A stretch of DNA of 64,000 nt from the NCBI GenBank assembly GCA_017630915.1, contig JAGBUH010000253.1, positions 5,196-69,195 of the forward strand, read 5' to 3'. Numbering within the stretch: position 1 is the stretch's first letter; every line of letters starts with the position of its first letter. This document shows positions 1 through 64,000 of this stretch, in pieces. The stretch is from Clostridia bacterium (GTDB lineage Bacteria > Bacillota > Clostridia > Oscillospirales > CAG-382). Below the pieces are notes generated by a model. It did no database searches, was not told the DNA's origin, and saw only the letters and a list, made by a program, of their open reading frames with translations. The position numbers were made by a program, and so were the translations under genes.

Positions 1-533
1 GTCGCTTCGTCCATCGTTCTTGCAAAAGACTTGAAACAACCTTCAATAATATGGTGGGTATTTCTTCCTGCAAGTTTTTGGATATGCAAAGTGAGTTTCG
101 CATTACGAACAAATGCCAAGAAAAATTCACTTACTAGTTCGGTATCGAAATTCCCAACCTTTTTTGCAGGAACGTCCAAATCGAAAGCAAGATGCGGTCT
201 GCCTGAAATATCAACAGCGGTAAGAATTAACGATTCGTCCATAGGTATAGTCTTATCTGCGTAACGCTTAATACCCTTCATATCGCCAAGCGCTTTATTA
301 AAAGCCAAACCAAGACAAATCCCCACATCTTCAACCGTGTGGTGCGCATCGACTTCTAAATCGCCGTTGCACTTAACGACAAGGTCAAACATACCATGCG
401 ATGCAAACAAAGTGAGCATGTGGTCAAAGAAGCCAACACCTGTGTCTATCTCGCTTTTTCCCGAACCGTCAAGGTTCAAGCTAAGATAAATATCGGTTTC
501 TTTTGTTTTTCTGTTAATTTCAGAAGTTCTCAT
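1..533 (-). CDS. hisB: imidazoleglycerol-phosphate dehydratase (N-terminal part; C-terminus runs off the window start)
   Basis: Absent from the ORF track because there is no stop codon in the window. My minus-strand translation from the ATG at 533..531 reads MRTSEINRKTKETDIYLSLNLDGSGKSEIDTGVGFFDHMLTLFASHG...DAHHTVEDVG...GRNTHHIIEGCFKSFARTM, which includes both HH metal motifs of IGPD. There is an ATGA overlap with the hisC stop. Confidence 0.9.
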   Translation of the reverse strand, partial: MRTSEINRKTKETDIYLSLNLDGSGKSEIDTGVGFFDHMLTLFASHGMFDLVVKCNGDLEVDAHHTVEDVGICLGLAFNKALGDMKGIKRYADKTIPMDESLILTAVDISGRPHLAFDLDVPAKKVGNFDTELVSEFFLAFVRNAKLTLHIQKLAGRNTHHIIEGCFKSFARTMDEA

Positions 534-1594
534 TTTATACCTCCGACTATCTCCGCAAGCGCATTTATAACTATTTGCATTTGCTCGGGAGTACCAATAG
601 ATATTCTTAAATATTCATCAATCCGTTCTTTATCAAAACGTCTGATAAGAATTTTTCGTTTTTTTAATTCTTCAAAAATATATTTACCCGAAATAGAATT
701 ATGCTTTGCAAACACAAAATTCGCTTTTGAAGGAATAACGTCAAAACCGAGTTTCACAAGTTCTTCACTAAACTTATCACGTGTTTTGCAAATCTCGTTG
801 ATGCATTCGACATAATAATCATTGTTTTCTAACACCGTTGTTCCGACCGCTTGGGTAAGACTGTTTACGTTGTACGGATTGATAGAAAACTTGACTTTTT
901 CTAAATCAGATGCAATATCCTCAGATGTAATTATATAACCAAGCCTTGCGCCTGCCATGCCGCGCGATTTCGAAAATGTACCGACAATAACCAAGTTGTC
1001 GTATTTCGGTAACAGTTCCACACAACTTTCACCCGAAAAAGCAGTATATGCTTCATCAATAACAACGATATTGTCACGGTTGTTGATAAGTATTTCCTCG
1101 ATTTGATTGTTTGAAAGTCTTTTACCTGTGGGAGCGTTTGGATTAGCGATAAAAATAGTTTTATTAAGGCCGAAATAATCGGCATGATTTATCGCAAAAA
1201 CATCATTTAACGGAATGATTTGTTTGTCTACACAACACAAATCTGCATATACCGAATAAAAACCGTATGTTATATCGGCAAAAGCCGCACCGCAATCTTC
1301 ACCGCAAAAAGTCAAGAAACACAAATACAAAGCATCGTCCGAACCGTTAGTGAAAATCACGTTATTTCCACCGTAACCGAAAACATCTTTAAAACGTTCT
1401 TTTAGTTCTTTACAAGTCAAATCGGAATACAAATTCATATTCTCGACCGCTTTGGATGCGCTTTCAAAAACACATTTCGCAGGCGGATACGGAAATTCAT
1501 TAGTATTAAGTTTAATAAATTCACCCAATTTAGGTTGTTCACCGGGGATATACGCCTTTAAAGACGAAAGACGCTTATCTAAAAAACGGCTCAT
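530..1594 (-). CDS. hisC: histidinol-phosphate aminotransferase
   Basis: 354-aa ORF with the LNTNEFPYPP motif and a class-II aminotransferase layout. It sits between hisD and hisB with overlapping or adjacent stops and starts. Confidence 0.9.
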   Translation of the reverse strand: MSRFLDKRLSSLKAYIPGEQPKLGEFIKLNTNEFPYPPAKCVFESASKAVENMNLYSDLTCKELKERFKDVFGYGGNNVIFTNGSDDALYLCFLTFCGEDCGAAFADITYGFYSVYADLCCVDKQIIPLNDVFAINHADYFGLNKTIFIANPNAPTGKRLSNNQIEEILINNRDNIVVIDEAYTAFSGESCVELLPKYDNLVIVGTFSKSRGMAGARLGYIITSEDIASDLEKVKFSINPYNVNSLTQAVGTTVLENNDYYVECINEICKTRDKFSEELVKLGFDVIPSKANFVFAKHNSISGKYIFEELKKRKILIRRFDKERIDEYLRISIGTPEQMQIVINALAEIVGGIK

Positions 1595-1596
1595 TT

Positions 1597-2865
1597 TTAA
1601 TGCTCCTTACGAACCAAAGCACTTCTTGCGTGAGCGTCAAGACCTTCACGAGATGCAAACATTGCAATCTTGTCAGCATCGTTAAGCATCGCCTCACGCG
1701 GATAATAGGTATATTCAATCGTTTTAATAAAATCATCAACCGAAAGCGCACTCGCAAAACGCGCAGTTCCGCTTGTGGGGAGAACGTGGTTTGTTCCCGA
1801 AAAATAATCGCCTACTGCCTCAGGACAGTTACTTCCGAGGAAAACCGAACCTGCGTTTCTTACCAAAGGTAAAAGTTCGAACGCATCTTTCGTGTTAATT
1901 TCAAGATGTTCAGGTGCCAAACGGTTGGAAATCTCGATAGCTTTTAATATGTTTTCGGTAATAATGATTTTACCGTTATTATCTATCGAAGGACGTGCAA
2001 TATCTTTTCTCGGCAACAATTCAAGTTGACGTTCAAGTTCAACCGCTGTTTCTTCTGCGAGTTTTGACGAATCGGTTATCAAAACAGCCGTAGCATTTTT
2101 GTCATGTTCAGCTTGTGAAAGCATATCAGCCGCGACTATTTCAGGTGCGCAACTATCGTCAGCAATAATCAAAATCTCGCTGGGTCCGGCAATCATGTCA
2201 ATATCAACTATGCCGTAAACCTGTCTTTTTGCTTCGGCAACAAAGGCATTTCCGGGGCCTACAATCTTATCAACTTTCGGAACGGTTTCGGTTCCGTAAG
2301 CAAGTGCCGCAACAGCTTGTGCACCGCCTAAAGAAAACAGACGGTCAACCCCTGCAACGTAAGCCGCAGCAAGAATATCATCACGTATCGAGCCGTCAGC
2401 AGAAGGAGGTGTTGTCATGATTATTTCATCAACACCGGCAATTTTCGCAGGAATACAGTTCATCAAAACCGAGGAAGGATATGCCGCAGTACCGCCCGGA
2501 ACATAAAGCGCAACGCGCTGTAACGGCAAAACCTTTCTACCGATTTTTACACCGTTTTTTCGGTTGATTTCATAACCTTCGCGAGTTTGTGCAGAGTGAT
2601 ATTCGCGTATATTTTCAGCCGCTTCATCAAGAACCGCTTTGAATTCGGCATCGGTGCGGTCATACGCTTCTTTCATCAAATTCGATTCAACTTCAAAATT
2701 AGTCAATTCTACCTTGTCGAATTTCGCGCTATATTCTCGCAAAGCCGCATCGCCGTTTGTTCGCACATTTTCGATAATACCACGAACTATATCCGAAACA
2801 TCAACGGTGCTACTGCTTCTGTCAAATATTTCGTTTTCGTTATAACTTTTTAATATTTTAATCAT
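1597..2865 (-). CDS. hisD: histidinol dehydrogenase
   Basis: 422-aa ORF with the blocks GGAQAVAALAYGTETVPKVDKIVGPGNAFV, SQAEHD and APEHLE typical of HisD. Its start overlaps the hisG stop by 4 nt. Confidence 0.93.
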   Translation of the reverse strand: MIKILKSYNENEIFDRSSSTVDVSDIVRGIIENVRTNGDAALREYSAKFDKVELTNFEVESNLMKEAYDRTDAEFKAVLDEAAENIREYHSAQTREGYEINRKNGVKIGRKVLPLQRVALYVPGGTAAYPSSVLMNCIPAKIAGVDEIIMTTPPSADGSIRDDILAAAYVAGVDRLFSLGGAQAVAALAYGTETVPKVDKIVGPGNAFVAEAKRQVYGIVDIDMIAGPSEILIIADDSCAPEIVAADMLSQAEHDKNATAVLITDSSKLAEETAVELERQLELLPRKDIARPSIDNNGKIIITENILKAIEISNRLAPEHLEINTKDAFELLPLVRNAGSVFLGSNCPEAVGDYFSGTNHVLPTSGTARFASALSVDDFIKTIEYTYYPREAMLNDADKIAMFASREGLDAHARSALVRKEH

Positions 2866-3503
2866 TTTGCGTTCTCCGCAATAAATTTAATTGTTGAGTC
2901 AAGCAATTTATTTATGCTGTCAGATTTAAACTTATATGCCGCTTTATTTGCAACAAGACGAGCGCTTATATCGCAAATCGTTTCAAAAACAACAAGGCCG
3001 TTTTCACGTAAAGTTGCCCCCGTTTCAACAATATCAACAATCACATCGCTCAAATCAAGCAACGGTGCGATTTCTATGGAACCGTTAAGTTTGATAATAT
3101 CAATATCGCGTGACTGCTTTGAATAATAATTCCACGCAATGTTAGAAAATTTAGTTGCAACTCTAATCGTTTTATCGGTGGGAATACGAGTTCCCTTTTT
3201 ACCGGCAACCGCCATTTTACATTTGCCGAAACCAAGGTCGCAAAGTTCATATATATCAGGCGAATATTCAAGCAAAATATCCTTGCCAACCACGCCTATG
3301 TCTGCCGCACCGCGTTCAACATATATTGCAACGTCAGACGGTTTAGCCCAAAAGTATCTAACTTTGTTTTCGGGATTTTCAAAAATCAGTTTTCTGCCGC
3401 CGTCAAGCATTTCGGGACAACCATACCCAATAGATTCCAACAAAGTGTAGACCTTTTCGCCTAATCTTCCTTTGGGAAGTGCTATATTTATGTAATCATT
3501 CAT
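2862..3503 (-). CDS. hisG: ATP phosphoribosyltransferase, short form
   Basis: 213-aa ORF with no C-terminal regulatory domain. The N-terminus MNDYINIALPKGRL and the later DIVETGATLRENGL block are typical. It overlaps the hisZ stop. Confidence 0.9.
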   Translation of the reverse strand: MNDYINIALPKGRLGEKVYTLLESIGYGCPEMLDGGRKLIFENPENKVRYFWAKPSDVAIYVERGAADIGVVGKDILLEYSPDIYELCDLGFGKCKMAVAGKKGTRIPTDKTIRVATKFSNIAWNYYSKQSRDIDIIKLNGSIEIAPLLDLSDVIVDIVETGATLRENGLVVFETICDISARLVANKAAYKFKSDSINKLLDSTIKFIAENAK

Positions 3504-4623
3504 ATTTCAAACTCCCATCGGTACTCATAATTGCTTTCTTTTTGTATTTTAAAGCAAATTCGGGTTCATACGGCAAAGCCAAGCAACGTTCACCCGAAGC
3601 TACAATCTCGCGTTCTGCGGAAAGAACCTGCGAAGGAGAGCAGTCTTCCGAATACAAAAGAAATACATCATAATCATATTCTTTTGCTCGATACTTGAAA
3701 CTATCAAGCAAATCGGTAGAAACAGCAAAGCCTGCCGCGGAAGTTTCAACGCCGAAACGGCGCACAAGTTTATCGTATCGTCCACCCGAAAGAACACTTT
3801 TCGGAACACCGTTAATAAACCCTTGAAATACCAAACCGTTGTAATAGTTCATATCATTTATCACAGAGAAATCAAGGATAAACTTGTTTGAAAGCCCAAA
3901 CGAAGCCAATATATCAGAAAGAGAAACAAGTTCATCAAAACTCGCACGCGAAATATTTCCGCAAACCAACTTTTCGGCATCCTTAATAACCGTTCCAAGT
4001 TCACCGCACACGGTTATTAAACCACAAAGTCGTTCGACAGTATCTTTATCAACACAAAAAGAAGAACAAAGTTCACGCAGTCCATGCAAATTCTTTTCGG
4101 CAATAAGTTTGAGCATACGCTCTCTTTCGATTTCTTCCATCCCTGCCGTATCCAAAATTTCGGACACAAAACCCATGTGAGAAACAGCAATACGATATTT
4201 TTCATCCACTTGCGATAAACTTTCAGCAGCAAGCATCAAAATTTCTGCCAACGCACGAACATCAAGTTCTCCGAAATATTCAAGACCAACTTGTGTAGTC
4301 TCTTTAATATCGCCGGCGTCGGTATCGGCGATATAAACATTTTCGATATAATACAATTTTTCGGGAAGCGACGAAGCACGAATGTTTTTAACAATCGAAA
4401 GCGTTATGTCGGGTTTTAAAGCAAGAAGCCTACCCTTCGGATCAGTAACGGTAATAATATTTCCGTGCCTTAAAAATGATTTATTTTCAAGATAAAGGTC
4501 ATATTTTTCAAATTTACTCATCTTGAATTTTTTATATCCGTACGCCTCGTACATTCTTCTTAAACCAAGAACATATTCCTCATCACCGCATAAACCGGCA
4601 TTATTGAAACTCATCGACATCAC
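3496..4623 (-). CDS. hisZ: ATP phosphoribosyltransferase regulatory subunit (HisRS paralogue)
   Basis: 375-aa class-II aaRS-like ORF directly upstream of a short-form hisG, the arrangement in which HisZ is required. An AGGTG RBS lies 5 nt before the ATG. Confidence 0.85.
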   Translation of the reverse strand: MMSMSFNNAGLCGDEEYVLGLRRMYEAYGYKKFKMSKFEKYDLYLENKSFLRHGNIITVTDPKGRLLALKPDITLSIVKNIRASSLPEKLYYIENVYIADTDAGDIKETTQVGLEYFGELDVRALAEILMLAAESLSQVDEKYRIAVSHMGFVSEILDTAGMEEIERERMLKLIAEKNLHGLRELCSSFCVDKDTVERLCGLITVCGELGTVIKDAEKLVCGNISRASFDELVSLSDILASFGLSNKFILDFSVINDMNYYNGLVFQGFINGVPKSVLSGGRYDKLVRRFGVETSAAGFAVSTDLLDSFKYRAKEYDYDVFLLYSEDCSPSQVLSAEREIVASGERCLALPYEPEFALKYKKKAIMSTDGSLKYE

Positions 4624-4644
4624 CTACATTTTTAATTTAATAAA

Positions 4645-4673
4645 ATTATAGCACTTGTTTTCGCATTAGTCAA
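4645..4673 (-). promoter_or_regulatory. proximal sigma-A type promoter of the his operon (TTGACT-17-TATAAT)
   Basis: On the minus strand, TTGACT is at 4673..4668, the spacer is 17 nt and TATAAT is at 4650..4645. The predicted leader to the hisZ ATG is only about 15 nt. Confidence 0.55.
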
Positions 4674-4767
4674 GTAAATCAATAAAGTTTTTGTTAAAAA
4701 ATATTTCAAAAACAACAAGTTAATTATACAAAAAGCACAAAACATACCAATAAAACATAACTCATGA

Positions 4768-4796
4768 ATTATATACGATTATACATATTTTGTCAA
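4768..4796 (-). promoter_or_regulatory. distal promoter-like element facing hisZ (perfect TTGACA-17-TATAAT)
   Basis: On the minus strand, TTGACA is at 4796..4791, the spacer is 17 nt and TATAAT is at 4773..4768. It would give a leader of about 135 nt. The AT-rich context raises the chance of a false positive. Confidence 0.45.
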
Positions 4797-4818
4797 TGAA
4801 TTTGAATAAGATTATAAT
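4790..4818 (+). promoter_or_regulatory. distal promoter-like element facing the DUF4317 gene (TTGTCA-17-TATAAT)
   Basis: TTGTCA is at 4790..4795, the spacer is 17 nt and TATAAT is at 4813..4818. Its -35 overlaps the -35 of the minus-strand distal promoter, and its -10 lies inside a 16-bp perfect palindrome. Confidence 0.4.
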
Positions 4819-4828
4819 TCGAATTATA
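4813..4828. promoter_or_regulatory. 16-bp perfect palindrome TATAATTCGAATTATA (candidate operator)
   Basis: Checked base by base: 8 of 8 symmetric pairs around the 4820|4821 centre, and the symmetry breaks at 4812/4829. Confidence 0.35.
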
Positions 4829-4863
4829 GTGTAGTAAACAACATCTTAATTTTAAAAACGTTG

Positions 4864-4892
4864 TTGACAGAGATAGAAAAAAGCAGTATGAT
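4864..4892 (+). promoter_or_regulatory. proximal sigma-A type promoter (TTGACA-17-TATGAT)
   Basis: TTGACA is at 4864..4869, the spacer is 17 nt and TATGAT is at 4887..4892. A GGAG RBS at 4913..4916 precedes the ATG at 4926. Confidence 0.55.
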
Positions 4893-4925
4893 AATATTTA
4901 AACTAAAACAATGGAGTAATATATA

Positions 4926-6053
4926 ATGAACGACCGCGAAATTTCAGAAATTCGAAGAAGACTTCGCCCAGAAAGGAATAATATAGGCCGTATACGCGGC
5001 TGTTATGTTAATGATAATCATACGATCATTTCGGAGTTTGACCAAATGCTTGGTCTGATATCAAGCGACGAAGCCGAAGAAATACTTTCTCTTTTAAGAA
5101 AAACACTTTCGGGTTCAATCGGAAGAAATCTGTTAGACATTTCCTTTTCAAATCAACAGGTTCTCGAAGGTGAAGAACATAAACTTTTGTCAACATTACG
5201 TTCTTCCTCTTTAACTGATAATGATGCCGTTAAAACGTTTTTCGAAAAAATCGTTAAATCGGTTGACATTGAAGGTAGTTATTTCATTTTACTTGCTAAC
5301 GATAAATACGATATCATAACCTATGATGCAAACGGCGACAAAAACGATTCACCTGAAATGTTCACCTATATAATCTGCGCGGTTTGTCCCATAAAAGTTG
5401 CAAAGCCGTCTTTGGGTTACAGCCTTTCCGAAGCGAAGTTTAAAAACATAATCCGCGATTCTATCGTGTCCTCCCCCGAGGTTGGGTTTATGTTCCCTGC
5501 TTTTGATTCGAGAACGGCTAATATTTACAGTGCGTTGCTTTACACCAAAGATATTTCCCTTGCACATGAAGAATTTGTCGACACAATGTTCAAATCGGTT
5601 ATCCCGATGCCCGCAAGCGAGCAAACAACAAGCATTGCCGAAATACTTAACGATACAGTTGCCGATGATTGCAGTTTGGAACTCGTTCAGGCAATGCAAG
5701 CGCAACTCATCGAACTTACTGCCGACCACAAAACCAATAAAGAAGATGAACCGCTTACACTTTCTTCAAAGGATATGAGTACCCTGTTGCGCTTTGGCGG
5801 AGTGAAAGAAGATGCAATCGGGGCATTTGCCGAGAAATTCGAAGACGGTTTCGGCGCTTCCGCAGCTATTCATCCCCAAAATATTATCGACATCAAAAAA
5901 TTCGAGGTTAAAACCCCCGAAGTTACGGTAAAGGTCAGCCCCGAATGCAGCGAACTCGTTCAAACGCGAATCATCGACGGCACTAAGTATTTACTTATTC
6001 GCGCAGACGGTGATGTTGAAGTAAACGGAATCAGAATAAATATTAACGAATAA
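4926..6053 (+). CDS. conserved Clostridia protein, DUF4317-like (function unknown)
   Basis: 375-aa ORF with a good RBS. The N-terminal pattern ISEIRRRLRPERNNIGRIRGCYVN and the overall length match my memory of the DUF4317 family. This was not verified by a search. Confidence 0.55.
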   Translation: MNDREISEIRRRLRPERNNIGRIRGCYVNDNHTIISEFDQMLGLISSDEAEEILSLLRKTLSGSIGRNLLDISFSNQQVLEGEEHKLLSTLRSSSLTDNDAVKTFFEKIVKSVDIEGSYFILLANDKYDIITYDANGDKNDSPEMFTYIICAVCPIKVAKPSLGYSLSEAKFKNIIRDSIVSSPEVGFMFPAFDSRTANIYSALLYTKDISLAHEEFVDTMFKSVIPMPASEQTTSIAEILNDTVADDCSLELVQAMQAQLIELTADHKTNKEDEPLTLSSKDMSTLLRFGGVKEDAIGAFAEKFEDGFGASAAIHPQNIIDIKKFEVKTPEVTVKVSPECSELVQTRIIDGTKYLLIRADGDVEVNGIRININE

Positions 6054-6071
6054 AGGTTACGAGGTTTTAAT

Positions 6072-6863
6072 ATGCCGCTGGCAAACTTGTTTAAATTAGG
6101 TGAATATTTATTTGCATCAAGCGGTCGCTTTGAACCCTGCGGTATGTTTACAACTCACCATATTATTGCTTCGTTTATATGTTTAATCGCAGTGATTGCT
6201 TTGATTTATCTACAACGAAAAAAGCATTTCAAACTCAACAAAGATAAGGCTTTTAAGTTCTGTGCTTTTTTGCTAACAATCCTTGAAGTAATCAAAATAT
6301 TGCATAGTTTTATATACGGCGACTATTATTTAGACGCATGGTTTCCGCTTTCCTATTGCGGACTATTCATATTCGCGCTTTGGATGGCAGGATTCGGACA
6401 TGGACGAATCAAACGAATGGGTGAAGTATTTATCGCATACGGTTGCCCTTGCGCAGGGATTGCTTTTCTTATCTTCCCTACCACTTCGTTGATGATTTTC
6501 CCGATTTGGCATTATTTTTCGCTTTACAGTTTGTTTTTTCATTCCTTGATGATTTTTATGGGTCTTTTTACTTTGACGTTTGAAAATCGCTTTAATTTAG
6601 ATTCATTTTTAAACTATGCAGTTTTCGTAATAACGTTTGCTATTCCTGCCGTAATTTTAAATTCCGTGTTTAATAGCAACCTTATGAACCTCCGCGAACC
6701 GTATAATATCCCGATTCGATTTTTGCAAGATATTTATTCTTCGTGTGGAATTTGTTATACCATTTTAGTGGTGTTTGGCTATATGTTAATACCGATAATC
6801 ATGTCGTTTGTTTTTAAAAAAATTAAAACAAAATTCACCCAACTTGACAAAATCAGAAAATGA
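6072..6863 (+). CDS. polytopic membrane protein, YwaF/TIGR02206-like
   Basis: 263-aa ORF with about 7 hydrophobic segments. The motifs TTHHIIASF and FPLSYCGLF resemble the YwaF/TP0381 family. Confidence 0.45.
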   Translation: MPLANLFKLGEYLFASSGRFEPCGMFTTHHIIASFICLIAVIALIYLQRKKHFKLNKDKAFKFCAFLLTILEVIKILHSFIYGDYYLDAWFPLSYCGLFIFALWMAGFGHGRIKRMGEVFIAYGCPCAGIAFLIFPTTSLMIFPIWHYFSLYSLFFHSLMIFMGLFTLTFENRFNLDSFLNYAVFVITFAIPAVILNSVFNSNLMNLREPYNIPIRFLQDIYSSCGICYTILVVFGYMLIPIIMSFVFKKIKTKFTQLDKIRK

Positions 6864-6903
6864 TGATACCCTATAAACAGTCTGTTTTTTTGAGGAGTTT
6901 TTT

Positions 6904-8565
6904 ATGAAAAAATACATTTCTTTTTTTCTCTCGTCAATATTTGTTTTATCGCTTCTCACGATGTCGATTTGCAATGTTTCTGCCGCCACCAATTCGCAAG
7001 GTGTTGAATTTTCGCTCTCCGGCGACCAAACCCATTATATCGTAACAGGTTTCAGCGGAACTTCTACTGCGGTTACAATACCTTCGCAATTCAACGGAAA
7101 ACCCGTCACCAAAATCGGCGAGAGTGCGTTTGAAGATTGTACAACCTTAACAAGCGTTTCTATTCCCGATTCTGTTACCCATATCGGCCCTTATTCTTTT
7201 ACAAACTGCGCCGCAATAAAAAACATCACCATACCCAACTCGGTTATTGAAATCGGTGAATGCGCCTTTTATCTCAGCGGTCTTACCTCCATTTCAATCC
7301 CAGCTTCCGTAACAAAAATTAACGATTCTGCCTTTTTGAGATGTTTTGCAGTTGCAAGCATTACCGTTGCCAACGACAACACTTTATATCACAGCGATGG
7401 TGATTGTTTAATCGAAACGAACTCTAAAACACTTATTTTAGGTTGTAAAAACAGTATAATCCCCTCTAACGGAAGTGTTACCAAAATCGGCAAAACCGCC
7501 TTTTATGAAATCAGCGATATAAAAACAGTTAATATCCCCAACGGCATTACCGAAATCGGCGAAGACGCTTTTTTAAACTGCAAAGGTATTACAAGTGTAA
7601 CTCTCCCGAATTCGCTTAAAACCATTGGCAAAGGCGCGTTTTTCTCCTGCTCGGGTATACAAACCGTTACCTTTGGTAACACCGTTTCAAAAATCGGTGA
7701 TTACGCTTTCCAAGGTTGCACCAACATAACCAATATTACACTTCCCGATTCCGTAACAGACATCGGTTGGGGAACGTTTTACGGTTGTACAAAACTTTTG
7801 AGCGTTAAACTTCCTACCACCTTAGAAGAAATTGATGCAAGCGCATTTGCTAATTGTTCGAATCTTACCACCGTTAACATGCCCGAAAATCTAAAAAAAA
7901 TCGGCGATGATGCATTTTCAAACTGCCCAAAACTCCCCAATGTCACTCTTCCTCAAACTCTCGAAAGCATTGGAGAATACGCATTCAACAACTGTTCTAC
8001 TATTACAGCCATTGAGATCCCCTATACCGTTGAAGAAATAGGCAGATATGCATTTAACAATTGCAACAAACTTGCAGAAATTCGTTGTATGGTCGGCGTT
8101 CAACCCGAAATGTGGGACAACAATTGGCTTAGCGGATGTACAGCAACGGTTACTTGGGGCGATAATTACCAAGCAATTGCAGAATTCAACGCAGTTATAA
8201 ATGCATGTGAATCACTTGACAAAACCGATTATGCCGATGAAGAATGGTCGGCTATTCAAGAGGCGCTTACCAATGCAAAAGCTTATTCCACCAACGGAAA
8301 AACAAGCGACGAAATCAACGCTGAAAAAGCAAAACTCGAAAATGCAATTTTGTCGAATCCCAAACGTTCCGAATTTGGCGATTTAAACGAAGATACGGTC
8401 ATCGATTCGGTTGACTATTTACTTGTCAAACGTGCTTGTTTCGGCACATATACTCTAACCAATATTCAACAAACACGTGCCGATATTGACAGAAGCAATC
8501 AATTAGATTCTACCGACTATTTGCTCTTGAAACGTATCGCATTCGGCACTTTTATCGTTGTTTAG
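6904..8565 (+). CDS. secreted BspA-type leucine-rich-repeat protein with a C-terminal dockerin
   Basis: The signal peptide is MKKYISFFLSSIFVLSLLTMSICNVSA. There are more than 12 repeats of about 23 aa of the form IPxSVTxIGxxAFxxCxxLTSVxLP. The C-terminus carries duplicated Ca-binding segments, DLNEDTVIDSVDYLLVKR and DIDRSNQLDSTDYLLLKR. Confidence 0.85.
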   Translation: MKKYISFFLSSIFVLSLLTMSICNVSAATNSQGVEFSLSGDQTHYIVTGFSGTSTAVTIPSQFNGKPVTKIGESAFEDCTTLTSVSIPDSVTHIGPYSFTNCAAIKNITIPNSVIEIGECAFYLSGLTSISIPASVTKINDSAFLRCFAVASITVANDNTLYHSDGDCLIETNSKTLILGCKNSIIPSNGSVTKIGKTAFYEISDIKTVNIPNGITEIGEDAFLNCKGITSVTLPNSLKTIGKGAFFSCSGIQTVTFGNTVSKIGDYAFQGCTNITNITLPDSVTDIGWGTFYGCTKLLSVKLPTTLEEIDASAFANCSNLTTVNMPENLKKIGDDAFSNCPKLPNVTLPQTLESIGEYAFNNCSTITAIEIPYTVEEIGRYAFNNCNKLAEIRCMVGVQPEMWDNNWLSGCTATVTWGDNYQAIAEFNAVINACESLDKTDYADEEWSAIQEALTNAKAYSTNGKTSDEINAEKAKLENAILSNPKRSEFGDLNEDTVIDSVDYLLVKRACFGTYTLTNIQQTRADIDRSNQLDSTDYLLLKRIAFGTFIVV

Positions 8566-8575
8566 ATTAGATATT

Positions 8576-8604
8576 AAAAATGCTTCCAATTGGGAGCATT
8601 TTTG
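8576..8604 (+). terminator. rho-independent terminator
   Basis: An 8-bp stem (8580..8587 pairs with 8592..8599, one G-U pair) has an AATT loop and is followed by TTTTT. Confidence 0.6.
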
Positions 8605-8686
8605 AATTTTTCTCTTTTTAATCATTTTTAATGTTGAATTTTGGATTTTTTATGAACAAAACGTTGGTTTTTTGTATCCAATACAC

Positions 8687-8715
8687 TTGAAATCAGTTGA
8701 AACTTGTGTTATAGT
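8687..8715 (+). promoter_or_regulatory. candidate promoter of the glycan locus (TTGAAA-17-TATAGT)
   Basis: TTGAAA is at 8687..8692, the spacer is 17 nt and TATAGT is at 8710..8715. It lies in the 174-nt gap after the terminator. Confidence 0.4.
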
Positions 8716-8751
8716 ATATTTAAGTATAATTAAATTCAAATGGTGCTTTGT

Positions 8752-9510
8752 ATGGATCTTGGATTAAAGAACAAAAATGTGTTAATAGTGGGTGCCAGTA
8801 AAGGCATCGGGCGAGGAATTGTAAAAGGTTTTGCCGAAGAAAGTGCGAAAATTGTTGCGATAGCGCGTTCCGAAGAACTTTTAAAAGAAGTCGAAAGCGA
8901 AGCTTTACAATCGGGTGCATCTTCTTTCGCTTATGAAGTAAAGGACATTATGGAATGCGATACCCAAAGTTTCGCTGATGAACTTTTACAAAAATACGGC
9001 GTGTTTGACGTTGTTGTTCATAATGTCGGTGGTTCGCTTATCAGCCGTGACCATTTAGGTGGCGCTGATGATTGGAATTACGCTTTGAAATTCAATGCCG
9101 TTGCTGCTATAGATATGAATAGTCGTCTTATTCCTCCGATGATAGAACGCGGGTATGGCAGAGTTATTCATATTTCATCAATTTCTGCGATTATGCTTCG
9201 AGGCAATCCGTTATATGCTTCTGCCAAAGCGTTTTTAAACGCTTACGTAACAACGGTAGGCAGACAGCTTGCTCCGACGGGTGTTGTTTTGTGTTCGGTT
9301 ATGCCCGGCGCCGTTGCTTTTGAAGGCAGCTATTGGGACAAATCCATCAAAGCAGGTGAACCGAAGGTCGAAGATTTTTTACGCCATCATCAAGCGGTTA
9401 ACCGTTTTGGTACCCCCGAAGAAATTGCAAACGCAGTTTTATTTATGGCAAGCGACAAGTCCTCTTTTATGCAAGCGACCAATATCCCGGTTGACGGCGC
9501 TAATATGTAA
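8752..9510 (+). CDS. short-chain dehydrogenase/reductase (SDR)
   Basis: It has the Rossmann motif VGASKGIGRG and the catalytic YASAK motif. The track ORF starts at 8740, but the ATG at 8752 (MDLGLKNKNVLIVG) has a weak GGTG RBS and the usual SDR N-terminal length. The start is uncertain. Confidence 0.85.
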   Translation: MDLGLKNKNVLIVGASKGIGRGIVKGFAEESAKIVAIARSEELLKEVESEALQSGASSFAYEVKDIMECDTQSFADELLQKYGVFDVVVHNVGGSLISRDHLGGADDWNYALKFNAVAAIDMNSRLIPPMIERGYGRVIHISSISAIMLRGNPLYASAKAFLNAYVTTVGRQLAPTGVVLCSVMPGAVAFEGSYWDKSIKAGEPKVEDFLRHHQAVNRFGTPEEIANAVLFMASDKSSFMQATNIPVDGANM

Positions 9511-9519
9511 AGGTGTTTT

Positions 9520-10179
9520 ATGAAAAGAGTTTTTGATTTTACTGTAAGCCTTTTGGGTTTAATAATTCTTTCCCCTATTTTCCTCATACTTGCCCTTATG
9601 ATCGTTATCGATTCGCGTGGCGGTGTTTTCTTCCGCGGAGTTCGTGTAGGCCAACATGGTAAGGACTTCAAAATCTACAAATTTCGCAGTATGCGCCCCG
9701 ATTGCGAGGGCAAGGGAAAATGGAACGTCGGAAATAACGACGACAGAATCACCCGCGTCGGCCACTTTCTCCGCAATACAAAGTTAGACGAACTTCCTCA
9801 ATTGATAAACGTACTTAAAGGTGATATGAGTCTCGTCGGACCGCGGCCTGAATTGAGAGTGTACATAGATATGTACACCGAACGCGAAATGCCGATTCTC
9901 GATTTAAAACCCGGTGTTACCGATTGGGCTTCGATGACAAACTTCGAACAGTTTAAAGGTTTTACAGAAGCCGCAGACCCCGATGAGTATTATTTAAAAG
10001 CGGTCAGACCACTTAAACTCGAATTACAGCTTTATTATCGATATAATAACAGTTTTATCGGAGACTTGAAATGTCTATTTTGGACTGTTTACAAGGTGAT
10101 TACCAGAACGCAGAAACTCCCTGCCGATGTCCAAGCGATTGTTGATAAAAAACGAGCAGAAATGGAAAACACGGTATAA
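9520..10179 (+). CDS. small monotopic polyprenyl-phosphate sugar-phosphate transferase (PglC/WbaP C-terminal type, Bac_transf)
   Basis: 219 aa with one N-terminal hydrophobic hairpin and the motifs KFRSM, DELPQLINVLKGDMSLVGPRP. Confidence 0.9.
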   Translation: MKRVFDFTVSLLGLIILSPIFLILALMIVIDSRGGVFFRGVRVGQHGKDFKIYKFRSMRPDCEGKGKWNVGNNDDRITRVGHFLRNTKLDELPQLINVLKGDMSLVGPRPELRVYIDMYTEREMPILDLKPGVTDWASMTNFEQFKGFTEAADPDEYYLKAVRPLKLELQLYYRYNNSFIGDLKCLFWTVYKVITRTQKLPADVQAIVDKKRAEMENTV

Positions 10180-10207
10180 ATTACAAAGTGTAAAGGAAAT
10201 AATTCAA

Positions 10208-11347
10208 ATGATAAAAACTCTTTTTAGTGAATTTAATCCAAAGGGTCTCATTAAAAGTGATGACAAGCGTTTTCGATATATAGACGTTTTATATGTCATC
10301 GGCATTTTGCTTGTCGTATGGGGACATTCACACCCCATTGATGAAAGTTGGCATGGTACTTGGTATAGTCACTTGAATGGATTCATATATACGTTTCATA
10401 TGCCGTTGTTCTTTTTCATCGGCGGTTACTTAATGGTTTTTTCGCGTAGCGTCGAAGAACTCGGTTATTTCAAATGGGCATTGGGTAAAATATGCAAATT
10501 CCTAGTACCTTATATCGTACTAACCGCACTTGCATACTATCCAAAATCACTTTTGGGCGATACAAGCGACATTGTTTCTTTGAGTTTTGAATATTTTCTA
10601 ACCACTACGTTTTTAATTCCACGTATAGGTGTATGGGGACATTTTTGGTTCATTCCCACGTTTTTAATACTCGATCTCGCTTGGGGTGCTTGGCGTGCTT
10701 GTGTGAAAAAGTCCAATTTTGTGTATCGTGCAGGGCTTATAATTGGTTTTTTAGTTTCTCTCGCACTTGCAATATTCCCTCTTCTTTCTGATTACTTTGT
10801 TCTTTACGATTTGAGCCAAGTTGCATTGTTCTATGCTAGCGGCATTATCACCGCGCTTCTCAAACCTGTTCTGTGGGACAAGCACTGGAAGAATTGGCTT
10901 TGGATTGTTATCGGTGCATTGGGCACATATTTCTTATATCCTTTTGGAAACGCTGCTTTTAGATACACCCCGATTATTGGCGGAGATATGTTTTACCCGT
11001 ACAGCGATCAACCAATTAAATACATTCCTTTTAATAATTTTATCGTTGGCATGTTCCTTGTTTGGGCATGTTGGAATCTTGGGAAGTCACTTTCTGTTTT
11101 CAAATTCACAAAGTCGTCTAAAATAATCACGCAATATAATTTTACGATTTATCTCTACTCATGGCCTATACAGGCGTTTACAGATGTAATTTTACGTCGT
11201 ATAGGTACAAACTGGTTAATAATCATCGCCATTCTTTTTGCGATTGGTTTTATAGTTCCAGCAGCTATTATTTTCATTTATAAAAAAGCAACTTTCTTGC
11301 ATTGCAAATTCATGGATTATCTTATTGGCATCCAAACCACAAAATGA
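10208..11347 (+). CDS. membrane acyltransferase family 3 (glycan O-acylation)
   Basis: Polytopic protein with the motifs RYIDVLYVIGILLVVWGHSH and FHMPLFFFIGGY. I chose the ATG at 10208 because an AAGGAAAT RBS precedes it. The track start at 10127 overlaps the previous gene. Confidence 0.8.
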   Translation: MIKTLFSEFNPKGLIKSDDKRFRYIDVLYVIGILLVVWGHSHPIDESWHGTWYSHLNGFIYTFHMPLFFFIGGYLMVFSRSVEELGYFKWALGKICKFLVPYIVLTALAYYPKSLLGDTSDIVSLSFEYFLTTTFLIPRIGVWGHFWFIPTFLILDLAWGAWRACVKKSNFVYRAGLIIGFLVSLALAIFPLLSDYFVLYDLSQVALFYASGIITALLKPVLWDKHWKNWLWIVIGALGTYFLYPFGNAAFRYTPIIGGDMFYPYSDQPIKYIPFNNFIVGMFLVWACWNLGKSLSVFKFTKSSKIITQYNFTIYLYSWPIQAFTDVILRRIGTNWLIIIAILFAIGFIVPAAIIFIYKKATFLHCKFMDYLIGIQTTK

Positions 11348-11368
11348 TTCAAATGAGGTTAATACAGT

Positions 11369-12307
11369 ATGGACAGCAAACAATTAGCTTGGCTTATACG
11401 ACGACACGGCATTGAAATGACGCATCTTTCGGGCGGAAGCCATATCGGTGCAATTCTTTCTGTCGCTGATATAATGGCAGTACTGTATTCTGATATTTTA
11501 AAATACGACACCACCAATCCCAAATGGTGTGACCGCGACCGTTTTATTTTAAGTAAAGGACATGCAGGAGGTTCGGTATATGCAGCTCTTGCCGAATCGG
11601 GTTTTTTCGCAGTTGACGAATTGAAAACCCACTACCAAAATGGAAGCAGACTCTCCGGTCACGTTTCTCATCATTTACCGGGCGTTGATTTTTCAACCGG
11701 TTCGTTAGGACATGGCTTATCCGCCGGCGTTGGCATGGCACTTGCCGCAAAAAAAGATAAAAAACAACACGAGGTTTTTGTTGTATTAGGCGACGGCGAA
11801 TGTAACGAAGGTTCTGTTTGGGAAGCGGCGCAAACAGCAACTCATTTTGGACTTGACAACCTCATTGCCATTGTTGACAACAACAAAATGCAAAGCCTTG
11901 ATTATTGCGTAAACACACTTGACGCAGGTTCTCTTTATGATAAATGGTTCGCTTTCGGCTGGAATACATTTGTCGTTAATGGGCACGACCATGATGCGCT
12001 TCGCGATAAAATGAATACCATAAAAAACGGCAAACCCACCGTAATAATTGCCGAAACCATCAAAGGCAAGGGCGTTTCCTTTATGGAAGAAGATATTCTT
12101 TGGCATTACCGTTTTCCGCACGATGGTTGGGAATATGACTGTGCAGTAAACGAACTTCACAAAATAAAACCTGATGGCGTACAAGACATTTATACTCCGA
12201 ACGGAATTATAAATCCTAAACTTCCTGATGCTAATGAAATCAATAAAGATATTCACCATACCATGTCCGAAACATATAAACCCACTTGGAACAAGCAGGA
12301 GGCATAA
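11369..12307 (+). CDS. transketolase, N-terminal (TPP-binding) subunit
   Basis: 312 aa with the motifs GGSHIGAILSVADIMAVLY, SKGHAG and GDGECNEGSVWEA, which together form the diphosphate-binding motif of split transketolases. Confidence 0.88.
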   Translation: MDSKQLAWLIRRHGIEMTHLSGGSHIGAILSVADIMAVLYSDILKYDTTNPKWCDRDRFILSKGHAGGSVYAALAESGFFAVDELKTHYQNGSRLSGHVSHHLPGVDFSTGSLGHGLSAGVGMALAAKKDKKQHEVFVVLGDGECNEGSVWEAAQTATHFGLDNLIAIVDNNKMQSLDYCVNTLDAGSLYDKWFAFGWNTFVVNGHDHDALRDKMNTIKNGKPTVIIAETIKGKGVSFMEEDILWHYRFPHDGWEYDCAVNELHKIKPDGVQDIYTPNGIINPKLPDANEINKDIHHTMSETYKPTWNKQEA

Positions 12308-12309
12308 TA

Positions 12310-13230
12310 ATGAGAGATACATTCGTTAAAACACTCATAGAACTTGCCAAAAGCAATCCGAATATTGAGCTTATAACAGGCGACCTTGGTTTTGGTGTAT
12401 TAAAACCTTTTTGGGAAGCATTGCCTGATCAATTCATTAACGCAGGTATCGCAGAGCAAAACATGACTTCCCTTGCGGCAGGAATGTCGTTAGAAGGCAA
12501 AACCGTTTTCACATATTCTATTGGTAATTTCCCTACACTACGATGTGTTGAACAAATCAGAAACGACTGCGCATATCACAATGCTAACGTTAAAATCGTT
12601 TGCATAGGCGGCGGTTTTGTTTACGGTTCGCTCGGCATGAGCCACCAAGCAACCGAAGATATTGCTATAATGCGTGCGCTCCCCGATGTTGCTGTATTTG
12701 CGCCATGCGATTCTTTTGAAACGGTCGCTGTAACAAAAGCTATCGCCGAATATCACGGTACGTGTTATCTTCGTCTTGGCAGGGGCGGCGAAAAGCCGAT
12801 CCATAACGGACCGCTTAACGATTTTAAAATTGGCAAAGCTATTAAAATATCCGATGGCGAACGCGTTGCTATATTTTCAACTGGCGCTATATGCGATGAA
12901 ATACTTCAAGCACGCGAAGAATTAAAGTCCAATGGAATCAATCCTGCTGTATATACCTTCCCCACCGTCAAGCCACTTGACAAAGATACTATTATCGATG
13001 TGGCAAATAAATACGATGTTATCGTCACTTGCGAAGAACACAATACCATCGGCGGATTTGGAAGCGCAGTAGCCGAGGTTATTTCGGAATTTGATCATAA
13101 AGCACGCTTACTAAAAATCGGAGTTCCTGATTGTTATTCCACTTATGTTGGAAATCAAAAATACCTTCGCGGACAGTTCGGTTTAGACGGAAAAAGTATC
13201 TCAAAAAAGATTTTGGATGCAATAAAATGA
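12310..13230 (+). CDS. transketolase, C-terminal (pyrimidine-binding) subunit
   Basis: The motifs FINAGIAEQNMTSLAAGMS and GMSHQATEDIAIMR are present. The ATG at 12310 is preceded by a GGAGG RBS, and the track start at 12286 overlaps the previous gene. Confidence 0.88.
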   Translation: MRDTFVKTLIELAKSNPNIELITGDLGFGVLKPFWEALPDQFINAGIAEQNMTSLAAGMSLEGKTVFTYSIGNFPTLRCVEQIRNDCAYHNANVKIVCIGGGFVYGSLGMSHQATEDIAIMRALPDVAVFAPCDSFETVAVTKAIAEYHGTCYLRLGRGGEKPIHNGPLNDFKIGKAIKISDGERVAIFSTGAICDEILQAREELKSNGINPAVYTFPTVKPLDKDTIIDVANKYDVIVTCEEHNTIGGFGSAVAEVISEFDHKARLLKIGVPDCYSTYVGNQKYLRGQFGLDGKSISKKILDAIK

Positions 13231-14318
13231 AGATTTTGATTTTAGCAAATCATTTTAATACTTTACGCATTTTCAGGCGAGAATTGATCAAAGCAATTTC
13301 GCAAAACGGTCATGATGTTGTTATTTCTATCCCCAATTGCGACGATGAAAACAAACAAATTTTAGAATCATACGGTAGCCGTGTCGTTTTTACCGATTTT
13401 GAAAGAAGAGGAATGAACCCTCTTAAAGATTTGAAGTTATTACGCGAATACAAACGCTTAATCAAAGAGGAACACCCCGATAAAATTATAGCATACACAA
13501 TAAAATGCAACATTTACGGCGGTTTTGCATGTCAATCTTTAAAAATCCCTCATTATGCGAATGTCACAGGGTTAGGTTCTACTTTTCAAGAACAAAATTT
13601 AACAAGAAAAATCGTTTCTTTTCTTTATAAGTTCTCTCTCAAAAAGTCAAAACGCGTTTTCTTTGAAAACGAGGGCAACAAAAATACGTTGGTGAACGAC
13701 AAAATAATCAAAGTTGATCAAGCCGTTGTTATGCCCGGTGCAGGCGTTAACTTGAAAGAATTTGCACCTGTTGCCTACCCTACCGATAAACAACCTATTC
13801 GTTTCCTTTTCGTTGGGCGAATCATGCGTGAAAAGGGTGTTGACGAATATTTCGAAGCTATTAAAAGAATCAAATCAGAATATCCGTATGCAGCATTTGA
13901 TTTTATTGGTTGGTACGAAGATAATTACGAAGCAGCCGTTAAGCAATTGGAGCAAGAGAACTTAATCAAATTCCACGGTTTCCAATCAGATGTAAAACCG
14001 TTTATAGAACAAGCGCATTGTGTCGTACTGCCATCTTGGCATGAAGGCATGTCAAATACCCTGCTTGAATCAGCCGCCATGTGCAGACCTCTTATCACAA
14101 CCAACATTCACGGTTGTAAAGAGTCTGTAACAGACGGCGAAAACGGTTTATTAACCGAACCGAGAAATAGCGCAAGTTTGTACTCGGCACTCAAACGGTT
14201 TATTCAGATGTCCCAACAAGAAAGAATACAAATGGGGTTAAACGGAAGAAAGCACATGGAAGAATCCTTTGATAAAGACATGGTCGTGGAACTAACTTTA
14301 AAAGAAATTTTCGATTAA
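13227..14318 (+). CDS. glycosyltransferase family 4 (GT-B)
   Basis: The sequence starts MKILILANHF and carries the EX7E-type block EGMSNTLLESAAMCRPLITT. An ATGA overlap with the transketolase stop sets the start at 13227. Confidence 0.85.
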   Translation: MKILILANHFNTLRIFRRELIKAISQNGHDVVISIPNCDDENKQILESYGSRVVFTDFERRGMNPLKDLKLLREYKRLIKEEHPDKIIAYTIKCNIYGGFACQSLKIPHYANVTGLGSTFQEQNLTRKIVSFLYKFSLKKSKRVFFENEGNKNTLVNDKIIKVDQAVVMPGAGVNLKEFAPVAYPTDKQPIRFLFVGRIMREKGVDEYFEAIKRIKSEYPYAAFDFIGWYEDNYEAAVKQLEQENLIKFHGFQSDVKPFIEQAHCVVLPSWHEGMSNTLLESAAMCRPLITTNIHGCKESVTDGENGLLTEPRNSASLYSALKRFIQMSQQERIQMGLNGRKHMEESFDKDMVVELTLKEIFD

Positions 14319-14338
14319 CTATTAAGGAGCATAGAACT

Positions 14339-15445
14339 ATGATAAAACTCATGATACTCTTAGCAGTATCAATGTGCTTGGCGTATTGTTCTCAGCACGG
14401 CATATTGGTAGTTCCGCTCACAAAAAAACGAAAACTCGATATTCCTATCATAATTATTATTATCATGTTAAGTCTGTTAATCGGACTTCGAACGCACTAC
14501 GACGACACTCAAAACTATATTACAATGTTCATGGATTCGCCTACCGTTTCAGAATATCATGATTCTTCGCCAGGCTTTTTTTCAAACCCATTGTTTTATT
14601 ATTTACAGAGTTTTTTTAGACACAACGTAATGGATAATCACCACTTATTCTTTACAGTCGTAGCATTTTTCACTATTTCGTGTATCATCTGGTTTATAGC
14701 TAAATATTCGTCAAATTTCCCATTCAGCATCCTTTTGTTTTTCTGTATCGGCATGGTATTAGTTCCAATGTCTGCAATGAAGCAAGGCTTGGCGATCGCA
14801 GTAAGTTTAATAGGTATTGACCAATTGTTAAAAAAAAGATATATAGTGTATTATCTTTTACTAACTATAGCCATTCTTTTCCACGCATACGCTATAATGT
14901 TGATTGTTTTGCCATTATTTATAGGGCGACCTTGGACAATTTTTACATACGTTATTATTGGTGCCGTAATTATTGTTCTGTTCACTTTTGAATCAACAAT
15001 CACGAGTTTTTTATCCGTCGCTGAAGACGCGGGCAAAAGCTTAAACGAAGAAGTTTTATTGGATTCACAAGGCATAAACGTATTTCGATTAGCTGTTTTT
15101 GCCGTCCCACCCATACTTTCGTTCCTGTTTCTAGAACTCCTAAATCCTTCTTACAATAAAAATCGTCATTTGTTTATGAATATGAGCATACTCAGTTTTT
15201 TAATAATGTGTATGGGGATATTTAGCGCGGCCACTTTATTTGGAAGAAGTGCCGTTTATTTTGAAATAGGTACTATTTTGATTCTGCCTTGGGTAGTTGA
15301 AGAAATGTTCAACAAAGAATCCCGCGGTGCCGCATTTGTCATCGTGGGCAGTTGTTATTTACTCTTTTTTGCATATATGGTCAAAGACTTCTCATATGCA
15401 TATAGGTCTATTGATATTGTAGAATTTGTTAGATCCATAATATAG
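14339..15445 (+). CDS. EpsG-family polytopic membrane protein (Wzy-like polymerase candidate)
   Basis: 368 aa with more than 10 hydrophobic segments. GLRTHYDDTQNYITMF resembles the R..G.D...Y motif of the EpsG family. Confidence 0.6.
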   Translation: MIKLMILLAVSMCLAYCSQHGILVVPLTKKRKLDIPIIIIIIMLSLLIGLRTHYDDTQNYITMFMDSPTVSEYHDSSPGFFSNPLFYYLQSFFRHNVMDNHHLFFTVVAFFTISCIIWFIAKYSSNFPFSILLFFCIGMVLVPMSAMKQGLAIAVSLIGIDQLLKKRYIVYYLLLTIAILFHAYAIMLIVLPLFIGRPWTIFTYVIIGAVIIVLFTFESTITSFLSVAEDAGKSLNEEVLLDSQGINVFRLAVFAVPPILSFLFLELLNPSYNKNRHLFMNMSILSFLIMCMGIFSAATLFGRSAVYFEIGTILILPWVVEEMFNKESRGAAFVIVGSCYLLFFAYMVKDFSYAYRSIDIVEFVRSII

Positions 15446-15463
15446 TTTTTAAAGGCTCTAATT

Positions 15464-16447
15464 ATGAATAATAGCGTAAAAATCAGTGTTATTATACCCG
15501 TATACAATGTAGAAACTTATCTTGATGAATGTTTAAACAGTGTTTTGAATCAGGATTACGATAATATAGAGATTATACTTGTCGATGACGGTTCAACAGA
15601 TAAATCACCTCTAATATGCGATAATTATGCAAATTCACATGATAATGTAATCGTTGTCCATAAAGAAAATGGTGGCACATCAGATGCGAGAAACGTTGGC
15701 ATCAAGTGTTTTTCTGGTGATTATGTTTTGTTTATTGATGGAGATGATTATTTTGACGACACTTCTGCGATCTCGCAACTCGTCAAACGTGTCCAAACCT
15801 CAAATCCCGATATTTTGTGTTTTTATTTCAAAAAATATTATTCCGATACCAACAGAATCGTCGAGCAAAATATAACGAATTCTTCGATGCCAATTTTTTT
15901 GAATACTGTAAATGAACAACTAGATTACTTAATGAGTAATTTCATTTTCACGTCATCACCTTGTACCAAAATGATAAAAAGAGATACCCTTCTCAAAACC
16001 GAACCTTTTAAAGTCGGCGTTTATTCTGAAGATATCGTTTGGTGTCTAAACCTTTTAACAAATGCTCATTCGCTCGACTCGCTTAACATTTCACCATATT
16101 GTTATCGACAAAGGTTGGATTCCGCATCTCACGCAATCAATGACAAGAAATGCATCGATTTATGCAATAATATTCTTTCTTGCTTTGACATAGTAGCTTT
16201 AAATAATGAAATCAAGGATTATTTATTGTTTTATACAGCTTATCAATACGGAACATTCTTTATCGTACAAGCACTAGCAAAAAACGAATGCAAAGAATGT
16301 ATTTCAAAATTAGATGCATTTTCTTGGATTTTGTCTTACCACAATAATAATAAAAAAATATATATACTTAATATTTTATGCAAAATATTCGGTTTTAAAT
16401 TGACCTGTAAATTTATACGATTCTTTTATAAAAATCGGAGAAAATAA
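15464..16447 (+). CDS. glycosyltransferase family 2
   Basis: It has SVIIPVYNVETYLDECLNSVLNQDYDNIEIILVDDGSTD and the DxD motif in FIDGDDYF. Confidence 0.88.
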   Translation: MNNSVKISVIIPVYNVETYLDECLNSVLNQDYDNIEIILVDDGSTDKSPLICDNYANSHDNVIVVHKENGGTSDARNVGIKCFSGDYVLFIDGDDYFDDTSAISQLVKRVQTSNPDILCFYFKKYYSDTNRIVEQNITNSSMPIFLNTVNEQLDYLMSNFIFTSSPCTKMIKRDTLLKTEPFKVGVYSEDIVWCLNLLTNAHSLDSLNISPYCYRQRLDSASHAINDKKCIDLCNNILSCFDIVALNNEIKDYLLFYTAYQYGTFFIVQALAKNECKECISKLDAFSWILSYHNNNKKIYILNILCKIFGFKLTCKFIRFFYKNRRK

Positions 16448-16449
16448 CT

Positions 16450-17337
16450 ATGTTTCCAATCACGGTTTTTACTCCGGCATATAATCGTGCCGACTTACTA
16501 CCGAGATGCTACGAAAGTATGAAGCGTCAAACTTGTAAAAACTTTATATGGATGATAATCGACGATGGTTCAACAGATGGTACCAAAGACCTCGCCACCT
16601 CGTGGGTAAACGAACCAAATGATTTCCAAGTTTTATATTTTTATAAAGCAAACGGTGGGTTACATACAGCATACAACGAAGCGATTTCGCATATCGAAAC
16701 AGATTTATGTGTTTGTATTGATTCCGATGATTTTATGCCCGATGATGCAATAGAAAAAATTTTGAATTTTTGGAGTATTCACGGTTCAGACCAATATGCC
16801 GGAATAGTCGGGTTGGACTTTACGTTAGACGGTAACGTCATTGGTGACAAATTGCCCGACCAAAAATGTATTAACCTTATTGATTTATTGACAGGCAAAT
16901 ATCCCATCGTAAATGGCGACCGTACAAACGTTGTCCGTACAGAACTTTATAAAAAATTCGCGCCTATGAAGGTTTTTCAAGGCGAAAAAAACTTTAATCC
17001 GCATTATATGCATCTTCAAATAAGTCAAAATTACGACTTTTTGGTTTTAAATGAAAATTTAAGATTTGTAGAATATCAAGTTGGTGGAATGACAGATTCA
17101 ATGCTTAAACAGTATTTGAACAGTCCTAATAGTTTTGCCGAAATACGAAAATTATATCTAAGCTTCCCGAATACTTCTTTTAATTTCAAGTTTAAACATT
17201 CCATCCACCTCGTATCAAGTCTTATTTTAGCAAAAAAAATCAGAAAACTATTTTCTTATTCGTCAAAAACTTTTATTTCGCTGTTGGCTATTCCGTTTGG
17301 TTTTTTACTTTCGATTTACATCAAAATTAAAACATAA
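16450..17337 (+). CDS. glycosyltransferase family 2 with a C-terminal membrane segment
   Basis: It has TVFTPAYNRADLL...MIIDDGSTDGT and IDSDDFM, plus a hydrophobic tail FISLLAIPFGFLLSIYI. Confidence 0.85.
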   Translation: MFPITVFTPAYNRADLLPRCYESMKRQTCKNFIWMIIDDGSTDGTKDLATSWVNEPNDFQVLYFYKANGGLHTAYNEAISHIETDLCVCIDSDDFMPDDAIEKILNFWSIHGSDQYAGIVGLDFTLDGNVIGDKLPDQKCINLIDLLTGKYPIVNGDRTNVVRTELYKKFAPMKVFQGEKNFNPHYMHLQISQNYDFLVLNENLRFVEYQVGGMTDSMLKQYLNSPNSFAEIRKLYLSFPNTSFNFKFKHSIHLVSSLILAKKIRKLFSYSSKTFISLLAIPFGFLLSIYIKIKT

Positions 17338-17348
17338 AGAGAATTGAT

Positions 17349-18455
17349 ATGAAGAAAGTACTGTTTATAATACATGATTTATCCGTCGGAGGGGCGGAAA
17401 AAGTTCTCGTAAACCTTGTCAATAATATGGACAAAACCAAGTTTGAGATTACAGTCATGTCCCTATTCGACGTCGGTGTAAACAAACAGTTTTTAAATGA
17501 TGATGTCAAATACATAAGTTGTTTCAAATATCCTATCCCTGGCAACTCACACTATTTGAAGTTACTTTCTCCAAAGCAACTATACAAATGGCTCATAAAA
17601 GACGATTATGATATTGTAGTTTCATATCTTGAAGGACCTACCGCAAGAATAGTTGGCGGTGCGCCCGACGGAATAAAAGTCGTTTCTTGGGTACATTGTA
17701 CAATGCACAATAAACATGAATTAGCCATGTCTTTTCGTAACTTCGCCGAATGTACCAAGTGTTACCAACGTGCAAATGTAATGGTGTTCGTTTCAGAAGG
17801 TGTTCGAGATGCTTTCCAAAAATGGTGTAAAACAGAAAACAATATTATATTGTATAATACCAATGAGTCGGCGTCAATGATTGAAAAATCATTCGAAAGC
17901 ATTGATGGCAACTTTCCTACGACTTCATTCAATTGGTGTTCCGTCGGCAAACTTGCTCAGGTTAAAGGGTTTGATCGAATGTTGAATATTCAAAAACGAT
18001 TGATTGAAGATGGCAAGAATGTTCATTTTCATATACTTGGTGACGGAGACGAATTCGCCAAGTTGAAAAAGCAATGCGAAAACAACAATATAACAGCGCA
18101 TGTTACCTTTTGGGGCTATCAAACAAATCCATATAAATATGTTTCAAAATGCGATTTATATGTTTGCGCCAGTCATGCAGAAGGGTTTTCAACTGCTGCA
18201 ACCGAAGCACTTATTGTAGGAACACCTGTCTGTACTGTTGATGTTTCCGGAATGAAAGAGATGCTTGGTTACAACAATGAATATGGAATAATAACAGAAA
18301 ATGATGATGAAAAATTATATCAAGCTATAAAGCGTTTGATCGAGCAACCAGATTTATTGGAACATTATAAAAAAATGGCTAATGAACGCGGTGGATTTTT
18401 TAGCACCGAACGTACAGTTAAAGCCGTTGAAGATATGTTAATATTGACAAGTTAG
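17349..18455 (+). CDS. glycosyltransferase family 4 (GT-B)
   Basis: It has MKKVLFIIHDLSVGGAEKVL and SHAEGFSTAATEALIVGTPV. Confidence 0.85.
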   Translation: MKKVLFIIHDLSVGGAEKVLVNLVNNMDKTKFEITVMSLFDVGVNKQFLNDDVKYISCFKYPIPGNSHYLKLLSPKQLYKWLIKDDYDIVVSYLEGPTARIVGGAPDGIKVVSWVHCTMHNKHELAMSFRNFAECTKCYQRANVMVFVSEGVRDAFQKWCKTENNIILYNTNESASMIEKSFESIDGNFPTTSFNWCSVGKLAQVKGFDRMLNIQKRLIEDGKNVHFHILGDGDEFAKLKKQCENNNITAHVTFWGYQTNPYKYVSKCDLYVCASHAEGFSTAATEALIVGTPVCTVDVSGMKEMLGYNNEYGIITENDDEKLYQAIKRLIEQPDLLEHYKKMANERGGFFSTERTVKAVEDMLILTS

Positions 18456-18462
18456 GTTTTTT

Positions 18463-19005
18463 ATGAACTTTATTAAAGAAATTATTTATCGCCTCAGAGG
18501 CGAATTCACAACCGAAAAACTAATCAAAATGGGAATGACGGTAGGCAAAAATTTTGCCAGATTAAACGGCGTCATTCTTGATCCATCACATTGTTGGCTA
18601 ATACAAATCGGTGATAATGTAACTATGGCACCACGAGTACATATCCTTTGTCATGATGCCAGTACAAAACAATTTTTGGGTTATACAAAAATTGGCAGAG
18701 TCAATATCGGCAACAATGTTTTTATAGGAGCCGAAACCGTTGTATTGCCCGGCGTTAACATTGGGAATAATGTTATCATAGGAGCGAATAGTACCGTAAC
18801 GCACGATATTCCTGACAACACCGTTGTCGCAGGAAGTCCTACAAAAGTCATCTCTTCAATGGACGACTATCTTACCAAGGAAAAAGAAAACATGTGCAAT
18901 TCCGTCTGCTATGGTGCTGAGTATACGCTTCGAGAAAAAGTTTCCATTGAAAACCGATTGAAACAAAAAGACGAGCTAAATGGAAAGATAGGTTATATAG
19001 TGTGA
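18463..19005 (+). CDS. hexapeptide-repeat (LbH) O-acetyltransferase
   Basis: It carries the tandem hexapeptides IGNNVFIGAETVVLPGVNIGNNVIIGANSTV. Confidence 0.85.
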   Translation: MNFIKEIIYRLRGEFTTEKLIKMGMTVGKNFARLNGVILDPSHCWLIQIGDNVTMAPRVHILCHDASTKQFLGYTKIGRVNIGNNVFIGAETVVLPGVNIGNNVIIGANSTVTHDIPDNTVVAGSPTKVISSMDDYLTKEKENMCNSVCYGAEYTLREKVSIENRLKQKDELNGKIGYIV

Positions 19006-20000
19006 TGAATACCCCTTTGATATCAATTATAGTCCCTGCATATAACATCAAAGATTTTCTACCACGTTGTTTGGATTCTATTATAGCACAGACCTACACA
19101 AATATAGAAATCATTGTCGTTAATGATGGCTCGACAGATGGAACAGCTGAAGTAATAAATGAATATGCCCAAAAATGCAATCTAATCATACCAATTCACC
19201 AAGAAAATGGCGGTGTTTCAAGCGCAAGAATGGCTGGCATCGAAATTGCGCAAGGAGAGTTTATAGCCTTTGTAGACGGGGATGATTATATTGAACCGTG
19301 CATGTATGAGCGTCTATTATCCAATGCAATTAAATACAATGCAGATATTTCTCACTGCGGTTATAAAATGATTTTCCCCGACGGGCACGAAGATTTATAT
19401 TACGGAACAGGGCGTACAGTTGTACAAACACGCGAACAAGGGTTGTTTGACTTGTTAACAGGCGAATTTATAGAACCCGGCTTGTGTAACAAATTATTCA
19501 AAAGCCATTTGATGAACTTCGCCTTATCTGAAATATGGGATAATTCTATTCGTATTAACGAAGATCTCCTTCTTAATTATATTTTATTTTCAAATGCCAA
19601 CGTTTCTATTTTTCACGATATCACGCCATACCATTATATTCTTCGAAAGGGTTCCGCTGCAACTTCAAAAATCCACCGATATAAAATTACTGATCCTATA
19701 AAAGTTTTAAAACTTATTATTAGCGATATAAGCCCACATTCCATATTATATTCGGTGGTTTATACAAGATATATACGGACTCTCATTTCCGTCGCCACGC
19801 AAAAAGATTGGCAAGAAGATGCCGATAATGCTAAAAATAATTTGCGCAGCGAAATCAAAAACAAACACTTAAAAACATTTTGTTCTTCTAAAAAGGTATT
19901 TTTGATGGCCTTATGCGTCGCATATGCGCTTCCTCTTTATAAATTCATTCGTTTCGTGTATGATAAAATCACTGGTGTTTCTAAAAAATATGAATTATAA
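19005..20000 (+). CDS. glycosyltransferase family 2
   Basis: It has SIIVPAYNIKDFLPRCLDSIIAQTYTNIEIIVVNDGSTDGT and FVDGDDYI. The ATG at 19005 overlaps the upstream TGA (TGATG); the track start at 19002 is a GTG. Confidence 0.88.
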   Translation: MNTPLISIIVPAYNIKDFLPRCLDSIIAQTYTNIEIIVVNDGSTDGTAEVINEYAQKCNLIIPIHQENGGVSSARMAGIEIAQGEFIAFVDGDDYIEPCMYERLLSNAIKYNADISHCGYKMIFPDGHEDLYYGTGRTVVQTREQGLFDLLTGEFIEPGLCNKLFKSHLMNFALSEIWDNSIRINEDLLLNYILFSNANVSIFHDITPYHYILRKGSAATSKIHRYKITDPIKVLKLIISDISPHSILYSVVYTRYIRTLISVATQKDWQEDADNAKNNLRSEIKNKHLKTFCSSKKVFLMALCVAYALPLYKFIRFVYDKITGVSKKYEL

Positions 20001-20021
20001 TTTTAATCACAAAGGTAAAAA

Positions 20022-20993
20022 ATGGATTTAATAAGTGTTATAGTACCTATATATAAGGTTGAAAAATATCTTGACGAATGTGTCGAAAGTATTGTAAATC
20101 AAACATACACAAATTTAGAAATTATACTTGTTGATGACGGTTCGCCTGATAACTGCCCTCAAATGTGTGACAAATGGGCAGCCAGGGATTCACGCATTAA
20201 AGTAATTCATAAACAAAACGGTGGTTTATCAGATGCACGTAATGCTGGCATGGCCATGGCGACCGGCGAATATATAGGTTTCGTCGACAGCGATGATTGG
20301 ATTAGTGAAGACATGTATAGCCTATTATTTAAAAACATTAAAGATAAATCCAGCGATATATCCGCTTGCGGAATCTCTTGTTTTTATGATGATAATGATA
20401 CCGATACTTTTATTATGACACCAAGCGACGAATATGTTTTGGATTCAAGCACTGGCATAAAGGCTATCGTCAAAGAAGATATTTTAAAGCAACCGGTATG
20501 GTACAAATTATATAAGAAAGAAATTATTAAAGACATACCGTTTAAAGTCGGCAAATGTCATGAAGATGTTTTTTGGAGTTATCAAGCCATTGGAAACGCT
20601 AAATGTATTTCTATAATTCCTGAACCTTGTTATTATTACAGACAACGCAACGACAGCATTATGGGTTCTAATTTTTCGATGAAACACTTTGATTCTATCG
20701 AAGCAAAAGTTCAACGTGTAGAATATATACAGACACACTTCCCTGAACACACCGACCTCGCAAAATTCTCACTTTGGTTTTCATGTATATACGCAATGCA
20801 AATGGCTTTAATACACTTGGAACCAAAACAAATATCGATGTGCGTTCATATAATAAATAAAACACGAAAAATTTGCTTACCTCTTTCTGAACACAACTTC
20901 TTAAGTTTCAAACAAAGAATATGGTTGTTTTTTTCCAAAATATCATTGCTGCAAACGTGTAAAATTCGCAATCGGTTTAGAATAGGCATTTAA
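20022..20993 (+). CDS. glycosyltransferase family 2 (DDGSPDNCP subfamily)
   Basis: It has SVIVPIYKVEKYLDECVESIVNQTYTNLEIILVDDGSPDNCP, NGGLSDARNAG and FVDSDDWI. Confidence 0.88.
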   Translation: MDLISVIVPIYKVEKYLDECVESIVNQTYTNLEIILVDDGSPDNCPQMCDKWAARDSRIKVIHKQNGGLSDARNAGMAMATGEYIGFVDSDDWISEDMYSLLFKNIKDKSSDISACGISCFYDDNDTDTFIMTPSDEYVLDSSTGIKAIVKEDILKQPVWYKLYKKEIIKDIPFKVGKCHEDVFWSYQAIGNAKCISIIPEPCYYYRQRNDSIMGSNFSMKHFDSIEAKVQRVEYIQTHFPEHTDLAKFSLWFSCIYAMQMALIHLEPKQISMCVHIINKTRKICLPLSEHNFLSFKQRIWLFFSKISLLQTCKIRNRFRIGI

Positions 20994-21040
20994 TTCACAA
21001 GTGAAATTATTAAAGAAAGTAACTGTCACAGAGGTCCAAA

Positions 21041-21595
21041 ATGATCACTTCAAAAAAGGATTTAATCAATTATATTGAATCTGACAATTCGTGGTATAAT
21101 CCCAGTGGCCTTAAAAACATTTTAATCGCCAAATTCACCAATTGTCCCTATTTGAAAATAAAAAAGTATTTGTATCTTTTAAGGTATCAGGAATACTATA
21201 TAAACACTGCAAACGGCAACAAAATCAAAGGATTGCTTGGATTATATTACGAACGAAAAAAAAATAAATTGGGTTCTCTCTTAGGAATTGAAATCGGACC
21301 AAATTGTTTCGGTAAAGGTTTGCAAATTTTTCACGCAGGTTCAATAATAGTCAATTCGTCGGTACAGGCTGGAGAAAATTGCAAATTACACGGCGCGAAT
21401 TGCATCGGAAACAACGGAAAAGACGATAAAACTCCCATTTTAGGCAACGGCGTTGATATTGGATACGGCGCTGTATTGATTGGAGATATCTTTATAGCTG
21501 ATGACGTTGTTATCGGTGCTAATGCGCTCGTTAATCATTCTTTTGATACGCCTTCTTCGATAATCGCAGGCGTTCCGGCAAAAATCATCAAATAA
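21041..21595 (+). CDS. serine-acetyltransferase-like hexapeptide O-acetyltransferase
   Basis: An N-terminal helical region is followed by LbH repeats (GNGVDIGYGAVLIGDIFIADDVVIGANALV). The gene contains an A9 run at 21256..21264. Confidence 0.8.
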   Translation: MITSKKDLINYIESDNSWYNPSGLKNILIAKFTNCPYLKIKKYLYLLRYQEYYINTANGNKIKGLLGLYYERKKNKLGSLLGIEIGPNCFGKGLQIFHAGSIIVNSSVQAGENCKLHGANCIGNNGKDDKTPILGNGVDIGYGAVLIGDIFIADDVVIGANALVNHSFDTPSSIIAGVPAKIIK

Positions 21596-21617
21596 GTCGA
21601 ATTTATTGGTGCATTAA

Positions 21618-22634
21618 ATGAAATTTTCTGTAATACTTCCTGCGTTTAACGCCGAAAATACCATTAGAAAAACTCTTTTAAGTTTAATTGGACAAACACA
21701 TCAAAACTTCGAAGTTATAATTATCGATGACGGCTCTACCGATAATACACGTTTAATTTGCGAAGAATTCACTAGTTCTGATAATCGATTTGTATACATA
21801 TTCCAACCCAATTCTGGCGTTTCTAAAGCGCGAAACAATGGAATTGAACACGCTAACGGAGATTACCTTGCTTTTATAGATAGCGATGATGCCTATCATC
21901 CTGATTATTTGTCCGAATTCGTTCGATTGATTGATGGTAATCCCGAATGCGATAATTTCTGGTGCGAATATAATACAATAATTTCAACTGAAACAACGCA
22001 ATCGTATCTTAACGAACATACTGACAATACAGTACGGTATTCCAATCGCAAACAAATAATGACATTACATTCCAATGTCTTAGACGCTGCGCTTTGGAAT
22101 AAGGTTTTCAAAATTGATATTGTCAAAAACAATCGCATTAAAATGCCAGAACATATTTCATTAGGCGAAGACTTAATTTTCAATTTTAGGTTCTTGGATC
22201 ATACTCGCGATAAAATAGCAATTATAAACAAGCCACTTTATAACTATACCAAATCAGTTGACGGTTCGTTGGACAGCAAGTATCACGATAACCTAAAAGA
22301 GATTTATGATTATATCGATAGCGAATTGTTATTTTACTTGAAAAAATGGGATATTTCGGATGAGCAAATGGTGCTTTTCTATAATAGCGTTTTATTCGCG
22401 CAAGAACGTATCCTAAATAATACCTTTCGCCCACAATCTAAATTGTCATATTTTCAAAAAATCAAATACAACAAATCCATATTAAAGAGTTGCAAATTCA
22501 AAGAAGCGTTACTAAAATCAAATTGCGATATTCACCCTGCGTATAAATTCGCTTATAGAATAGCCTCTTGGCATTTGATCAAATTTCTAAATTATTTCTC
22601 ACGGATCAAAAAAATCTTCAAGGATAAATTATGA
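21618..22634 (+). CDS. glycosyltransferase family 2
   Basis: It has SVILPAFNAENTIRKTLLSLIGQTHQNFEVIIIDDGSTDNT and FIDSDDAY. Confidence 0.88.
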   Translation: MKFSVILPAFNAENTIRKTLLSLIGQTHQNFEVIIIDDGSTDNTRLICEEFTSSDNRFVYIFQPNSGVSKARNNGIEHANGDYLAFIDSDDAYHPDYLSEFVRLIDGNPECDNFWCEYNTIISTETTQSYLNEHTDNTVRYSNRKQIMTLHSNVLDAALWNKVFKIDIVKNNRIKMPEHISLGEDLIFNFRFLDHTRDKIAIINKPLYNYTKSVDGSLDSKYHDNLKEIYDYIDSELLFYLKKWDISDEQMVLFYNSVLFAQERILNNTFRPQSKLSYFQKIKYNKSILKSCKFKEALLKSNCDIHPAYKFAYRIASWHLIKFLNYFSRIKKIFKDKL

Positions 22635-23413
22635 ATCTTTTAAAATCAATACAATCTCGAATCATACAACCGTTTCAGCAGAAACATTTTGAATTAACCA
22701 AATATGGCAAGAACATCAAGTTATACGAAAATAAATTCAAAGGCAAACGTTGCTTTATTGTCGCAAACGGACCGAGTTTGCACCCAAACGACTTAGATTT
22801 ACTTCACGATAGGAACGAAATAACATTTGGAATGAACAGAATATATAAAATGTTCGAGCAAACAAAATGGCGTCCTACATTTTATGTATGCGAAGATGAG
22901 TTAATTATAAAAGAGAAACAAACCGAAATCAACGCAATCCCGACAAAAGAAAAATTCATTCCTATTGAATTAAACTGGTGGCACGGAGTTAACGTCACGG
23001 ATGCGTTATATTTCCATCTCAACTATAAAGACGAGGAACGCTTCCCCTTCAGTTTTTCACCCGATATTGCGCATCAAATCGAATGCAGAGGCACAGTCAC
23101 ATTCACATGTATGCAAATTGCCGCATATATGGGTTTTTCGGAGATTTATTTGCTTGGTGTAGACCATAATTATCAAAAAACGATTGATATTGACGGCAAC
23201 GTAGTGTTTGATCCGAATGCCAAGGATTACTTTTGTGAAGGTTATGACACCGACATAAAAGATATCGCAATTCATGATATGGGTAATAATACTCGCGCTT
23301 ATATGGATGCGAAAAAATATTGTGACGAAACTAATAAATCTAAAATTTTCAACGCAACGCGCGGCGGCAAACTTGAAGTTTTCCAAAGAGTTGATTTTGA
23401 CACATTGTTTTGA
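22631..23413 (+). CDS. DUF115 / MptE-like protein (Maf- and GT42-sialyltransferase-like fold); candidate CMP-sugar-acid transferase
   Basis: 260 aa. KGKRCFIVANGPSLHPNDLDLL...ITFGMNRIY resembles the GNGPSL nucleotide-sugar motif of Cst-type and Maf proteins, and YLLGVDHNY is the second conserved block. The start overlaps the upstream stop in an ATGA. Confidence 0.6.
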   Translation: MNLLKSIQSRIIQPFQQKHFELTKYGKNIKLYENKFKGKRCFIVANGPSLHPNDLDLLHDRNEITFGMNRIYKMFEQTKWRPTFYVCEDELIIKEKQTEINAIPTKEKFIPIELNWWHGVNVTDALYFHLNYKDEERFPFSFSPDIAHQIECRGTVTFTCMQIAAYMGFSEIYLLGVDHNYQKTIDIDGNVVFDPNAKDYFCEGYDTDIKDIAIHDMGNNTRAYMDAKKYCDETNKSKIFNATRGGKLEVFQRVDFDTLF

Positions 23414-23427
23414 AAAGGGGTATCAAA

Positions 23428-24285
23428 ATGGAAGAAAACACAAACAAGCAATATCACACGCACATAACATCAAAACACAAATTGTTTTCTCTTAACCTAA
23501 AAGAAGTTTGGCAATACAAAGACCTTATTGTATTGTTTACTAAAAGGTCCTTTACACTTACATACAAACAAACGGTTCTCGGTCCGGCGTGGATATTTTT
23601 AAACCCGTTAATAAGCGGTTTGATCTATGCTTTTGTGTTCGGCGGAATCGCAGGTATTGGAACCGATGGTGTCCCTGCAATATTGTTTTATTTAACAAGT
23701 AATGCGGTTTGGACGTTCTTTGCAGCGTGTGTGAATAAAAATGCGAGTACTTTTACTTCAAATGCAGGTGTTTTTGGTAAGGTTTACTTTCCTCGTTTAA
23801 CCACACCGATATCCAACGTGCTTTCATCGATAATACAGTTTGGCATACAGATATTATTAGTATTAGGCTTTTTAATTTATTATCTTGCCGTTGGCGAAGT
23901 TTCCCCCAATTGGATAGCCTGGATTTTTATTCCTATTGAAATTGTTCATTTGGGTTTGCTTGGACTTGGTGTTGGCATTATTATTTCTAGTCTTACTACT
24001 AAATATCGCGATTTAACCGTACTTGTAACCTTTGGTGTTCAACTTTGGATGTATATTACACCGATTGTCTACCCTATGTCACAACTCAATATGGGCTTGA
24101 TGAAAACCATTCTTATGATCAACCCTGTTACTGCACCCGTTGAAGCGATTAGATATGCAATTCTCGGTCAGGGAACTATCATGCCTATTTATCTTGTAAT
24201 CTCATGGGTTTTAACCATCGCAGTTACCATGTTCGGAATTATGATCTTTAACAAAGTTGAAAAAACCTTTATGGATACGGTCTGA
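23428..24285 (+). CDS. ABC-2 type polysaccharide/teichoic-acid exporter permease (Wzm/TagG-like)
   Basis: Six hydrophobic segments, and it sits next to a Wzt/TagH-type ATPase. I chose the ATG at 23428 because an AAGGGG RBS precedes it; the track start at 23410 is a TTG overlapping the upstream stop. Confidence 0.85.
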   Translation: MEENTNKQYHTHITSKHKLFSLNLKEVWQYKDLIVLFTKRSFTLTYKQTVLGPAWIFLNPLISGLIYAFVFGGIAGIGTDGVPAILFYLTSNAVWTFFAACVNKNASTFTSNAGVFGKVYFPRLTTPISNVLSSIIQFGIQILLVLGFLIYYLAVGEVSPNWIAWIFIPIEIVHLGLLGLGVGIIISSLTTKYRDLTVLVTFGVQLWMYITPIVYPMSQLNMGLMKTILMINPVTAPVEAIRYAILGQGTIMPIYLVISWVLTIAVTMFGIMIFNKVEKTFMDTV

Positions 24286-24294
24286 GGTGTAGTT

Positions 24295-25614
24295 ATGAGT
24301 GAACAAAGTACTAATCGAGAAATAGCAATAAAGCTTTCCAGTGTCAAAAAACAATACAAACTCGGTCAAATTGGTGGTGGCACGCTAACTGCAGATTTAC
24401 AAAGTTGGTGGGCTCGCAGACGCGGAAAAGAAGATCCCAATACAAAAATTGGTCAAGACCAACGTTTAATCGGACAAACCTTTATGGCATTAAACGGTAT
24501 TGATTTGACCGTTTATAAAGGCGAAGCGTTAGGCATCATAGGCGGAAACGGTGCAGGCAAAAGTACTATGTTAAAACTTTTAAGCCGCGTTACCGCCCCC
24601 ACCGAAGGCGAAATAGATATTTACGGTCGTATCACTTCTATGCTCGAAGTCGGCACAGGTTTCAACGGCGAACTGACCGGCCGAGAAAACGTGTATATGA
24701 ATGGCGCAATTTTAGGCATGACTAAAGCCGAAATTGATGCAAAAATGGAAGATATCATCGAGTTTTCAGAAGTTCGCGAATTTATTGATACTCCCGTAAA
24801 GCGTTATTCTTCGGGCATGTATGTTAAACTCGCATTCTCTATCGCCGCACACCTCGATTCTGAAATAATGATCATGGACGAGGTCTTGGCAGTCGGTGAT
24901 ATGGCATTTCAAAAGAAATGTCTTGATAAAATGCGCGAGGTCGCAAAGAAAGAAGGGCGAACCGTTCTATACGTTTCACATAACATGAACACCATTCGCC
25001 AGCTTTGCGATAGATGTGTTGTTTTAGAACAAGGAAAAGTTGTTTTTGAGGGGAATGTTGAGGAGGCAATAACTATATATTTAAACAAAACCGACGACGA
25101 ATTCTCTTGTTTAAATGATTTATCAAAACGAGATAGACCCAAAAGTTCAACCAACAAAGCTTTTATGCAGCAAATTGCATTTCTTAACAAAACCAAAGCG
25201 GTATGCACAAGAGGCGAGTTCTTAAAGATTAAACTTGATTGGATTGCAAAGGCAAATTTATCTGATGTCAAATTTCGAATGATTGTTCGATATAGAGATG
25301 ACTCTCCTGTTGGACTAGTTCAATCGGAAAGTTTAGGCAATTTTTCCGTTGACGAAACACAAATAACAAATCTTGAATTTGATACCAGTATGCTTGCGGA
25401 AGGAAAATACTTTTTCAGCATCGCGCTATTTCAAAGTGACGAAGTTGGAAATAGTGTCATTTTAGACCACGTTACACGCGCTTGTAGTATAGAAATATTA
25501 AATAATACTGAAGATAAGAAAATATTAAACTGGGAACATCGTTGGTGGGGTTCTATTAGATTTCCCAGCTTGAAAATTCTAAATCAAGGATTTATTAAAG
25601 ATGGAAATCATTAA
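24295..25614 (+). CDS. ABC exporter ATPase (Wzt/TagH-like) with a C-terminal beta-rich extension of about 175 aa
   Basis: Walker A is GGNGAGKST, the signature is YSSGMYVKLAF and Walker B is IMIMDEVLAVGD. Residues from about 265 to 439 extend beyond the nucleotide-binding domain, like the Wzt C-terminal glycan-binding domain. Confidence 0.88.
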   Translation: MSEQSTNREIAIKLSSVKKQYKLGQIGGGTLTADLQSWWARRRGKEDPNTKIGQDQRLIGQTFMALNGIDLTVYKGEALGIIGGNGAGKSTMLKLLSRVTAPTEGEIDIYGRITSMLEVGTGFNGELTGRENVYMNGAILGMTKAEIDAKMEDIIEFSEVREFIDTPVKRYSSGMYVKLAFSIAAHLDSEIMIMDEVLAVGDMAFQKKCLDKMREVAKKEGRTVLYVSHNMNTIRQLCDRCVVLEQGKVVFEGNVEEAITIYLNKTDDEFSCLNDLSKRDRPKSSTNKAFMQQIAFLNKTKAVCTRGEFLKIKLDWIAKANLSDVKFRMIVRYRDDSPVGLVQSESLGNFSVDETQITNLEFDTSMLAEGKYFFSIALFQSDEVGNSVILDHVTRACSIEILNNTEDKKILNWEHRWWGSIRFPSLKILNQGFIKDGNH

Positions 25615-26866
25615 ACTGATTAATATACAAAAAAAAGAACATACTCTTGAATATGAGTTCACTACTACAGAAGGTTTAAGGAAATACTTTTCTGGTAAAC
25701 CTTTTAGAATCGAATATACATTTTCTGTAGAATCCATTCCTAATTCTATAGCGGCAGTTCCTTTTGTGTGTAATGTTTTGCCTATAATATGGTTAACAAA
25801 TTCCGTGTTAGAATTAAATGAATTGGACAAGGCCTTTTATGACAGTATACCACAATTCAAACAAGGATATGTTGAAATGTTTCCAGAATGCAATTTTCTT
25901 GGAATTATTTCAGTTAAGTCTTTAGTTGAATGCGATATCCCTTCTACAGAAAAATCCGCCACCTTCTTTTCTGGCGGTCTTGATGCAGTAAATACATTGG
26001 TAATGCATTTGGATGAGAAGCCCGCGCTCATATCAATTTGGGGGTCTGATATCAAGTACGAAAATGCATCTGGTTGGAAAGTTGTTCATGATGAAATATC
26101 CAAAACTGCAAAATTGTATAATCTTAACGATATCGTAATTAGAAGCACATTTCGCGAATTCGACAATGAATACGAACTAGAAAACACAATAAAAATCAAC
26201 TGGTGGCACGACTTAAAGCATGGAATAGGTTTGTTAGGGCACGCAGCTCCATATGTATATGAACAGGGAATATCAAAATTGTATATTGCATCGTCAAACT
26301 GTCCACTAGATAAAGATATCAAGTGCGCATCTCATCCAACAATTGATAATCATGTTCGTTTTGCTCACACAAAAGTAGTTCATGATGGATATGAATATAG
26401 TCGTCAAGACAAAGCACATAATGTAGTTGAATATTCCAAGAAAAGTGGAGAAAAAGTTTCATTACACGTATGTTGGAAAACGCAAACCGGTAACAATTGT
26501 TGCAAGTGCGAAAAATGTTATCGAACGATGCTCGGTATAATTTCCGAGGGTGCGGATCCGGTGGATTTCGGTTTTTTTGAAGCACCCACTTATATACCTA
26601 ATTGCCGTCAATTTCTTATTGGTAAAAGAAATTTGGAAACAAGTATTGCTAAACGGCATTGGACACATATACATAATGCATTTGTAAATAATTTGAAAGT
26701 AATAAAAAAAACGCCATATTGGAAACATGTCAAATGGATCTATAAAAGTGATTTTTCACACCCTGAAACACTAAACATGCCCCCCAAATCATTACGAGAA
26801 TGGCTATCCCGACAAAAGTTTTATCAAAAACTTCACGACATAAAAATTAACATGAAAAAATCATAA
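25601..26866 (+). CDS. uncharacterised protein with a QueC-like PP-loop and a Cys4 cluster
   Basis: 421 aa. The PP-loop-like motif FFSGGLDAVNT is at aa 122-132. The cysteine cluster VCWKTQTGNNCCKCEKCYRTMLG (aa 290-312) aligns by eye with the QueC Zn motif C[YW]..G..CG.C..C..R..G. The ATG lies 14 nt inside the wzt 3' end. Confidence 0.45.
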   Translation: MEIIKLINIQKKEHTLEYEFTTTEGLRKYFSGKPFRIEYTFSVESIPNSIAAVPFVCNVLPIIWLTNSVLELNELDKAFYDSIPQFKQGYVEMFPECNFLGIISVKSLVECDIPSTEKSATFFSGGLDAVNTLVMHLDEKPALISIWGSDIKYENASGWKVVHDEISKTAKLYNLNDIVIRSTFREFDNEYELENTIKINWWHDLKHGIGLLGHAAPYVYEQGISKLYIASSNCPLDKDIKCASHPTIDNHVRFAHTKVVHDGYEYSRQDKAHNVVEYSKKSGEKVSLHVCWKTQTGNNCCKCEKCYRTMLGIISEGADPVDFGFFEAPTYIPNCRQFLIGKRNLETSIAKRHWTHIHNAFVNNLKVIKKTPYWKHVKWIYKSDFSHPETLNMPPKSLREWLSRQKFYQKLHDIKINMKKS

Positions 26867-26876
26867 AGGCGTATAT

Positions 26877-27968
26877 ATGAGAATGAGTAAAGATTTTTTA
26901 TTGCCGCTCCGAAAGCTTCATGGTTATATCCATGAACAAAAGATGTTTCTCAATGAACAAAGAAAAATCAAAAAAAAGTACACCGCTTTGATTAAATCAA
27001 AATTCGGCCATAACCCCCGATGCGTTTTTTTAGTTTTAACGCCCGAACATGATAACATGGGTGACCACGCCATTGCTTATGCAGAAACTAGAATACTTAA
27101 TTCTGCAAATATTGACTATATTGAAATAAGCGGTCAGGAATTAGAGCTTCTGCAATCATATCGCTTGCTGAATATTATGAATGGAAGACCTATTTTGATA
27201 AACGGCGGCGGTAATCTAGGGTCAATTTGGTTTAACATCGAACAGTTAATACGTGATGTTATTATAAGAAACCCTAAATCTTCCATTGCAATTCTTCCCA
27301 ATACAATTTATTATGAAAATAATGATTTTGGAAAATCCGAATTTCTAAAATCACAGGATATTTATGATCATCATAATAATCTCCTATTATATGCTAGGGA
27401 ACAAGTTTCATACAATATCATGAAATCAGCATATAAAAATGTTAAGTTAATTCCCGATGTTGTATTATCTCTTGACATGTCAGATAACAAAATAGATCGT
27501 GACGGGTGTCTTCTATGTTTGAGACACGATCGTGAAAAAACACTAACTGATATGGATGAAGATATTATTATCCGTCAAGTAGAGAGAATGTTCGGAAACA
27601 ATTATACACGCACCGACACGTGTATTGGTGTTTATATTTCAAAAGATAATCGAGGTGTTGAATTAAGTAAAAAAATTCAACAGTTCAAATCAGCCGAACT
27701 TGTTATAACCGACCGCCTCCACGGTATGATTTTTGCAGCGATAACAGGTACACCTTGTATATTAATCGACAGTAAAAGCCCAAAAATCAAAGGGTGTTAT
27801 GAATGGTTAAAGACTTTAGAGTATATACATTTTGTCAACGATATATCACAAATCAACGACATATATAAATCCATACCAAAACGCGAGTATAACTACAACA
27901 ACGAACATTTGAAACCCTATTTTGACATCCTGATACAAGATATTTCTAATATATTAGAGGGAATTTAA
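26877..27968 (+). CDS. polysaccharide pyruvyltransferase family protein (copy 1)
   Basis: It has LTPEHDNMGDHAIAYAE, ILINGGGNLGSIW and ITDRLHGMIFAAITGTPCILI, which are typical of the WcaK/CsaB/EpsO family. Confidence 0.8.
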   Translation: MRMSKDFLLPLRKLHGYIHEQKMFLNEQRKIKKKYTALIKSKFGHNPRCVFLVLTPEHDNMGDHAIAYAETRILNSANIDYIEISGQELELLQSYRLLNIMNGRPILINGGGNLGSIWFNIEQLIRDVIIRNPKSSIAILPNTIYYENNDFGKSEFLKSQDIYDHHNNLLLYAREQVSYNIMKSAYKNVKLIPDVVLSLDMSDNKIDRDGCLLCLRHDREKTLTDMDEDIIIRQVERMFGNNYTRTDTCIGVYISKDNRGVELSKKIQQFKSAELVITDRLHGMIFAAITGTPCILIDSKSPKIKGCYEWLKTLEYIHFVNDISQINDIYKSIPKREYNYNNEHLKPYFDILIQDISNILEGI

Positions 27969-27971
27969 TTT

Positions 27972-28964
27972 ATGTCTCAAATGAGCATTATCGTCCCTGT
28001 TTATAAAGTCGAACAATACATAAAACGTTGTGTAGACAGTATACTCGGACAAACTTTTACAGATATTGAATTGATTTTGATAGATGACGGAAGTCCTGAC
28101 AACTGTCCTACAATATGCGATGAATATGCACAAACTGACCCACGTGTTCATGTAATTCATCAAAAGAATGGCGGATTATCTGCTGCACGCAACGCAGGTA
28201 TCGATTGGGTATTTGCCAATAGTGACAGCAAATGGATAACCTTTATTGACAGCGACGATTGGGTACATCCGCGATATTTAGAAATATTATACGAAGCATC
28301 TACTAAAAACTCATGCAAAATCAGTATGTGCATTTTAACAAATGTATATGAACAAATCAAAATTTCCGAAATCAATAATTTTAATGTAAAAATTGTTGAT
28401 AGCATTGGCGCGTACAACATTTACGAAGGTAAGTTTTACGCATATTCTTGCGGTAAATTATTTCAAAGAGATTTGTTTAATGATGTTCGTTTCCCTGTTA
28501 GAAAACTTTTCGAAGATTGGTTTACAACTTACAAATTACTTTTCAAAACAGATAATATCGCTATTGTTGATTCGAGTATTTATTATTACTTAATACGTAA
28601 TGATAGCATTTCCAACAAATCATGGTCGCCTGACAAAATGGATGTATTGCAAGCACTCGATAAAAAGATTACGTTTTTCAAAGATAATAACATTCAGCAT
28701 TTATACACACTTTCAAAGCATTGGTCGTTTGTTATGACTTATAATCACTATTACGAATGCAGGAATAGTAATATTAAGAATAAATTTTTTTATATTTTAT
28801 TTTTAAGATTTAGAATGAAAAGACTGCTTTTGTTTTGTCGAAAAGATTTTTCAATAAATATAAAAAATCATCCCGAATATTTCGAATGCGCATATCCTAT
28901 TTTCATGTTTTTTTATTGGTACGTATGTGCTTTAAAAAAACGTTTTTCCAACAATAAGGATTAA
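27972..28964 (+). CDS. glycosyltransferase family 2 (DDGSPDNCP subfamily)
   Basis: It has SIIVPVYKVEQYIKRCVDSILGQTFTDIELILIDDGSPDNCP, NGGLSAARNAG and FIDSDDWV. Confidence 0.88.
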   Translation: MSQMSIIVPVYKVEQYIKRCVDSILGQTFTDIELILIDDGSPDNCPTICDEYAQTDPRVHVIHQKNGGLSAARNAGIDWVFANSDSKWITFIDSDDWVHPRYLEILYEASTKNSCKISMCILTNVYEQIKISEINNFNVKIVDSIGAYNIYEGKFYAYSCGKLFQRDLFNDVRFPVRKLFEDWFTTYKLLFKTDNIAIVDSSIYYYLIRNDSISNKSWSPDKMDVLQALDKKITFFKDNNIQHLYTLSKHWSFVMTYNHYYECRNSNIKNKFFYILFLRFRMKRLLLFCRKDFSINIKNHPEYFECAYPIFMFFYWYVCALKKRFSNNKD

Positions 28965-28974
28965 ATCGTCCAAT

Positions 28975-30183
28975 ATGAAAAAAATATTATTACTCCCCTC
29001 TCTAAACCTTCCTATTCCTGCCATTGGCGGCGGCGCAGTCGAGCAACTCCTAACCTTTCTATTAGAAACAAATGAGCAATACGGAAAGGTAAGATTTGTT
29101 GTAGTATCAAAACTTGACGAAAAAGCTCGTACTATAAAATATAAGCACTCTAAAATATATTATTTTGATACCAATAATGATAGGTCTCCCGAACTCCCCT
29201 TATTTAGAACTGCTTGGACTTTTTATCGATTTTTTTGTAAGGTGTTTTACAATCGGATATCAACTAAAATATTCAAACCCAAACGTTTACCGATGGGTAT
29301 CAACGAGTTTTTTAGTTATTGTGTTGCAAAAAATGAAAAGATTGATATTGTCATCTTGGAAGGTCGATACGAAACACCATACGATTTCTTCAACGATATG
29401 GTAGGTAGCGAGAACTTATACCATCATATTCATGGTGAAAGAACAGAAGATCTTGCCGTTAGAAAGACTATCAACAATTCAATCTCTATCAGCACCTTTG
29501 TAAAAAACAGTTGGGTGATTAACAAAACAATTCCCGGTAAAAATATTGTGTTGCCTAACTGCGCTGATGTTGAGAAATTTGACGTTCAACTTGATACAGA
29601 CGCACGCAATAAAGCACGTTCTGAATTAGGTGTTAGCGCCGACGAATTGCTTATTTTGTATTGCGGAAGAATTATCCCCGAAAAAGGCATAAGAGAATTA
29701 CTTGATGCAATGGAAGAATTACGCGATAAACCCATCAAACTTTTAATGATCGGCAGTTCGGGCTTTTCTTTAAAAACGAAAACTGATTTTGAAACTGAAA
29801 TCGCAAACCAAATCAAGTCAAATCCAGCCATTATACAACTCGGATATATTCCCAATAATGAATTACCTACTTGGTTTTCTTTGTGCGACGTACAGGTGAT
29901 TCCAACAACTTGCCAAGAAGGTGCAGGGATTGTTGCTATTGAAGGTATGTCCGCAGGTTTGCCTTTAATTACAACTATTTCGGGCGGTATGGTCGAATAT
30001 GTAAACGACGAAGTTGCTATTCAATTACCGATTGATGAAAATTTGTCCCAAAATATTGTAAGAGCTGTTTTAAAATTGTACCATTCACCTGAAATGCGCC
30101 GAGAAATGAGTAACGCTGGAAAAGAAAATTCGCACAAATACAGCAAAGAAGATTACTATAAAAATTTCATCCAATTATTTTAA
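28975..30183 (+). CDS. glycosyltransferase family 4 (GT-B)
   Basis: It has the EX7E-type block CQEGAGIVAIEGMSAGLPLITT. Confidence 0.82.
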   Translation: MKKILLLPSLNLPIPAIGGGAVEQLLTFLLETNEQYGKVRFVVVSKLDEKARTIKYKHSKIYYFDTNNDRSPELPLFRTAWTFYRFFCKVFYNRISTKIFKPKRLPMGINEFFSYCVAKNEKIDIVILEGRYETPYDFFNDMVGSENLYHHIHGERTEDLAVRKTINNSISISTFVKNSWVINKTIPGKNIVLPNCADVEKFDVQLDTDARNKARSELGVSADELLILYCGRIIPEKGIRELLDAMEELRDKPIKLLMIGSSGFSLKTKTDFETEIANQIKSNPAIIQLGYIPNNELPTWFSLCDVQVIPTTCQEGAGIVAIEGMSAGLPLITTISGGMVEYVNDEVAIQLPIDENLSQNIVRAVLKLYHSPEMRREMSNAGKENSHKYSKEDYYKNFIQLF

Positions 30184-30241
30184 TTTGTTTTTCTTTTGTG
30201 TTCGATTTATATTAATACTTAGTTATATAGAGGGGATATAT

Positions 30242-31315
30242 ATGTTTAGCAAGATTTTATTGCCACTCAAAAAGATTCATGGTCACTTGTATGAAACAAA
30301 GCTATATTATAAAGAAAAGAATGAATTTTTTCATCAATATATTCGCCCGCTACTTAACAGAATGAATGAAAATCCCACTTCTGTTTTTTTAATCTTAACG
30401 CCAGAACATAACAATTTAGGTGATCACGCAATAGCACTAGCCGAAATAGAATTATTAAACTCGATAGGATTCAAGTATATTGAAATTACAGGTAAACAGC
30501 TTTTCAAGATGAAAAAATTCAAATATTTGAGCATCATGAATGGACGACCTATATTGATTAATGGTGGTGGCAATTTAGGTTCGATTTGGTTTGACATTGA
30601 ACAATTAATACGCGAAGTCATTTCAAAAAATCCAAATTCTTCTATTGCTATTCTCCCTAACACAATTCATTATGAGGATACTCCATTTTTCCAAAAAGAA
30701 AAACATAAAGCGAGTAGAATTTATAAAAAACATAAAAATCTATTCATGTTTGCTAGAGAAGAAATTTCTTATAAAAATATGATGCAGTTACATTCTAATG
30801 TAAAACTAATTCCCGACATGGTTCTATCATTAAAGCGCACCAACAACTTTAAACGAAACGGTTGTTTGCTTTGCTTGCGTAATGATTGCGAAAAAACTTT
30901 AAATGAAAATGATCAAAATTCCATTTTAAAGCAAGTTCAAACGATTTTTACCAATATCAAGCGTACCGATACCTGTCTTGATCACTCCGTTAGTATTGAA
31001 GATAGAACATACTATTTAGATAACAAATTCAATGAGTTTTGTTCTACAGAATTAGTGATAACCGATAGATTACACGGAATGTTGTTTGCAGCAATTTCAA
31101 ACACTCCATGTATCGTCATTAACAGTTTAAGCCCTAAACTTGTTGGATGTTATGAATGGATTCGATGTTTAGATTATATTAAATTTATTGATAACTTAGA
31201 AGATGTAACAAAAGTGTATTATGAAATTAAATCTTCAAAATCAAATTATGAAGATTTAAATTTGAAACCATACTTTAAAATACTTGCCCACGATTTATAT
31301 GAATTTTTCAACTAG
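30242..31315 (+). CDS. polysaccharide pyruvyltransferase family protein (copy 2, paralogue of 26877..27968)
   Basis: It shares the motifs of copy 1: LTPEHNNLGDHAIALAE, ILINGGGNLGSIW and ITDRLHGMLFAAISNTPCIVI. The ATG at 30242 follows a GAGGGG RBS; the track start at 30185 is a TTG. Confidence 0.8.
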   Translation: MFSKILLPLKKIHGHLYETKLYYKEKNEFFHQYIRPLLNRMNENPTSVFLILTPEHNNLGDHAIALAEIELLNSIGFKYIEITGKQLFKMKKFKYLSIMNGRPILINGGGNLGSIWFDIEQLIREVISKNPNSSIAILPNTIHYEDTPFFQKEKHKASRIYKKHKNLFMFAREEISYKNMMQLHSNVKLIPDMVLSLKRTNNFKRNGCLLCLRNDCEKTLNENDQNSILKQVQTIFTNIKRTDTCLDHSVSIEDRTYYLDNKFNEFCSTELVITDRLHGMLFAAISNTPCIVINSLSPKLVGCYEWIRCLDYIKFIDNLEDVTKVYYEIKSSKSNYEDLNLKPYFKILAHDLYEFFN

Positions 31316-31338
31316 CTTTGAGATTTCAAGGAGTTTTT

Positions 31339-32346
31339 ATGCCGAAAATAAGCATCATCGTGCCTATTTATAAAGTAGAGCCATACTTACATAAATGTAT
31401 TGATAGTATTCTGAATCAAACATTTTCCGACTTCGAATTAATTCTTGTAGATGATGGTAGTCCGGATAATTGTCCCCAAATATGCAACGAATATGCAGTG
31501 AAAGACGAACGAATAAAAACCATTCACAGAAGAAACGGCGGTCTTTCTGCAGCACGTAATTCAGGATTAAACATTGCCAAAGGGGATTATATTTGCTTTG
31601 TTGATAGCGACGATTTTATTCATCCTCAATATTGTGAATTGCTGTTAAACGAAATTGAAAAAAGCAACTTTGATTTTTGTGTATGTGACATTACACCTTT
31701 TAAAGATGAGAATACTGTAAATACTTATTTTCCTTACAACAATGTTATTTCGACTCATATTACTTTACATGAATACTTTCAAAACTCAAAAAAAGGTGTA
31801 TGGAACAAAATATACAAGCGAAATGTTTTTGATAATATTAGATTCTTTGATGGTCGTATCCATGAAGATATTATGTTCGCAACAGATTTACTAAATATTA
31901 TTAAAACTCCAATATCAGTAATAGATGCAAAATTATATTTTGCACGATCACGGTCTGATAGTTTATTCACTCTTGAAAAAATACATCCCGACAGAGTTTT
32001 TGCTGGCGAATATATGATAAGCAAAGCATTCAAGCAATGTCCAGAACTGTTTCCCTTTTGCTTAAAATATGCAATTATATATCCTTGGTCTTTTGTAGAC
32101 AAAATTTATGTAAAAAAAGATTTTTCAAATAATAAAAAATTTCTGTGCGACTTACAGAACTTAATACGCAAGTATAAAAAAGACTATAAACATTTAGAAA
32201 CGATCGATAAAATTACTAAACACCGCATGCTATTATTTTCGCGCAGTCGTTTTCTATATAGTTTCAATGCATACGGTAGATTACTACGCGTATATTTATA
32301 TCGTTTATTAAAAAAAGATCCCTATAAAACAGGTCATGGAATATAA
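31339..32346 (+). CDS. glycosyltransferase family 2 (DDGSPDNCP subfamily)
   Basis: It has SIIVPIYKVEPYLHKCIDSILNQTFSDFELILVDDGSPDNCP and FVDSDDFI. The ATG at 31339 follows an AAGGAG RBS. Confidence 0.88.
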   Translation: MPKISIIVPIYKVEPYLHKCIDSILNQTFSDFELILVDDGSPDNCPQICNEYAVKDERIKTIHRRNGGLSAARNSGLNIAKGDYICFVDSDDFIHPQYCELLLNEIEKSNFDFCVCDITPFKDENTVNTYFPYNNVISTHITLHEYFQNSKKGVWNKIYKRNVFDNIRFFDGRIHEDIMFATDLLNIIKTPISVIDAKLYFARSRSDSLFTLEKIHPDRVFAGEYMISKAFKQCPELFPFCLKYAIIYPWSFVDKIYVKKDFSNNKKFLCDLQNLIRKYKKDYKHLETIDKITKHRMLLFSRSRFLYSFNAYGRLLRVYLYRLLKKDPYKTGHGI

Positions 32347-32347
32347 T

Positions 32348-33367
32348 ATGTCGACTAACATCAAACCCAAAATAAGCATAATCGTTCCCGTTTATAATGT
32401 CGAAAAGTACATTCACAAATGTGTTCAAAGTATTTTAGCGCAAACTTTCACAGATTATGAACTGATACTTGTTGACGACGAAAGCCCCGACACCTGCCCT
32501 GCTATATGTGACGAATATGCTACAAAGTATGAGTTTATAAAAGTTGTGCATAAAAAGAACGGCGGTCTTGCTTCCGCAAGAAACGCCGGAATGAAAATTG
32601 CATCGGGTAAATTCATTATGTTTTTCGATAGTGACGACTATGTTAGTAGCGACACTTGTCAACTAATGTACGATGCAATTTCAAAGAATCCAACTGCATG
32701 GGTTCTATCAAATATTCACCGTGTAAACGAAAACGATGAATACGTATCCGGTCTTGATGAAAATCAAGCACTTGAAATATTCAACCAATGCCCCACATAC
32801 TTTGGCGCTTTCAAAATGTCTTTATCTGGTAGCGTTTGTAATAAAATTTACAATATGGATATTATACGCGAGAACAATCTTTGGTTTGACGAAAGTGTAC
32901 GTTTTGGAGAAGATGTTCCTTTTGATTCTCCATATTGCCAACTTTGCTCTGACATTGTATTTTTACCTACGCCTTTGTATTTTTATCGCGTTGTTGATGG
33001 TAGTTTAACACATACTTATCATGCGGATCACCTGGGTGTTTATATTAAGTTGTTTGGAATTCGTTTACCTTTGATTAAAGATGAAGAAATTCCCAAGTTT
33101 TGTGATACATATTTTTATTACTTTACCGACTTGATGAAGAACACCCATGATAAAAGAAATCCGATGTCATTTTTCGAAAAAATGAGATATAATCACAAAA
33201 TGATGAATACAAAAGAGTTTATATTTTGTGCCGAAAATACAACAGGAAATAATGACAGTCCTTTATATATGCGTATTACAAGAATGCATAATTACTATTT
33301 ATTTTGGTTGTTTTTAAAACTGTGCGATATAAAGCAATTATTATTTCGTGACATAGGAGAACAATAA
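32348..33367 (+). CDS. glycosyltransferase family 2
   Basis: It has SIIVPVYNVEKYIHKCVQSILAQTFTDYELILVDDESPDTCP and FFDSDDYV. The start is either 32348 or 32336; neither has a strong RBS. Confidence 0.85.
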   Translation: MSTNIKPKISIIVPVYNVEKYIHKCVQSILAQTFTDYELILVDDESPDTCPAICDEYATKYEFIKVVHKKNGGLASARNAGMKIASGKFIMFFDSDDYVSSDTCQLMYDAISKNPTAWVLSNIHRVNENDEYVSGLDENQALEIFNQCPTYFGAFKMSLSGSVCNKIYNMDIIRENNLWFDESVRFGEDVPFDSPYCQLCSDIVFLPTPLYFYRVVDGSLTHTYHADHLGVYIKLFGIRLPLIKDEEIPKFCDTYFYYFTDLMKNTHDKRNPMSFFEKMRYNHKMMNTKEFIFCAENTTGNNDSPLYMRITRMHNYYLFWLFLKLCDIKQLLFRDIGEQ

Positions 33368-34011
33368 TGAAAACGATTGCTATAATGCCGATAAAATTAA
33401 ATAACGAGCGATTACCCGGAAAGAATACTATGTTATTGGGGGACAAACCGTTATTGCAACATCAGTTAATTGCTGTGCGAGATTCTAATATGGCGGATGA
33501 CATATTTGTTTTTTGCAGTAATGAAGCGGTTTGTGAATATTTACCCGAAGGCGTGAAGTTCTTAAAGCGTTCAGCTGAGCTTGATCTCCCTACTGCAAAT
33601 TTTTCGCAAATCTTTGAAGCGTTTTCGAGCGAAAATCCTGCTGATATTTACGTCTATGTACATGCAACGGCTCCGTTCGTTTCAGTCGAAACGATAAAAG
33701 AGTGCATTTCCGCGGTAGTAAGTGGCGAATATGATTCGGCATTTTGTGCTGTGAAAATCCAAGATTTTCTTTGGAAAGACGGAGAGCCGATGAATTTCGA
33801 TGCGCAAAATATTCCGAGAAGTCAAGACATTGAGCCGATTTTCAGAGAAACATCGGGTGTTTATGTTTTTACAAGTGATGTGTTTAATAAATACCACAGA
33901 CGAATCGGTGTCAATCCCTTTATCAAAGAAGTATCGTTCAAAGAAGCTGTTGACATTAACAATCCCGAAGATTTTCAATTAGCAGAAGTTATGATGAATA
34001 TTAACCTATAA
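33367..34011 (+). CDS. NeuA/KdsB-family cytidylyltransferase (CMP-sugar-acid synthetase type)
   Basis: 214 aa. MKTIAIMPIKLNNERLPGKN is the N-terminal signature of acylneuraminate/Kdo cytidylyltransferases. There is a TAATG overlap with the upstream gene. Confidence 0.8.
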   Translation: MKTIAIMPIKLNNERLPGKNTMLLGDKPLLQHQLIAVRDSNMADDIFVFCSNEAVCEYLPEGVKFLKRSAELDLPTANFSQIFEAFSSENPADIYVYVHATAPFVSVETIKECISAVVSGEYDSAFCAVKIQDFLWKDGEPMNFDAQNIPRSQDIEPIFRETSGVYVFTSDVFNKYHRRIGVNPFIKEVSFKEAVDINNPEDFQLAEVMMNINL

Positions 34012-34021
34012 GGAGTAACTT

Positions 34022-35611
34022 ATGAATTCGGTAAAAGTTTTAGACGTAACATTACGTGACGGCGGTTGCGTTATTGATTTTAATTTCGGACAAGCTTATA
34101 TGGAGCAAATTTTAGGTAATCTTGAAAAATCCGGTGTTGATATCATCGAATTAGGTTATCTTGATGCCAAAAAAGGCACTCCTGAGGGGAGAACTCAATT
34201 TTGTGACGAAAAAGTTGTACGCCAAGGTTTTCTCAAACAGAAGAAACAGGGTACCACCTATGTTGCAATGTTCGACTATGGAAAGTTTGACCCCGATACT
34301 TTGGAGCAATGCGACGGAAACGGCATTGACGGTTTACGTATTGCCTTTCATAAAAAAGACCGTTTGAATATGATTTCAACCGCGAAAAAGGTATTGGAAA
34401 AAGGTTATCAACTGTTTATTCAACCGATGACGATTATGCGTTACAGCGATGAAGAATTGTTGGAACTCATCAACGTTGTTAACACCGAACTTGCAAGAGC
34501 TACTGCCTTTTATGTTGTTGACAGCTTTGGTGAAATGCGTATGAACGACCTTAACCGCGTTGTTCATCTTGTAGACCATAACCTTAACCCTAATATACAA
34601 ATGGGCTTCCATTCCCACAATAATTTGCAGTTATCCTATTCTAACGCCGTTACACTTTTACAATTTTTCTCGTCCCGAAACGTGATAATTGACGCATCTA
34701 TTCTTGGTATGGGCAAAGGTGCAGGTAACCTTAATACAGAGCTTTTCCTTGAACACCTTAATCTTTATTATAACAAGAATTACAAAATAGAACCGCTTCT
34801 CGAAGTTATTGACAAGGTTGTAAACACAATTCGTGCCGAATTCTATTGGGGATATTCGATTGAATATTATCTTTCTTCGGTTAATCACTGTACGCCGAGT
34901 TATGCCGGACACTTTTATAAGAAACACATGTTGCCCGTCGAACAAGTTGCCGAATTGCTTGGCATGATTGCGGAAGAAAAGAAGATATCCTTCGATAAAG
35001 AATATGCCGAACAGTTATATCTTTCCTACAACGCAAGACGTCATGCTAATGACGACCCGACAATTCTTGCCCTTACCGAAAAAATCAAGGGTAAACGTGT
35101 TTTACTTCTCGCCCCGGGCAAACGTTTGACCGAAAAGCAAGAAGAAATCAATGCGCTCATCAACTCCAACGACGTTATTAGTATTTCGCTTAATGCTTTT
35201 GATAAATTTGATACAGATTTTGTTTTAACAACACGTGTCGATGCTTTCAATAATGCATTGCAGCAAAACAAGAAAATTATCGCGACAAGCGGCGTTTGTG
35301 AGTCTTCTTACGAAAATGTCTATTTGATTGACTATGAAAAATGGATTACCATCGAAAATGGAGTAAACGATTCTTCCGGAATAGTTGCCTTGAAACTCAT
35401 GGCAGCTTGTGGTGCTTCTGAAATCATTCTGGCAGGATTTGACGGTTTTTCGGTTGATATTAACAGCAACTATTACGACAAAACCATGCGCCGTCCCGTT
35501 ACCGAAGAGCAAGCAAGACAGCGCAACGAATATTTTAGTACATACGTGCGCAAATTACGCGTAAATACTCCTGTAACATATCTTACAAAATCACTTTACG
35601 AGGAAGAATAA
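34022..35611 (+). CDS. fusion protein: N-terminal DRE-TIM (HMGL-like, DmpG-type) aldolase domain plus C-terminal DUF115/MptE-like domain
   Basis: 529 aa. Residues 1 to about 340 carry VLDVTLRDGG (Asp metal ligand), GFHSHNN (His-x-His ligands) and GMGKGAGNLNTE. Residues from about 345 to 500 carry KGKRVLLLAPGKRL and IILAGFDGF, matching the two blocks of the stand-alone DUF115 protein at 22631. Confidence 0.6.
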   Translation: MNSVKVLDVTLRDGGCVIDFNFGQAYMEQILGNLEKSGVDIIELGYLDAKKGTPEGRTQFCDEKVVRQGFLKQKKQGTTYVAMFDYGKFDPDTLEQCDGNGIDGLRIAFHKKDRLNMISTAKKVLEKGYQLFIQPMTIMRYSDEELLELINVVNTELARATAFYVVDSFGEMRMNDLNRVVHLVDHNLNPNIQMGFHSHNNLQLSYSNAVTLLQFFSSRNVIIDASILGMGKGAGNLNTELFLEHLNLYYNKNYKIEPLLEVIDKVVNTIRAEFYWGYSIEYYLSSVNHCTPSYAGHFYKKHMLPVEQVAELLGMIAEEKKISFDKEYAEQLYLSYNARRHANDDPTILALTEKIKGKRVLLLAPGKRLTEKQEEINALINSNDVISISLNAFDKFDTDFVLTTRVDAFNNALQQNKKIIATSGVCESSYENVYLIDYEKWITIENGVNDSSGIVALKLMAACGASEIILAGFDGFSVDINSNYYDKTMRRPVTEEQARQRNEYFSTYVRKLRVNTPVTYLTKSLYEEE

Positions 35612-36081
35612 TGTCCAAAATAAAGATTCTCGCTATGGATGTTGACGGAACCTTGACTGACGGAAAGATATACGTTGGAGCTCAAGGCGAAGTTATGAAG
35701 GCATTTAACGTAAAAGACGGTTACGGTATTGCTCAACTTCTCCCCAAAATGTCTATAACGCCCGTCATCATTACCGGCCGTAAATCCGAAATTGTTTCCC
35801 GTCGCGCAGAAGAATTGAAAATCAATAACGTTTACCAAGGTGTAAACGACAAGTTAACCAAATTAAGCGAAATTGCTTTTGAATTTGGTGTCACACTTGA
35901 AAACGTCGCATATATCGGTGACGACCTTAATGATATTGAATGCATCGAGCATTGTGGACTTACTGCATGTCCGTCAGATTCCATAAACGAGGTTTTGCGA
36001 ATGGTCGATTATATTTGCCCTTCTTGCGGCGGTGACGGTGCGGTTCGTGAATTTATCGAATATATCTCGGAAATGAACTGA
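35611..36081 (+). CDS. KdsC-family HAD-IIIA sugar-acid-phosphate phosphatase
   Basis: 156 aa with AMDVDGTLTDGKIY, ITGRKSEIV and GDDLNDIE, typical of Kdo-8-P or Kdn/Neu-9-P phosphatases. There is a TAATG overlap with the upstream gene. Confidence 0.8.
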   Translation: MSKIKILAMDVDGTLTDGKIYVGAQGEVMKAFNVKDGYGIAQLLPKMSITPVIITGRKSEIVSRRAEELKINNVYQGVNDKLTKLSEIAFEFGVTLENVAYIGDDLNDIECIEHCGLTACPSDSINEVLRMVDYICPSCGGDGAVREFIEYISEMN

Positions 36082-36085
36082 TAAA

Positions 36086-36640
36086 ATGCTTGAATTTTTT
36101 TACCGATTGCCCTTATCATATGCTGTATTCGGTGTGGTTACGATTATCGTTATTTGGGCTATTGCGCATTATAAATTTGCGTTACGTGGATATGGCAGTG
36201 GAATAGACGCGAAGCAGCATTGGAAAGTTTTCAACTACATTGTTGTAATTTTATCAGTGATACTTATTTTATACGCTACGATATTTTCGCGCAGCGATGA
36301 AATAACGAAACTCATTCTGCAACCGTTCTATTCCTTTAAAATTGCAAAAATCCAAAACGAAATGTACCGATCAATGTTAATGAATATTGTTTTATTTGTT
36401 CCATTCGGGCTATCATTTGCATCTATTTTGTCACAAAGACAAACAGTTTCAACAAGAATTGCCATAACTTCCCTATTGGGACTGCTTTTGAGCGTTCTAA
36501 TTGAGTCTGTACAATATTTTTGCAAATTGGGCGAGGCATGGACCGACGATGTAATTTGCAACACATTAGGGGCTTTTATAGGCTCGTTAACGTTGGTACT
36601 TTGGAAAGTTTATTTTTTAAAAAAACATGATTATACATAA
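36086..36640 (+). CDS. VanZ-like membrane protein
   Basis: 184 aa with 4-5 hydrophobic segments and the motifs NIVLFVPFGLSF and ESVQYF...DDVICNTLGAFIG. Confidence 0.65.
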   Translation: MLEFFYRLPLSYAVFGVVTIIVIWAIAHYKFALRGYGSGIDAKQHWKVFNYIVVILSVILILYATIFSRSDEITKLILQPFYSFKIAKIQNEMYRSMLMNIVLFVPFGLSFASILSQRQTVSTRIAITSLLGLLLSVLIESVQYFCKLGEAWTDDVICNTLGAFIGSLTLVLWKVYFLKKHDYT

Positions 36641-36672
36641 AAAAGAATCCACTTACAAGTGGATTCTTTTTT
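36641..36672. terminator. bidirectional rho-independent terminator between convergent genes
   Basis: A 9-bp GC-containing stem (36644..36652 pairs with 36659..36667) is extendable by A-T pairs, has a TTACAA loop, and has an A-run on the left and a T-run on the right. Confidence 0.8.
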
Positions 36673-36686
36673 ATGTACAGATTTAA

Positions 36687-37580
36687 TTAACCCCAAAGGT
36701 TTTCGGGATATTCACCTGCGTCAATTTTATCATTAAGGAATTTCTCGAAATCGGGTTTGTCAGTACGATAGGTAACACCCATCCATTTAGCCGGCGTATG
36801 AATGACTTTACAATCAAACGCATTAGCTTTTACACCCTCGTCAATAACGTTGGGGATATAGTATTCATCCTTTATCAAATCGGTTTTCGGGTTACGCAAG
36901 AAGTTTGCAAAACCGGTATCGACGTATTGGAAAATATCGGGAGTGAAGCCCCAGAAGTTCATAGAAACGGGAGAATTTTCGTCAATATCAGCCCATTCGC
37001 CGTTTTCGGTTTCGTACTTGGTGACACCGTCTATGCGCATAATTTTCTTTATTTCACGAATGTTTGTAATCATGTCGTTTTCGGTTACACAAACGCCACG
37101 AGCAACGTGACCGTTTTCGGAAAGGGTGTTAGCAAGAGTATAACCGGGCATAGCAAACAACTTCGAATTCACGTCGCTAAGGCATTTAAACATATTTTCA
37201 AATGTTTCTCTACCATAAAAGTCGTCGGCATTAAAAATAATAAACTTATCGTCTACAATATTACGGCAAGCACGAAGTGCATGAGCAGTACCCCAAGGCT
37301 TAACTCTGTCAGCAGGACAAGAAAAACCATCGGGAAGGTCAAGCGAATTTTGGAACGCATATTCAATTTTTACATTACCCTTGATACGCGAACCGATTGT
37401 TTCCTCAAAGGATTCAAGGTTTTCTTCTTTAATAATAAAAACAATTTTATCGAAACCTGCGCGGATACTGTCATATACAGAGTAGTCGATGATGAATTCA
37501 CCATGTCGTCCGACAGGATCGATCTGTTTTAAACCGCCGTAACGGCTTCCGAGACCTGCTGCAAGGATAACTGATGTCAT
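36687..37580 (-). CDS. sugar-phosphate nucleotidyltransferase family protein
   Basis: 297 aa. The N-terminal ILAAGLGSRYGGLKQ matches the G-x-G-t-R nucleotide-binding loop. The specificity is unknown. Confidence 0.7.
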   Translation of the reverse strand: MTSVILAAGLGSRYGGLKQIDPVGRHGEFIIDYSVYDSIRAGFDKIVFIIKEENLESFEETIGSRIKGNVKIEYAFQNSLDLPDGFSCPADRVKPWGTAHALRACRNIVDDKFIIFNADDFYGRETFENMFKCLSDVNSKLFAMPGYTLANTLSENGHVARGVCVTENDMITNIREIKKIMRIDGVTKYETENGEWADIDENSPVSMNFWGFTPDIFQYVDTGFANFLRNPKTDLIKDEYYIPNVIDEGVKANAFDCKVIHTPAKWMGVTYRTDKPDFEKFLNDKIDAGEYPENLWG

Positions 37581-37599
37581 AATAACTCCTTTTTCGGCA

Positions 37600-38820
37600 T
37601 TAGCCGATCATTTCTTTTGTTATTTTTAACGTTTTAACGTTTTCGTCAGATGGGATTTCATACATATATTTGGTCATAATACCTTCGGTAACGGCGCGCA
37701 ATCCTCTTGCACCGCTTTGCAATTTATAGGCCTTTTCGGCAATTGCATCAATGGCATCATCATCAAATATAAGTTCAACACCATCGTACGAAAACAACTT
37801 TTGATATTGTTTAATGAGGGCGTTTTTAGGTTCTTTAAGAATACGAACAAGAGCCTCTTTATCAAGTGGTTCAAGTGTTGCAATAACAGGAATTCTGCCG
37901 ACAAGTTCGGGAATAAGACCGTATTTAACAATGTCTTGTTGTGTTACGTGTTTAAAATCCGAACCTTTTTTGCGTTCTTCCAATGTAGGCGCAGTTGAAT
38001 TATAACCAACCTTTTGGTGTCCCATACGGGTTCCTACTATATCGCGTAAACCATCGAACGCACCGCCGCATATAAAGAGAATGTTCGACGTATCGATTTG
38101 AATAAATTCTTGATTCGGGTGTTTACGTCCGCCTTGAGGAGGAACGTTAGAAACTGTGCCTTCAACTATTTTCAAAAGAGCCTGTTGTACACCTTCGCCC
38201 GAAACGTCACGGGTAATTGAACGGTTTTCGCTCTTGCGCGAGATTTTATCAATCTCGTCGATATAAATAATACCGCGTTCTGCTTTTTTTACATCAAAAT
38301 CCGCCGCTTGAAGCAAGCGAACCAAGATATTTTCAACGTCTTCGCCGACATATCCCGCTTCGGTAAGCGTTGTCGCATCGGCGATAGCAAACGGAACATC
38401 AAGCATTCGCGCAAGGGTTTGTGCAAGTAAGGTTTTACCTACACCCGTAGGACCTAACAGCAAAACATTACACTTGCTAAGTTCAACATCATCGTTTTCA
38501 CGCTTTTCCGAAATTGAATTGATACGTTTGTAATGGTTATATATTGCAACCGAAAGTGTAATTTTTGCATCATCTTGACCGATAACATATTTGTCAAGTT
38601 CTGCCTTGATTTCGGCAGGTTTGGGCAATTTCAAAGGCGCATTTTCGGTTTCTTCAACAACCTCGGCATTAACCACGCTTTCGTTATACTCTTCGGATAT
38701 TTCCAAACAAAGAGTTAAACATTCATCGCAAAAATCAATTCGATTGCCTTGAATAGAAAGGTTGGTTACATGCGAAGAAGGTCTGCCGCAAAAACCGCAT
38801 ATATTTCTTTTATCAGCCAT
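37600..38820 (-). CDS. clpX: ATP-dependent Clp protease ATP-binding subunit ClpX
   Basis: It has the C4 zinc finger CGFCG...CDEC, Walker A GPTGVGKT and full-length ClpX collinearity. Confidence 0.95.
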
Positions 38821-38828
38821 AAAATCGT

Positions 38829-39419
38829 CTATTCTCTTTTCCCTAACACTTTATCAACAAGTCCGTACTCTTTTGCGGTGAACGCATCCATATAATTATT
38901 TCTGTCGGTATCCTTTTCGATATCCGAAACGTCCTTGCCGGTTGCGTTGGCAAGAAGTTCATTTAACATTTTACGGATACGTTCCATTTCAGCCGCTTCG
39001 ATTTCAAGATTTGTTGTTTGGTCTTGAAAATGTCCGTTTATAAGGGGTTGGTGAATCATAATCTTTGAATGAGGAAGCGCGATACGTCTTCCCTTTTCAC
39101 CGCACGCAAGCAAAACCGCAGCCATGCTCGCACACATACCGATGCATATAGTGCTTACAGGACATTTTATATAATTCATCGTGTCATATATCGCCATACC
39201 CGCGCTGATTGAACCGCCGGGCGAATTGATATAAAGCGAAATTTCCTTATCGGGATCCTGACTTTCAAGATACAGCAACTGTGCAACAACAAGCGAAGCG
39301 ACTGTATCATTTATAGGTTCACCGATAAAAACAATCCTGTCGTTAAGCAGACGCGAGAATATATCATAAGAACGTTCTCCTCGTGAAGTCTGCTCGACTA
39401 CCATCGGCACCAAAGACAT
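38829..39419 (-). CDS. clpP: ATP-dependent Clp protease proteolytic subunit
   Basis: 196 aa with [19 protein letters not shown], a catalytic Ser block GMCASMAA and IMIHQP. Confidence 0.95.
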
Positions 39420-39435
39420 AATATCAACCTTTCAA

Positions 39436-40722
39436 TTATTTTGTGGTAATAACAGCGTTTTCTTTAACAAGATCAACCGCTTTGCGAAGAACGATATCTT
39501 CGGAAATGCTGGTTTCGGGAATACTGGATTTAACAGTTTCGATATCTACATTATAGCCTGTTGCAATCTTCTTATATTCAGCTTCGATATCCTTTTTAAG
39601 AGCCTTGATCTTTTCGGTCTTAACAATCTTGGAAAGTGCAAGTCTTGTCTTAACCTGTTTTTCGGCATCTGCTTTGAAGTTTTCGCGAAGTTGTTCCATT
39701 GTCATTCCGGTATATTGGAAATACATTTCAAGATTACCGCCCTGAGATTGCAAACGGTATTCATAATCGCGAATGTAACCGTCGATTTCCTGTTCGATCA
39801 TACATGCAGGAATTTCAACTACGGTATTTGCCAAAAGCGCGTCAACAAGTGCAGTTTCGAGTTTGTTTTCAGCAGACTTTTCTTTGCGTTCGGTCAATTT
39901 TGCCTTAACGTCAGCCTTGTATTCATCAACAGTATTGAATTCAGAAACATCCTTAACGAATTCGTCATCAAGTTCGGGAAGTTCCTTAACTTTAAGTTCA
40001 TGAAGTTTGATTTTGAATACAACTTCTTTACCTGCAAGATTTTCAGCGCCGTAATCTTCGGGGAAGGTTACGTTAATATCAAATTCTTCGCCAACGCTCT
40101 TGCCGATAATCTGTTCTTCGAAACCGGGAATGAAACTACCGCTGCCTAAACCGAGGGGGTACTTTTCACCCTTTCCGCCTTCGAATGCTACACCGTCAAG
40201 AAAACCTTCAAAGTCGATAACCGCTTGGTCACCATCTTTTGCAGGACGGTCTTCGACAGACAACATACGAGAATTACGTTCGCGTGTTGCGTCGATGTCC
40301 TTCATGATATCTTCGTCGGTTACTTCAACCGATTCTTTTTCAACTTCAAGTCCCATATAGGAAGAAATTTCAACTTCGGGTTTAGTCCAAACTGCAGCCT
40401 TTAATTTAACACCCTTATCGTCGATGGAAACAACGTCAAGTTCAGGACGGCTTACAACATCGAGTTTGGTAGAAGCAAGTGCTGCTTCGTATGCTTCGGG
40501 AAGAAGATTGTCAAGAGCTTCATCGTAAAATACGGTTGCGCCGTAAAGTTTTTCGATAATGTGCTTGGGCGCTTTGCCTTTACGGAAACCGGGTACATTC
40601 ATTTTTGCAACGTTCTTACGGTAAACCTTATTGATTTCCGCATCAAACGATTCCTTATCAATAAGGAATTCAAACTCATACTTATTCTTTTCAATTTCTT
40701 TCGCTTTGATAGATGCCATCAT
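39436..40722 (-). CDS. tig: trigger factor
   Basis: 428 aa with the ribosome-binding loop GFRKGKAP, a central FKBP-like region, and the tig-clpP-clpX gene order. Confidence 0.93.
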   Translation of the reverse strand: MMASIKAKEIEKNKYEFEFLIDKESFDAEINKVYRKNVAKMNVPGFRKGKAPKHIIEKLYGATVFYDEALDNLLPEAYEAALASTKLDVVSRPELDVVSIDDKGVKLKAAVWTKPEVEISSYMGLEVEKESVEVTDEDIMKDIDATRERNSRMLSVEDRPAKDGDQAVIDFEGFLDGVAFEGGKGEKYPLGLGSGSFIPGFEEQIIGKSVGEEFDINVTFPEDYGAENLAGKEVVFKIKLHELKVKELPELDDEFVKDVSEFNTVDEYKADVKAKLTERKEKSAENKLETALVDALLANTVVEIPACMIEQEIDGYIRDYEYRLQSQGGNLEMYFQYTGMTMEQLRENFKADAEKQVKTRLALSKIVKTEKIKALKKDIEAEYKKIATGYNVDIETVKSSIPETSISEDIVLRKAVDLVKENAVITTK

Positions 40723-40758
40723 GGATCCTCCAAAATAAACATATTATTACACCTATTC

Positions 40759-40786
40759 ATTGTAGCAAAAAATCCCTAAAAGTCAA
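40759..40786 (-). promoter_or_regulatory. tig promoter (TTGACT-16-TACAAT with a TGn extension)
   Basis: On the minus strand, TTGACT is at 40786..40781, the spacer is 16 nt ending in TGC, and TACAAT is at 40764..40759. Confidence 0.5.
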
Positions 40787-40855
40787 GTATTTTTAAGGAT
40801 TTCTATTGTTTTTTGACTCTTTTGTAACGATTTTTGAAATAATACTGTTTTAAGG

Positions 40856-40884
40856 TTGATTTTTTATGCTATATTGTATATAAT
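40856..40884 (+). promoter_or_regulatory. sortase gene promoter (TTGATT-17-TATAAT)
   Basis: TTGATT is at 40856..40861, the spacer is 17 nt and TATAAT is at 40879..40884. A GGGAGG RBS at 40895..40900 follows. Confidence 0.5.
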
Positions 40885-40907
40885 AGTTGACGAAGGGAGG
40901 AAATATA

Positions 40908-41876
40908 ATGAACTTAAATAATAACAATGCGTTTGAAGAATCTGTTTCTTCTTTTTCGCACCAAAACATTAAAGGTAATCCCGATGCCGAAAAACGTGCT
41001 ATGATTCCTTCACTCATCGCCCGAAGCGTTTTAATTGCCATTTGCATCGGACTTTTCGGATATGCTATTTTTATGATAGCATCAAGCGCAATAGAAACAA
41101 ATGCCGCAAACGATTTTTACGACAGTATACGCGCCGAAGCAAACGCATCTGTCGTAAAACCTTCTCCCTCTTTACGCGAACCTGCTTCCCTCCTCACGAT
41201 GAAGGATAGCCTTAACGCAGACGGAGAAGCCAAAAACTACGTTTTAGGCGATGATAATGGACAATATCCACAACAAAGAAGTGCGATGTACCGCAACTTT
41301 CTCAACAATGCTGCTAAGTATCCGGATATGTACGGTTGGATATATGTAAATCATACTAAAATCGATTACCCGATTATGAAAGGTCCTTACTCGAATTATT
41401 ATATGGACCGCGACATAAACGGAAATCCTTCTGTTAACGGCAGTATCACAGCTGATTCTTCGCTTTCCGACGTATACTCAGAAAACCCAAACACCGTTAT
41501 TTACGGACACTGTATGAAGAACGGAATGATGTTCAGAACACTCAAAACTTTCATGGAAAGTGCCAACAGAAACACCTTGGCAAAGGATATGAGCATTGAA
41601 GTTTATACAAAAGAAGGTTTATATATTTATAAGGTATTAAGCGGTTACCGTAAAGATGACAACGCTTACGCTCAAACCGAATTTGAAGATACCGAAGAAT
41701 ATAAAGCATTTCTCGATTTAGCAGTTTCAAGGAATGAACTTCGAGTTTCGGCTAATTATTCAGCGGATTCAAAAATCGTTACTCTCATCACCTGTGCCAA
41801 TGTAACAATGAACGAAGACGAACGTTATGTGCTTCACGGTGTTTTAAGTGCGTTTATCCCTGCAAATCAACTTTAA
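40908..41876 (+). CDS. srtB: class B sortase
   Basis: It has an N-terminal TM segment, the motifs GWIYVNHTKIDYPIMKG and VIYGHCMKNGMMF, and the catalytic TLITC. The ATG at 40908 follows the RBS; the track start at 40887 is a TTG. Confidence 0.8.
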   Translation: MNLNNNNAFEESVSSFSHQNIKGNPDAEKRAMIPSLIARSVLIAICIGLFGYAIFMIASSAIETNAANDFYDSIRAEANASVVKPSPSLREPASLLTMKDSLNADGEAKNYVLGDDNGQYPQQRSAMYRNFLNNAAKYPDMYGWIYVNHTKIDYPIMKGPYSNYYMDRDINGNPSVNGSITADSSLSDVYSENPNTVIYGHCMKNGMMFRTLKTFMESANRNTLAKDMSIEVYTKEGLYIYKVLSGYRKDDNAYAQTEFEDTEEYKAFLDLAVSRNELRVSANYSADSKIVTLITCANVTMNEDERYVLHGVLSAFIPANQL

Positions 41877-41883
41877 TCAACGC

Positions 41884-41921
41884 AAAAGAACGTATGCCTC
41901 AACAAGCATACGTTCTTTTTT
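41884..41921. terminator. bidirectional rho-independent terminator
   Basis: An 11-bp stem (41887..41897 pairs with 41906..41916) has an 8-nt loop, with AAAA on the left and TTTTT on the right. Confidence 0.8.
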
Positions 41922-41936
41922 CATTCGGCAAAAAAC

Positions 41937-43175
41937 TCAATGGTTATTTGCCTGTAATTCAAAATATTCTTCCAATCCGCATACGTTAAATGCCGATACA
42001 TAGGTACGTGCATATCGTTCATCGCCAATTGATTTATAGAACGCATAAAACGGATAAACCAATTTGTTTTCGGGATTTTCAACATATTCTATACCGACTT
42101 TATCGTAATTCGAAAAATCGACATCGGATTGATTCTCCATACACCATTTACAGCTATGTCCTCCAAAAACATATCCTTGGTTTAACAAAGCCTCAGCTTC
42201 TTCAAGAGAAATTGTTTTATACGAACCGATTTCTTTCATTTTCGAAGATGAACCATAATAAAACAGCGCATTCAACGAAATATACTCGTCGGGATTAACT
42301 CGCGAACCAATAGATAATGAAATATGAGATTCCCCAAATAGCATCGGTCGCCCGTCAACATAAAAATCTTTTTTTATTTCATCATCGTAAATATAAACAT
42401 CATATTCATCGGTTGAAGTTCTTTTGTTGACAATAATATCACTGTATTCAATTCCGAATTTTCTTTGCAAATACGGCAATATTTCTAAAACCGAATTATA
42501 TACTTCCTGATAGGTGCAGTTTTTATTAAGGTATATCGTTTTCCCGTCAATATATATTGAATCCTTTAAAGTTCCTCCCATTTCCATTTCGTAATAATCA
42601 AAATTGACATTTTGGCTTTCAAAAGCCGACAACTGTTCTCCGTTAGGAAGCAAACCAAGCATAATGTTGTCAAGCGATTCAAACGTTAAAACTTGATATG
42701 CATTTGTGGATGCATCCATGCGTTTAGGAAAAAAGGTTGCTATTTCCGTAGCCGTAAAATCCCCGTTATCGTTATTGTTTATCGGTGGAATTTCTATGCT
42801 TTCGTCATTCAATGTGTTTCCCGAAATATCCGAATTTTCAATATCGGAGGATTCGATTACAGGTTCACTTATATCGCTGCTATCGTTTATGTCATCAACA
42901 GAAAATGAAGTAGTAGAATCCTGTTCGCTGTTATTGTTTAAACTTTCAAGATTACCGATATCGGTGCTGTAACCACCTATTGGTCCTTCGGGTCTGTTGA
43001 CGAAATGCGAAAGCGTAAACACCGTACATATCAACAAAACAAGGCATGCCGCAACCAACACGACACGTTTTACAACGCCAACATGACGTTTTTGTGGTAT
43101 ATGATTAGGCGCAAGTGCTTCGATATATTCGTTTGAAACAGAAGAAAGCGATGTGAATATTTGAATACCTTTCAT
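41937..43175 (-). CDS. single-pass membrane protein downstream of the ECF sigma gene (anti-sigma/sensor candidate)
   Basis: 412 aa. A short cytoplasmic N-terminus is followed by one TM (VVLVAACLVLLICTVFTL), an acidic Ser/Asn/Asp-rich linker, and an extracytoplasmic domain of about 270 aa that I do not recognise. An AAGGAG RBS precedes the start. Confidence 0.4.
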   Translation of the reverse strand: MKGIQIFTSLSSVSNEYIEALAPNHIPQKRHVGVVKRVVLVAACLVLLICTVFTLSHFVNRPEGPIGGYSTDIGNLESLNNNSEQDSTTSFSVDDINDSSDISEPVIESSDIENSDISGNTLNDESIEIPPINNNDNGDFTATEIATFFPKRMDASTNAYQVLTFESLDNIMLGLLPNGEQLSAFESQNVNFDYYEMEMGGTLKDSIYIDGKTIYLNKNCTYQEVYNSVLEILPYLQRKFGIEYSDIIVNKRTSTDEYDVYIYDDEIKKDFYVDGRPMLFGESHISLSIGSRVNPDEYISLNALFYYGSSSKMKEIGSYKTISLEEAEALLNQGYVFGGHSCKWCMENQSDVDFSNYDKVGIEYVENPENKLVYPFYAFYKSIGDERYARTYVSAFNVCGLEEYFELQANNH

Positions 43176-43715
43176 TTATAAACTCCTTTCTAATAAGATA
43201 TTTTTTCAGCCGTTTGCGTATACGCATCAAGCGCATTTTCACGCTTGCTTCGCTTATGCCGAGAAGACGTGCGGTATCAAAACCGAATTCGCTTCATAGT
43301 ACCTAAGCAGGAATAATTGTCGGTTAAACGCATCTTCTTCGGCAAGGAAACCGTTAATTGCATCTGCAAGCGCGTCGTTAGACACTTCAACGGATGGTGA
43401 CGCAATACAATTCTCTAATTCCTCAAAAACGGCTGTCATTCCAACACGTTTTTCGGCAGAAAGATATTTGTATCTATCAATCGCAATATTACGTGTTATG
43501 ACCGAAAGATAGGCAAACAAACTATCGGGATGTTTCGGCGGAACCGTATTCCAAAGACGCAAAAGCGCATCATTAAAACACTCTTCCGCATCGGATTCGT
43601 TACCGAGTATGTTGCAAGCGATACGAATACATGACTGTGAGTATTTTTGTTGCACTTCTGTCAAAGCAGTTTCCGAGCGCTCATATAACAAACTGATTAT
43701 TTCATTATCGTTCAC
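43105..43715 (-). pseudogene. ECF-type sigma-70 factor interrupted by a 1-nt frameshift before region 4
   Basis: The GTG start at 43715 follows a GGAGGG RBS. The ORF track frame ends at 43254 (...RYYEANSVLIPHVFSA*). Shifting one base near 43278 gives SVL-DTARLLGISEASVKMRLMRIRKRLKKYL, a canonical region-4 HTH, and that frame runs to a stop at 43105..43107. Confidence 0.65.
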
Positions 43716-43785
43716 AAGTAATCCCTCCTTTTTTGCCTTTCACCTATTAAGACGATTTTTTTTGTAAAAAGTAACGCTTAATTTG

Positions 43786-43812
43786 AAAGAGGCTGTATAA
43801 AACAGCCTCTTA
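43786..43812 (-). terminator. rho-independent terminator after glycerate kinase
   Basis: A 9-bp stem (43788..43796 pairs with 43802..43810) has a 5-nt loop. On the minus strand it is followed by TTTC. Confidence 0.6.
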
Positions 43813-43815
43813 TAC

Positions 43816-44919
43816 TTAAAAACGAGATATAATTTCCTTTGTTTTTTCTATCAGTAATTCATAAGCGTGTTCGATACAATAATCAACGCTATGATTTTCG
43901 GATACGAGCGAATAACATTCATCGGCACCTATATCGTAAAGTGCTTCATAACCGTTTGAAAGTCCGCCCGACAAAACTATTGATTTAACGCCCGATTCAT
44001 TTGCAGATTTAACAACAACGCTAACTAATTTACCAAATGCGGTTTGGTAATCGGAGTTACCCTCGCCTGTTATCAGCAAATCGGAGCAAGACAATGCTTT
44101 TTTAAATCCGTCGGAATTAACAAGCAACGACGCACCACTTACATAAGTACCGCCAAGGACAGAAAGCACAGCCGCACCGACGCCCCCCGCCGCGCCCGAA
44201 CCCGCAATATCAGGATCTATTCCGAGTGCAGATGCGAAAGAAAATGTCCATGCATCAAGTAATGCAACTTCTTCCTCACTCGCTCCTTTTTGTCGTGAAA
44301 AGACTTCTGCTGCACCGTTTTTTCCGCAAAGGGGATTTTTAACGTCACAAGCGGCAGTGAATTTAACACCCGCAAGGTCTATCATTTGGCTCTTATCAAC
44401 ACTTTTAACGAAATCCAAGGACGTTGGGCGAGGTATTAAATCATACCCATCTTCATCTAAAAATCGCATGCCCATTGCTGAAAGCATACCTATTCCGCAA
44501 TCGTTTGTTGCAGAACCGCCAAGACCTATAATTATATTCGTTGCGCCAAGTTTAACTGCCTCACAAATAAGTTCACCCGTCCCGTATGTGTTAGCAACCA
44601 AAATGTTGCGTTCTTCTTTTGGAACAAGGGGCAACCCCGAAGCAGAGGCAAGTTCGATAAACGCCGTTTGAGTTTCTTTATTAAAGACAAATTCAGCAAA
44701 ACCACGATTTCCGAGAGGAAACGTAACTTCCCTTTTTATTAAATCGCCGCCGTAAATATTCCTCATACAATCGCAAAACCCCTCACCACCGTCGGACGAG
44801 GGGAATTGCACAACATCAATACTATCTGAAACTTTTAAAATGCCCTCGGTTATCGCCGCGCAAACTTCTTTCGAAGTTAGGCAGCCTTTATATGAATCGG
44901 GGGCGAGCATCACGCGCAT
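43816..44919 (-). CDS. glxK: glycerate kinase
   Basis: It has MRVMLAPDSYKGCLTS and full-length GlxK/GarK collinearity. The start at 44919 forms a TAATG overlap with the upstream stop, and the track start at 44964 lies inside the upstream gene. Confidence 0.85.
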   Translation of the reverse strand: MRVMLAPDSYKGCLTSKEVCAAITEGILKVSDSIDVVQFPSSDGGEGFCDCMRNIYGGDLIKREVTFPLGNRGFAEFVFNKETQTAFIELASASGLPLVPKEERNILVANTYGTGELICEAVKLGATNIIIGLGGSATNDCGIGMLSAMGMRFLDEDGYDLIPRPTSLDFVKSVDKSQMIDLAGVKFTAACDVKNPLCGKNGAAEVFSRQKGASEEEVALLDAWTFSFASALGIDPDIAGSGAAGGVGAAVLSVLGGTYVSGASLLVNSDGFKKALSCSDLLITGEGNSDYQTAFGKLVSVVVKSANESGVKSIVLSGGLSNGYEALYDIGADECYSLVSENHSVDYCIEHAYELLIEKTKEIISRF

Positions 44920-45887
44920 TAAGCCCAGAACATCCCCTTGGGCGCAGGATCTTTCATGATGCATTGTTTAAGGAAATCAACCGCTTTTTCGAGCCCTTCT
45001 TTTGATGTCATAAGGCTGTCTTCATGTTCAATAGAGAGAATATCGTCATAACCGACAAGACGCAAATTGCTGATCATGTCGCGCCAATATTGCATGTCGT
45101 TGCCATAGCCAACCGCACGGAATATCCAAGAACGGTTAATTTCATCACCATCATGCTTGGTATCAAGCACGCCGTTGACAGCGGTATTGAGAGAGTCAAT
45201 CTTGGTATCTTTTGCATGGAAATGATATATTGCATTGCCGAGTTTACGGATTGCGGCAACAGGCTCAATTCCCTGCCAAATCAAATGCGACGGGTCAAAG
45301 TTTGCACCGATTATATCACCGACTGCTTCGCGAAGACGGAGCAACGTTTCGGGATTATATACGCAAAAACCGGGATGCATTTCAAAACAAATCTTTTCGA
45401 TACCGTGTTCTGCACAGAACTTTGCTTCTTCTTTCCAATAAGGTATCAAAACATCGTTCCATTGATATTCCAATACCGCAAGATAATCTTCGGGCCAAGG
45501 GCATGTTACCCAGTTGGGATATTTGGAATTTTCGGAATCTCCGGGACAACCCGAAAAACCGATAATCTTTTTGATGCCTAACTTTTCAGCCAAAAGAACG
45601 GCATTACGCCAATCGGTTCTAAATTTATTGGCAATATCTTTATCGGGATGAACAGGGTTTCCGTGACATCCGAATGCGTTTATTTTTAAACCGTATTTTT
45701 CAAACGTAGCCTTAAACTCATCGAGTTTTTTATCGTCGTTAAGAAGTTCCTCGGGGTTACAATGCGCTTTTCCGGGATAACCGCCTGCGCCGACTTCAAG
45801 TTCTTCAATGCCGATGGATTTAAGGTAAGCGAGAGCCTCATCAAGCGGTTTATCACCGAGCAAAACGGTTATTACGCCTAATTTCAT
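44919..45887 (-). CDS. xylose-isomerase-like TIM-barrel protein (sugar phosphate isomerase/epimerase family)
   Basis: 322 aa with a metal-site pattern (E in CFEMHPG, D in NFDPSH, H in HFHAKD, E in SIEHED) typical of the AP_endonuc_2 family. Confidence 0.75.
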   Translation of the reverse strand: MKLGVITVLLGDKPLDEALAYLKSIGIEELEVGAGGYPGKAHCNPEELLNDDKKLDEFKATFEKYGLKINAFGCHGNPVHPDKDIANKFRTDWRNAVLLAEKLGIKKIIGFSGCPGDSENSKYPNWVTCPWPEDYLAVLEYQWNDVLIPYWKEEAKFCAEHGIEKICFEMHPGFCVYNPETLLRLREAVGDIIGANFDPSHLIWQGIEPVAAIRKLGNAIYHFHAKDTKIDSLNTAVNGVLDTKHDGDEINRSWIFRAVGYGNDMQYWRDMISNLRLVGYDDILSIEHEDSLMTSKEGLEKAVDFLKQCIMKDPAPKGMFWA

Positions 45888-45899
45888 TTATGTTACCTC

Positions 45900-46988
45900 T
45901 TATTTGTTGAAGTAGTAGGGTTCACCGGTCTTAGCAGAGGTGTAGATACCTTCAAGAATACAGCTTACAACATAAGCCTGTTCGGGAGTTACAACCGGAT
46001 CTTTATCTTCGCGAATCGCTTTTAACCAAAGTCTTGCTTCACGTGCAGCAGGATCTTCGTTTGCCGCACCGTCATAGAATGCAACACCGCCTGCTTTAAG
46101 GTCGGGCTTCAAAACGTATTGTCTGCCGTTACGGATACCGTTAATACGAACGCCGTCAAGCATATCTGCGCCGCCTTCGGTACCGCAAAGTGTGGTAATC
46201 GCTTCACGAGGATCGAGCATATTAAGCGCCCAACTCGATTCAAGAACGATAGTAGCACCGTTTTCCATTACGATAAAGCCGAATGCGGAATCTTCAACGG
46301 TAAACTCACCGGGTTTCCAGTCGCCCCAAGCATTACCAGTGGGGAATTTTTCACCAAGTTTGTGATATGTAGTACCTACACAGTACTTAGGTTTATAGTT
46401 ATCCATACACCACAAAGTAAGGTCAAGCGCGTGAGTACCGATATCGATAAGAGGACCGCCGCCTTGTTCATATTCATTCATGAACACGCCCCAAGTGGGA
46501 ACAGCACGTCTTCTGAGAGCGGTCGCTTTCGCATAGTAAATATCACCGAAAGAGCCTTGTTCTGCTTCTGCTTTAATATAAAGCGAGTCGGAACGGTGAC
46601 GGCTTTGATAACCGATAGTTAATTTCTTGCCTGTACGTTTTGCCGCGTCAACCATTTTCTTTGCTTCTTCTGCATTGATTGCCATGGGCTTTTCACACAT
46701 AACATGTTTGCCTGCTTCCAATGCGTCAACAGTAATAAAACTGTGAGAACGGTTGGGAGTAAGAACGTGAACGATGTCAACGGTCTTGTCAGCAAGAACT
46801 TCTTTATAATCGGTAGTTACTTTTGCATCGGAAGTACCGTATTCCTTCGCCGCTTTTTCCGCTCTTTCTTTGATGATGTCGCAAAACCAAACCATTTCGG
46901 CATCAGCTTGTGCCTTCAATGCAGGAAGGTGTTTACCAACTGCAATACCGCCGCATCCGATAATACCAATTCTGAATTTTTCTGCCAT
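45900..46988 (-). CDS. Gfo/Idh/MocA family NAD(P)-dependent oxidoreductase
   Basis: It has the Rossmann motif FRIGIIGCGGIA and the motif CEKP. The ATG at 46988 follows AAAGGAAAA; the track start at 47006 is a TTG. Confidence 0.85.
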   Translation of the reverse strand: MAEKFRIGIIGCGGIAVGKHLPALKAQADAEMVWFCDIIKERAEKAAKEYGTSDAKVTTDYKEVLADKTVDIVHVLTPNRSHSFITVDALEAGKHVMCEKPMAINAEEAKKMVDAAKRTGKKLTIGYQSRHRSDSLYIKAEAEQGSFGDIYYAKATALRRRAVPTWGVFMNEYEQGGGPLIDIGTHALDLTLWCMDNYKPKYCVGTTYHKLGEKFPTGNAWGDWKPGEFTVEDSAFGFIVMENGATIVLESSWALNMLDPREAITTLCGTEGGADMLDGVRINGIRNGRQYVLKPDLKAGGVAFYDGAANEDPAAREARLWLKAIREDKDPVVTPEQAYVVSCILEGIYTSAKTGEPYYFNK

Positions 46989-47030
46989 TTTTCCTTTACT
47001 CGCCAATATACAGGCGATTCCTCCATTTAA

Positions 47031-47363
47031 TCATTCTCTGTAATATGTATAATATGCCATTACTGTACGTTCTTTACCTTGAACCTTATCGAATCCCGTG
47101 AGTGTCGCGCCGTCGAGGGACATAAATTCCCAAGCCAAGAGTTCGTCAGCTTTACAGACAAACAGCGTCTTCCCTCCGCTTACGACCGAAAAGTCGCCTT
47201 CATAAAGGCTCAACACACCGCCTTTTCCGATGACGTAATCACCCTTTTCCGGATCGCGTTCAAGCACATATTTTAAAGACCTGCCATCAAGTTTTTGACA
47301 CATATAAAGCCTAAATTCAGGGCTGTTCGTGTCCTTTGGCGGTTTCTTTTTAAACCAAAGCAT
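47031..47363 (-). CDS. hypothetical soluble 110-aa protein
   Basis: The ORF is tightly packed between the GtrB-like and oxidoreductase genes. It has no TM segment and no motif I recognise. Confidence 0.4.
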   Translation of the reverse strand: MLWFKKKPPKDTNSPEFRLYMCQKLDGRSLKYVLERDPEKGDYVIGKGGVLSLYEGDFSVVSGGKTLFVCKADELLAWEFMSLDGATLTGFDKVQGKERTVMAYYTYYRE

Positions 47364-47380
47364 TAGTCAATTTTATCCTT

Positions 47381-48313
47381 TTAGGTTTCGGCGACGATAT
47401 AATTAGGTCTGCCTTTTGTTTCCATATAAGTTTTGGCAAGATACTGACCAAGTACGCCGATACACAAGAGTTGCAAGCCACCGATAAAAAGCATCACACA
47501 AACCAAAGATGCCCAACCGCTGATCGAAGAAGATGTATCTATAATCTTACGAATAATGATTGCCAATGTACCGATTATTGACAAGAAGAACATTGCAATG
47601 CCGCTAAGCGAACTGATTGCAAGCGGTGCGGTCGAAAAAGCGACGATACATTCAAGCGAGTAACGAAACAATCCCCAGAACGACCACTTTGTTTTACCTG
47701 CAACACGTTCGATATTTTCGAAGGTTATCCATTCGGTTTTAAAACCAACCCATTCAAAAATACCTTTCGTAAAGCGGTTGTATTCGGAAAGCGAAAGAAC
47801 CGCGTCGAGCATTTTTCTCGACATCAAACGATAGTCACGGGCTGCGGGAACAAGTTCGACGTCGGAAATCTTATTAACTATACCGTAAAAGCAGTTAGCA
47901 AAGAAACTTCTAATAGGCGGTTCACCCTTACGGTCACCGCGTCTTGTTGCAACAGAATCGCATTTCTTTTCTTTAAGCAATTCCATCATTTTAGGCAACA
48001 ACGAAGGCGGATCTTGTAAGTCGGCATCCATAATCACGGCATAATCGCCATTGGCAGAACGCAAACCTGCAAGCATGCCTGCTTCTTTACCGAAATTACG
48101 CGAGAATGAAACATAACGTGTACGTGCATCAACTTGTGCGCGTGCACGAAGAATATTAAGCGTCGCATCTTTTGAACCATCATTGACATAAATTGCCTCG
48201 AAATTATAATCGGGCATTGATGCAATTACCTTATCGAGTTCGTCAAAGAAAAACGGAAGAGCCTCCGCTTCGTTATAACAGGGTACAATCACACTAATAA
48301 GCTCTTTATTCAT
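47381..48313 (-). CDS. polyprenyl-phosphate hexose synthase type GT2 (GtrB/CsbB/DPM1-like)
   Basis: It has ISVIVPCYNEAEAL, SRNFGKEAG and DADLQDPP, two C-terminal TM segments, and GQYLAKTYMETKGRPNYIV. The start at 48313 (MNKELISV) is preferred over the track start at 48385. Confidence 0.85.
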   Translation of the reverse strand: MNKELISVIVPCYNEAEALPFFFDELDKVIASMPDYNFEAIYVNDGSKDATLNILRARAQVDARTRYVSFSRNFGKEAGMLAGLRSANGDYAVIMDADLQDPPSLLPKMMELLKEKKCDSVATRRGDRKGEPPIRSFFANCFYGIVNKISDVELVPAARDYRLMSRKMLDAVLSLSEYNRFTKGIFEWVGFKTEWITFENIERVAGKTKWSFWGLFRYSLECIVAFSTAPLAISSLSGIAMFFLSIIGTLAIIIRKIIDTSSSISGWASLVCVMLFIGGLQLLCIGVLGQYLAKTYMETKGRPNYIVAET

Positions 48314-48367
48314 ATTTGCCGTCAAAACGCCTCTTCTTTCCTTGAATTTTATCATATTTGTACTATC

Positions 48368-48396
48368 AATATAACATATATACATATAATTGTCAA
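48368..48396 (-). promoter_or_regulatory. promoter of the GtrB-like gene (TTGACA-17-TATATT)
   Basis: On the minus strand, TTGACA is at 48396..48391, the spacer is 17 nt and TATATT is at 48373..48368. Confidence 0.45.
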
Positions 48397-48423
48397 TAAC
48401 TGTTATCTTTTTTAGCAGTATTG

Positions 48424-48452
48424 TTGACTAAAAAAATTAGTTATGTTAGAAT
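48424..48452 (+). promoter_or_regulatory. murQ promoter (TTGACT-17-TAGAAT)
   Basis: TTGACT is at 48424..48429, the spacer is 17 nt and TAGAAT is at 48447..48452. A GGAGG RBS precedes the ATG at 48496. Confidence 0.5.
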
Positions 48453-48495
48453 GTATAAACAAACATAAAGATACTCAAAGACGCGGAGGATAAAA

Positions 48496-49326
48496 ATGTC
48501 CGATTTTTCTAAACTCACAACCGAAGGTTTTAACGAAAAAACCTCACATATTGATAAATTAGATTCGCTTGAAATCGCAAAAACAATTAACGAAGAAGAC
48601 AAAAAGGTTGCATTCGCAGTTGAACAAGCGCTGCCTCAAATCGCAAAAGGTATCGATGCCATGGCAGATTCGCTAAAATGCGGCGGTCACATATATTATT
48701 GCGGTGCAGGCACTTCGGGAAGATTAGGCGTATTAGACGCTTCCGAATGTTTGCCGACGTTTGGAGTTAGCGAGGAAACCATTGTCGGTCTTATGGCAGG
48801 CGGTTACGAAGCACTTTATTCCTCACGCGAGTTCGCAGAAGACGATTTTGAAAGCATTGTTAAGGAACTAAAACTGCGAAAATTCAATATGAAAGATGTG
48901 TTGGTAGCAATAAGCGCAAGCGGAAGTGCAAACTGTGTTAAAGGTGCGATAAAGTACGCAAAAGAATGTGGAGCGTACACAATTTGTATTTCCTGTAATC
49001 CCAACAGCGAACTTGTACCCATGGTTGACATTCCGATTATCGCAGAAGTAGGCCCCGAGGTTATTAACGGCAGCACACGTATGAAAGCCGGTACGGCGCA
49101 AAAAATGATTTTAAATATGCTGTCCACCGGTGCAATGATTAGATTCGGCAGAGTGAGAGGCAACTATATGGCTTATATGGTGCCCTCAAACAGAAAGTTG
49201 GTTGACCGCGCAATACGCATAATTTGCGCTAAAACAGGTTGCGACAAAGAACGTGCCGCGTATGAATTGGCAAAATCCAATAACTGTATAGCCGATGCGA
49301 TTGATGCTATTGAAGGCGTAAATTAA
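48496..49326 (+). CDS. murQ: N-acetylmuramic acid 6-phosphate etherase
   Basis: 276 aa with a SIS domain, GAGTSGRLGVLDASECLPTFG and STRMKAGTAQK. Confidence 0.9.
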   Translation: MSDFSKLTTEGFNEKTSHIDKLDSLEIAKTINEEDKKVAFAVEQALPQIAKGIDAMADSLKCGGHIYYCGAGTSGRLGVLDASECLPTFGVSEETIVGLMAGGYEALYSSREFAEDDFESIVKELKLRKFNMKDVLVAISASGSANCVKGAIKYAKECGAYTICISCNPNSELVPMVDIPIIAEVGPEVINGSTRMKAGTAQKMILNMLSTGAMIRFGRVRGNYMAYMVPSNRKLVDRAIRIICAKTGCDKERAAYELAKSNNCIADAIDAIEGVN

Positions 49327-49337
49327 ATAAATACAGC

Positions 49338-49378
49338 AAAAAAATGCTTCCGCATATTTCTATGCGGAAGCATTTTTC
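49338..49378. terminator. bidirectional rho-independent terminator
   Basis: A 14-bp perfect stem (49343..49356 pairs with 49361..49374) has a TTTC loop, with an A-run on the left and a T-run on the right. Confidence 0.85.
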
Positions 49379-49530
49379 TATTCTTCTGATTCGTTATTTT
49401 TATTTTGCTCGTATTCCTCATTAAGACGTTTTCTTCGTGCATTCAACCAAAAATACACAGGAAGTCCGAGAATACCAATAGTCATAATTATAACAAAAAT
49501 AACTTGAAATACAGTTTCAATAATATTCAT
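49378..49530 (-). CDS. 50-aa single-TM small protein (not in the ORF track)
   Basis: My translation is MNIIETVFQVIFVIIMTIGILGLPVYFWLNARRKRLNEEYEQNKNNESEE. A GGAG RBS lies 8 nt upstream. It sits 48 nt downstream of mscS on the same strand and ends at the terminator. Confidence 0.4.
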   Translation of the reverse strand: MNIIETVFQVIFVIIMTIGILGLPVYFWLNARRKRLNEEYEQNKNNESEE

Positions 49531-49578
49531 TACTTTTAATACTCCGTGGCAATACGAATATTAGCGCATTAGTAGTTA

Positions 49579-50385
49579 TTACTTATTGTTGATTCGCACA
49601 TTCAATTGAGGATACGGTATTTCAATATTGGCATTTTTAAACGCATTACGTACACCCTTAACAAGTTCTTCGCGTACTGTCCAATAATCGCCGCTTTCAC
49701 ACCAAACACGAAGTGCATATTTAATCCCATTATCTCCGCAGTCAAGCATAACAGCCGCAATTTCGGGCTCTTTTAATGCCTTTTCACAAGAGTTTGCAAC
49801 GTTGAGCATTGTTGCTTTTACCGTATCGGTATCACTATCATAATCAGCGGTGAATTCAACGTCGACACGACGGATTTTTTCGGCAGAAAAATTTGTAATA
49901 ACCGAGTTTGTAAGTCCACCATTCGGAACTGTAACAACCTTATTGTCAACAGTAACCACTACGGTATAAAATACCGATATCTCGCGCACCGTACCCGAAG
50001 CGCCTTGGGCTTCAATATAATCGCCGGATCTAAACGGACGGAATAACAAAATCATCAAACCGCCAACCAAGTTAGAAAGTGCGCCTTGCACCGCAAGACC
50101 AACGGCAACACCCGCCGACGCGATAAGCGCAATAACCGAACTCATCGGTACACCAAGTATAGCAACTACCGAAACCACAACAACAATTTTCAATGCTATT
50201 GAAATGAAACTTGCTACGAAGCCTGCAACAGATGCATCGATATTTTTAAACAATTTCCCATTCTTAACACGTTTCGAAATAACATTCACAACTTTAAATC
50301 CGATGAACAACACAAGTGCTGCCAAAACAAGATTTTTTGCAAGTGGTACAACAAGCGCAGAAAGTTCTTTAAGAATTTGTTCCAT
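49579..50385 (-). CDS. small-conductance mechanosensitive channel (MscS family)
   Basis: Three TM segments are followed by LFRPFRSGDYIEAQGASGTVREISVFYT and DNKVVTVPNG. The ATG at 50385 follows a GGAGG RBS. Confidence 0.88.
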   Translation of the reverse strand: MEQILKELSALVVPLAKNLVLAALVLFIGFKVVNVISKRVKNGKLFKNIDASVAGFVASFISIALKIVVVVSVVAILGVPMSSVIALIASAGVAVGLAVQGALSNLVGGLMILLFRPFRSGDYIEAQGASGTVREISVFYTVVVTVDNKVVTVPNGGLTNSVITNFSAEKIRRVDVEFTADYDSDTDTVKATMLNVANSCEKALKEPEIAAVMLDCGDNGIKYALRVWCESGDYWTVREELVKGVRNAFKNANIEIPYPQLNVRINNK

Positions 50386-50496
50386 AATTTTCCTCCAAAA
50401 CAATAATCTTTATCATTTATAATAGTCATTTGCCGCCTTAATGTCAACAGATATTAAAAAATACACGTATTATACTCGGAAAATGTCGGCTTTATA

Positions 50497-50524
50497 TTGA
50501 CTTTTTCGAGCAATTTGTTATACT
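50497..50524 (+). promoter_or_regulatory. soj/parA promoter (TTGACT-16-TATACT with a TGn extension)
   Basis: TTGACT is at 50497..50502, the spacer is 16 nt ending in TGT, and TATACT is at 50519..50524. Confidence 0.45.
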
Positions 50525-50566
50525 ATATTATAATTATAAACACTATTTAAGTAACAAGAGACAGAT

Positions 50567-51349
50567 ATGGGCAATTATAAAATCATTTGCTTCGCCAACC
50601 AAAAAGGCGGAGTAGGAAAAACAACAAGCGCGCTTAATATAGCCGCATGTATAGCACGAAGTGGAAAACGTGTTTTATTTATAGATTCAGACCCTCAGGG
50701 CAACGCAACAAGTGGTTTGGGTATCGTAAAAAGAACTATCACGCATAGCGTGTATGACCTTCTTATCGGAAGGGCAAATTGGGAAACCACCGCGATTAAC
50801 ACCAACGTACGCGGTTTATCCCTAATCCCTTCAAGCATCAATCTTGTCGGTGCGGAACTTGAACTCGTCGACGAAGCCGACAGAGAGTATAGATTGCGAA
50901 ACGCATTACGAGGCGCGGAAGCGAGGTTTGATTACATCATAATCGACTGTCCGCCTTCGCTTGGACTTATTACCATAAATTCGCTAACTGCTGCCAAATA
51001 CGTTGTCATTCCCGTTCTTTGTGAATATTATTCGCTCGAAGGGCTTTCGCAACTTACCACAACCATAAAACATATCAAACGCCTGTATAACCCCAACATT
51101 GAACTTTTAGGCGTCTTGGTCAATATGTTTGACGGCAGACTAAATTTATCAATCGCGGTTTTGGAAGAAATCAAACGGCACTTTGCCGGTAAGCTATTCA
51201 GAACCCCGATTCCGAGAAGCGTAAAAATCAGCGAAGCACCAAGTCACGGTATGCCTATTACCGATTATGACAGAAACGGAAAAGGTGCTGCCGCATATTC
51301 GGCAGTTGCGCTTGAACTTATGAAAAGATGCGAATCAGGAGGTAACTAA
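50567..51349 (+). CDS. soj: chromosome partitioning ATPase ParA/Soj
   Basis: It has the deviant Walker A NQKGGVGKTT and full ParA collinearity. There is an ATG/stop overlap with parB. Confidence 0.92.
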   Translation: MGNYKIICFANQKGGVGKTTSALNIAACIARSGKRVLFIDSDPQGNATSGLGIVKRTITHSVYDLLIGRANWETTAINTNVRGLSLIPSSINLVGAELELVDEADREYRLRNALRGAEARFDYIIIDCPPSLGLITINSLTAAKYVVIPVLCEYYSLEGLSQLTTTIKHIKRLYNPNIELLGVLVNMFDGRLNLSIAVLEEIKRHFAGKLFRTPIPRSVKISEAPSHGMPITDYDRNGKGAAAYSAVALELMKRCESGGN

Positions 51350-52248
51350 TGGCTAAAAAAGGGCTCGGCAGAGGGCTTGGTGCCTTGCTTGCCGATAATG
51401 CAATAGAAAATGAAGAAATAGAAGCAAGCGGTGTTACCGTCTTGAAAATATCCGACGTTGAACCAAACCGAGCGCAAGCAAGAAAGAAATTCGACGAAAA
51501 TGCGCTTTTGGAACTTGCCGATTCAATTGGGCGACACGGAATACTGCAACCGATAGCGGTACGTAAAAAGAGCAACGGTTATTACGAAATAATCGCGGGC
51601 GAACGTAGATGGCGTGCATCAAAAATAGCAGGATTGAGCGAAATACCTGCTATTATACATGATGCAGACGACAAAATAGCAAGCGAACTTTCGCTTATCG
51701 AAAACCTACAACGTGAAAACCTAAATGCAGCCGAAGAAGCACGCGGTTACCGCGACCTTATGGAACGTTTTGGGCTAACTCAGGAAGAAGCGGCAGAACG
51801 TGTAGGTAAATCGCGAACCGCCGTTGCAAATATATTGAGAATATTAAAGTTGCCTAACAGCATTTTGGATTTAGTTGAAGACGGCGCACTTTCATACGGT
51901 CATGCAAGAGCATTGATTCCCCTCACTCAAATATGCGACGAAGAAGAACTTTTAAAGCATGCCGAATATATAATCAAAAATGCTTTGTCGGTAAGGCAGA
52001 CCGAACAGTATATTAAATTTGTTTCCGAGGGAAGAAATAAAAATAAAGATGATGAACGCTTAACAGTGAGCAAGGCTTACTATAAAAAGCTCGAAAGCGA
52101 CATGAGCGATATTTTGGGCAGAAAAGCGAACATCAAGCAAGGTTCTGACGGTAACGGCAAATTGACATTGTCATTTTCAAGTACCGACGACCTTGAAGAA
52201 CTAATCAAACAAATCTGCGGTGACGGATTTTTTAATAACGAACAATAA
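51349..52248 (+). CDS. spo0J: chromosome partitioning protein ParB/Spo0J
   Basis: It has GLGRGLGALL, GERRWRA and IENLQRENL, plus an HTH. Confidence 0.92.
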   Translation: MAKKGLGRGLGALLADNAIENEEIEASGVTVLKISDVEPNRAQARKKFDENALLELADSIGRHGILQPIAVRKKSNGYYEIIAGERRWRASKIAGLSEIPAIIHDADDKIASELSLIENLQRENLNAAEEARGYRDLMERFGLTQEEAAERVGKSRTAVANILRILKLPNSILDLVEDGALSYGHARALIPLTQICDEEELLKHAEYIIKNALSVRQTEQYIKFVSEGRNKNKDDERLTVSKAYYKKLESDMSDILGRKANIKQGSDGNGKLTLSFSSTDDLEELIKQICGDGFFNNEQ

Positions 52249-52267
52249 ACGAATGGAGTAATATAAA

Positions 52268-53545
52268 ATGATCGATATTAAATTTTTACGTGAAAATCCC
52301 GATGTTGTAAAGGAAAACATTAAAAAGAAATTCCAAGACGACAAATTGCCTCTCGTTGACGAGGTAATCGCTCTTGATAAACGCAACCGCGAAATCAAGT
52401 CCGAAGTTGAAGCATTGCGTGCAAACCGTAATAAAGCATCCAAGCAAATCGGTGCTTTAATGGCGCAAGGCAAACGCGACGAAGCAGAAGAAATCAAAAA
52501 AGCAGTTGCTGCTGACGGCGGTAAAATCGACGAACTCACAGCAGAAGAAAAAGAAGTCGGCGAAAAACTTAATACCATTATGATGCGTATTCCCAACATT
52601 ATCGACCCGTCTGTTCCTATTGGTAAAAACGATGAAGAAAATGTTGAAGTTGAACGCTTCGGTGAACCCTTGGTGCCCGATTTTGATATTCCCTACCATG
52701 CAGAAATTCTTGAAAAACTTAACGGTCTTGACCTTGACAGCGCAAGAAAGGTTGCCGGTAACGGTTTTTACTACCTTACAGGCGATATAGCGCAACTCCA
52801 TTCCGCAGTTATTGCTTATGCGCGCGACTTTATGATTCAACGCGGTTTTGAATACTGTATTCCTCCTTTCATGATTCGCAGTAACGTTGTTACCGGCGTT
52901 ATGAGTTTCGCCGAAATGGAAGCGATGATGTACAAAATCGAAGGCGAAGACCTTTACCTTATCGGTACAAGCGAACACTCGATGATAGGCAGATATATCG
53001 ACACAATTATCCCCGAAAATCAACTTCCCAAAACACTTACCAGTTACTCTCCTTGCTTCCGTAAAGAAAAGGGTGCGCACGGTATAGAAGAACGCGGCAT
53101 TTACCGTATTCACCAATTTGAAAAGCAGGAAATGATTGTTATTTGTAAACCCGAAGACAGTATGATGTGGTTCGACAAACTTTGGCAAAATACCGTTGAT
53201 TTGTTCAGAACACTTGACATCCCTGTTCGTACACTTGAATGTTGTTCGGGTGACTTGGCAGACCTTAAAGTCAAGTCTGTTGACGTTGAGGCTTGGTCGC
53301 CCAGACAGAAGAAATACTTTGAAGTCGGTTCTTGCTCGAACCTCGGAGATGCACAGGCAAGAAGACTTAAAATCCGCGTAGACGGAAGCGACGGCAAATA
53401 TCTTGCTCATACTCTTAACAATACCGTTGTTGCACCGCCCAGAATGCTTATTGCATTGATTGAAAACAATCTTAACGAGGACGGAAGCGTTAATATCCCC
53501 GAAGCATTAAGACCTTATATGCTCGGCAAAACCATCATTAAATAG
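52268..53545 (+). CDS. serS: seryl-tRNA synthetase
   Basis: 425 aa starting MIDIKFLRENPDVV, with an N-terminal coiled-coil arm and class II motifs (FRKEKGAHG, GSCSNLGDAQARRL). Confidence 0.95.
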   Translation: MIDIKFLRENPDVVKENIKKKFQDDKLPLVDEVIALDKRNREIKSEVEALRANRNKASKQIGALMAQGKRDEAEEIKKAVAADGGKIDELTAEEKEVGEKLNTIMMRIPNIIDPSVPIGKNDEENVEVERFGEPLVPDFDIPYHAEILEKLNGLDLDSARKVAGNGFYYLTGDIAQLHSAVIAYARDFMIQRGFEYCIPPFMIRSNVVTGVMSFAEMEAMMYKIEGEDLYLIGTSEHSMIGRYIDTIIPENQLPKTLTSYSPCFRKEKGAHGIEERGIYRIHQFEKQEMIVICKPEDSMMWFDKLWQNTVDLFRTLDIPVRTLECCSGDLADLKVKSVDVEAWSPRQKKYFEVGSCSNLGDAQARRLKIRVDGSDGKYLAHTLNNTVVAPPRMLIALIENNLNEDGSVNIPEALRPYMLGKTIIK

Positions 53546-53552
53546 GTGATTT

Positions 53553-53990
53553 ATGGATATTGGCTCTCTCATTTGGATGTTTATGATCGGCGCGGCAATC
53601 GCGATGGTCATAATGTATTACAATGCGCGTTTTTTAGGAAGATTGGTACGCAAATTGATTCAAATCGATGCCACTTCTCCCGAAAGTGCGATGCCTTTAA
53701 GCGAACTCGGACTTAAAATAACTCCTGCATTAAAACACTCACTTCGTCCGGGGACAAGTTTTTCGGAAACGGTTTTAAAAACAGAAGACGACCGATACTA
53801 TATTGCGCCCGACAAACTGTCGATGGCAAAAGCCAAATACAGAGGAAAAGATACAACTATTGTTTTTGTACTGTTGTGCATTTTGGCACTTGTCGTTGTT
53901 GCTTTTGCATTTTCCAAAATACTTCCTGACCTTTTAAGTAAGGTCGGCGGAGATTTTTCGCGTATGTTTGACGGAGGTAATGCTTTATGA
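53553..53990 (+). CDS. hypothetical membrane protein (2 TM)
   Basis: 145 aa with hydrophobic segments at both ends. Its stop overlaps the downstream MORN gene start in an ATGA. Confidence 0.45.
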   Translation: MDIGSLIWMFMIGAAIAMVIMYYNARFLGRLVRKLIQIDATSPESAMPLSELGLKITPALKHSLRPGTSFSETVLKTEDDRYYIAPDKLSMAKAKYRGKDTTIVFVLLCILALVVVAFAFSKILPDLLSKVGGDFSRMFDGGNAL

Positions 53991-54844
53991 ACAGTAACAG
54001 AAAAGCAAACCCGATCCTTATTATTCTTATCGCAGCTATTATTTTAGTTATAATTACCGTCGCTATCGTTCTCTTTTTCGGTGGTAGATTTACAACTCTT
54101 GATAACGGTGCAAAGTTCTTGGGTAAATCCGAAAACGGTCAACCCGTTTCGGGCACAATCAAATACCAAAACGGCACCGAAGCGTTGCTCGACTATTATA
54201 ACAGGACAATCACATATTCTAACGGTGATATTTACACAGGTGAAATAGTCGACGGTTGCAGACACGGTCACGGTGTTATGGCATTTTCTGCGACAGGTGA
54301 TATTTACGAAGGTTATTTCCAAAAAGATGAAATCACCGGTACCGGTATTTTTAAATACTCCAACGGCGATATATATGAAGGAAGTTTCCTAAATTCATTA
54401 AAACACGGCGCAGGTAAATTCACCTACGCTAACGGTAACAGTTACGAAGGCAACTACGCTAACGACGTGAGAAATGGAAAAGGCGTGTTTAAATGGTCTT
54501 CGGGTGCTTCTTATGAAGGTGAATTTGCCGACGATTTAAAAAACGGTTACGGTATCATGATTTACGAAAGCGGTGACCGTTATGAAGGTTATTTTAAAGA
54601 CGATATGTGTAACGGCGAAAGAGGGTTATATATCTGGTCTAACGGCGAAAGATATAACGGCACTTTCCGCAACAATAAGATGGATACACGTACAGTCGAT
54701 AGCGAAGGCAACTTTATACGAGACGAAAAAGGCGAATATGTTCACGGAGATATGTCAATTTACACCTTTACTACCGGCAGGACATATAGCGGCTATTTCA
54801 TAGAAGGCCAAGCAGTTGGCGTAAATAATTTATTGGAGGAATAA
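53987..54844 (+). CDS. membrane-anchored MORN-repeat protein
   Basis: An N-terminal TM (ILIILIAAIILVIITVAIVLFF) is followed by about 8 tandem repeats of Y.G.....G..G.G......G..YEG.F. Confidence 0.75.
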   Translation: MNSNRKANPILIILIAAIILVIITVAIVLFFGGRFTTLDNGAKFLGKSENGQPVSGTIKYQNGTEALLDYYNRTITYSNGDIYTGEIVDGCRHGHGVMAFSATGDIYEGYFQKDEITGTGIFKYSNGDIYEGSFLNSLKHGAGKFTYANGNSYEGNYANDVRNGKGVFKWSSGASYEGEFADDLKNGYGIMIYESGDRYEGYFKDDMCNGERGLYIWSNGERYNGTFRNNKMDTRTVDSEGNFIRDEKGEYVHGDMSIYTFTTGRTYSGYFIEGQAVGVNNLLEE

Positions 54845-54846
54845 TT

Positions 54847-55698
54847 ATGGCAAACTTTGTTTTTTCTGCATTTGCAGATGAAATCGATTCTAATTTTGAC
54901 AAACAAATCGAGGGCTTAAAAGCATTAAACATCGGTTACATTGAACTTCGCGGTGTTGATGGAAAGAGTTTTATCGAACTTACCGACGAAGAAGTTTTGG
55001 TTGTTAAAAACAAACTCGAAAGCAACAATATCAAAATCTCTGCGCTCGGTACTCCTATCGGTAAAATCAATGTTGACGGCGATTTTGAAGCGCACAAGAA
55101 ACTGCTCACTCGCATTATGGACATCGGCGATATGCTCGGTTGCAAGGTTCTTAGAATGTTCAGTTTTTACCCCGCAGACGGTATGTGCGACTGTGAATTC
55201 AAGAAAATCGCGTTCAAATACGTAGGCGAATTACTTGACATGGCTGACGCACGTGGCTTTATTCTCTGTCACGAGAATGAAAAAGATATCTTCGGTTGTT
55301 CTCCCGAACGCGAACTCGAACTCATGCAATATTTCGGTGGCAGGTTGAAAGCCGTTTTAGACCCCGGAAACTTTGCTTTCTGTTTCGAAGATGCATCGAA
55401 GGGTTATCCTCTTTTGAAGGATTATATCCACTATTTCCATATCAAAGATGCTGACGAAAGCGGTGCTATCGTGCCTCCCGGCAAAGGTGTTGCTTGTCTT
55501 GAAGAAACTCTTAAAGCAATCAACAACGACAGAGACGGCGACGTTATCATCACTATGGAACCCCATTTGATGAACTTCACCGGTTTGTCAAGCCTTTCTA
55601 AACTCGACGACATTCACCACGTATATTCTTTCGAAACACCGTTCGAAGCATTTAAGGTTGCTACCGAAGCGGTTAGAGATATGGTTAGCAAGTTTTGA
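54847..55698 (+). CDS. xylose-isomerase-like TIM-barrel protein (sugar phosphate isomerase/epimerase family)
   Basis: 283 aa with an AP_endonuc_2-type pattern (CHENEKD, HIKDA, TMEPH). Confidence 0.7.
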   Translation: MANFVFSAFADEIDSNFDKQIEGLKALNIGYIELRGVDGKSFIELTDEEVLVVKNKLESNNIKISALGTPIGKINVDGDFEAHKKLLTRIMDIGDMLGCKVLRMFSFYPADGMCDCEFKKIAFKYVGELLDMADARGFILCHENEKDIFGCSPERELELMQYFGGRLKAVLDPGNFAFCFEDASKGYPLLKDYIHYFHIKDADESGAIVPPGKGVACLEETLKAINNDRDGDVIITMEPHLMNFTGLSSLSKLDDIHHVYSFETPFEAFKVATEAVRDMVSKF

Positions 55699-57287
55699 AA
55701 AAACATTTAGTATTATTCGGCGCGGCATTTGACCGCGCCGTAATAAATAAACGAACTTCTCGTCTGTTATCACTATTATTAGGCGTTTTAGCTTCTCTTC
55801 CATACTTTTTTGAGAATTTGTTTGTTTTAACTTTTTTGTCTTTGGTATTTCAATTTTATATTGCAATCAAGCAAAAAAGTGAACACAATAGAGTTTTCAA
55901 ACCGTTCTTCTATTATTTTTTAGGATTTTATTTTCCCCTTTATCTTTTTCTTTCGGAAATATACCCTTACGAACGTTTTGGATTTACCAAACCCCAAGCG
56001 GTGCTTGTGCTTATATGCTCATGTGTCGCAATTCCGCTTTTGCACGCAGTAGTGGAATCGGCTTTAATGCTTATATCTCGCGTATCGTGTGGAAAAGGTT
56101 GGGACATTATATGTTACGCTTCGATTTGGGTAATAGGCGAATGGATTCTCACGTTAGGTACTCTTGCATTTCCTTGGGGCTCAACAGCCGTTTCTATGAC
56201 GGGTTTTCTACCCTATATACAAACCGCTTCCCTATTCGGTAAATACTTTATAACATTTATTACAGCCGCAGGTTGCTATGCATTTGCCCTTGCGATATCT
56301 GAACGTAGAAGCGTATTCGCCATTATCGGGGGCGCCGTTATGGGAATTAACTTGATTTGCGGTCTTGTGTTATGGTATATCCCCATCACAAAATCCGAGC
56401 CTATTACGGTTTCGGCGATACAAGGCAATATACTATCTAATGAAAAATGGCAAAGTGGCAATGCAGATTTAATATTTAACCGTTATATAAATATGACGGA
56501 AGATGCGGCTAAAAAGGGTGCCAATATTATAGTTTTACCCGAAAGTGCGATACCTCAATACTTCACGCCAAACGGTAAAATTCACGAAGCGTTAACGGAT
56601 ATAACGCATACATACGATGTCACGGTCGTATGCGGTGTTCATTACTACGATAAGACGCGTCAATCCAACTACAATTCCGTCATTGCAGTTTACCCCGACG
56701 GAACTTTGTCAGAACACTATGACAAACGTCACCTTGTCCCTTTTGGGGAGTTTATTCCATTCGTTGATACTATCGGGAAACTTGTTCCGTTCGTTGCCGA
56801 GTTCAGCAATAGTTCAAGCACATTGACAGAAGGTACTGAACCGATTGTTCTTGATACCGAATACGGCAAAATTGCCCCATTAGTTTGTTTTGATTCCATT
56901 TTCCCGCCATTCGCACGTGAAGGTGTCGATAACGGTGCAGAAATGATTGCTATTGTAACAAACGACAGTTGGTTCAACGACAGCGCAGGAATTTATACCC
57001 ATTTAAGACACGCGCAACTACGCGCTATCGAAAACAGACGCTATGTTCTTCGTGCCGCTAACACAGGTGTTTCGGCTATTATTGATGAACGCGGTCAAAT
57101 CACAAACAAAACCGAACCACTTACTATTGACACTGCGACAGACATTGTACACGCAATAGAAAGAGTTTCTTTATACACAAAAATCGGCGATATTTTTATT
57201 TATATATCGTTCATCATCATATCATTTTTTTCTGTATGCTATATAAGGAGAATAAAAAATGGAAAAAATACAACTTCATCAAAATGA
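55695..57287 (+). CDS. lnt: apolipoprotein N-acyltransferase homologue
   Basis: 530 aa. About 8 N-terminal TM segments are followed by a CN-hydrolase domain with triad-context motifs IVLPESA, YDKRHLVPFGEFIPF and LVCFDSIFP, and a final C-terminal TM. The TTG start overlaps the upstream TGA. Confidence 0.8.
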   Translation: MKKHLVLFGAAFDRAVINKRTSRLLSLLLGVLASLPYFFENLFVLTFLSLVFQFYIAIKQKSEHNRVFKPFFYYFLGFYFPLYLFLSEIYPYERFGFTKPQAVLVLICSCVAIPLLHAVVESALMLISRVSCGKGWDIICYASIWVIGEWILTLGTLAFPWGSTAVSMTGFLPYIQTASLFGKYFITFITAAGCYAFALAISERRSVFAIIGGAVMGINLICGLVLWYIPITKSEPITVSAIQGNILSNEKWQSGNADLIFNRYINMTEDAAKKGANIIVLPESAIPQYFTPNGKIHEALTDITHTYDVTVVCGVHYYDKTRQSNYNSVIAVYPDGTLSEHYDKRHLVPFGEFIPFVDTIGKLVPFVAEFSNSSSTLTEGTEPIVLDTEYGKIAPLVCFDSIFPPFAREGVDNGAEMIAIVTNDSWFNDSAGIYTHLRHAQLRAIENRRYVLRAANTGVSAIIDERGQITNKTEPLTIDTATDIVHAIERVSLYTKIGDIFIYISFIIISFFSVCYIRRIKNGKNTTSSK

Positions 57288-58119
57288 AATTTATGACGGC
57301 GCTACAACTGTTATACTTGAACTTATGACACACCAAGTTTCGCCTGAGATTACAAAAGGTAAACGTCCTGCTATGATTGTTTTCCCTGGCGGCGGATACA
57401 AATACACCTCCGACAGAGAAGCCGAACCCATTGCAAGCGCATATTTCGCAGAAGGATATAACTGCTTCATTCTCCGTTATATTACAGGTGACAAAGCCAA
57501 GGTTGCGAATCCGCTTTACGATGCTGCCGCTGCTATTGCACACGTACGTATGAATTCCGAACAATATTGTATAGACCCCGACAAAATAGCAGTTGTAGGC
57601 TTTTCGGCAGGCGGTCACCTTGCAGGTTTTATCGCAACACAATGGCACAGAAAAGAAGTAAGCGAAAAGCTCGGCATTGACAACGAACTCTGCAAACCCA
57701 ATGCAGCGTTGTTGGGCTATCCTGTTATTACCCAAAATGTTCCTTCACATGTTGTTTCGTTTAACAACCTTTTAGGCGAAGAAAGAAGCGAAGAATTGAA
57801 CCACATGGGCAACCTTGATGAAAATGTTGACGAGCGAACCTGTCCCTGCTTCATTTGGCATACTGCCAAGGACACTTCCGTACCTGTTGCCAACTCGCTT
57901 GCGTTTGCGCGTGCGCTTACCGACAAGGGTATCAACTGTGAACTTCACATCTTCCCTATGGGCGATCATGGTTTATCGCGCGCTACGGCAGAAACTGCAC
58001 CAGACTGGGCATCGCGTGCATATAATATTCCTTATGTTGCACGTTGGACAAAGTGGTCGTTCCTTTGGTTAGAACAAGTCTTTTACGACGGATTTTATAA
58101 ATTTAATTTTGATAGATAA
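57259..58119 (+). CDS. alpha/beta-hydrolase esterase
   Basis: It has the oxyanion region VFPGGGY and the nucleophile elbow GFSAGGH. An AGGAG RBS precedes the start, and the 5' end overlaps lnt by 29 nt. Confidence 0.8.
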   Translation: MEKIQLHQNEIYDGATTVILELMTHQVSPEITKGKRPAMIVFPGGGYKYTSDREAEPIASAYFAEGYNCFILRYITGDKAKVANPLYDAAAAIAHVRMNSEQYCIDPDKIAVVGFSAGGHLAGFIATQWHRKEVSEKLGIDNELCKPNAALLGYPVITQNVPSHVVSFNNLLGEERSEELNHMGNLDENVDERTCPCFIWHTAKDTSVPVANSLAFARALTDKGINCELHIFPMGDHGLSRATAETAPDWASRAYNIPYVARWTKWSFLWLEQVFYDGFYKFNFDR

Positions 58120-58145
58120 AGCACTTCATCACTTCATCAGAACAC

Positions 58146-58176
58146 AAAAACGCGGTAAATTTTACCGCGTTTTTTA
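58146..58176 (+). terminator. rho-independent terminator
   Basis: The stem is CGCGGT / ACCGCG (58151..58156 pairs with 58064+100 region 58164..58169), flanked by an A-run and a T-run. Confidence 0.8.
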
Positions 58177-58232
58177 TTCTTATACATATTATAGTATTTT
58201 TTTGAAATAATACTTAACAAGGAGTGTTTTAT

Positions 58233-58319
58233 ATGTTTATATTTTTATTGGGTCTTTTAACAGGTGGAGTTCTCGGAGTATTTTTCATGTGTCTTATGCA
58301 GGTTGGTCGAGAACAATAA
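58233..58319 (+). CDS. 28-aa hydrophobic micro-protein, DUF3789-like
   Basis: My translation is MFIFLLGLLTGGVLGVFFMCLMQVGREQ. An AAGGAG RBS lies 8 nt upstream and a strong terminator follows. The pattern G..GV..MC..Q recalls the DUF3789 small proteins of Firmicutes mobile elements; this is from memory and unverified. Confidence 0.4.
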   Translation: MFIFLLGLLTGGVLGVFFMCLMQVGREQ

Positions 58320-58352
58320 AAGCAGATGTCTTCATTAAGACATCTGCTTTTT
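58318..58352. terminator. bidirectional rho-independent terminator (micro-ORF and groEL)
   Basis: A 12-bp perfect stem (58321..58332 pairs with 58337..58348) has a CATT loop, with A residues on the left and TTTTT on the right. Confidence 0.85.
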
Positions 58353-58364
58353 GTTAGATTTTCA

Positions 58365-60011
<1,647 letters not shown>

Positions 60012-60024
60012 TTACCTCCGAATA

Positions 60025-60327
<303 letters not shown>

Positions 60328-60354
60328 TTACTTATCATATAAACAACTTTGACA

Positions 60355-60383
60355 ATTATATACCATATATTTCAAAATTGCAA
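60355..60383 (-). promoter_or_regulatory. groES promoter (TTGCAA-17-TATAAT)
   Basis: On the minus strand, TTGCAA is at 60383..60378, the spacer is 17 nt and TATAAT is at 60360..60355. A GGAGG RBS precedes the groES ATG. Confidence 0.55.
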
Positions 60384-60391
60384 TATCTTAT

Positions 60392-61519
60392 TTACTTTTT
60401 ACGCGGTTTGAAAAACTGATAAAGATTACATTTTATCATTCCGTTATAAAGAACGCGTTTTTTATCGCTTCTGCGACCGAAATGACGTTCAAACATTTCA
60501 TCCGATGTAATAATATACATCTGCCATGACGGTATATTCGCTTCGAAGCATTTACCGAGTGACTTGTAAAGCGCTCTTGCTTCTTCCAAATCACCCAATC
60601 TTTCACCATAGGGCGGATTTGTTACAATCGTACCGCGTGCATCGGGGATAGGCGATTTAAAATCGCGCGCATCGGAAACCGAAAAATCAATACAATGTAA
60701 CACGCCTGCTTTTCTTGCGTTTTCTTTTGCTAATTTTATTGCTTCTTCATCAATATCCGAAGCGAAAATCTTTGTTATAGGTTCGCATATCGCGTTTTTC
60801 GCCTTTTCCCTTTCATCAATCCACACGTTTTTATCGATAAAAGGAAACGATTCGGAAATAAACGAACGTTTTAAACCGGGAGCGATATTGCAGGCAAGCA
60901 TAGCCGCTTCGATAGCGATTGTTCCACTTCCGCAAAGAGGATCACAGATGATAACATTATCGCGCATACGCGAAAGTTTAACCATTGAGCAAGCGAGGGT
61001 TTCACGCAAGGGCGCAGCAAGCGATTGAGCACGGTACCCACGTTTATGAAGTGCGACACCCGAGGTATCAATCATCAATGTAACAACATCATTAAGAAGA
61101 AAGAATTCTATTTGATATTTGACACCTGTTTCGGGAAAAATACGCATTTTGTATTTTTCCGATAAAGATGTTACGATTGCTTTTTTTATGATTTTTTGGC
61201 AATCAGGAATCGAAAAGAGTTTACTTCTTATAGAGTGTCCTTTGACAGGAAACATATCTTCCCTGCCGATATAATCACTCCAAGCAAGTGCTTTCGTGCC
61301 TTCGAACAAGTCATTAAATGTATATGCTTTAAATGAACCAACCTTGATAAAAACTCTTTCAGCGGTTCGAAGATGCAAATTGCATCTTGCAATCCCCTCT
61401 TTTGGAGCTTCGAACGTAACTCTACCGTCGATTGTTTCGATTCGTTTATAGCCTAATGAATCAATCTCCTCGCCAAGCAAACCTTCAAGTCCGAAAAGAC
61501 AGGTGGCAACTAATTCCAT
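60392..61519 (-). CDS. THUMP-domain class I SAM-dependent RNA methyltransferase (RlmL/YpsC-like)
   Basis: An N-terminal ferredoxin-like/THUMP region is followed by the SAM motif DPLCGSGTI and the catalytic NPPYGERL. Confidence 0.82.
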   Translation of the reverse strand: MELVATCLFGLEGLLGEEIDSLGYKRIETIDGRVTFEAPKEGIARCNLHLRTAERVFIKVGSFKAYTFNDLFEGTKALAWSDYIGREDMFPVKGHSIRSKLFSIPDCQKIIKKAIVTSLSEKYKMRIFPETGVKYQIEFFLLNDVVTLMIDTSGVALHKRGYRAQSLAAPLRETLACSMVKLSRMRDNVIICDPLCGSGTIAIEAAMLACNIAPGLKRSFISESFPFIDKNVWIDEREKAKNAICEPITKIFASDIDEEAIKLAKENARKAGVLHCIDFSVSDARDFKSPIPDARGTIVTNPPYGERLGDLEEARALYKSLGKCFEANIPSWQMYIITSDEMFERHFGRRSDKKRVLYNGMIKCNLYQFFKPRKK

Positions 61520-61531
61520 TATATTCTCCGA

Positions 61532-63403
61532 TTATTTTTTCTTCTTTTTAATTATTGCAACAACAGCAACAGTTAAAACAACAACTACACCGATAACACT
61601 CCAAACGAGCCAAGAATTGTTTCCTTTTTCAACAATCGTTACCGAAGTTTCGACATTAGTGTCATCGGCATCACCAATTGATGCGTCAGCCGACGTATCG
61701 TTTTGAATTTCATCGGTATTACTATCAGTAACAGAATCGTCATTACTTTCGTTGTTATCATTATTGTCGACAACTGCTTTTGTAACGCCCACCATTGCTT
61801 CGCCACAAAAGACAAAGTTAGCATTTGAATTGATAAACGAATACTTAACATAACGCGCCGTTGTCGGTGCAGTAACGATATGAATATATGAGATGACATC
61901 TACATATTGCAACGAAGGTTGAGCGAGTTTGCGGAAATTTTCGCCATCCTCAGAAACGTATATTGTTACGTCATCCGCAGGGTCATCAATGCCATACTTT
62001 TCAATATGACTGAACTGAGCCAAGAAATGGGTTAAATCGTTTCTTACTTCACCTAAATCGATAGTAATGCTCATTCTACCGTCAGAATCTTTCAAAGTTT
62101 TATGAAAGCCGTGCCATTCGGTACCAAGTTCGGAGTTGGCTATAACACCGTCGGTAAGTTCTTTTCCATCGATTTGTTGGTATTCTGCTCCGGAACCATC
62201 GGCATAAGCTTGGGTTGCAGTATAACTCTTTCCAATAGATACCCATTCGACGTTTTCGGGCAACTTAAAGGTATCGCTGCGATATGCCGCAATATCATCT
62301 TTTGTAAGTGTTCCCTTTGCATATTTATAGGTCAAATCATAAACTGCGCGAGCATATTTTTCGGTCGTATAATATCCTCTTTGATAAATTCCCGGCTTAC
62401 CGTCTTGATAATACATCTTGATTGAATTCATAGCACCCGACTGCATACAGCCCTCTAAATAATCAAGATAACGGTTGAAAAATTCACCATTGGAAATTCC
62501 GCGGCCGTCGATTTCTATTTCTACGCCCATTCCATATTGATTGCAAAGTTGGTTGCAAATCTGCACTCTATCCTTCTCTGCCTGGGTTTGCCAATACATA
62601 TTGGGTTGCATACAAACGGCATCAAATCCAAGTTCTTTCCAAATATCAAATCCGTTTGCTTTAAACCAAGGAATCCAAATAAACTTCAATCCCAATGAGT
62701 GAAGATAATCGGATGCATATTTGAACAGCACCTTATCCTCAGAGGTTTCTTTGTTGCCATATAAATATTCTTCAAGCCAATAAAAACCGACAAGTTCAAG
62801 GTTATCGTAACCTCTTTCGTTATATAAACGAAGTTGTTCGTCAATCATCCACTTGATTGCATATTTGCGGTCTTCAAGTCTGGATAAATTGAGTTGTTTG
62901 CCACCCAAATTACCAAAGTTTGCACCGGCATTAGCGGCAGGATACAAAATAGTAAAGAACACGCCGGCCTTCTTATCGGGCGCATTAAGTGCATTCTTTG
63001 CCTTTCCGAATGCTTCATTCAGAGCATCAACGTTGGTTCCCTTATTAAAGGTATCTTCAACATAAGCGATCCAGTCCAATGCCTTGGTGGGGTTTGCAGT
63101 ATCATAATGAAGCCTCGCGCCTGTAACACCATTGGCAACACAAGGCAAGAAAAGATAACTGTCAAAAAAGAAATCAACCATATTGTTATTTGCATCGTGG
63201 TAGGCAACATACGGCATCAAGTCGGTAACGGTTTGACGGCCGTTATCGTTTCGTGACGGGTTCCAAGTATACGTTAAACAAAGGTTTTCATAACCGCCCA
63301 TATCAGCTTTGTCGGGAAAATCAGCTAATGCGGTAAGATTGAAACTCATAAATACCGATAACAACATTGTTGCCATGAGAATAAACGCTAAAACTCTCTT
63401 CAT
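61532..63403 (-). CDS. surface protein: signal peptide, DUF4855-like TIM-barrel-type domain, discoidin/F5-8-type-C-like domain, acidic stalk and C-terminal TM anchor
   Basis: 623 aa. The signal peptide is MKRVLAFILMATMLLSVFMSFNLTALA. The central region resembles DUF4855 (from memory, unverified). A beta-rich domain of about 150 aa follows, then a D/N/S/T-rich stretch, then WLVWSVIGVVVVLTVAVVAIIKKKKK. Confidence 0.4.
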   Translation of the reverse strand: MKRVLAFILMATMLLSVFMSFNLTALADFPDKADMGGYENLCLTYTWNPSRNDNGRQTVTDLMPYVAYHDANNNMVDFFFDSYLFLPCVANGVTGARLHYDTANPTKALDWIAYVEDTFNKGTNVDALNEAFGKAKNALNAPDKKAGVFFTILYPAANAGANFGNLGGKQLNLSRLEDRKYAIKWMIDEQLRLYNERGYDNLELVGFYWLEEYLYGNKETSEDKVLFKYASDYLHSLGLKFIWIPWFKANGFDIWKELGFDAVCMQPNMYWQTQAEKDRVQICNQLCNQYGMGVEIEIDGRGISNGEFFNRYLDYLEGCMQSGAMNSIKMYYQDGKPGIYQRGYYTTEKYARAVYDLTYKYAKGTLTKDDIAAYRSDTFKLPENVEWVSIGKSYTATQAYADGSGAEYQQIDGKELTDGVIANSELGTEWHGFHKTLKDSDGRMSITIDLGEVRNDLTHFLAQFSHIEKYGIDDPADDVTIYVSEDGENFRKLAQPSLQYVDVISYIHIVTAPTTARYVKYSFINSNANFVFCGEAMVGVTKAVVDNNDNNESNDDSVTDSNTDEIQNDTSADASIGDADDTNVETSVTIVEKGNNSWLVWSVIGVVVVLTVAVVAIIKKKKK

Positions 63404-63433
63404 GAATTCTTCCCTCCATCAAATTTAGAATAT

Positions 63434-64000
63434 TTAAGAAAAAAGCAATTTTTCGGCATACCCTGTTACAATGCCGAGTGTTGCCGAGCCAAGAATTAGA
63501 TAAATCGGGTTGACCTTTTTAAAAGCAAGAACAACCACTATACCAAAGATAACAACGGAACTAAAAAATTGAAAACCAAAAGCGGATAGAGATATTCCTA
63601 TCGGGAAAAACACGCCATAGCCCAGTGTAATAATTGCAGATGCAATAAGTCCTATTACAACAGGGCGAAGTCCCGTAAGACAGTTTTTTACAATAAAGCT
63701 GTTTTTATATTTTGCGTAAAATCGTGCAACAAGCATGATTATCACAAAAGACGGTAAAACAACACCGAGAGTGGCGCAAACCGCGCCAAACAAGCCGCCG
63801 GTTTGAACTCCGATATACGTCGCCATATTGATAGCAACTGGGCCGGGGGTGGATTCCGCCACCGCGATGAAGTTAAGCAGTTGCTCCTCGCCCATCCAAT
63901 CGTTCGCAAGAACTTCATACTGAATAAGCGGAAGCATCGCGTATCCTCCACCAAAAGTGAAAGCACCAATCTTCAAAAAGGTAAGAAAGAGTTTTAGATA
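63434..64000 (-). CDS. chrA: chromate transporter family protein (N-terminus at or just beyond the window end)
   Basis: It has FLKIGAFTFGGGYAMLPLIQ and AESTPGPVAINMATYIG. The reading frame stays open upstream of the first ATG as far as position 64000. Confidence 0.8.
   Translation of the reverse strand, partial: YLKLFLTFLKIGAFTFGGGYAMLPLIQYEVLANDWMGEEQLLNFIAVAESTPGPVAINMATYIGVQTGGLFGAVCATLGVVLPSFVIIMLVARFYAKYKNSFIVKNCLTGLRPVVIGLIASAIITLGYGVFFPIGISLSAFGFQFFSSVVIFGIVVVLAFKKVNPIYLILGSATLGIVTGYAEKLLFS

Follow-up and report, generated by a model that had tools for sequence, protein, structure and literature searches.

Sialic-acid-like sugars on bacterial surfaces affect immune recognition, phage susceptibility and colonisation. 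To our knowledge, all characterised routes to such sugars pass through a PEP-dependent synthase, KdsA or NeuB. The KdsA-KdsC-KdsB pathway, the Kdn-9-P synthase/phosphatase pair and the NANS-NANP-CMAS pathway share the three-step logic of the module described here, which is condensation giving a phosphorylated ulosonate, a YrbI-family phosphatase and a cytidylyltransferase of the CTP_transf_3 family. In the Kdo, Kdn and Neu5Ac pathways this is followed by sialyltransferase-like transfer, as we propose for the present module. The DUF115 (Maf) and GT38 families use CMP-ulosonate donors, and Maf-type DUF115 proteins transfer Neu5Ac and Kdo (bioRxiv 10.1101/2020.06.03.131540).

Aldolases of the DmpG/BphI/HsaF type (PDB entries 1NVM, 4LRS, 4JN6 and 8IH7) carry out pyruvate-aldehyde aldol chemistry with a DRE-TIM barrel that is followed by a helical domain. 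Such additions of pyruvate to an aldehyde can run in both directions. In the same DRE-TIM superfamily, synthases of the LeuA/CimA type have a catalytic barrel joined through a helical linker to a C-terminal add-on, which in their case binds the end product, and the LeuA-type C-terminal regulatory domain is a precedent for built-in control of such an enzyme. A second precedent, for control by an activated sugar, is GNE, which is under CMP-Neu5Ac feedback.

Two further proteins are relevant to the C-terminal part of the protein analyzed here. MptE (8SD5) is an archaeal 6-hydroxymethyl-7,8-dihydropterin pyrophosphokinase. SteA of the Corynebacteriales (9HMZ and 9HMY) is a membrane-anchored cell-division regulator that is proposed to be a sensor and not an enzyme. 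Its conserved pocket overlays both the AMP site of TPPK and the CMP site of CstII. SteA is stabilised by GDP and UDP, and it has been proposed to sense cell-wall precursors (PMC12977500).

The locus that we compare with these systems lies in a window of 64,000 nucleotides from a Clostridia bacterium (contig JAGBUH010000253.1, positions 5,196 to 69,195). One of its genes encodes an aldolase fused to an MptE-like domain. This protein and its neighbours probably supply a cell-surface polysaccharide with an activated sugar of the sialic-acid-like kind, along a route without prior characterisation. Literature searches on the family, on its architecture, on 3DXI/BVU_2661 and on the combination of an aldolase with a cytidylyltransferase and polysaccharide found nothing relevant, and a search for a paper on the MptE structure found none.

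Results

The ORF encodes a genuine two-domain protein

The features of the locus are collected in Table 1. The aldolase-MptE-like ORF has a ribosome-binding site, AAGGAG, 7 nt 5' of its start, and its stop codon overlaps the start of the phosphatase gene (TAATG). A database search with the 529-aa product gave more than 7,000 matching proteins. The best 120 of these are nearly all 526 to 536 aa long, with query coverage of 99 to 100% and identity of 58 to 93%, which indicates that the ORF does not result from a missed stop or a frameshift. The single uninterrupted reading frame described in the original prediction is therefore upheld by full-length homologues.

Table 1. Features of the aldolase-MptE-like gene and its cluster (positions within the window)
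Feature	Positions	Strand	Details and evidence
Stand-alone DUF115/MptE-like protein	22631..23413	+	PF01973, 55.8 bits vs cut-off 34.6
Wzm/Wzt ABC exporter of the polysaccharide cluster	23410..25614	+	ABC2_membrane, ABC_tran, Wzt_C
Cytidylyltransferase, CMP-ulosonate synthetase family (CTP_transf_3)	33367..34011	+	PF02348, 75.9 bits; directly upstream of aldolase
Aldolase + MptE-like gene	34022..35611	+	529 aa, ATG start, stop codon 35609-35611; ORF list, full-length homologues, RBS
DRE-TIM (HMGL-like) metal-dependent aldolase barrel, aa 1-256 (predicted)	34022..34789	+	PF00682, 3dxi and DmpG-type matches
All-helical linker, aa 257-340 (predicted)	34790..35041	+	AF2 helices 257-338; Foldseek
Alpha/beta phosphonucleotide-binding domain (putative), MptE/SteA/DUF115 superfamily, aa 341-529	35042..35608	+	AF2, Foldseek, profile alignments
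Motif 1, A364-P365-G366 of LLLAPGKRL	35111..35119	+	Counterpart of GNGPS (DUF115/GT42) and GAGPS (MptE)
Motif 2, G472-F473-D474-G475 of LAGFDGF	35435..35446	+	Counterpart of GVDH (DUF115), GIDFY (CstII) and GMDFG (MptE)
KdsC/YrbI-family HAD phosphatase	35611..36081	+	TIGR01670, 163 bits vs cut-off 107

Clustering of the C-terminal domain family at 50% identity gives 1,020 clusters. Aldolase sequence is still present in 99 of the best 150, and the other 51 are mostly short fragments that start in the linker or within the domain. We considered whether these are stand-alone copies of the domain and rejected this for most of the short matches, which resemble pieces of fusion proteins; four short matches carry unrelated N-terminal sequence. 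The domain is thus found almost exclusively in the aldolase fusion. One member (P0267) has a HAD phosphatase fused to the aldolase-MptE-like protein. The apparent extension of another (P0269, 672 aa) was discarded, since its Arg/Pro-rich tail resembles frameshift read-through.

Carriers include Clostridia, Bacteroidales, Treponema and Erysipelotrichaceae from among gut and rumen anaerobes, and the cultured ones include Dysosmobacter sp., Lacrimispora algidixylanolytica, Diplocloster hominis, Roseburia yibonii, Guopingia tenuis and Pseudobutyrivibrio sp. We conclude that the gene encodes a genuine two-domain protein that is widely conserved among gut anaerobes.

The N-terminal half resembles DmpG-type pyruvate aldolases

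The N-terminal half matches PF00682 at 62 bits, well above the cut-off of 29 (E = 7.8e-17 in a Pfam profile search), and its earlier assignment as an HMGL-like aldolase was correct. AF2 gives a TIM-barrel fold with pLDDT mostly above 85 over aa 1 to 256, and the barrel is matched by Foldseek at probability 1.0 to 3dxi, 1nvm, 2zyf and others. The closest proteins by both sequence and fold are 3dxi and the DmpG-type pyruvate aldolases. Arg12, Asp13, His197 and His199 are invariant in 49 homologues and align with the DVTLRDG and HAHHN segments of DmpG, which suggests that Arg12 stabilises an enolate and that Asp13, His197 and His199 are metal ligands.

The protein falls far below the cut-offs of the equivalog models for 4-hydroxy-2-oxovalerate aldolase (TIGR03217, 94.7 bits vs 286; NF006049, 104.5 bits vs 229). 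The position of the catalytic His21 of DmpG is occupied by Cys16. Close homologues keep this Cys in at least 90% of cases, whereas distant members have Tyr or His, so the chemistry may differ in detail. Foldseek alignments to 1nvm, 4lrs and 8ih7 reach about 345 columns, and the linker corresponds to the post-barrel helical domain of DmpG-type aldolases. The AF2 model of the full chain has a pTM of 0.58 and places the domains relative to each other without confidence.

The C-terminal domain is predicted to have an MptE/SteA-type fold

The C-terminal domain has no Pfam or NCBIfam match at threshold; against PF01973 it scores 15.6 bits, with a cut-off of 34.6. MptE-like is the sole recurrent Pfam family among its homologues, being matched below threshold in 11/25 and 11/30 members (best PF01973 E = 4e-4). 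The top PDB sequence matches are MptE (E = 0.008 to 0.018) and SteA (E = 0.034). The AF2 model of the domain has a pLDDT of 86 and a pTM of 0.85, and its only confident Foldseek matches are again MptE (E = 1.6e-5) and SteA (E = 2.6e-4), both at probability 1.0, with 8sd5, 8sbu and 9hmz at the top of the list. MptE 8SD5 superposes on the domain with TM scores of 0.59/0.53 over about 210 columns. The predicted structure thus recovers a nucleotide-binding fold of the MptE/SteA type.

The original prediction had paired two blocks of the C-terminal half with the stand-alone DUF115 protein of the window, KGKRVLLLAPGKRL with KGKRCFIVANGPSL and IILAGFDGF with YLLGVDHNY. BLASTP between the two finds only two short, weak segments, which are unconvincing alone. 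Profile-profile alignment places both blocks in register, over 126 collinear columns with P = 0.0017 (hhalign in local mode; global mode failed). The region of about residues 345 to 500 proposed for this likeness was the right one and was slightly short, as the domain extends over about 341 to 529. Based on four independent tests, the domain belongs to the MptE-like/DUF115 superfamily, and the view of the C-terminal half as a degenerate, remote DUF115/MptE-like relative that keeps the nucleotide-binding fold holds by AF2/Foldseek and by profile alignment. Sequence and model together describe it as a minimal module of the MptE/SteA/DUF115/GT42 superfamily with putative phosphonucleotide binding.

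Both motifs are well conserved in 135 diverse members. In motif 1, which is in register with IFGAGPSI of MptE and IVANGPSL of DUF115, P365 is found in 125/135 members and G366 in 134/135. The sequence reads A-P-G-K-R in the window and A/G-P-G-K/N-S in the family consensus, with Pro and Gly in another order than in G-x-G-P-S. In motif 2, G472, D474 and G475 are present in all 135 members, and D450 is present in 129. The polar residues that are retained at 22 to 40% identity are N391, S423, D450, G472, D474, G475, N483, Y484, N502, T522 and Y526. N391 aligns with an Asn at the corresponding position of the window DUF115 family, and an Asn after strand 2 is shared with DUF115 and CstII (SLN, FGMN, FRCN), whereas SteA has Asp-Gly there (GVDG).

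The gene lies between a cytidylyltransferase and a KdsC-type phosphatase

Pfam and NCBIfam matches agree with the neighbouring genes named in the original prediction, a cytidylyltransferase and a phosphatase, the latter being of the KdsC type, and these flanks indicate that a sugar-acid pathway is the natural context of the gene. The cytidylyltransferase is under all NCBIfam equivalog cut-offs, with PseF as its best model. In 65/80 related loci a member of its family is the next gene upstream of the aldolase, and 44 of the 46 loci with full flanks have one. The phosphatase is under the equivalog cut-offs for KdsC and for Kdn-9-P phosphatase. A KdsC-type phosphatase is present in 39 to 45 of the 80 loci, immediately downstream in 27 of them, and in 26/46 loci with full flanks.

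The stand-alone DUF115 protein has a weak match to WaaZ, a Kdo transferase, and is a probable transferase for the CMP-activated sugar. About 40 of the 80 loci have a DUF115 homologue no more than 10 kb from the aldolase, and several occur on the same contigs as aldolase homologues. In a comparison of the two transferase types, DUF115 was counted in 38 loci and a GT38 polysialyltransferase-like protein in 11, and the two never co-occur. The Wzt of the exporter has a C-terminal carbohydrate-binding domain.

No PEP-dependent KdsA or NeuB was found among the ORFs of the window cluster scanned with Pfam, nor among the scanned neighbour families of the 80 loci, which include part of the minor ones. 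The DRE-TIM aldolase occupies the place of KdsA/NeuB in the module. Across the 80 loci there is no conserved cluster with a DmpF-type acylating aldehyde dehydrogenase. No further biosynthetic enzyme is conserved, and the substrates are therefore probably central metabolites, with no dedicated kinase required. We also considered a phosphonate pathway, as a setting for an HMGL-like enzyme next to a cytidylyltransferase, and rejected it: there is no PEP mutase among the scanned ORFs, and the thiamine-dependent genes match transketolase, not the TPP-enzyme family of phosphonopyruvate decarboxylases.

Discussion

A candidate pathway and a candidate role for the C-terminal domain

The reading that we favor, which we hold tentatively and at somewhat short of even confidence, is that the cytidylyltransferase, the aldolase-MptE-like protein and the phosphatase form a mobile three-gene module for a CMP-3-deoxy-2-ulosonic acid and that the C-terminal domain regulates the aldolase. 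The aldolase-MptE-like protein would be the first committed enzyme of a non-PEP pathway, and gene context points to an anabolic role. The DRE-TIM domain would bind a divalent metal through Asp13, His197 and His199 and form a pyruvate enolate that Arg12 stabilises. The enolate would then add to the aldehyde of a sugar phosphate from central metabolism, giving a phosphorylated 4-hydroxy-2-oxo acid, from which the KdsC-type phosphatase would remove the phosphate before the cytidylyltransferase makes the CMP-sugar. Transfer would fall to the stand-alone DUF115 protein, or in other loci to the GT38-like enzyme, and the product would be a Kdo-, Kdn- or sialic-acid-like sugar for the cell-wall polysaccharide cluster. 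Points against this scheme are the reversibility of pyruvate aldol chemistry, the Cys in place of the catalytic His of DmpG, and the occurrence of a KdsC-type phosphatase in no more than 26 of the 46 loci with full flanks.

The ligand of the C-terminal domain may be a cytidine nucleotide or the final CMP-sugar, and its binding would exert allosteric control over the aldolase; a cytidine-nucleotide sensor is the most likely role of the domain, and SteA offers a precedent for a sensor with this fold. Of the roles offered in the original prediction, the regulatory and the kinase-like ones remain the leading hypotheses, and substrate channelling with skipped steps finds no support. The more specific proposal, which is a horizontally spread non-PEP pathway of gut and rumen anaerobes in which a class II pyruvate aldolase replaces KdsA/NeuB in making a CMP-activated ulosonic acid for surface glycans and carries a built-in cytidine-nucleotide sensor of the sialyltransferase/MptE fold, is doubtful when taken as a whole.

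The main rival to a sensor, which we judge unlikely, is catalysis by the C-terminal domain as a kinase or pyrophosphokinase of the MptE or thiamine pyrophosphokinase-like kind, with ATP used to phosphorylate a free aldose. The resulting aldose phosphate would be joined to pyruvate by the aldolase, and the product dephosphorylated by the KdsC-type phosphatase. This order of kinase, synthase, phosphatase and cytidylyltransferase is that of the animal sialic-acid pathway (GNE kinase, NANS, NANP and CMAS), and the phosphate cycle would in effect turn the reversible aldolase step into a one-way reaction. Enzymes of consecutive steps are often fused, and a phosphatase that lies 3' of the gene, or is fused to it as in P0267, suggests a phosphorylated product. 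The near-invariant D450 and the invariant D474 could, with the glycine-rich motif, bind Mg-ATP. Conservation as high as that of D450 and of G472, D474 and G475 is met more often in catalytic than in allosteric sites, which makes a regulatory role less favored and an Mg-dependent kinase an equally good fit to these residues. It also counts against a sensor that MptE, the single best neighbor by fold and the top one by sequence, is a kinase, and no allosteric interface is visible in the full-chain AF2 model, given its low pTM. However, the 80 loci have no conserved enzyme that would supply a free aldose, and the common aldose phosphates are already present in cells. The Asn after strand 2 follows DUF115 and CstII, while the TPPK-resembling SteA has GVDG at that position, and the sole documented activity of the family is pyrophosphoryl transfer to a pterin, not phosphorylation of a sugar.

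It is decidedly unlikely that the domain is a non-regulatory accessory, acting in oligomerisation, in docking of the cytidylyltransferase or phosphatase, or in binding phosphate, for instance by holding the phosphate end of the substrate and reaching into the active site of the neighboring subunit as the C-terminal domain of NeuB does. C-terminal add-ons that act across a dimer are common in DRE-TIM enzymes and NeuB-type synthases, the domain is almost confined to the aldolase fusion, and the unfixed domain orientation in the AF2 monomer is what would be expected if packing occurred only in an oligomer. Such a role would nevertheless leave without explanation about a dozen conserved polar residues at positions that line the nucleotide pocket in relatives.

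That the module makes no sugar acid at all, and that the barrel carries out other C-C chemistry such as an acyl-CoA Claisen condensation or a decarboxylation while the nucleotide-binding domain holds the substrate by a CoA or nucleotide handle, is very improbable. The DRE-TIM superfamily does include isopropylmalate, homocitrate and citramalate synthases and HMG-CoA lyase, which appear among the weaker matches of the barrel, and the catalytic His of DmpG is not conserved. Pyruvate aldolases are nonetheless nearest by a wide margin, with E values of 1e-16 to 1e-18 compared with 1e-5 for the synthases. The partners also speak against other chemistry: those CTP_transf_3 enzymes that have been characterised act in the activation of 2-keto-3-deoxy sugar acids, the phosphatase belongs to the Kdo-8-P/Kdn-9-P type, and sialyltransferase-like transferases co-occur.

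We give hardly more than slight credence to an active CMP-sugar-dependent transferase or hydrolase that uses the pathway's own activated product. It would be in keeping with the activity of the Maf-type DUF115 proteins on Neu5Ac and Kdo and with the two signature blocks that are common to the cluster DUF115 protein and CstII; SSG...GFDGF aligns with TSG...GIDFY of CstII over 29 columns (hhalign P = 8.5e-4, with a CstII sequence that matched PDB 1RO7 at E = 1.8e-174). However, no histidine reaches 80% conservation in the 135 members, and there is thus no stand-in for His188 of CstII. At about 190 aa the domain is smaller than any characterised DUF115/GT42 enzyme (at least 259 aa for GT42), without a lid/acceptor region, and the 50 Foldseek matches listed include neither a GT42 nor a Maf structure. 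On a common scoring scale it reaches 19.1 bits with MptE, 17.0 with SteA, at most 15.3 with the window DUF115 and 9.2 with CstII, so that it is no closer to DUF115/CstII than to MptE/SteA. The label "transferase-type/GT42-like" in the original prediction is not supported; the nearest structures are a kinase and a sensor. A separate DUF115 or GT38-like transferase is present in most related loci, which argues that the fused domain does not replace the transferase, and a hydrolase would only undo the work of its own pathway.

The chance that an assembly or sequencing error fused two genes into one long ORF is practically negligible: no supporting points were found, and the architecture recurs in full-length homologues that number in the thousands and come independently from isolates and metagenomes, with the junction conserved throughout.

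If these sugars are made from pyruvate, surveys based on NeuB and KdsA miss a large share of the ulosonic-acid producers of the microbiome, and a built-in sensor, if there is one, would add an allosteric domain of a new type to the DRE-TIM superfamily. The C-terminal domain itself is an unannotated branch of the MptE/SteA/DUF115 nucleotide-binding superfamily, and defining it would improve the annotation of thousands of proteins that are named only "aldolase catalytic domain-containing protein".

Comparison with known systems

BVU_2661 of Bacteroides vulgatus (3DXI) belongs to the same family and is the best PDB match of the protein (E = 1e-32 with the family profile; fold match E = 1e-14, TM 0.75 on the target). 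The entry, a structural genomics deposition of 2008, is titled "N-terminal domain of a putative aldolase", which indicates that the parent protein has a further C-terminal part. Unlike the window protein, 3DXI covers the aldolase part only; it has no assigned function, and it is about 24% identical to the window barrel. The DmpG/BphI/HsaF-type aldolases share the Asp and two His metal ligands and the enolate Arg, but they have a catalytic His where the window protein has Cys, and an acylating dehydrogenase partner that is missing here. In addition, the helical domain of the window protein leads into a fused nucleotide-binding domain, and its setting is a polysaccharide cluster, which suggests an anabolic role, whereas the DmpG context is catabolic. 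The likeness to LeuA/CimA-type synthases would extend to the logic of the layout only, since the LeuA regulatory domain has an unrelated fold and an amino-acid ligand.

For the C-terminal domain, MptE has collinear G-x-G-P-S-like and G-x-D motifs and a C-terminal helix-strand, but the two are 15% identical and the window gene has no pterin context. SteA is the second-best neighbor by fold and sequence, and differs in being membrane anchored, in its function in cell division and in having GVDG after strand 2 in place of SLN. CstII and the Maf/WaaZ-type DUF115 proteins share the motif 2 segment, although the domain lacks a match to the conserved His188 of CstII and its lid/acceptor domain. Compared with the Kdo, Kdn and Neu5Ac pathways, the difference lies in the condensing enzyme, which here would be a pyruvate-type DRE-TIM aldolase with an extra domain and not a PEP-dependent synthase.

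Sequence integrity and distribution of the aldolase fusion

The aldolase fusion gene encodes 529 aa on the + strand without interruption in the ORF listing. It has an AAGGAG ribosome-binding site 7 nt 5' of its ATG, and its stop codon (TAA) overlaps the start codon (ATG) of the gene that follows, in the sequence TAATG. A search of 5.8 billion proteins detected >7000 relatives, and the best 120 of these are nearly all 526 to 536 aa long, with 99 to 100% query coverage and 58 to 93% identity. In an alignment of 49 homologues, conservation is continuous across the suspected junction near position 35040. Based on the full-length relatives and the unbroken conservation, which exclude a missed stop or frameshift at this point, we conclude that the fusion architecture is real and that the gene product is a single polypeptide, as the original prediction had claimed. 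The closest relatives of the window are Eubacteriales/Oscillospiraceae metagenome-assembled genomes (MAGs) from gut samples.

A profile of the C-terminal domain (C-domain, aa 341 to 529) matched 1020 clusters at an E value of ≤1e-3 and 596 at ≤1e-10 among 1.84 billion representatives. Aldolase sequence is present in 99 of the best 150 of the 1020 clusters, and the remaining 51 are mostly short fragments that start in the linker or within the C-domain. One cluster representative (P0267; 751 aa) consists of the aldolase, the MptE-like domain, and an extra C-terminal PGP-like HAD phosphatase (DLDGTLADT); a HAD of this type is a separate gene in three related loci (L012, L042, and L079). The fusion architecture is already represented in databases, and a crystal structure covers half of one member. 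NCBI labels the relatives "aldolase catalytic domain-containing protein" and nothing more specific, the C-domain is unannotated, and literature searches found no functional study of the family.

The N-terminal part resembles pyruvate aldolases

Residues 1 to ~250 are HMGL-like according to Pfam (PF00682, 62 bits versus a cut-off of 29). The best NCBIfam models are 4-hydroxy-2-oxovalerate aldolases, with scores that are a third of their cut-offs. In the PDB, the aldolase family profile finds 3DXI, the N-terminal part of a putative aldolase from Bacteroides vulgatus, at an E value of 1e-32, followed by the DmpG-type aldolases 8IH7, 1NVM, 4LRS, and 4JN6, while isopropylmalate and homocitrate synthases are reached only at ~1e-5. 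The fold ranking of an AlphaFold model (pLDDT 85) agrees with the sequence ranking. Arg12, Asp13, His197, and His199 are invariant in the homologues and align with the DmpG residues that stabilize the enolate (Arg) and bind the metal, and the post-barrel helical domain of DmpG matches helices 257 to 340 of the fusion. In contrast, His21 of DmpG is replaced by Cys16.

The C-domain belongs to the MptE-like/DUF115 superfamily

Residues 341 to 529 have no Pfam or NCBIfam match at threshold. Four independent lines of evidence place the C-domain in the MptE-like/DUF115 superfamily. In a member-by-member scan, PF01973 is the sole recurrent Pfam family, at sub-threshold scores (11 of 25 close and 11 of 30 diverse members; best E value, 4e-4), and the window's own C-domain matches profile positions 94 to 165 with an E value of 0.014. 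When C-domain profiles were compared with the PDB, only the archaeal pterin pyrophosphokinase MptE (8SD5; E values of 0.018 and 0.008) and the proposed Corynebacteriales nucleotide sensor SteA (9HMZ; E value of 0.034) were above noise. The MptE match has two collinear blocks, in which LLIAPGKSI aligns with IFGAGPSI, and ILLAGFDGF and the last helix/strand align with LILGGMDFG and the MptE C terminus. Alignment by hhalign of the C-domain family with the family of the window's stand-alone DUF115 protein extends over 126 collinear columns (P = 0.0017) and reproduces exactly the pairing that had originally been made by eye. The same method aligns SSG...GFDGF with TSG...GIDFY of the GT42 sialyltransferase CstII (P = 8.5e-4); the CstII query matched PDB 1RO7 at an E value of 1.8e-174. 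Finally, a separate model of the C-domain (pLDDT 86, pTM 0.85) has only MptE (E value of 1.6e-5, TM 0.59/0.53) and SteA (E value of 2.6e-4) as confident PDB fold neighbors.

Among 135 C-domain members that are 22 to 40% identical to the window's domain, D344, P365, G366, N391, S423, Y438, D450, G472, D474, G475, N483, Y484, N502, T522, and Y526 are kept in ≥80%. Positions 405, 408, and 424 are Asn, Arg, and Asn in most of the family and Arg, Ala, and Gly in the window's clade.

Possible roles of the C-domain

The role that we rank first is that of a regulatory nucleotide sensor. C-terminal allosteric domains are typical of the DRE-TIM (HMGL-like metallolyase) superfamily, with LeuA and CimA as known examples, and the fusion is predicted to catalyze a committed step that consumes central metabolites. 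The precedent is SteA, which binds GDP and UDP, is a proposed sensor, and has a homologous domain whose pocket superposes on both the AMP site of thiamine pyrophosphokinase and the CMP site of CstII (PMC12977500). The alignments point the same way: conserved C-domain residues align with the CstII segment TSG...GIDFY, which we regard as belonging to the CMP site, and N391 is also Asn at the matching position of the window's DUF115 family. The main rival is that the C-domain is a kinase, for which it can be said that MptE is the best neighbor, that D474 is invariant and D450 nearly so, and that dephosphorylation evidently follows formation of the pathway product. Activity as a transferase is unlikely, and the "transferase-type" reading of the original prediction was not borne out, since MptE (19.1 bits) and SteA (17.0 bits) score above the best member of the window's DUF115 family (15.3 bits) and CstII (9.2 bits) with the same C-domain profile and database size, GT42 and Maf structures are absent from the 50 fold matches listed, and no histidine reaches ≥80% conservation in the 135 members, leaving His188 of CstII without a counterpart.

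Gene context in the window

The fusion is the penultimate biosynthetic gene of a ~28-kb polysaccharide cluster. Other products of the cluster are an initiating sugar transferase, numerous enzymes of the GT2 and GT4 families, EpsG, two pyruvyl transferases, and a Wzm/Wzt exporter, in which Wzt carries a carbohydrate-binding domain (Wzt_C) at its C terminus. The DUF115 gene is directly upstream of wzm. The best NCBIfam model for the flanking CTP_transf_3 cytidylyltransferase is PseF, followed by KdsB, all below cut-off, and the flanking YrbI/KdsC-family phosphatase scores 163 bits versus a cut-off of 107. Because of the two PF04230 genes, the polymer would carry pyruvate ketals besides the putative ulosonic acid. 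In known ABC-transporter-dependent O-antigen systems, Wzt_C recognizes a chain-terminating residue (e.g., beta-Kdo in Klebsiella O12). The putative ulosonic acid may cap the end of the chain and in this way control its length and export.

Features of the polysaccharide cluster and its surroundings (window positions)
Feature	Positions	Strand	Remark
BspA-type leucine-rich-repeat protein	6904-8565		just upstream of cluster; C-terminal type I dockerin
Polysaccharide cluster	8740-36640
Short-chain dehydrogenase	8740-9510		opens cluster
Transketolase-like ORF	11369-12307		TPP-binding N-domain
Transketolase-like ORF	12286-13230		Pyr and C domains
184-aa ORF	21041-21595		before GT2 and DUF115 pair; faint left-handed beta-helix match only
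Stand-alone DUF115	22631-23413	+
DUF115-wzm-wzt	22631-25614
421-aa ORF	25601-26866		directly after wzt; no Pfam match
Polysaccharide pyruvyl transferase	26877-27968		PF04230
Polysaccharide pyruvyl transferase	30185-31315		PF04230
Cytidylyltransferase	33367-34011	+
Aldolase fusion	34022-35611	+
KdsC/YrbI-family phosphatase	35611-36081	+

The dehydrogenase and split transketolase-like enzyme (8740-13230) are an unusual set for a polysaccharide cluster and suggest that a sugar acquires a two-carbon branch or is modified in its side chain. The dockerin protein implies that the organism has a cohesin-dockerin (cellulosome-like) surface system.

Gene context in related loci

We compared 80 related loci from species genomes (Lachnospiraceae, Oscillospiraceae, Bacteroidales, Prevotella, Paludibacteraceae, Treponema, Erysipelotrichaceae, and others). 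A member of the cytidylyltransferase family is directly upstream of the aldolase in 65 of the 80, and KdsC is directly downstream in 27, with a different HAD phosphatase in this position in 3 loci. In the 46 loci with ≥8 kb on both sides, the cytidylyltransferase is present in 44, GT2 in 31, DUF115 in 28, and KdsC in 26. No further conserved biosynthetic enzyme was found among the 80 loci.

A GT38 polysialyltransferase-like protein (PF07388, 38.6 bits) is encoded in 11 loci (L020, L022, L024, L042, L044, L046, L048, L049, L051, L069, and L072) and DUF115 in 38, and no locus has both. This mutual exclusion indicates that two unrelated CMP-ulosonate-donor transferase families alternate beside the module. 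For DUF115 proteins of the Maf type, Neu5Ac and Kdo are the sugars transferred (bioRxiv 10.1101/2020.06.03.131540). The mutually exclusive distribution suggests that the GT38-like and DUF115 proteins are alternative transferases, possibly including homopolymer formation.

In two Treponema MAGs (L075, 2282-3169; L077, 1891-2730), a TylF-type O-methyltransferase gene lies between the cytidylyltransferase and aldolase genes, which hints at a methylated sugar variant in spirochaetes; L077 also has a tandem pair of cytidylyltransferase-family ORFs. Homologues of the fusion and of the stand-alone DUF115 protein repeatedly agree in the length of the longest contig that is listed for them and are therefore probably located on the same contigs, e.g., in Dysosmobacter sp. 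Sow4_B12 (729583 bp) and at lengths of 134663, 228115, 75971, 36947, 32943, and 26313 bp.

Proposed pathway

The substrates of CTP_transf_3 enzymes are 2-keto-3-deoxy sugar acids, which are activated at the anomeric hydroxyl, and YrbI-family phosphatases have Kdo-8-P and Kdn-9-P as substrates. A pyruvate aldolase acting with an aldose phosphate would produce a phosphorylated 3-deoxy-2-ulosonate, the type of compound handled by such a phosphatase and cytidylyltransferase. Since the loci share no other conserved enzyme, it is probable that a common sugar phosphate serves as the acceptor. Within the literature searches made, we found no description of a pathway in which a pyruvate aldolase leads to a CMP-ulosonic acid. 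The module would follow steps parallel to those of KdsA-KdsC-KdsB, except that a DRE-TIM aldolase would take the place of the PEP-dependent synthase.
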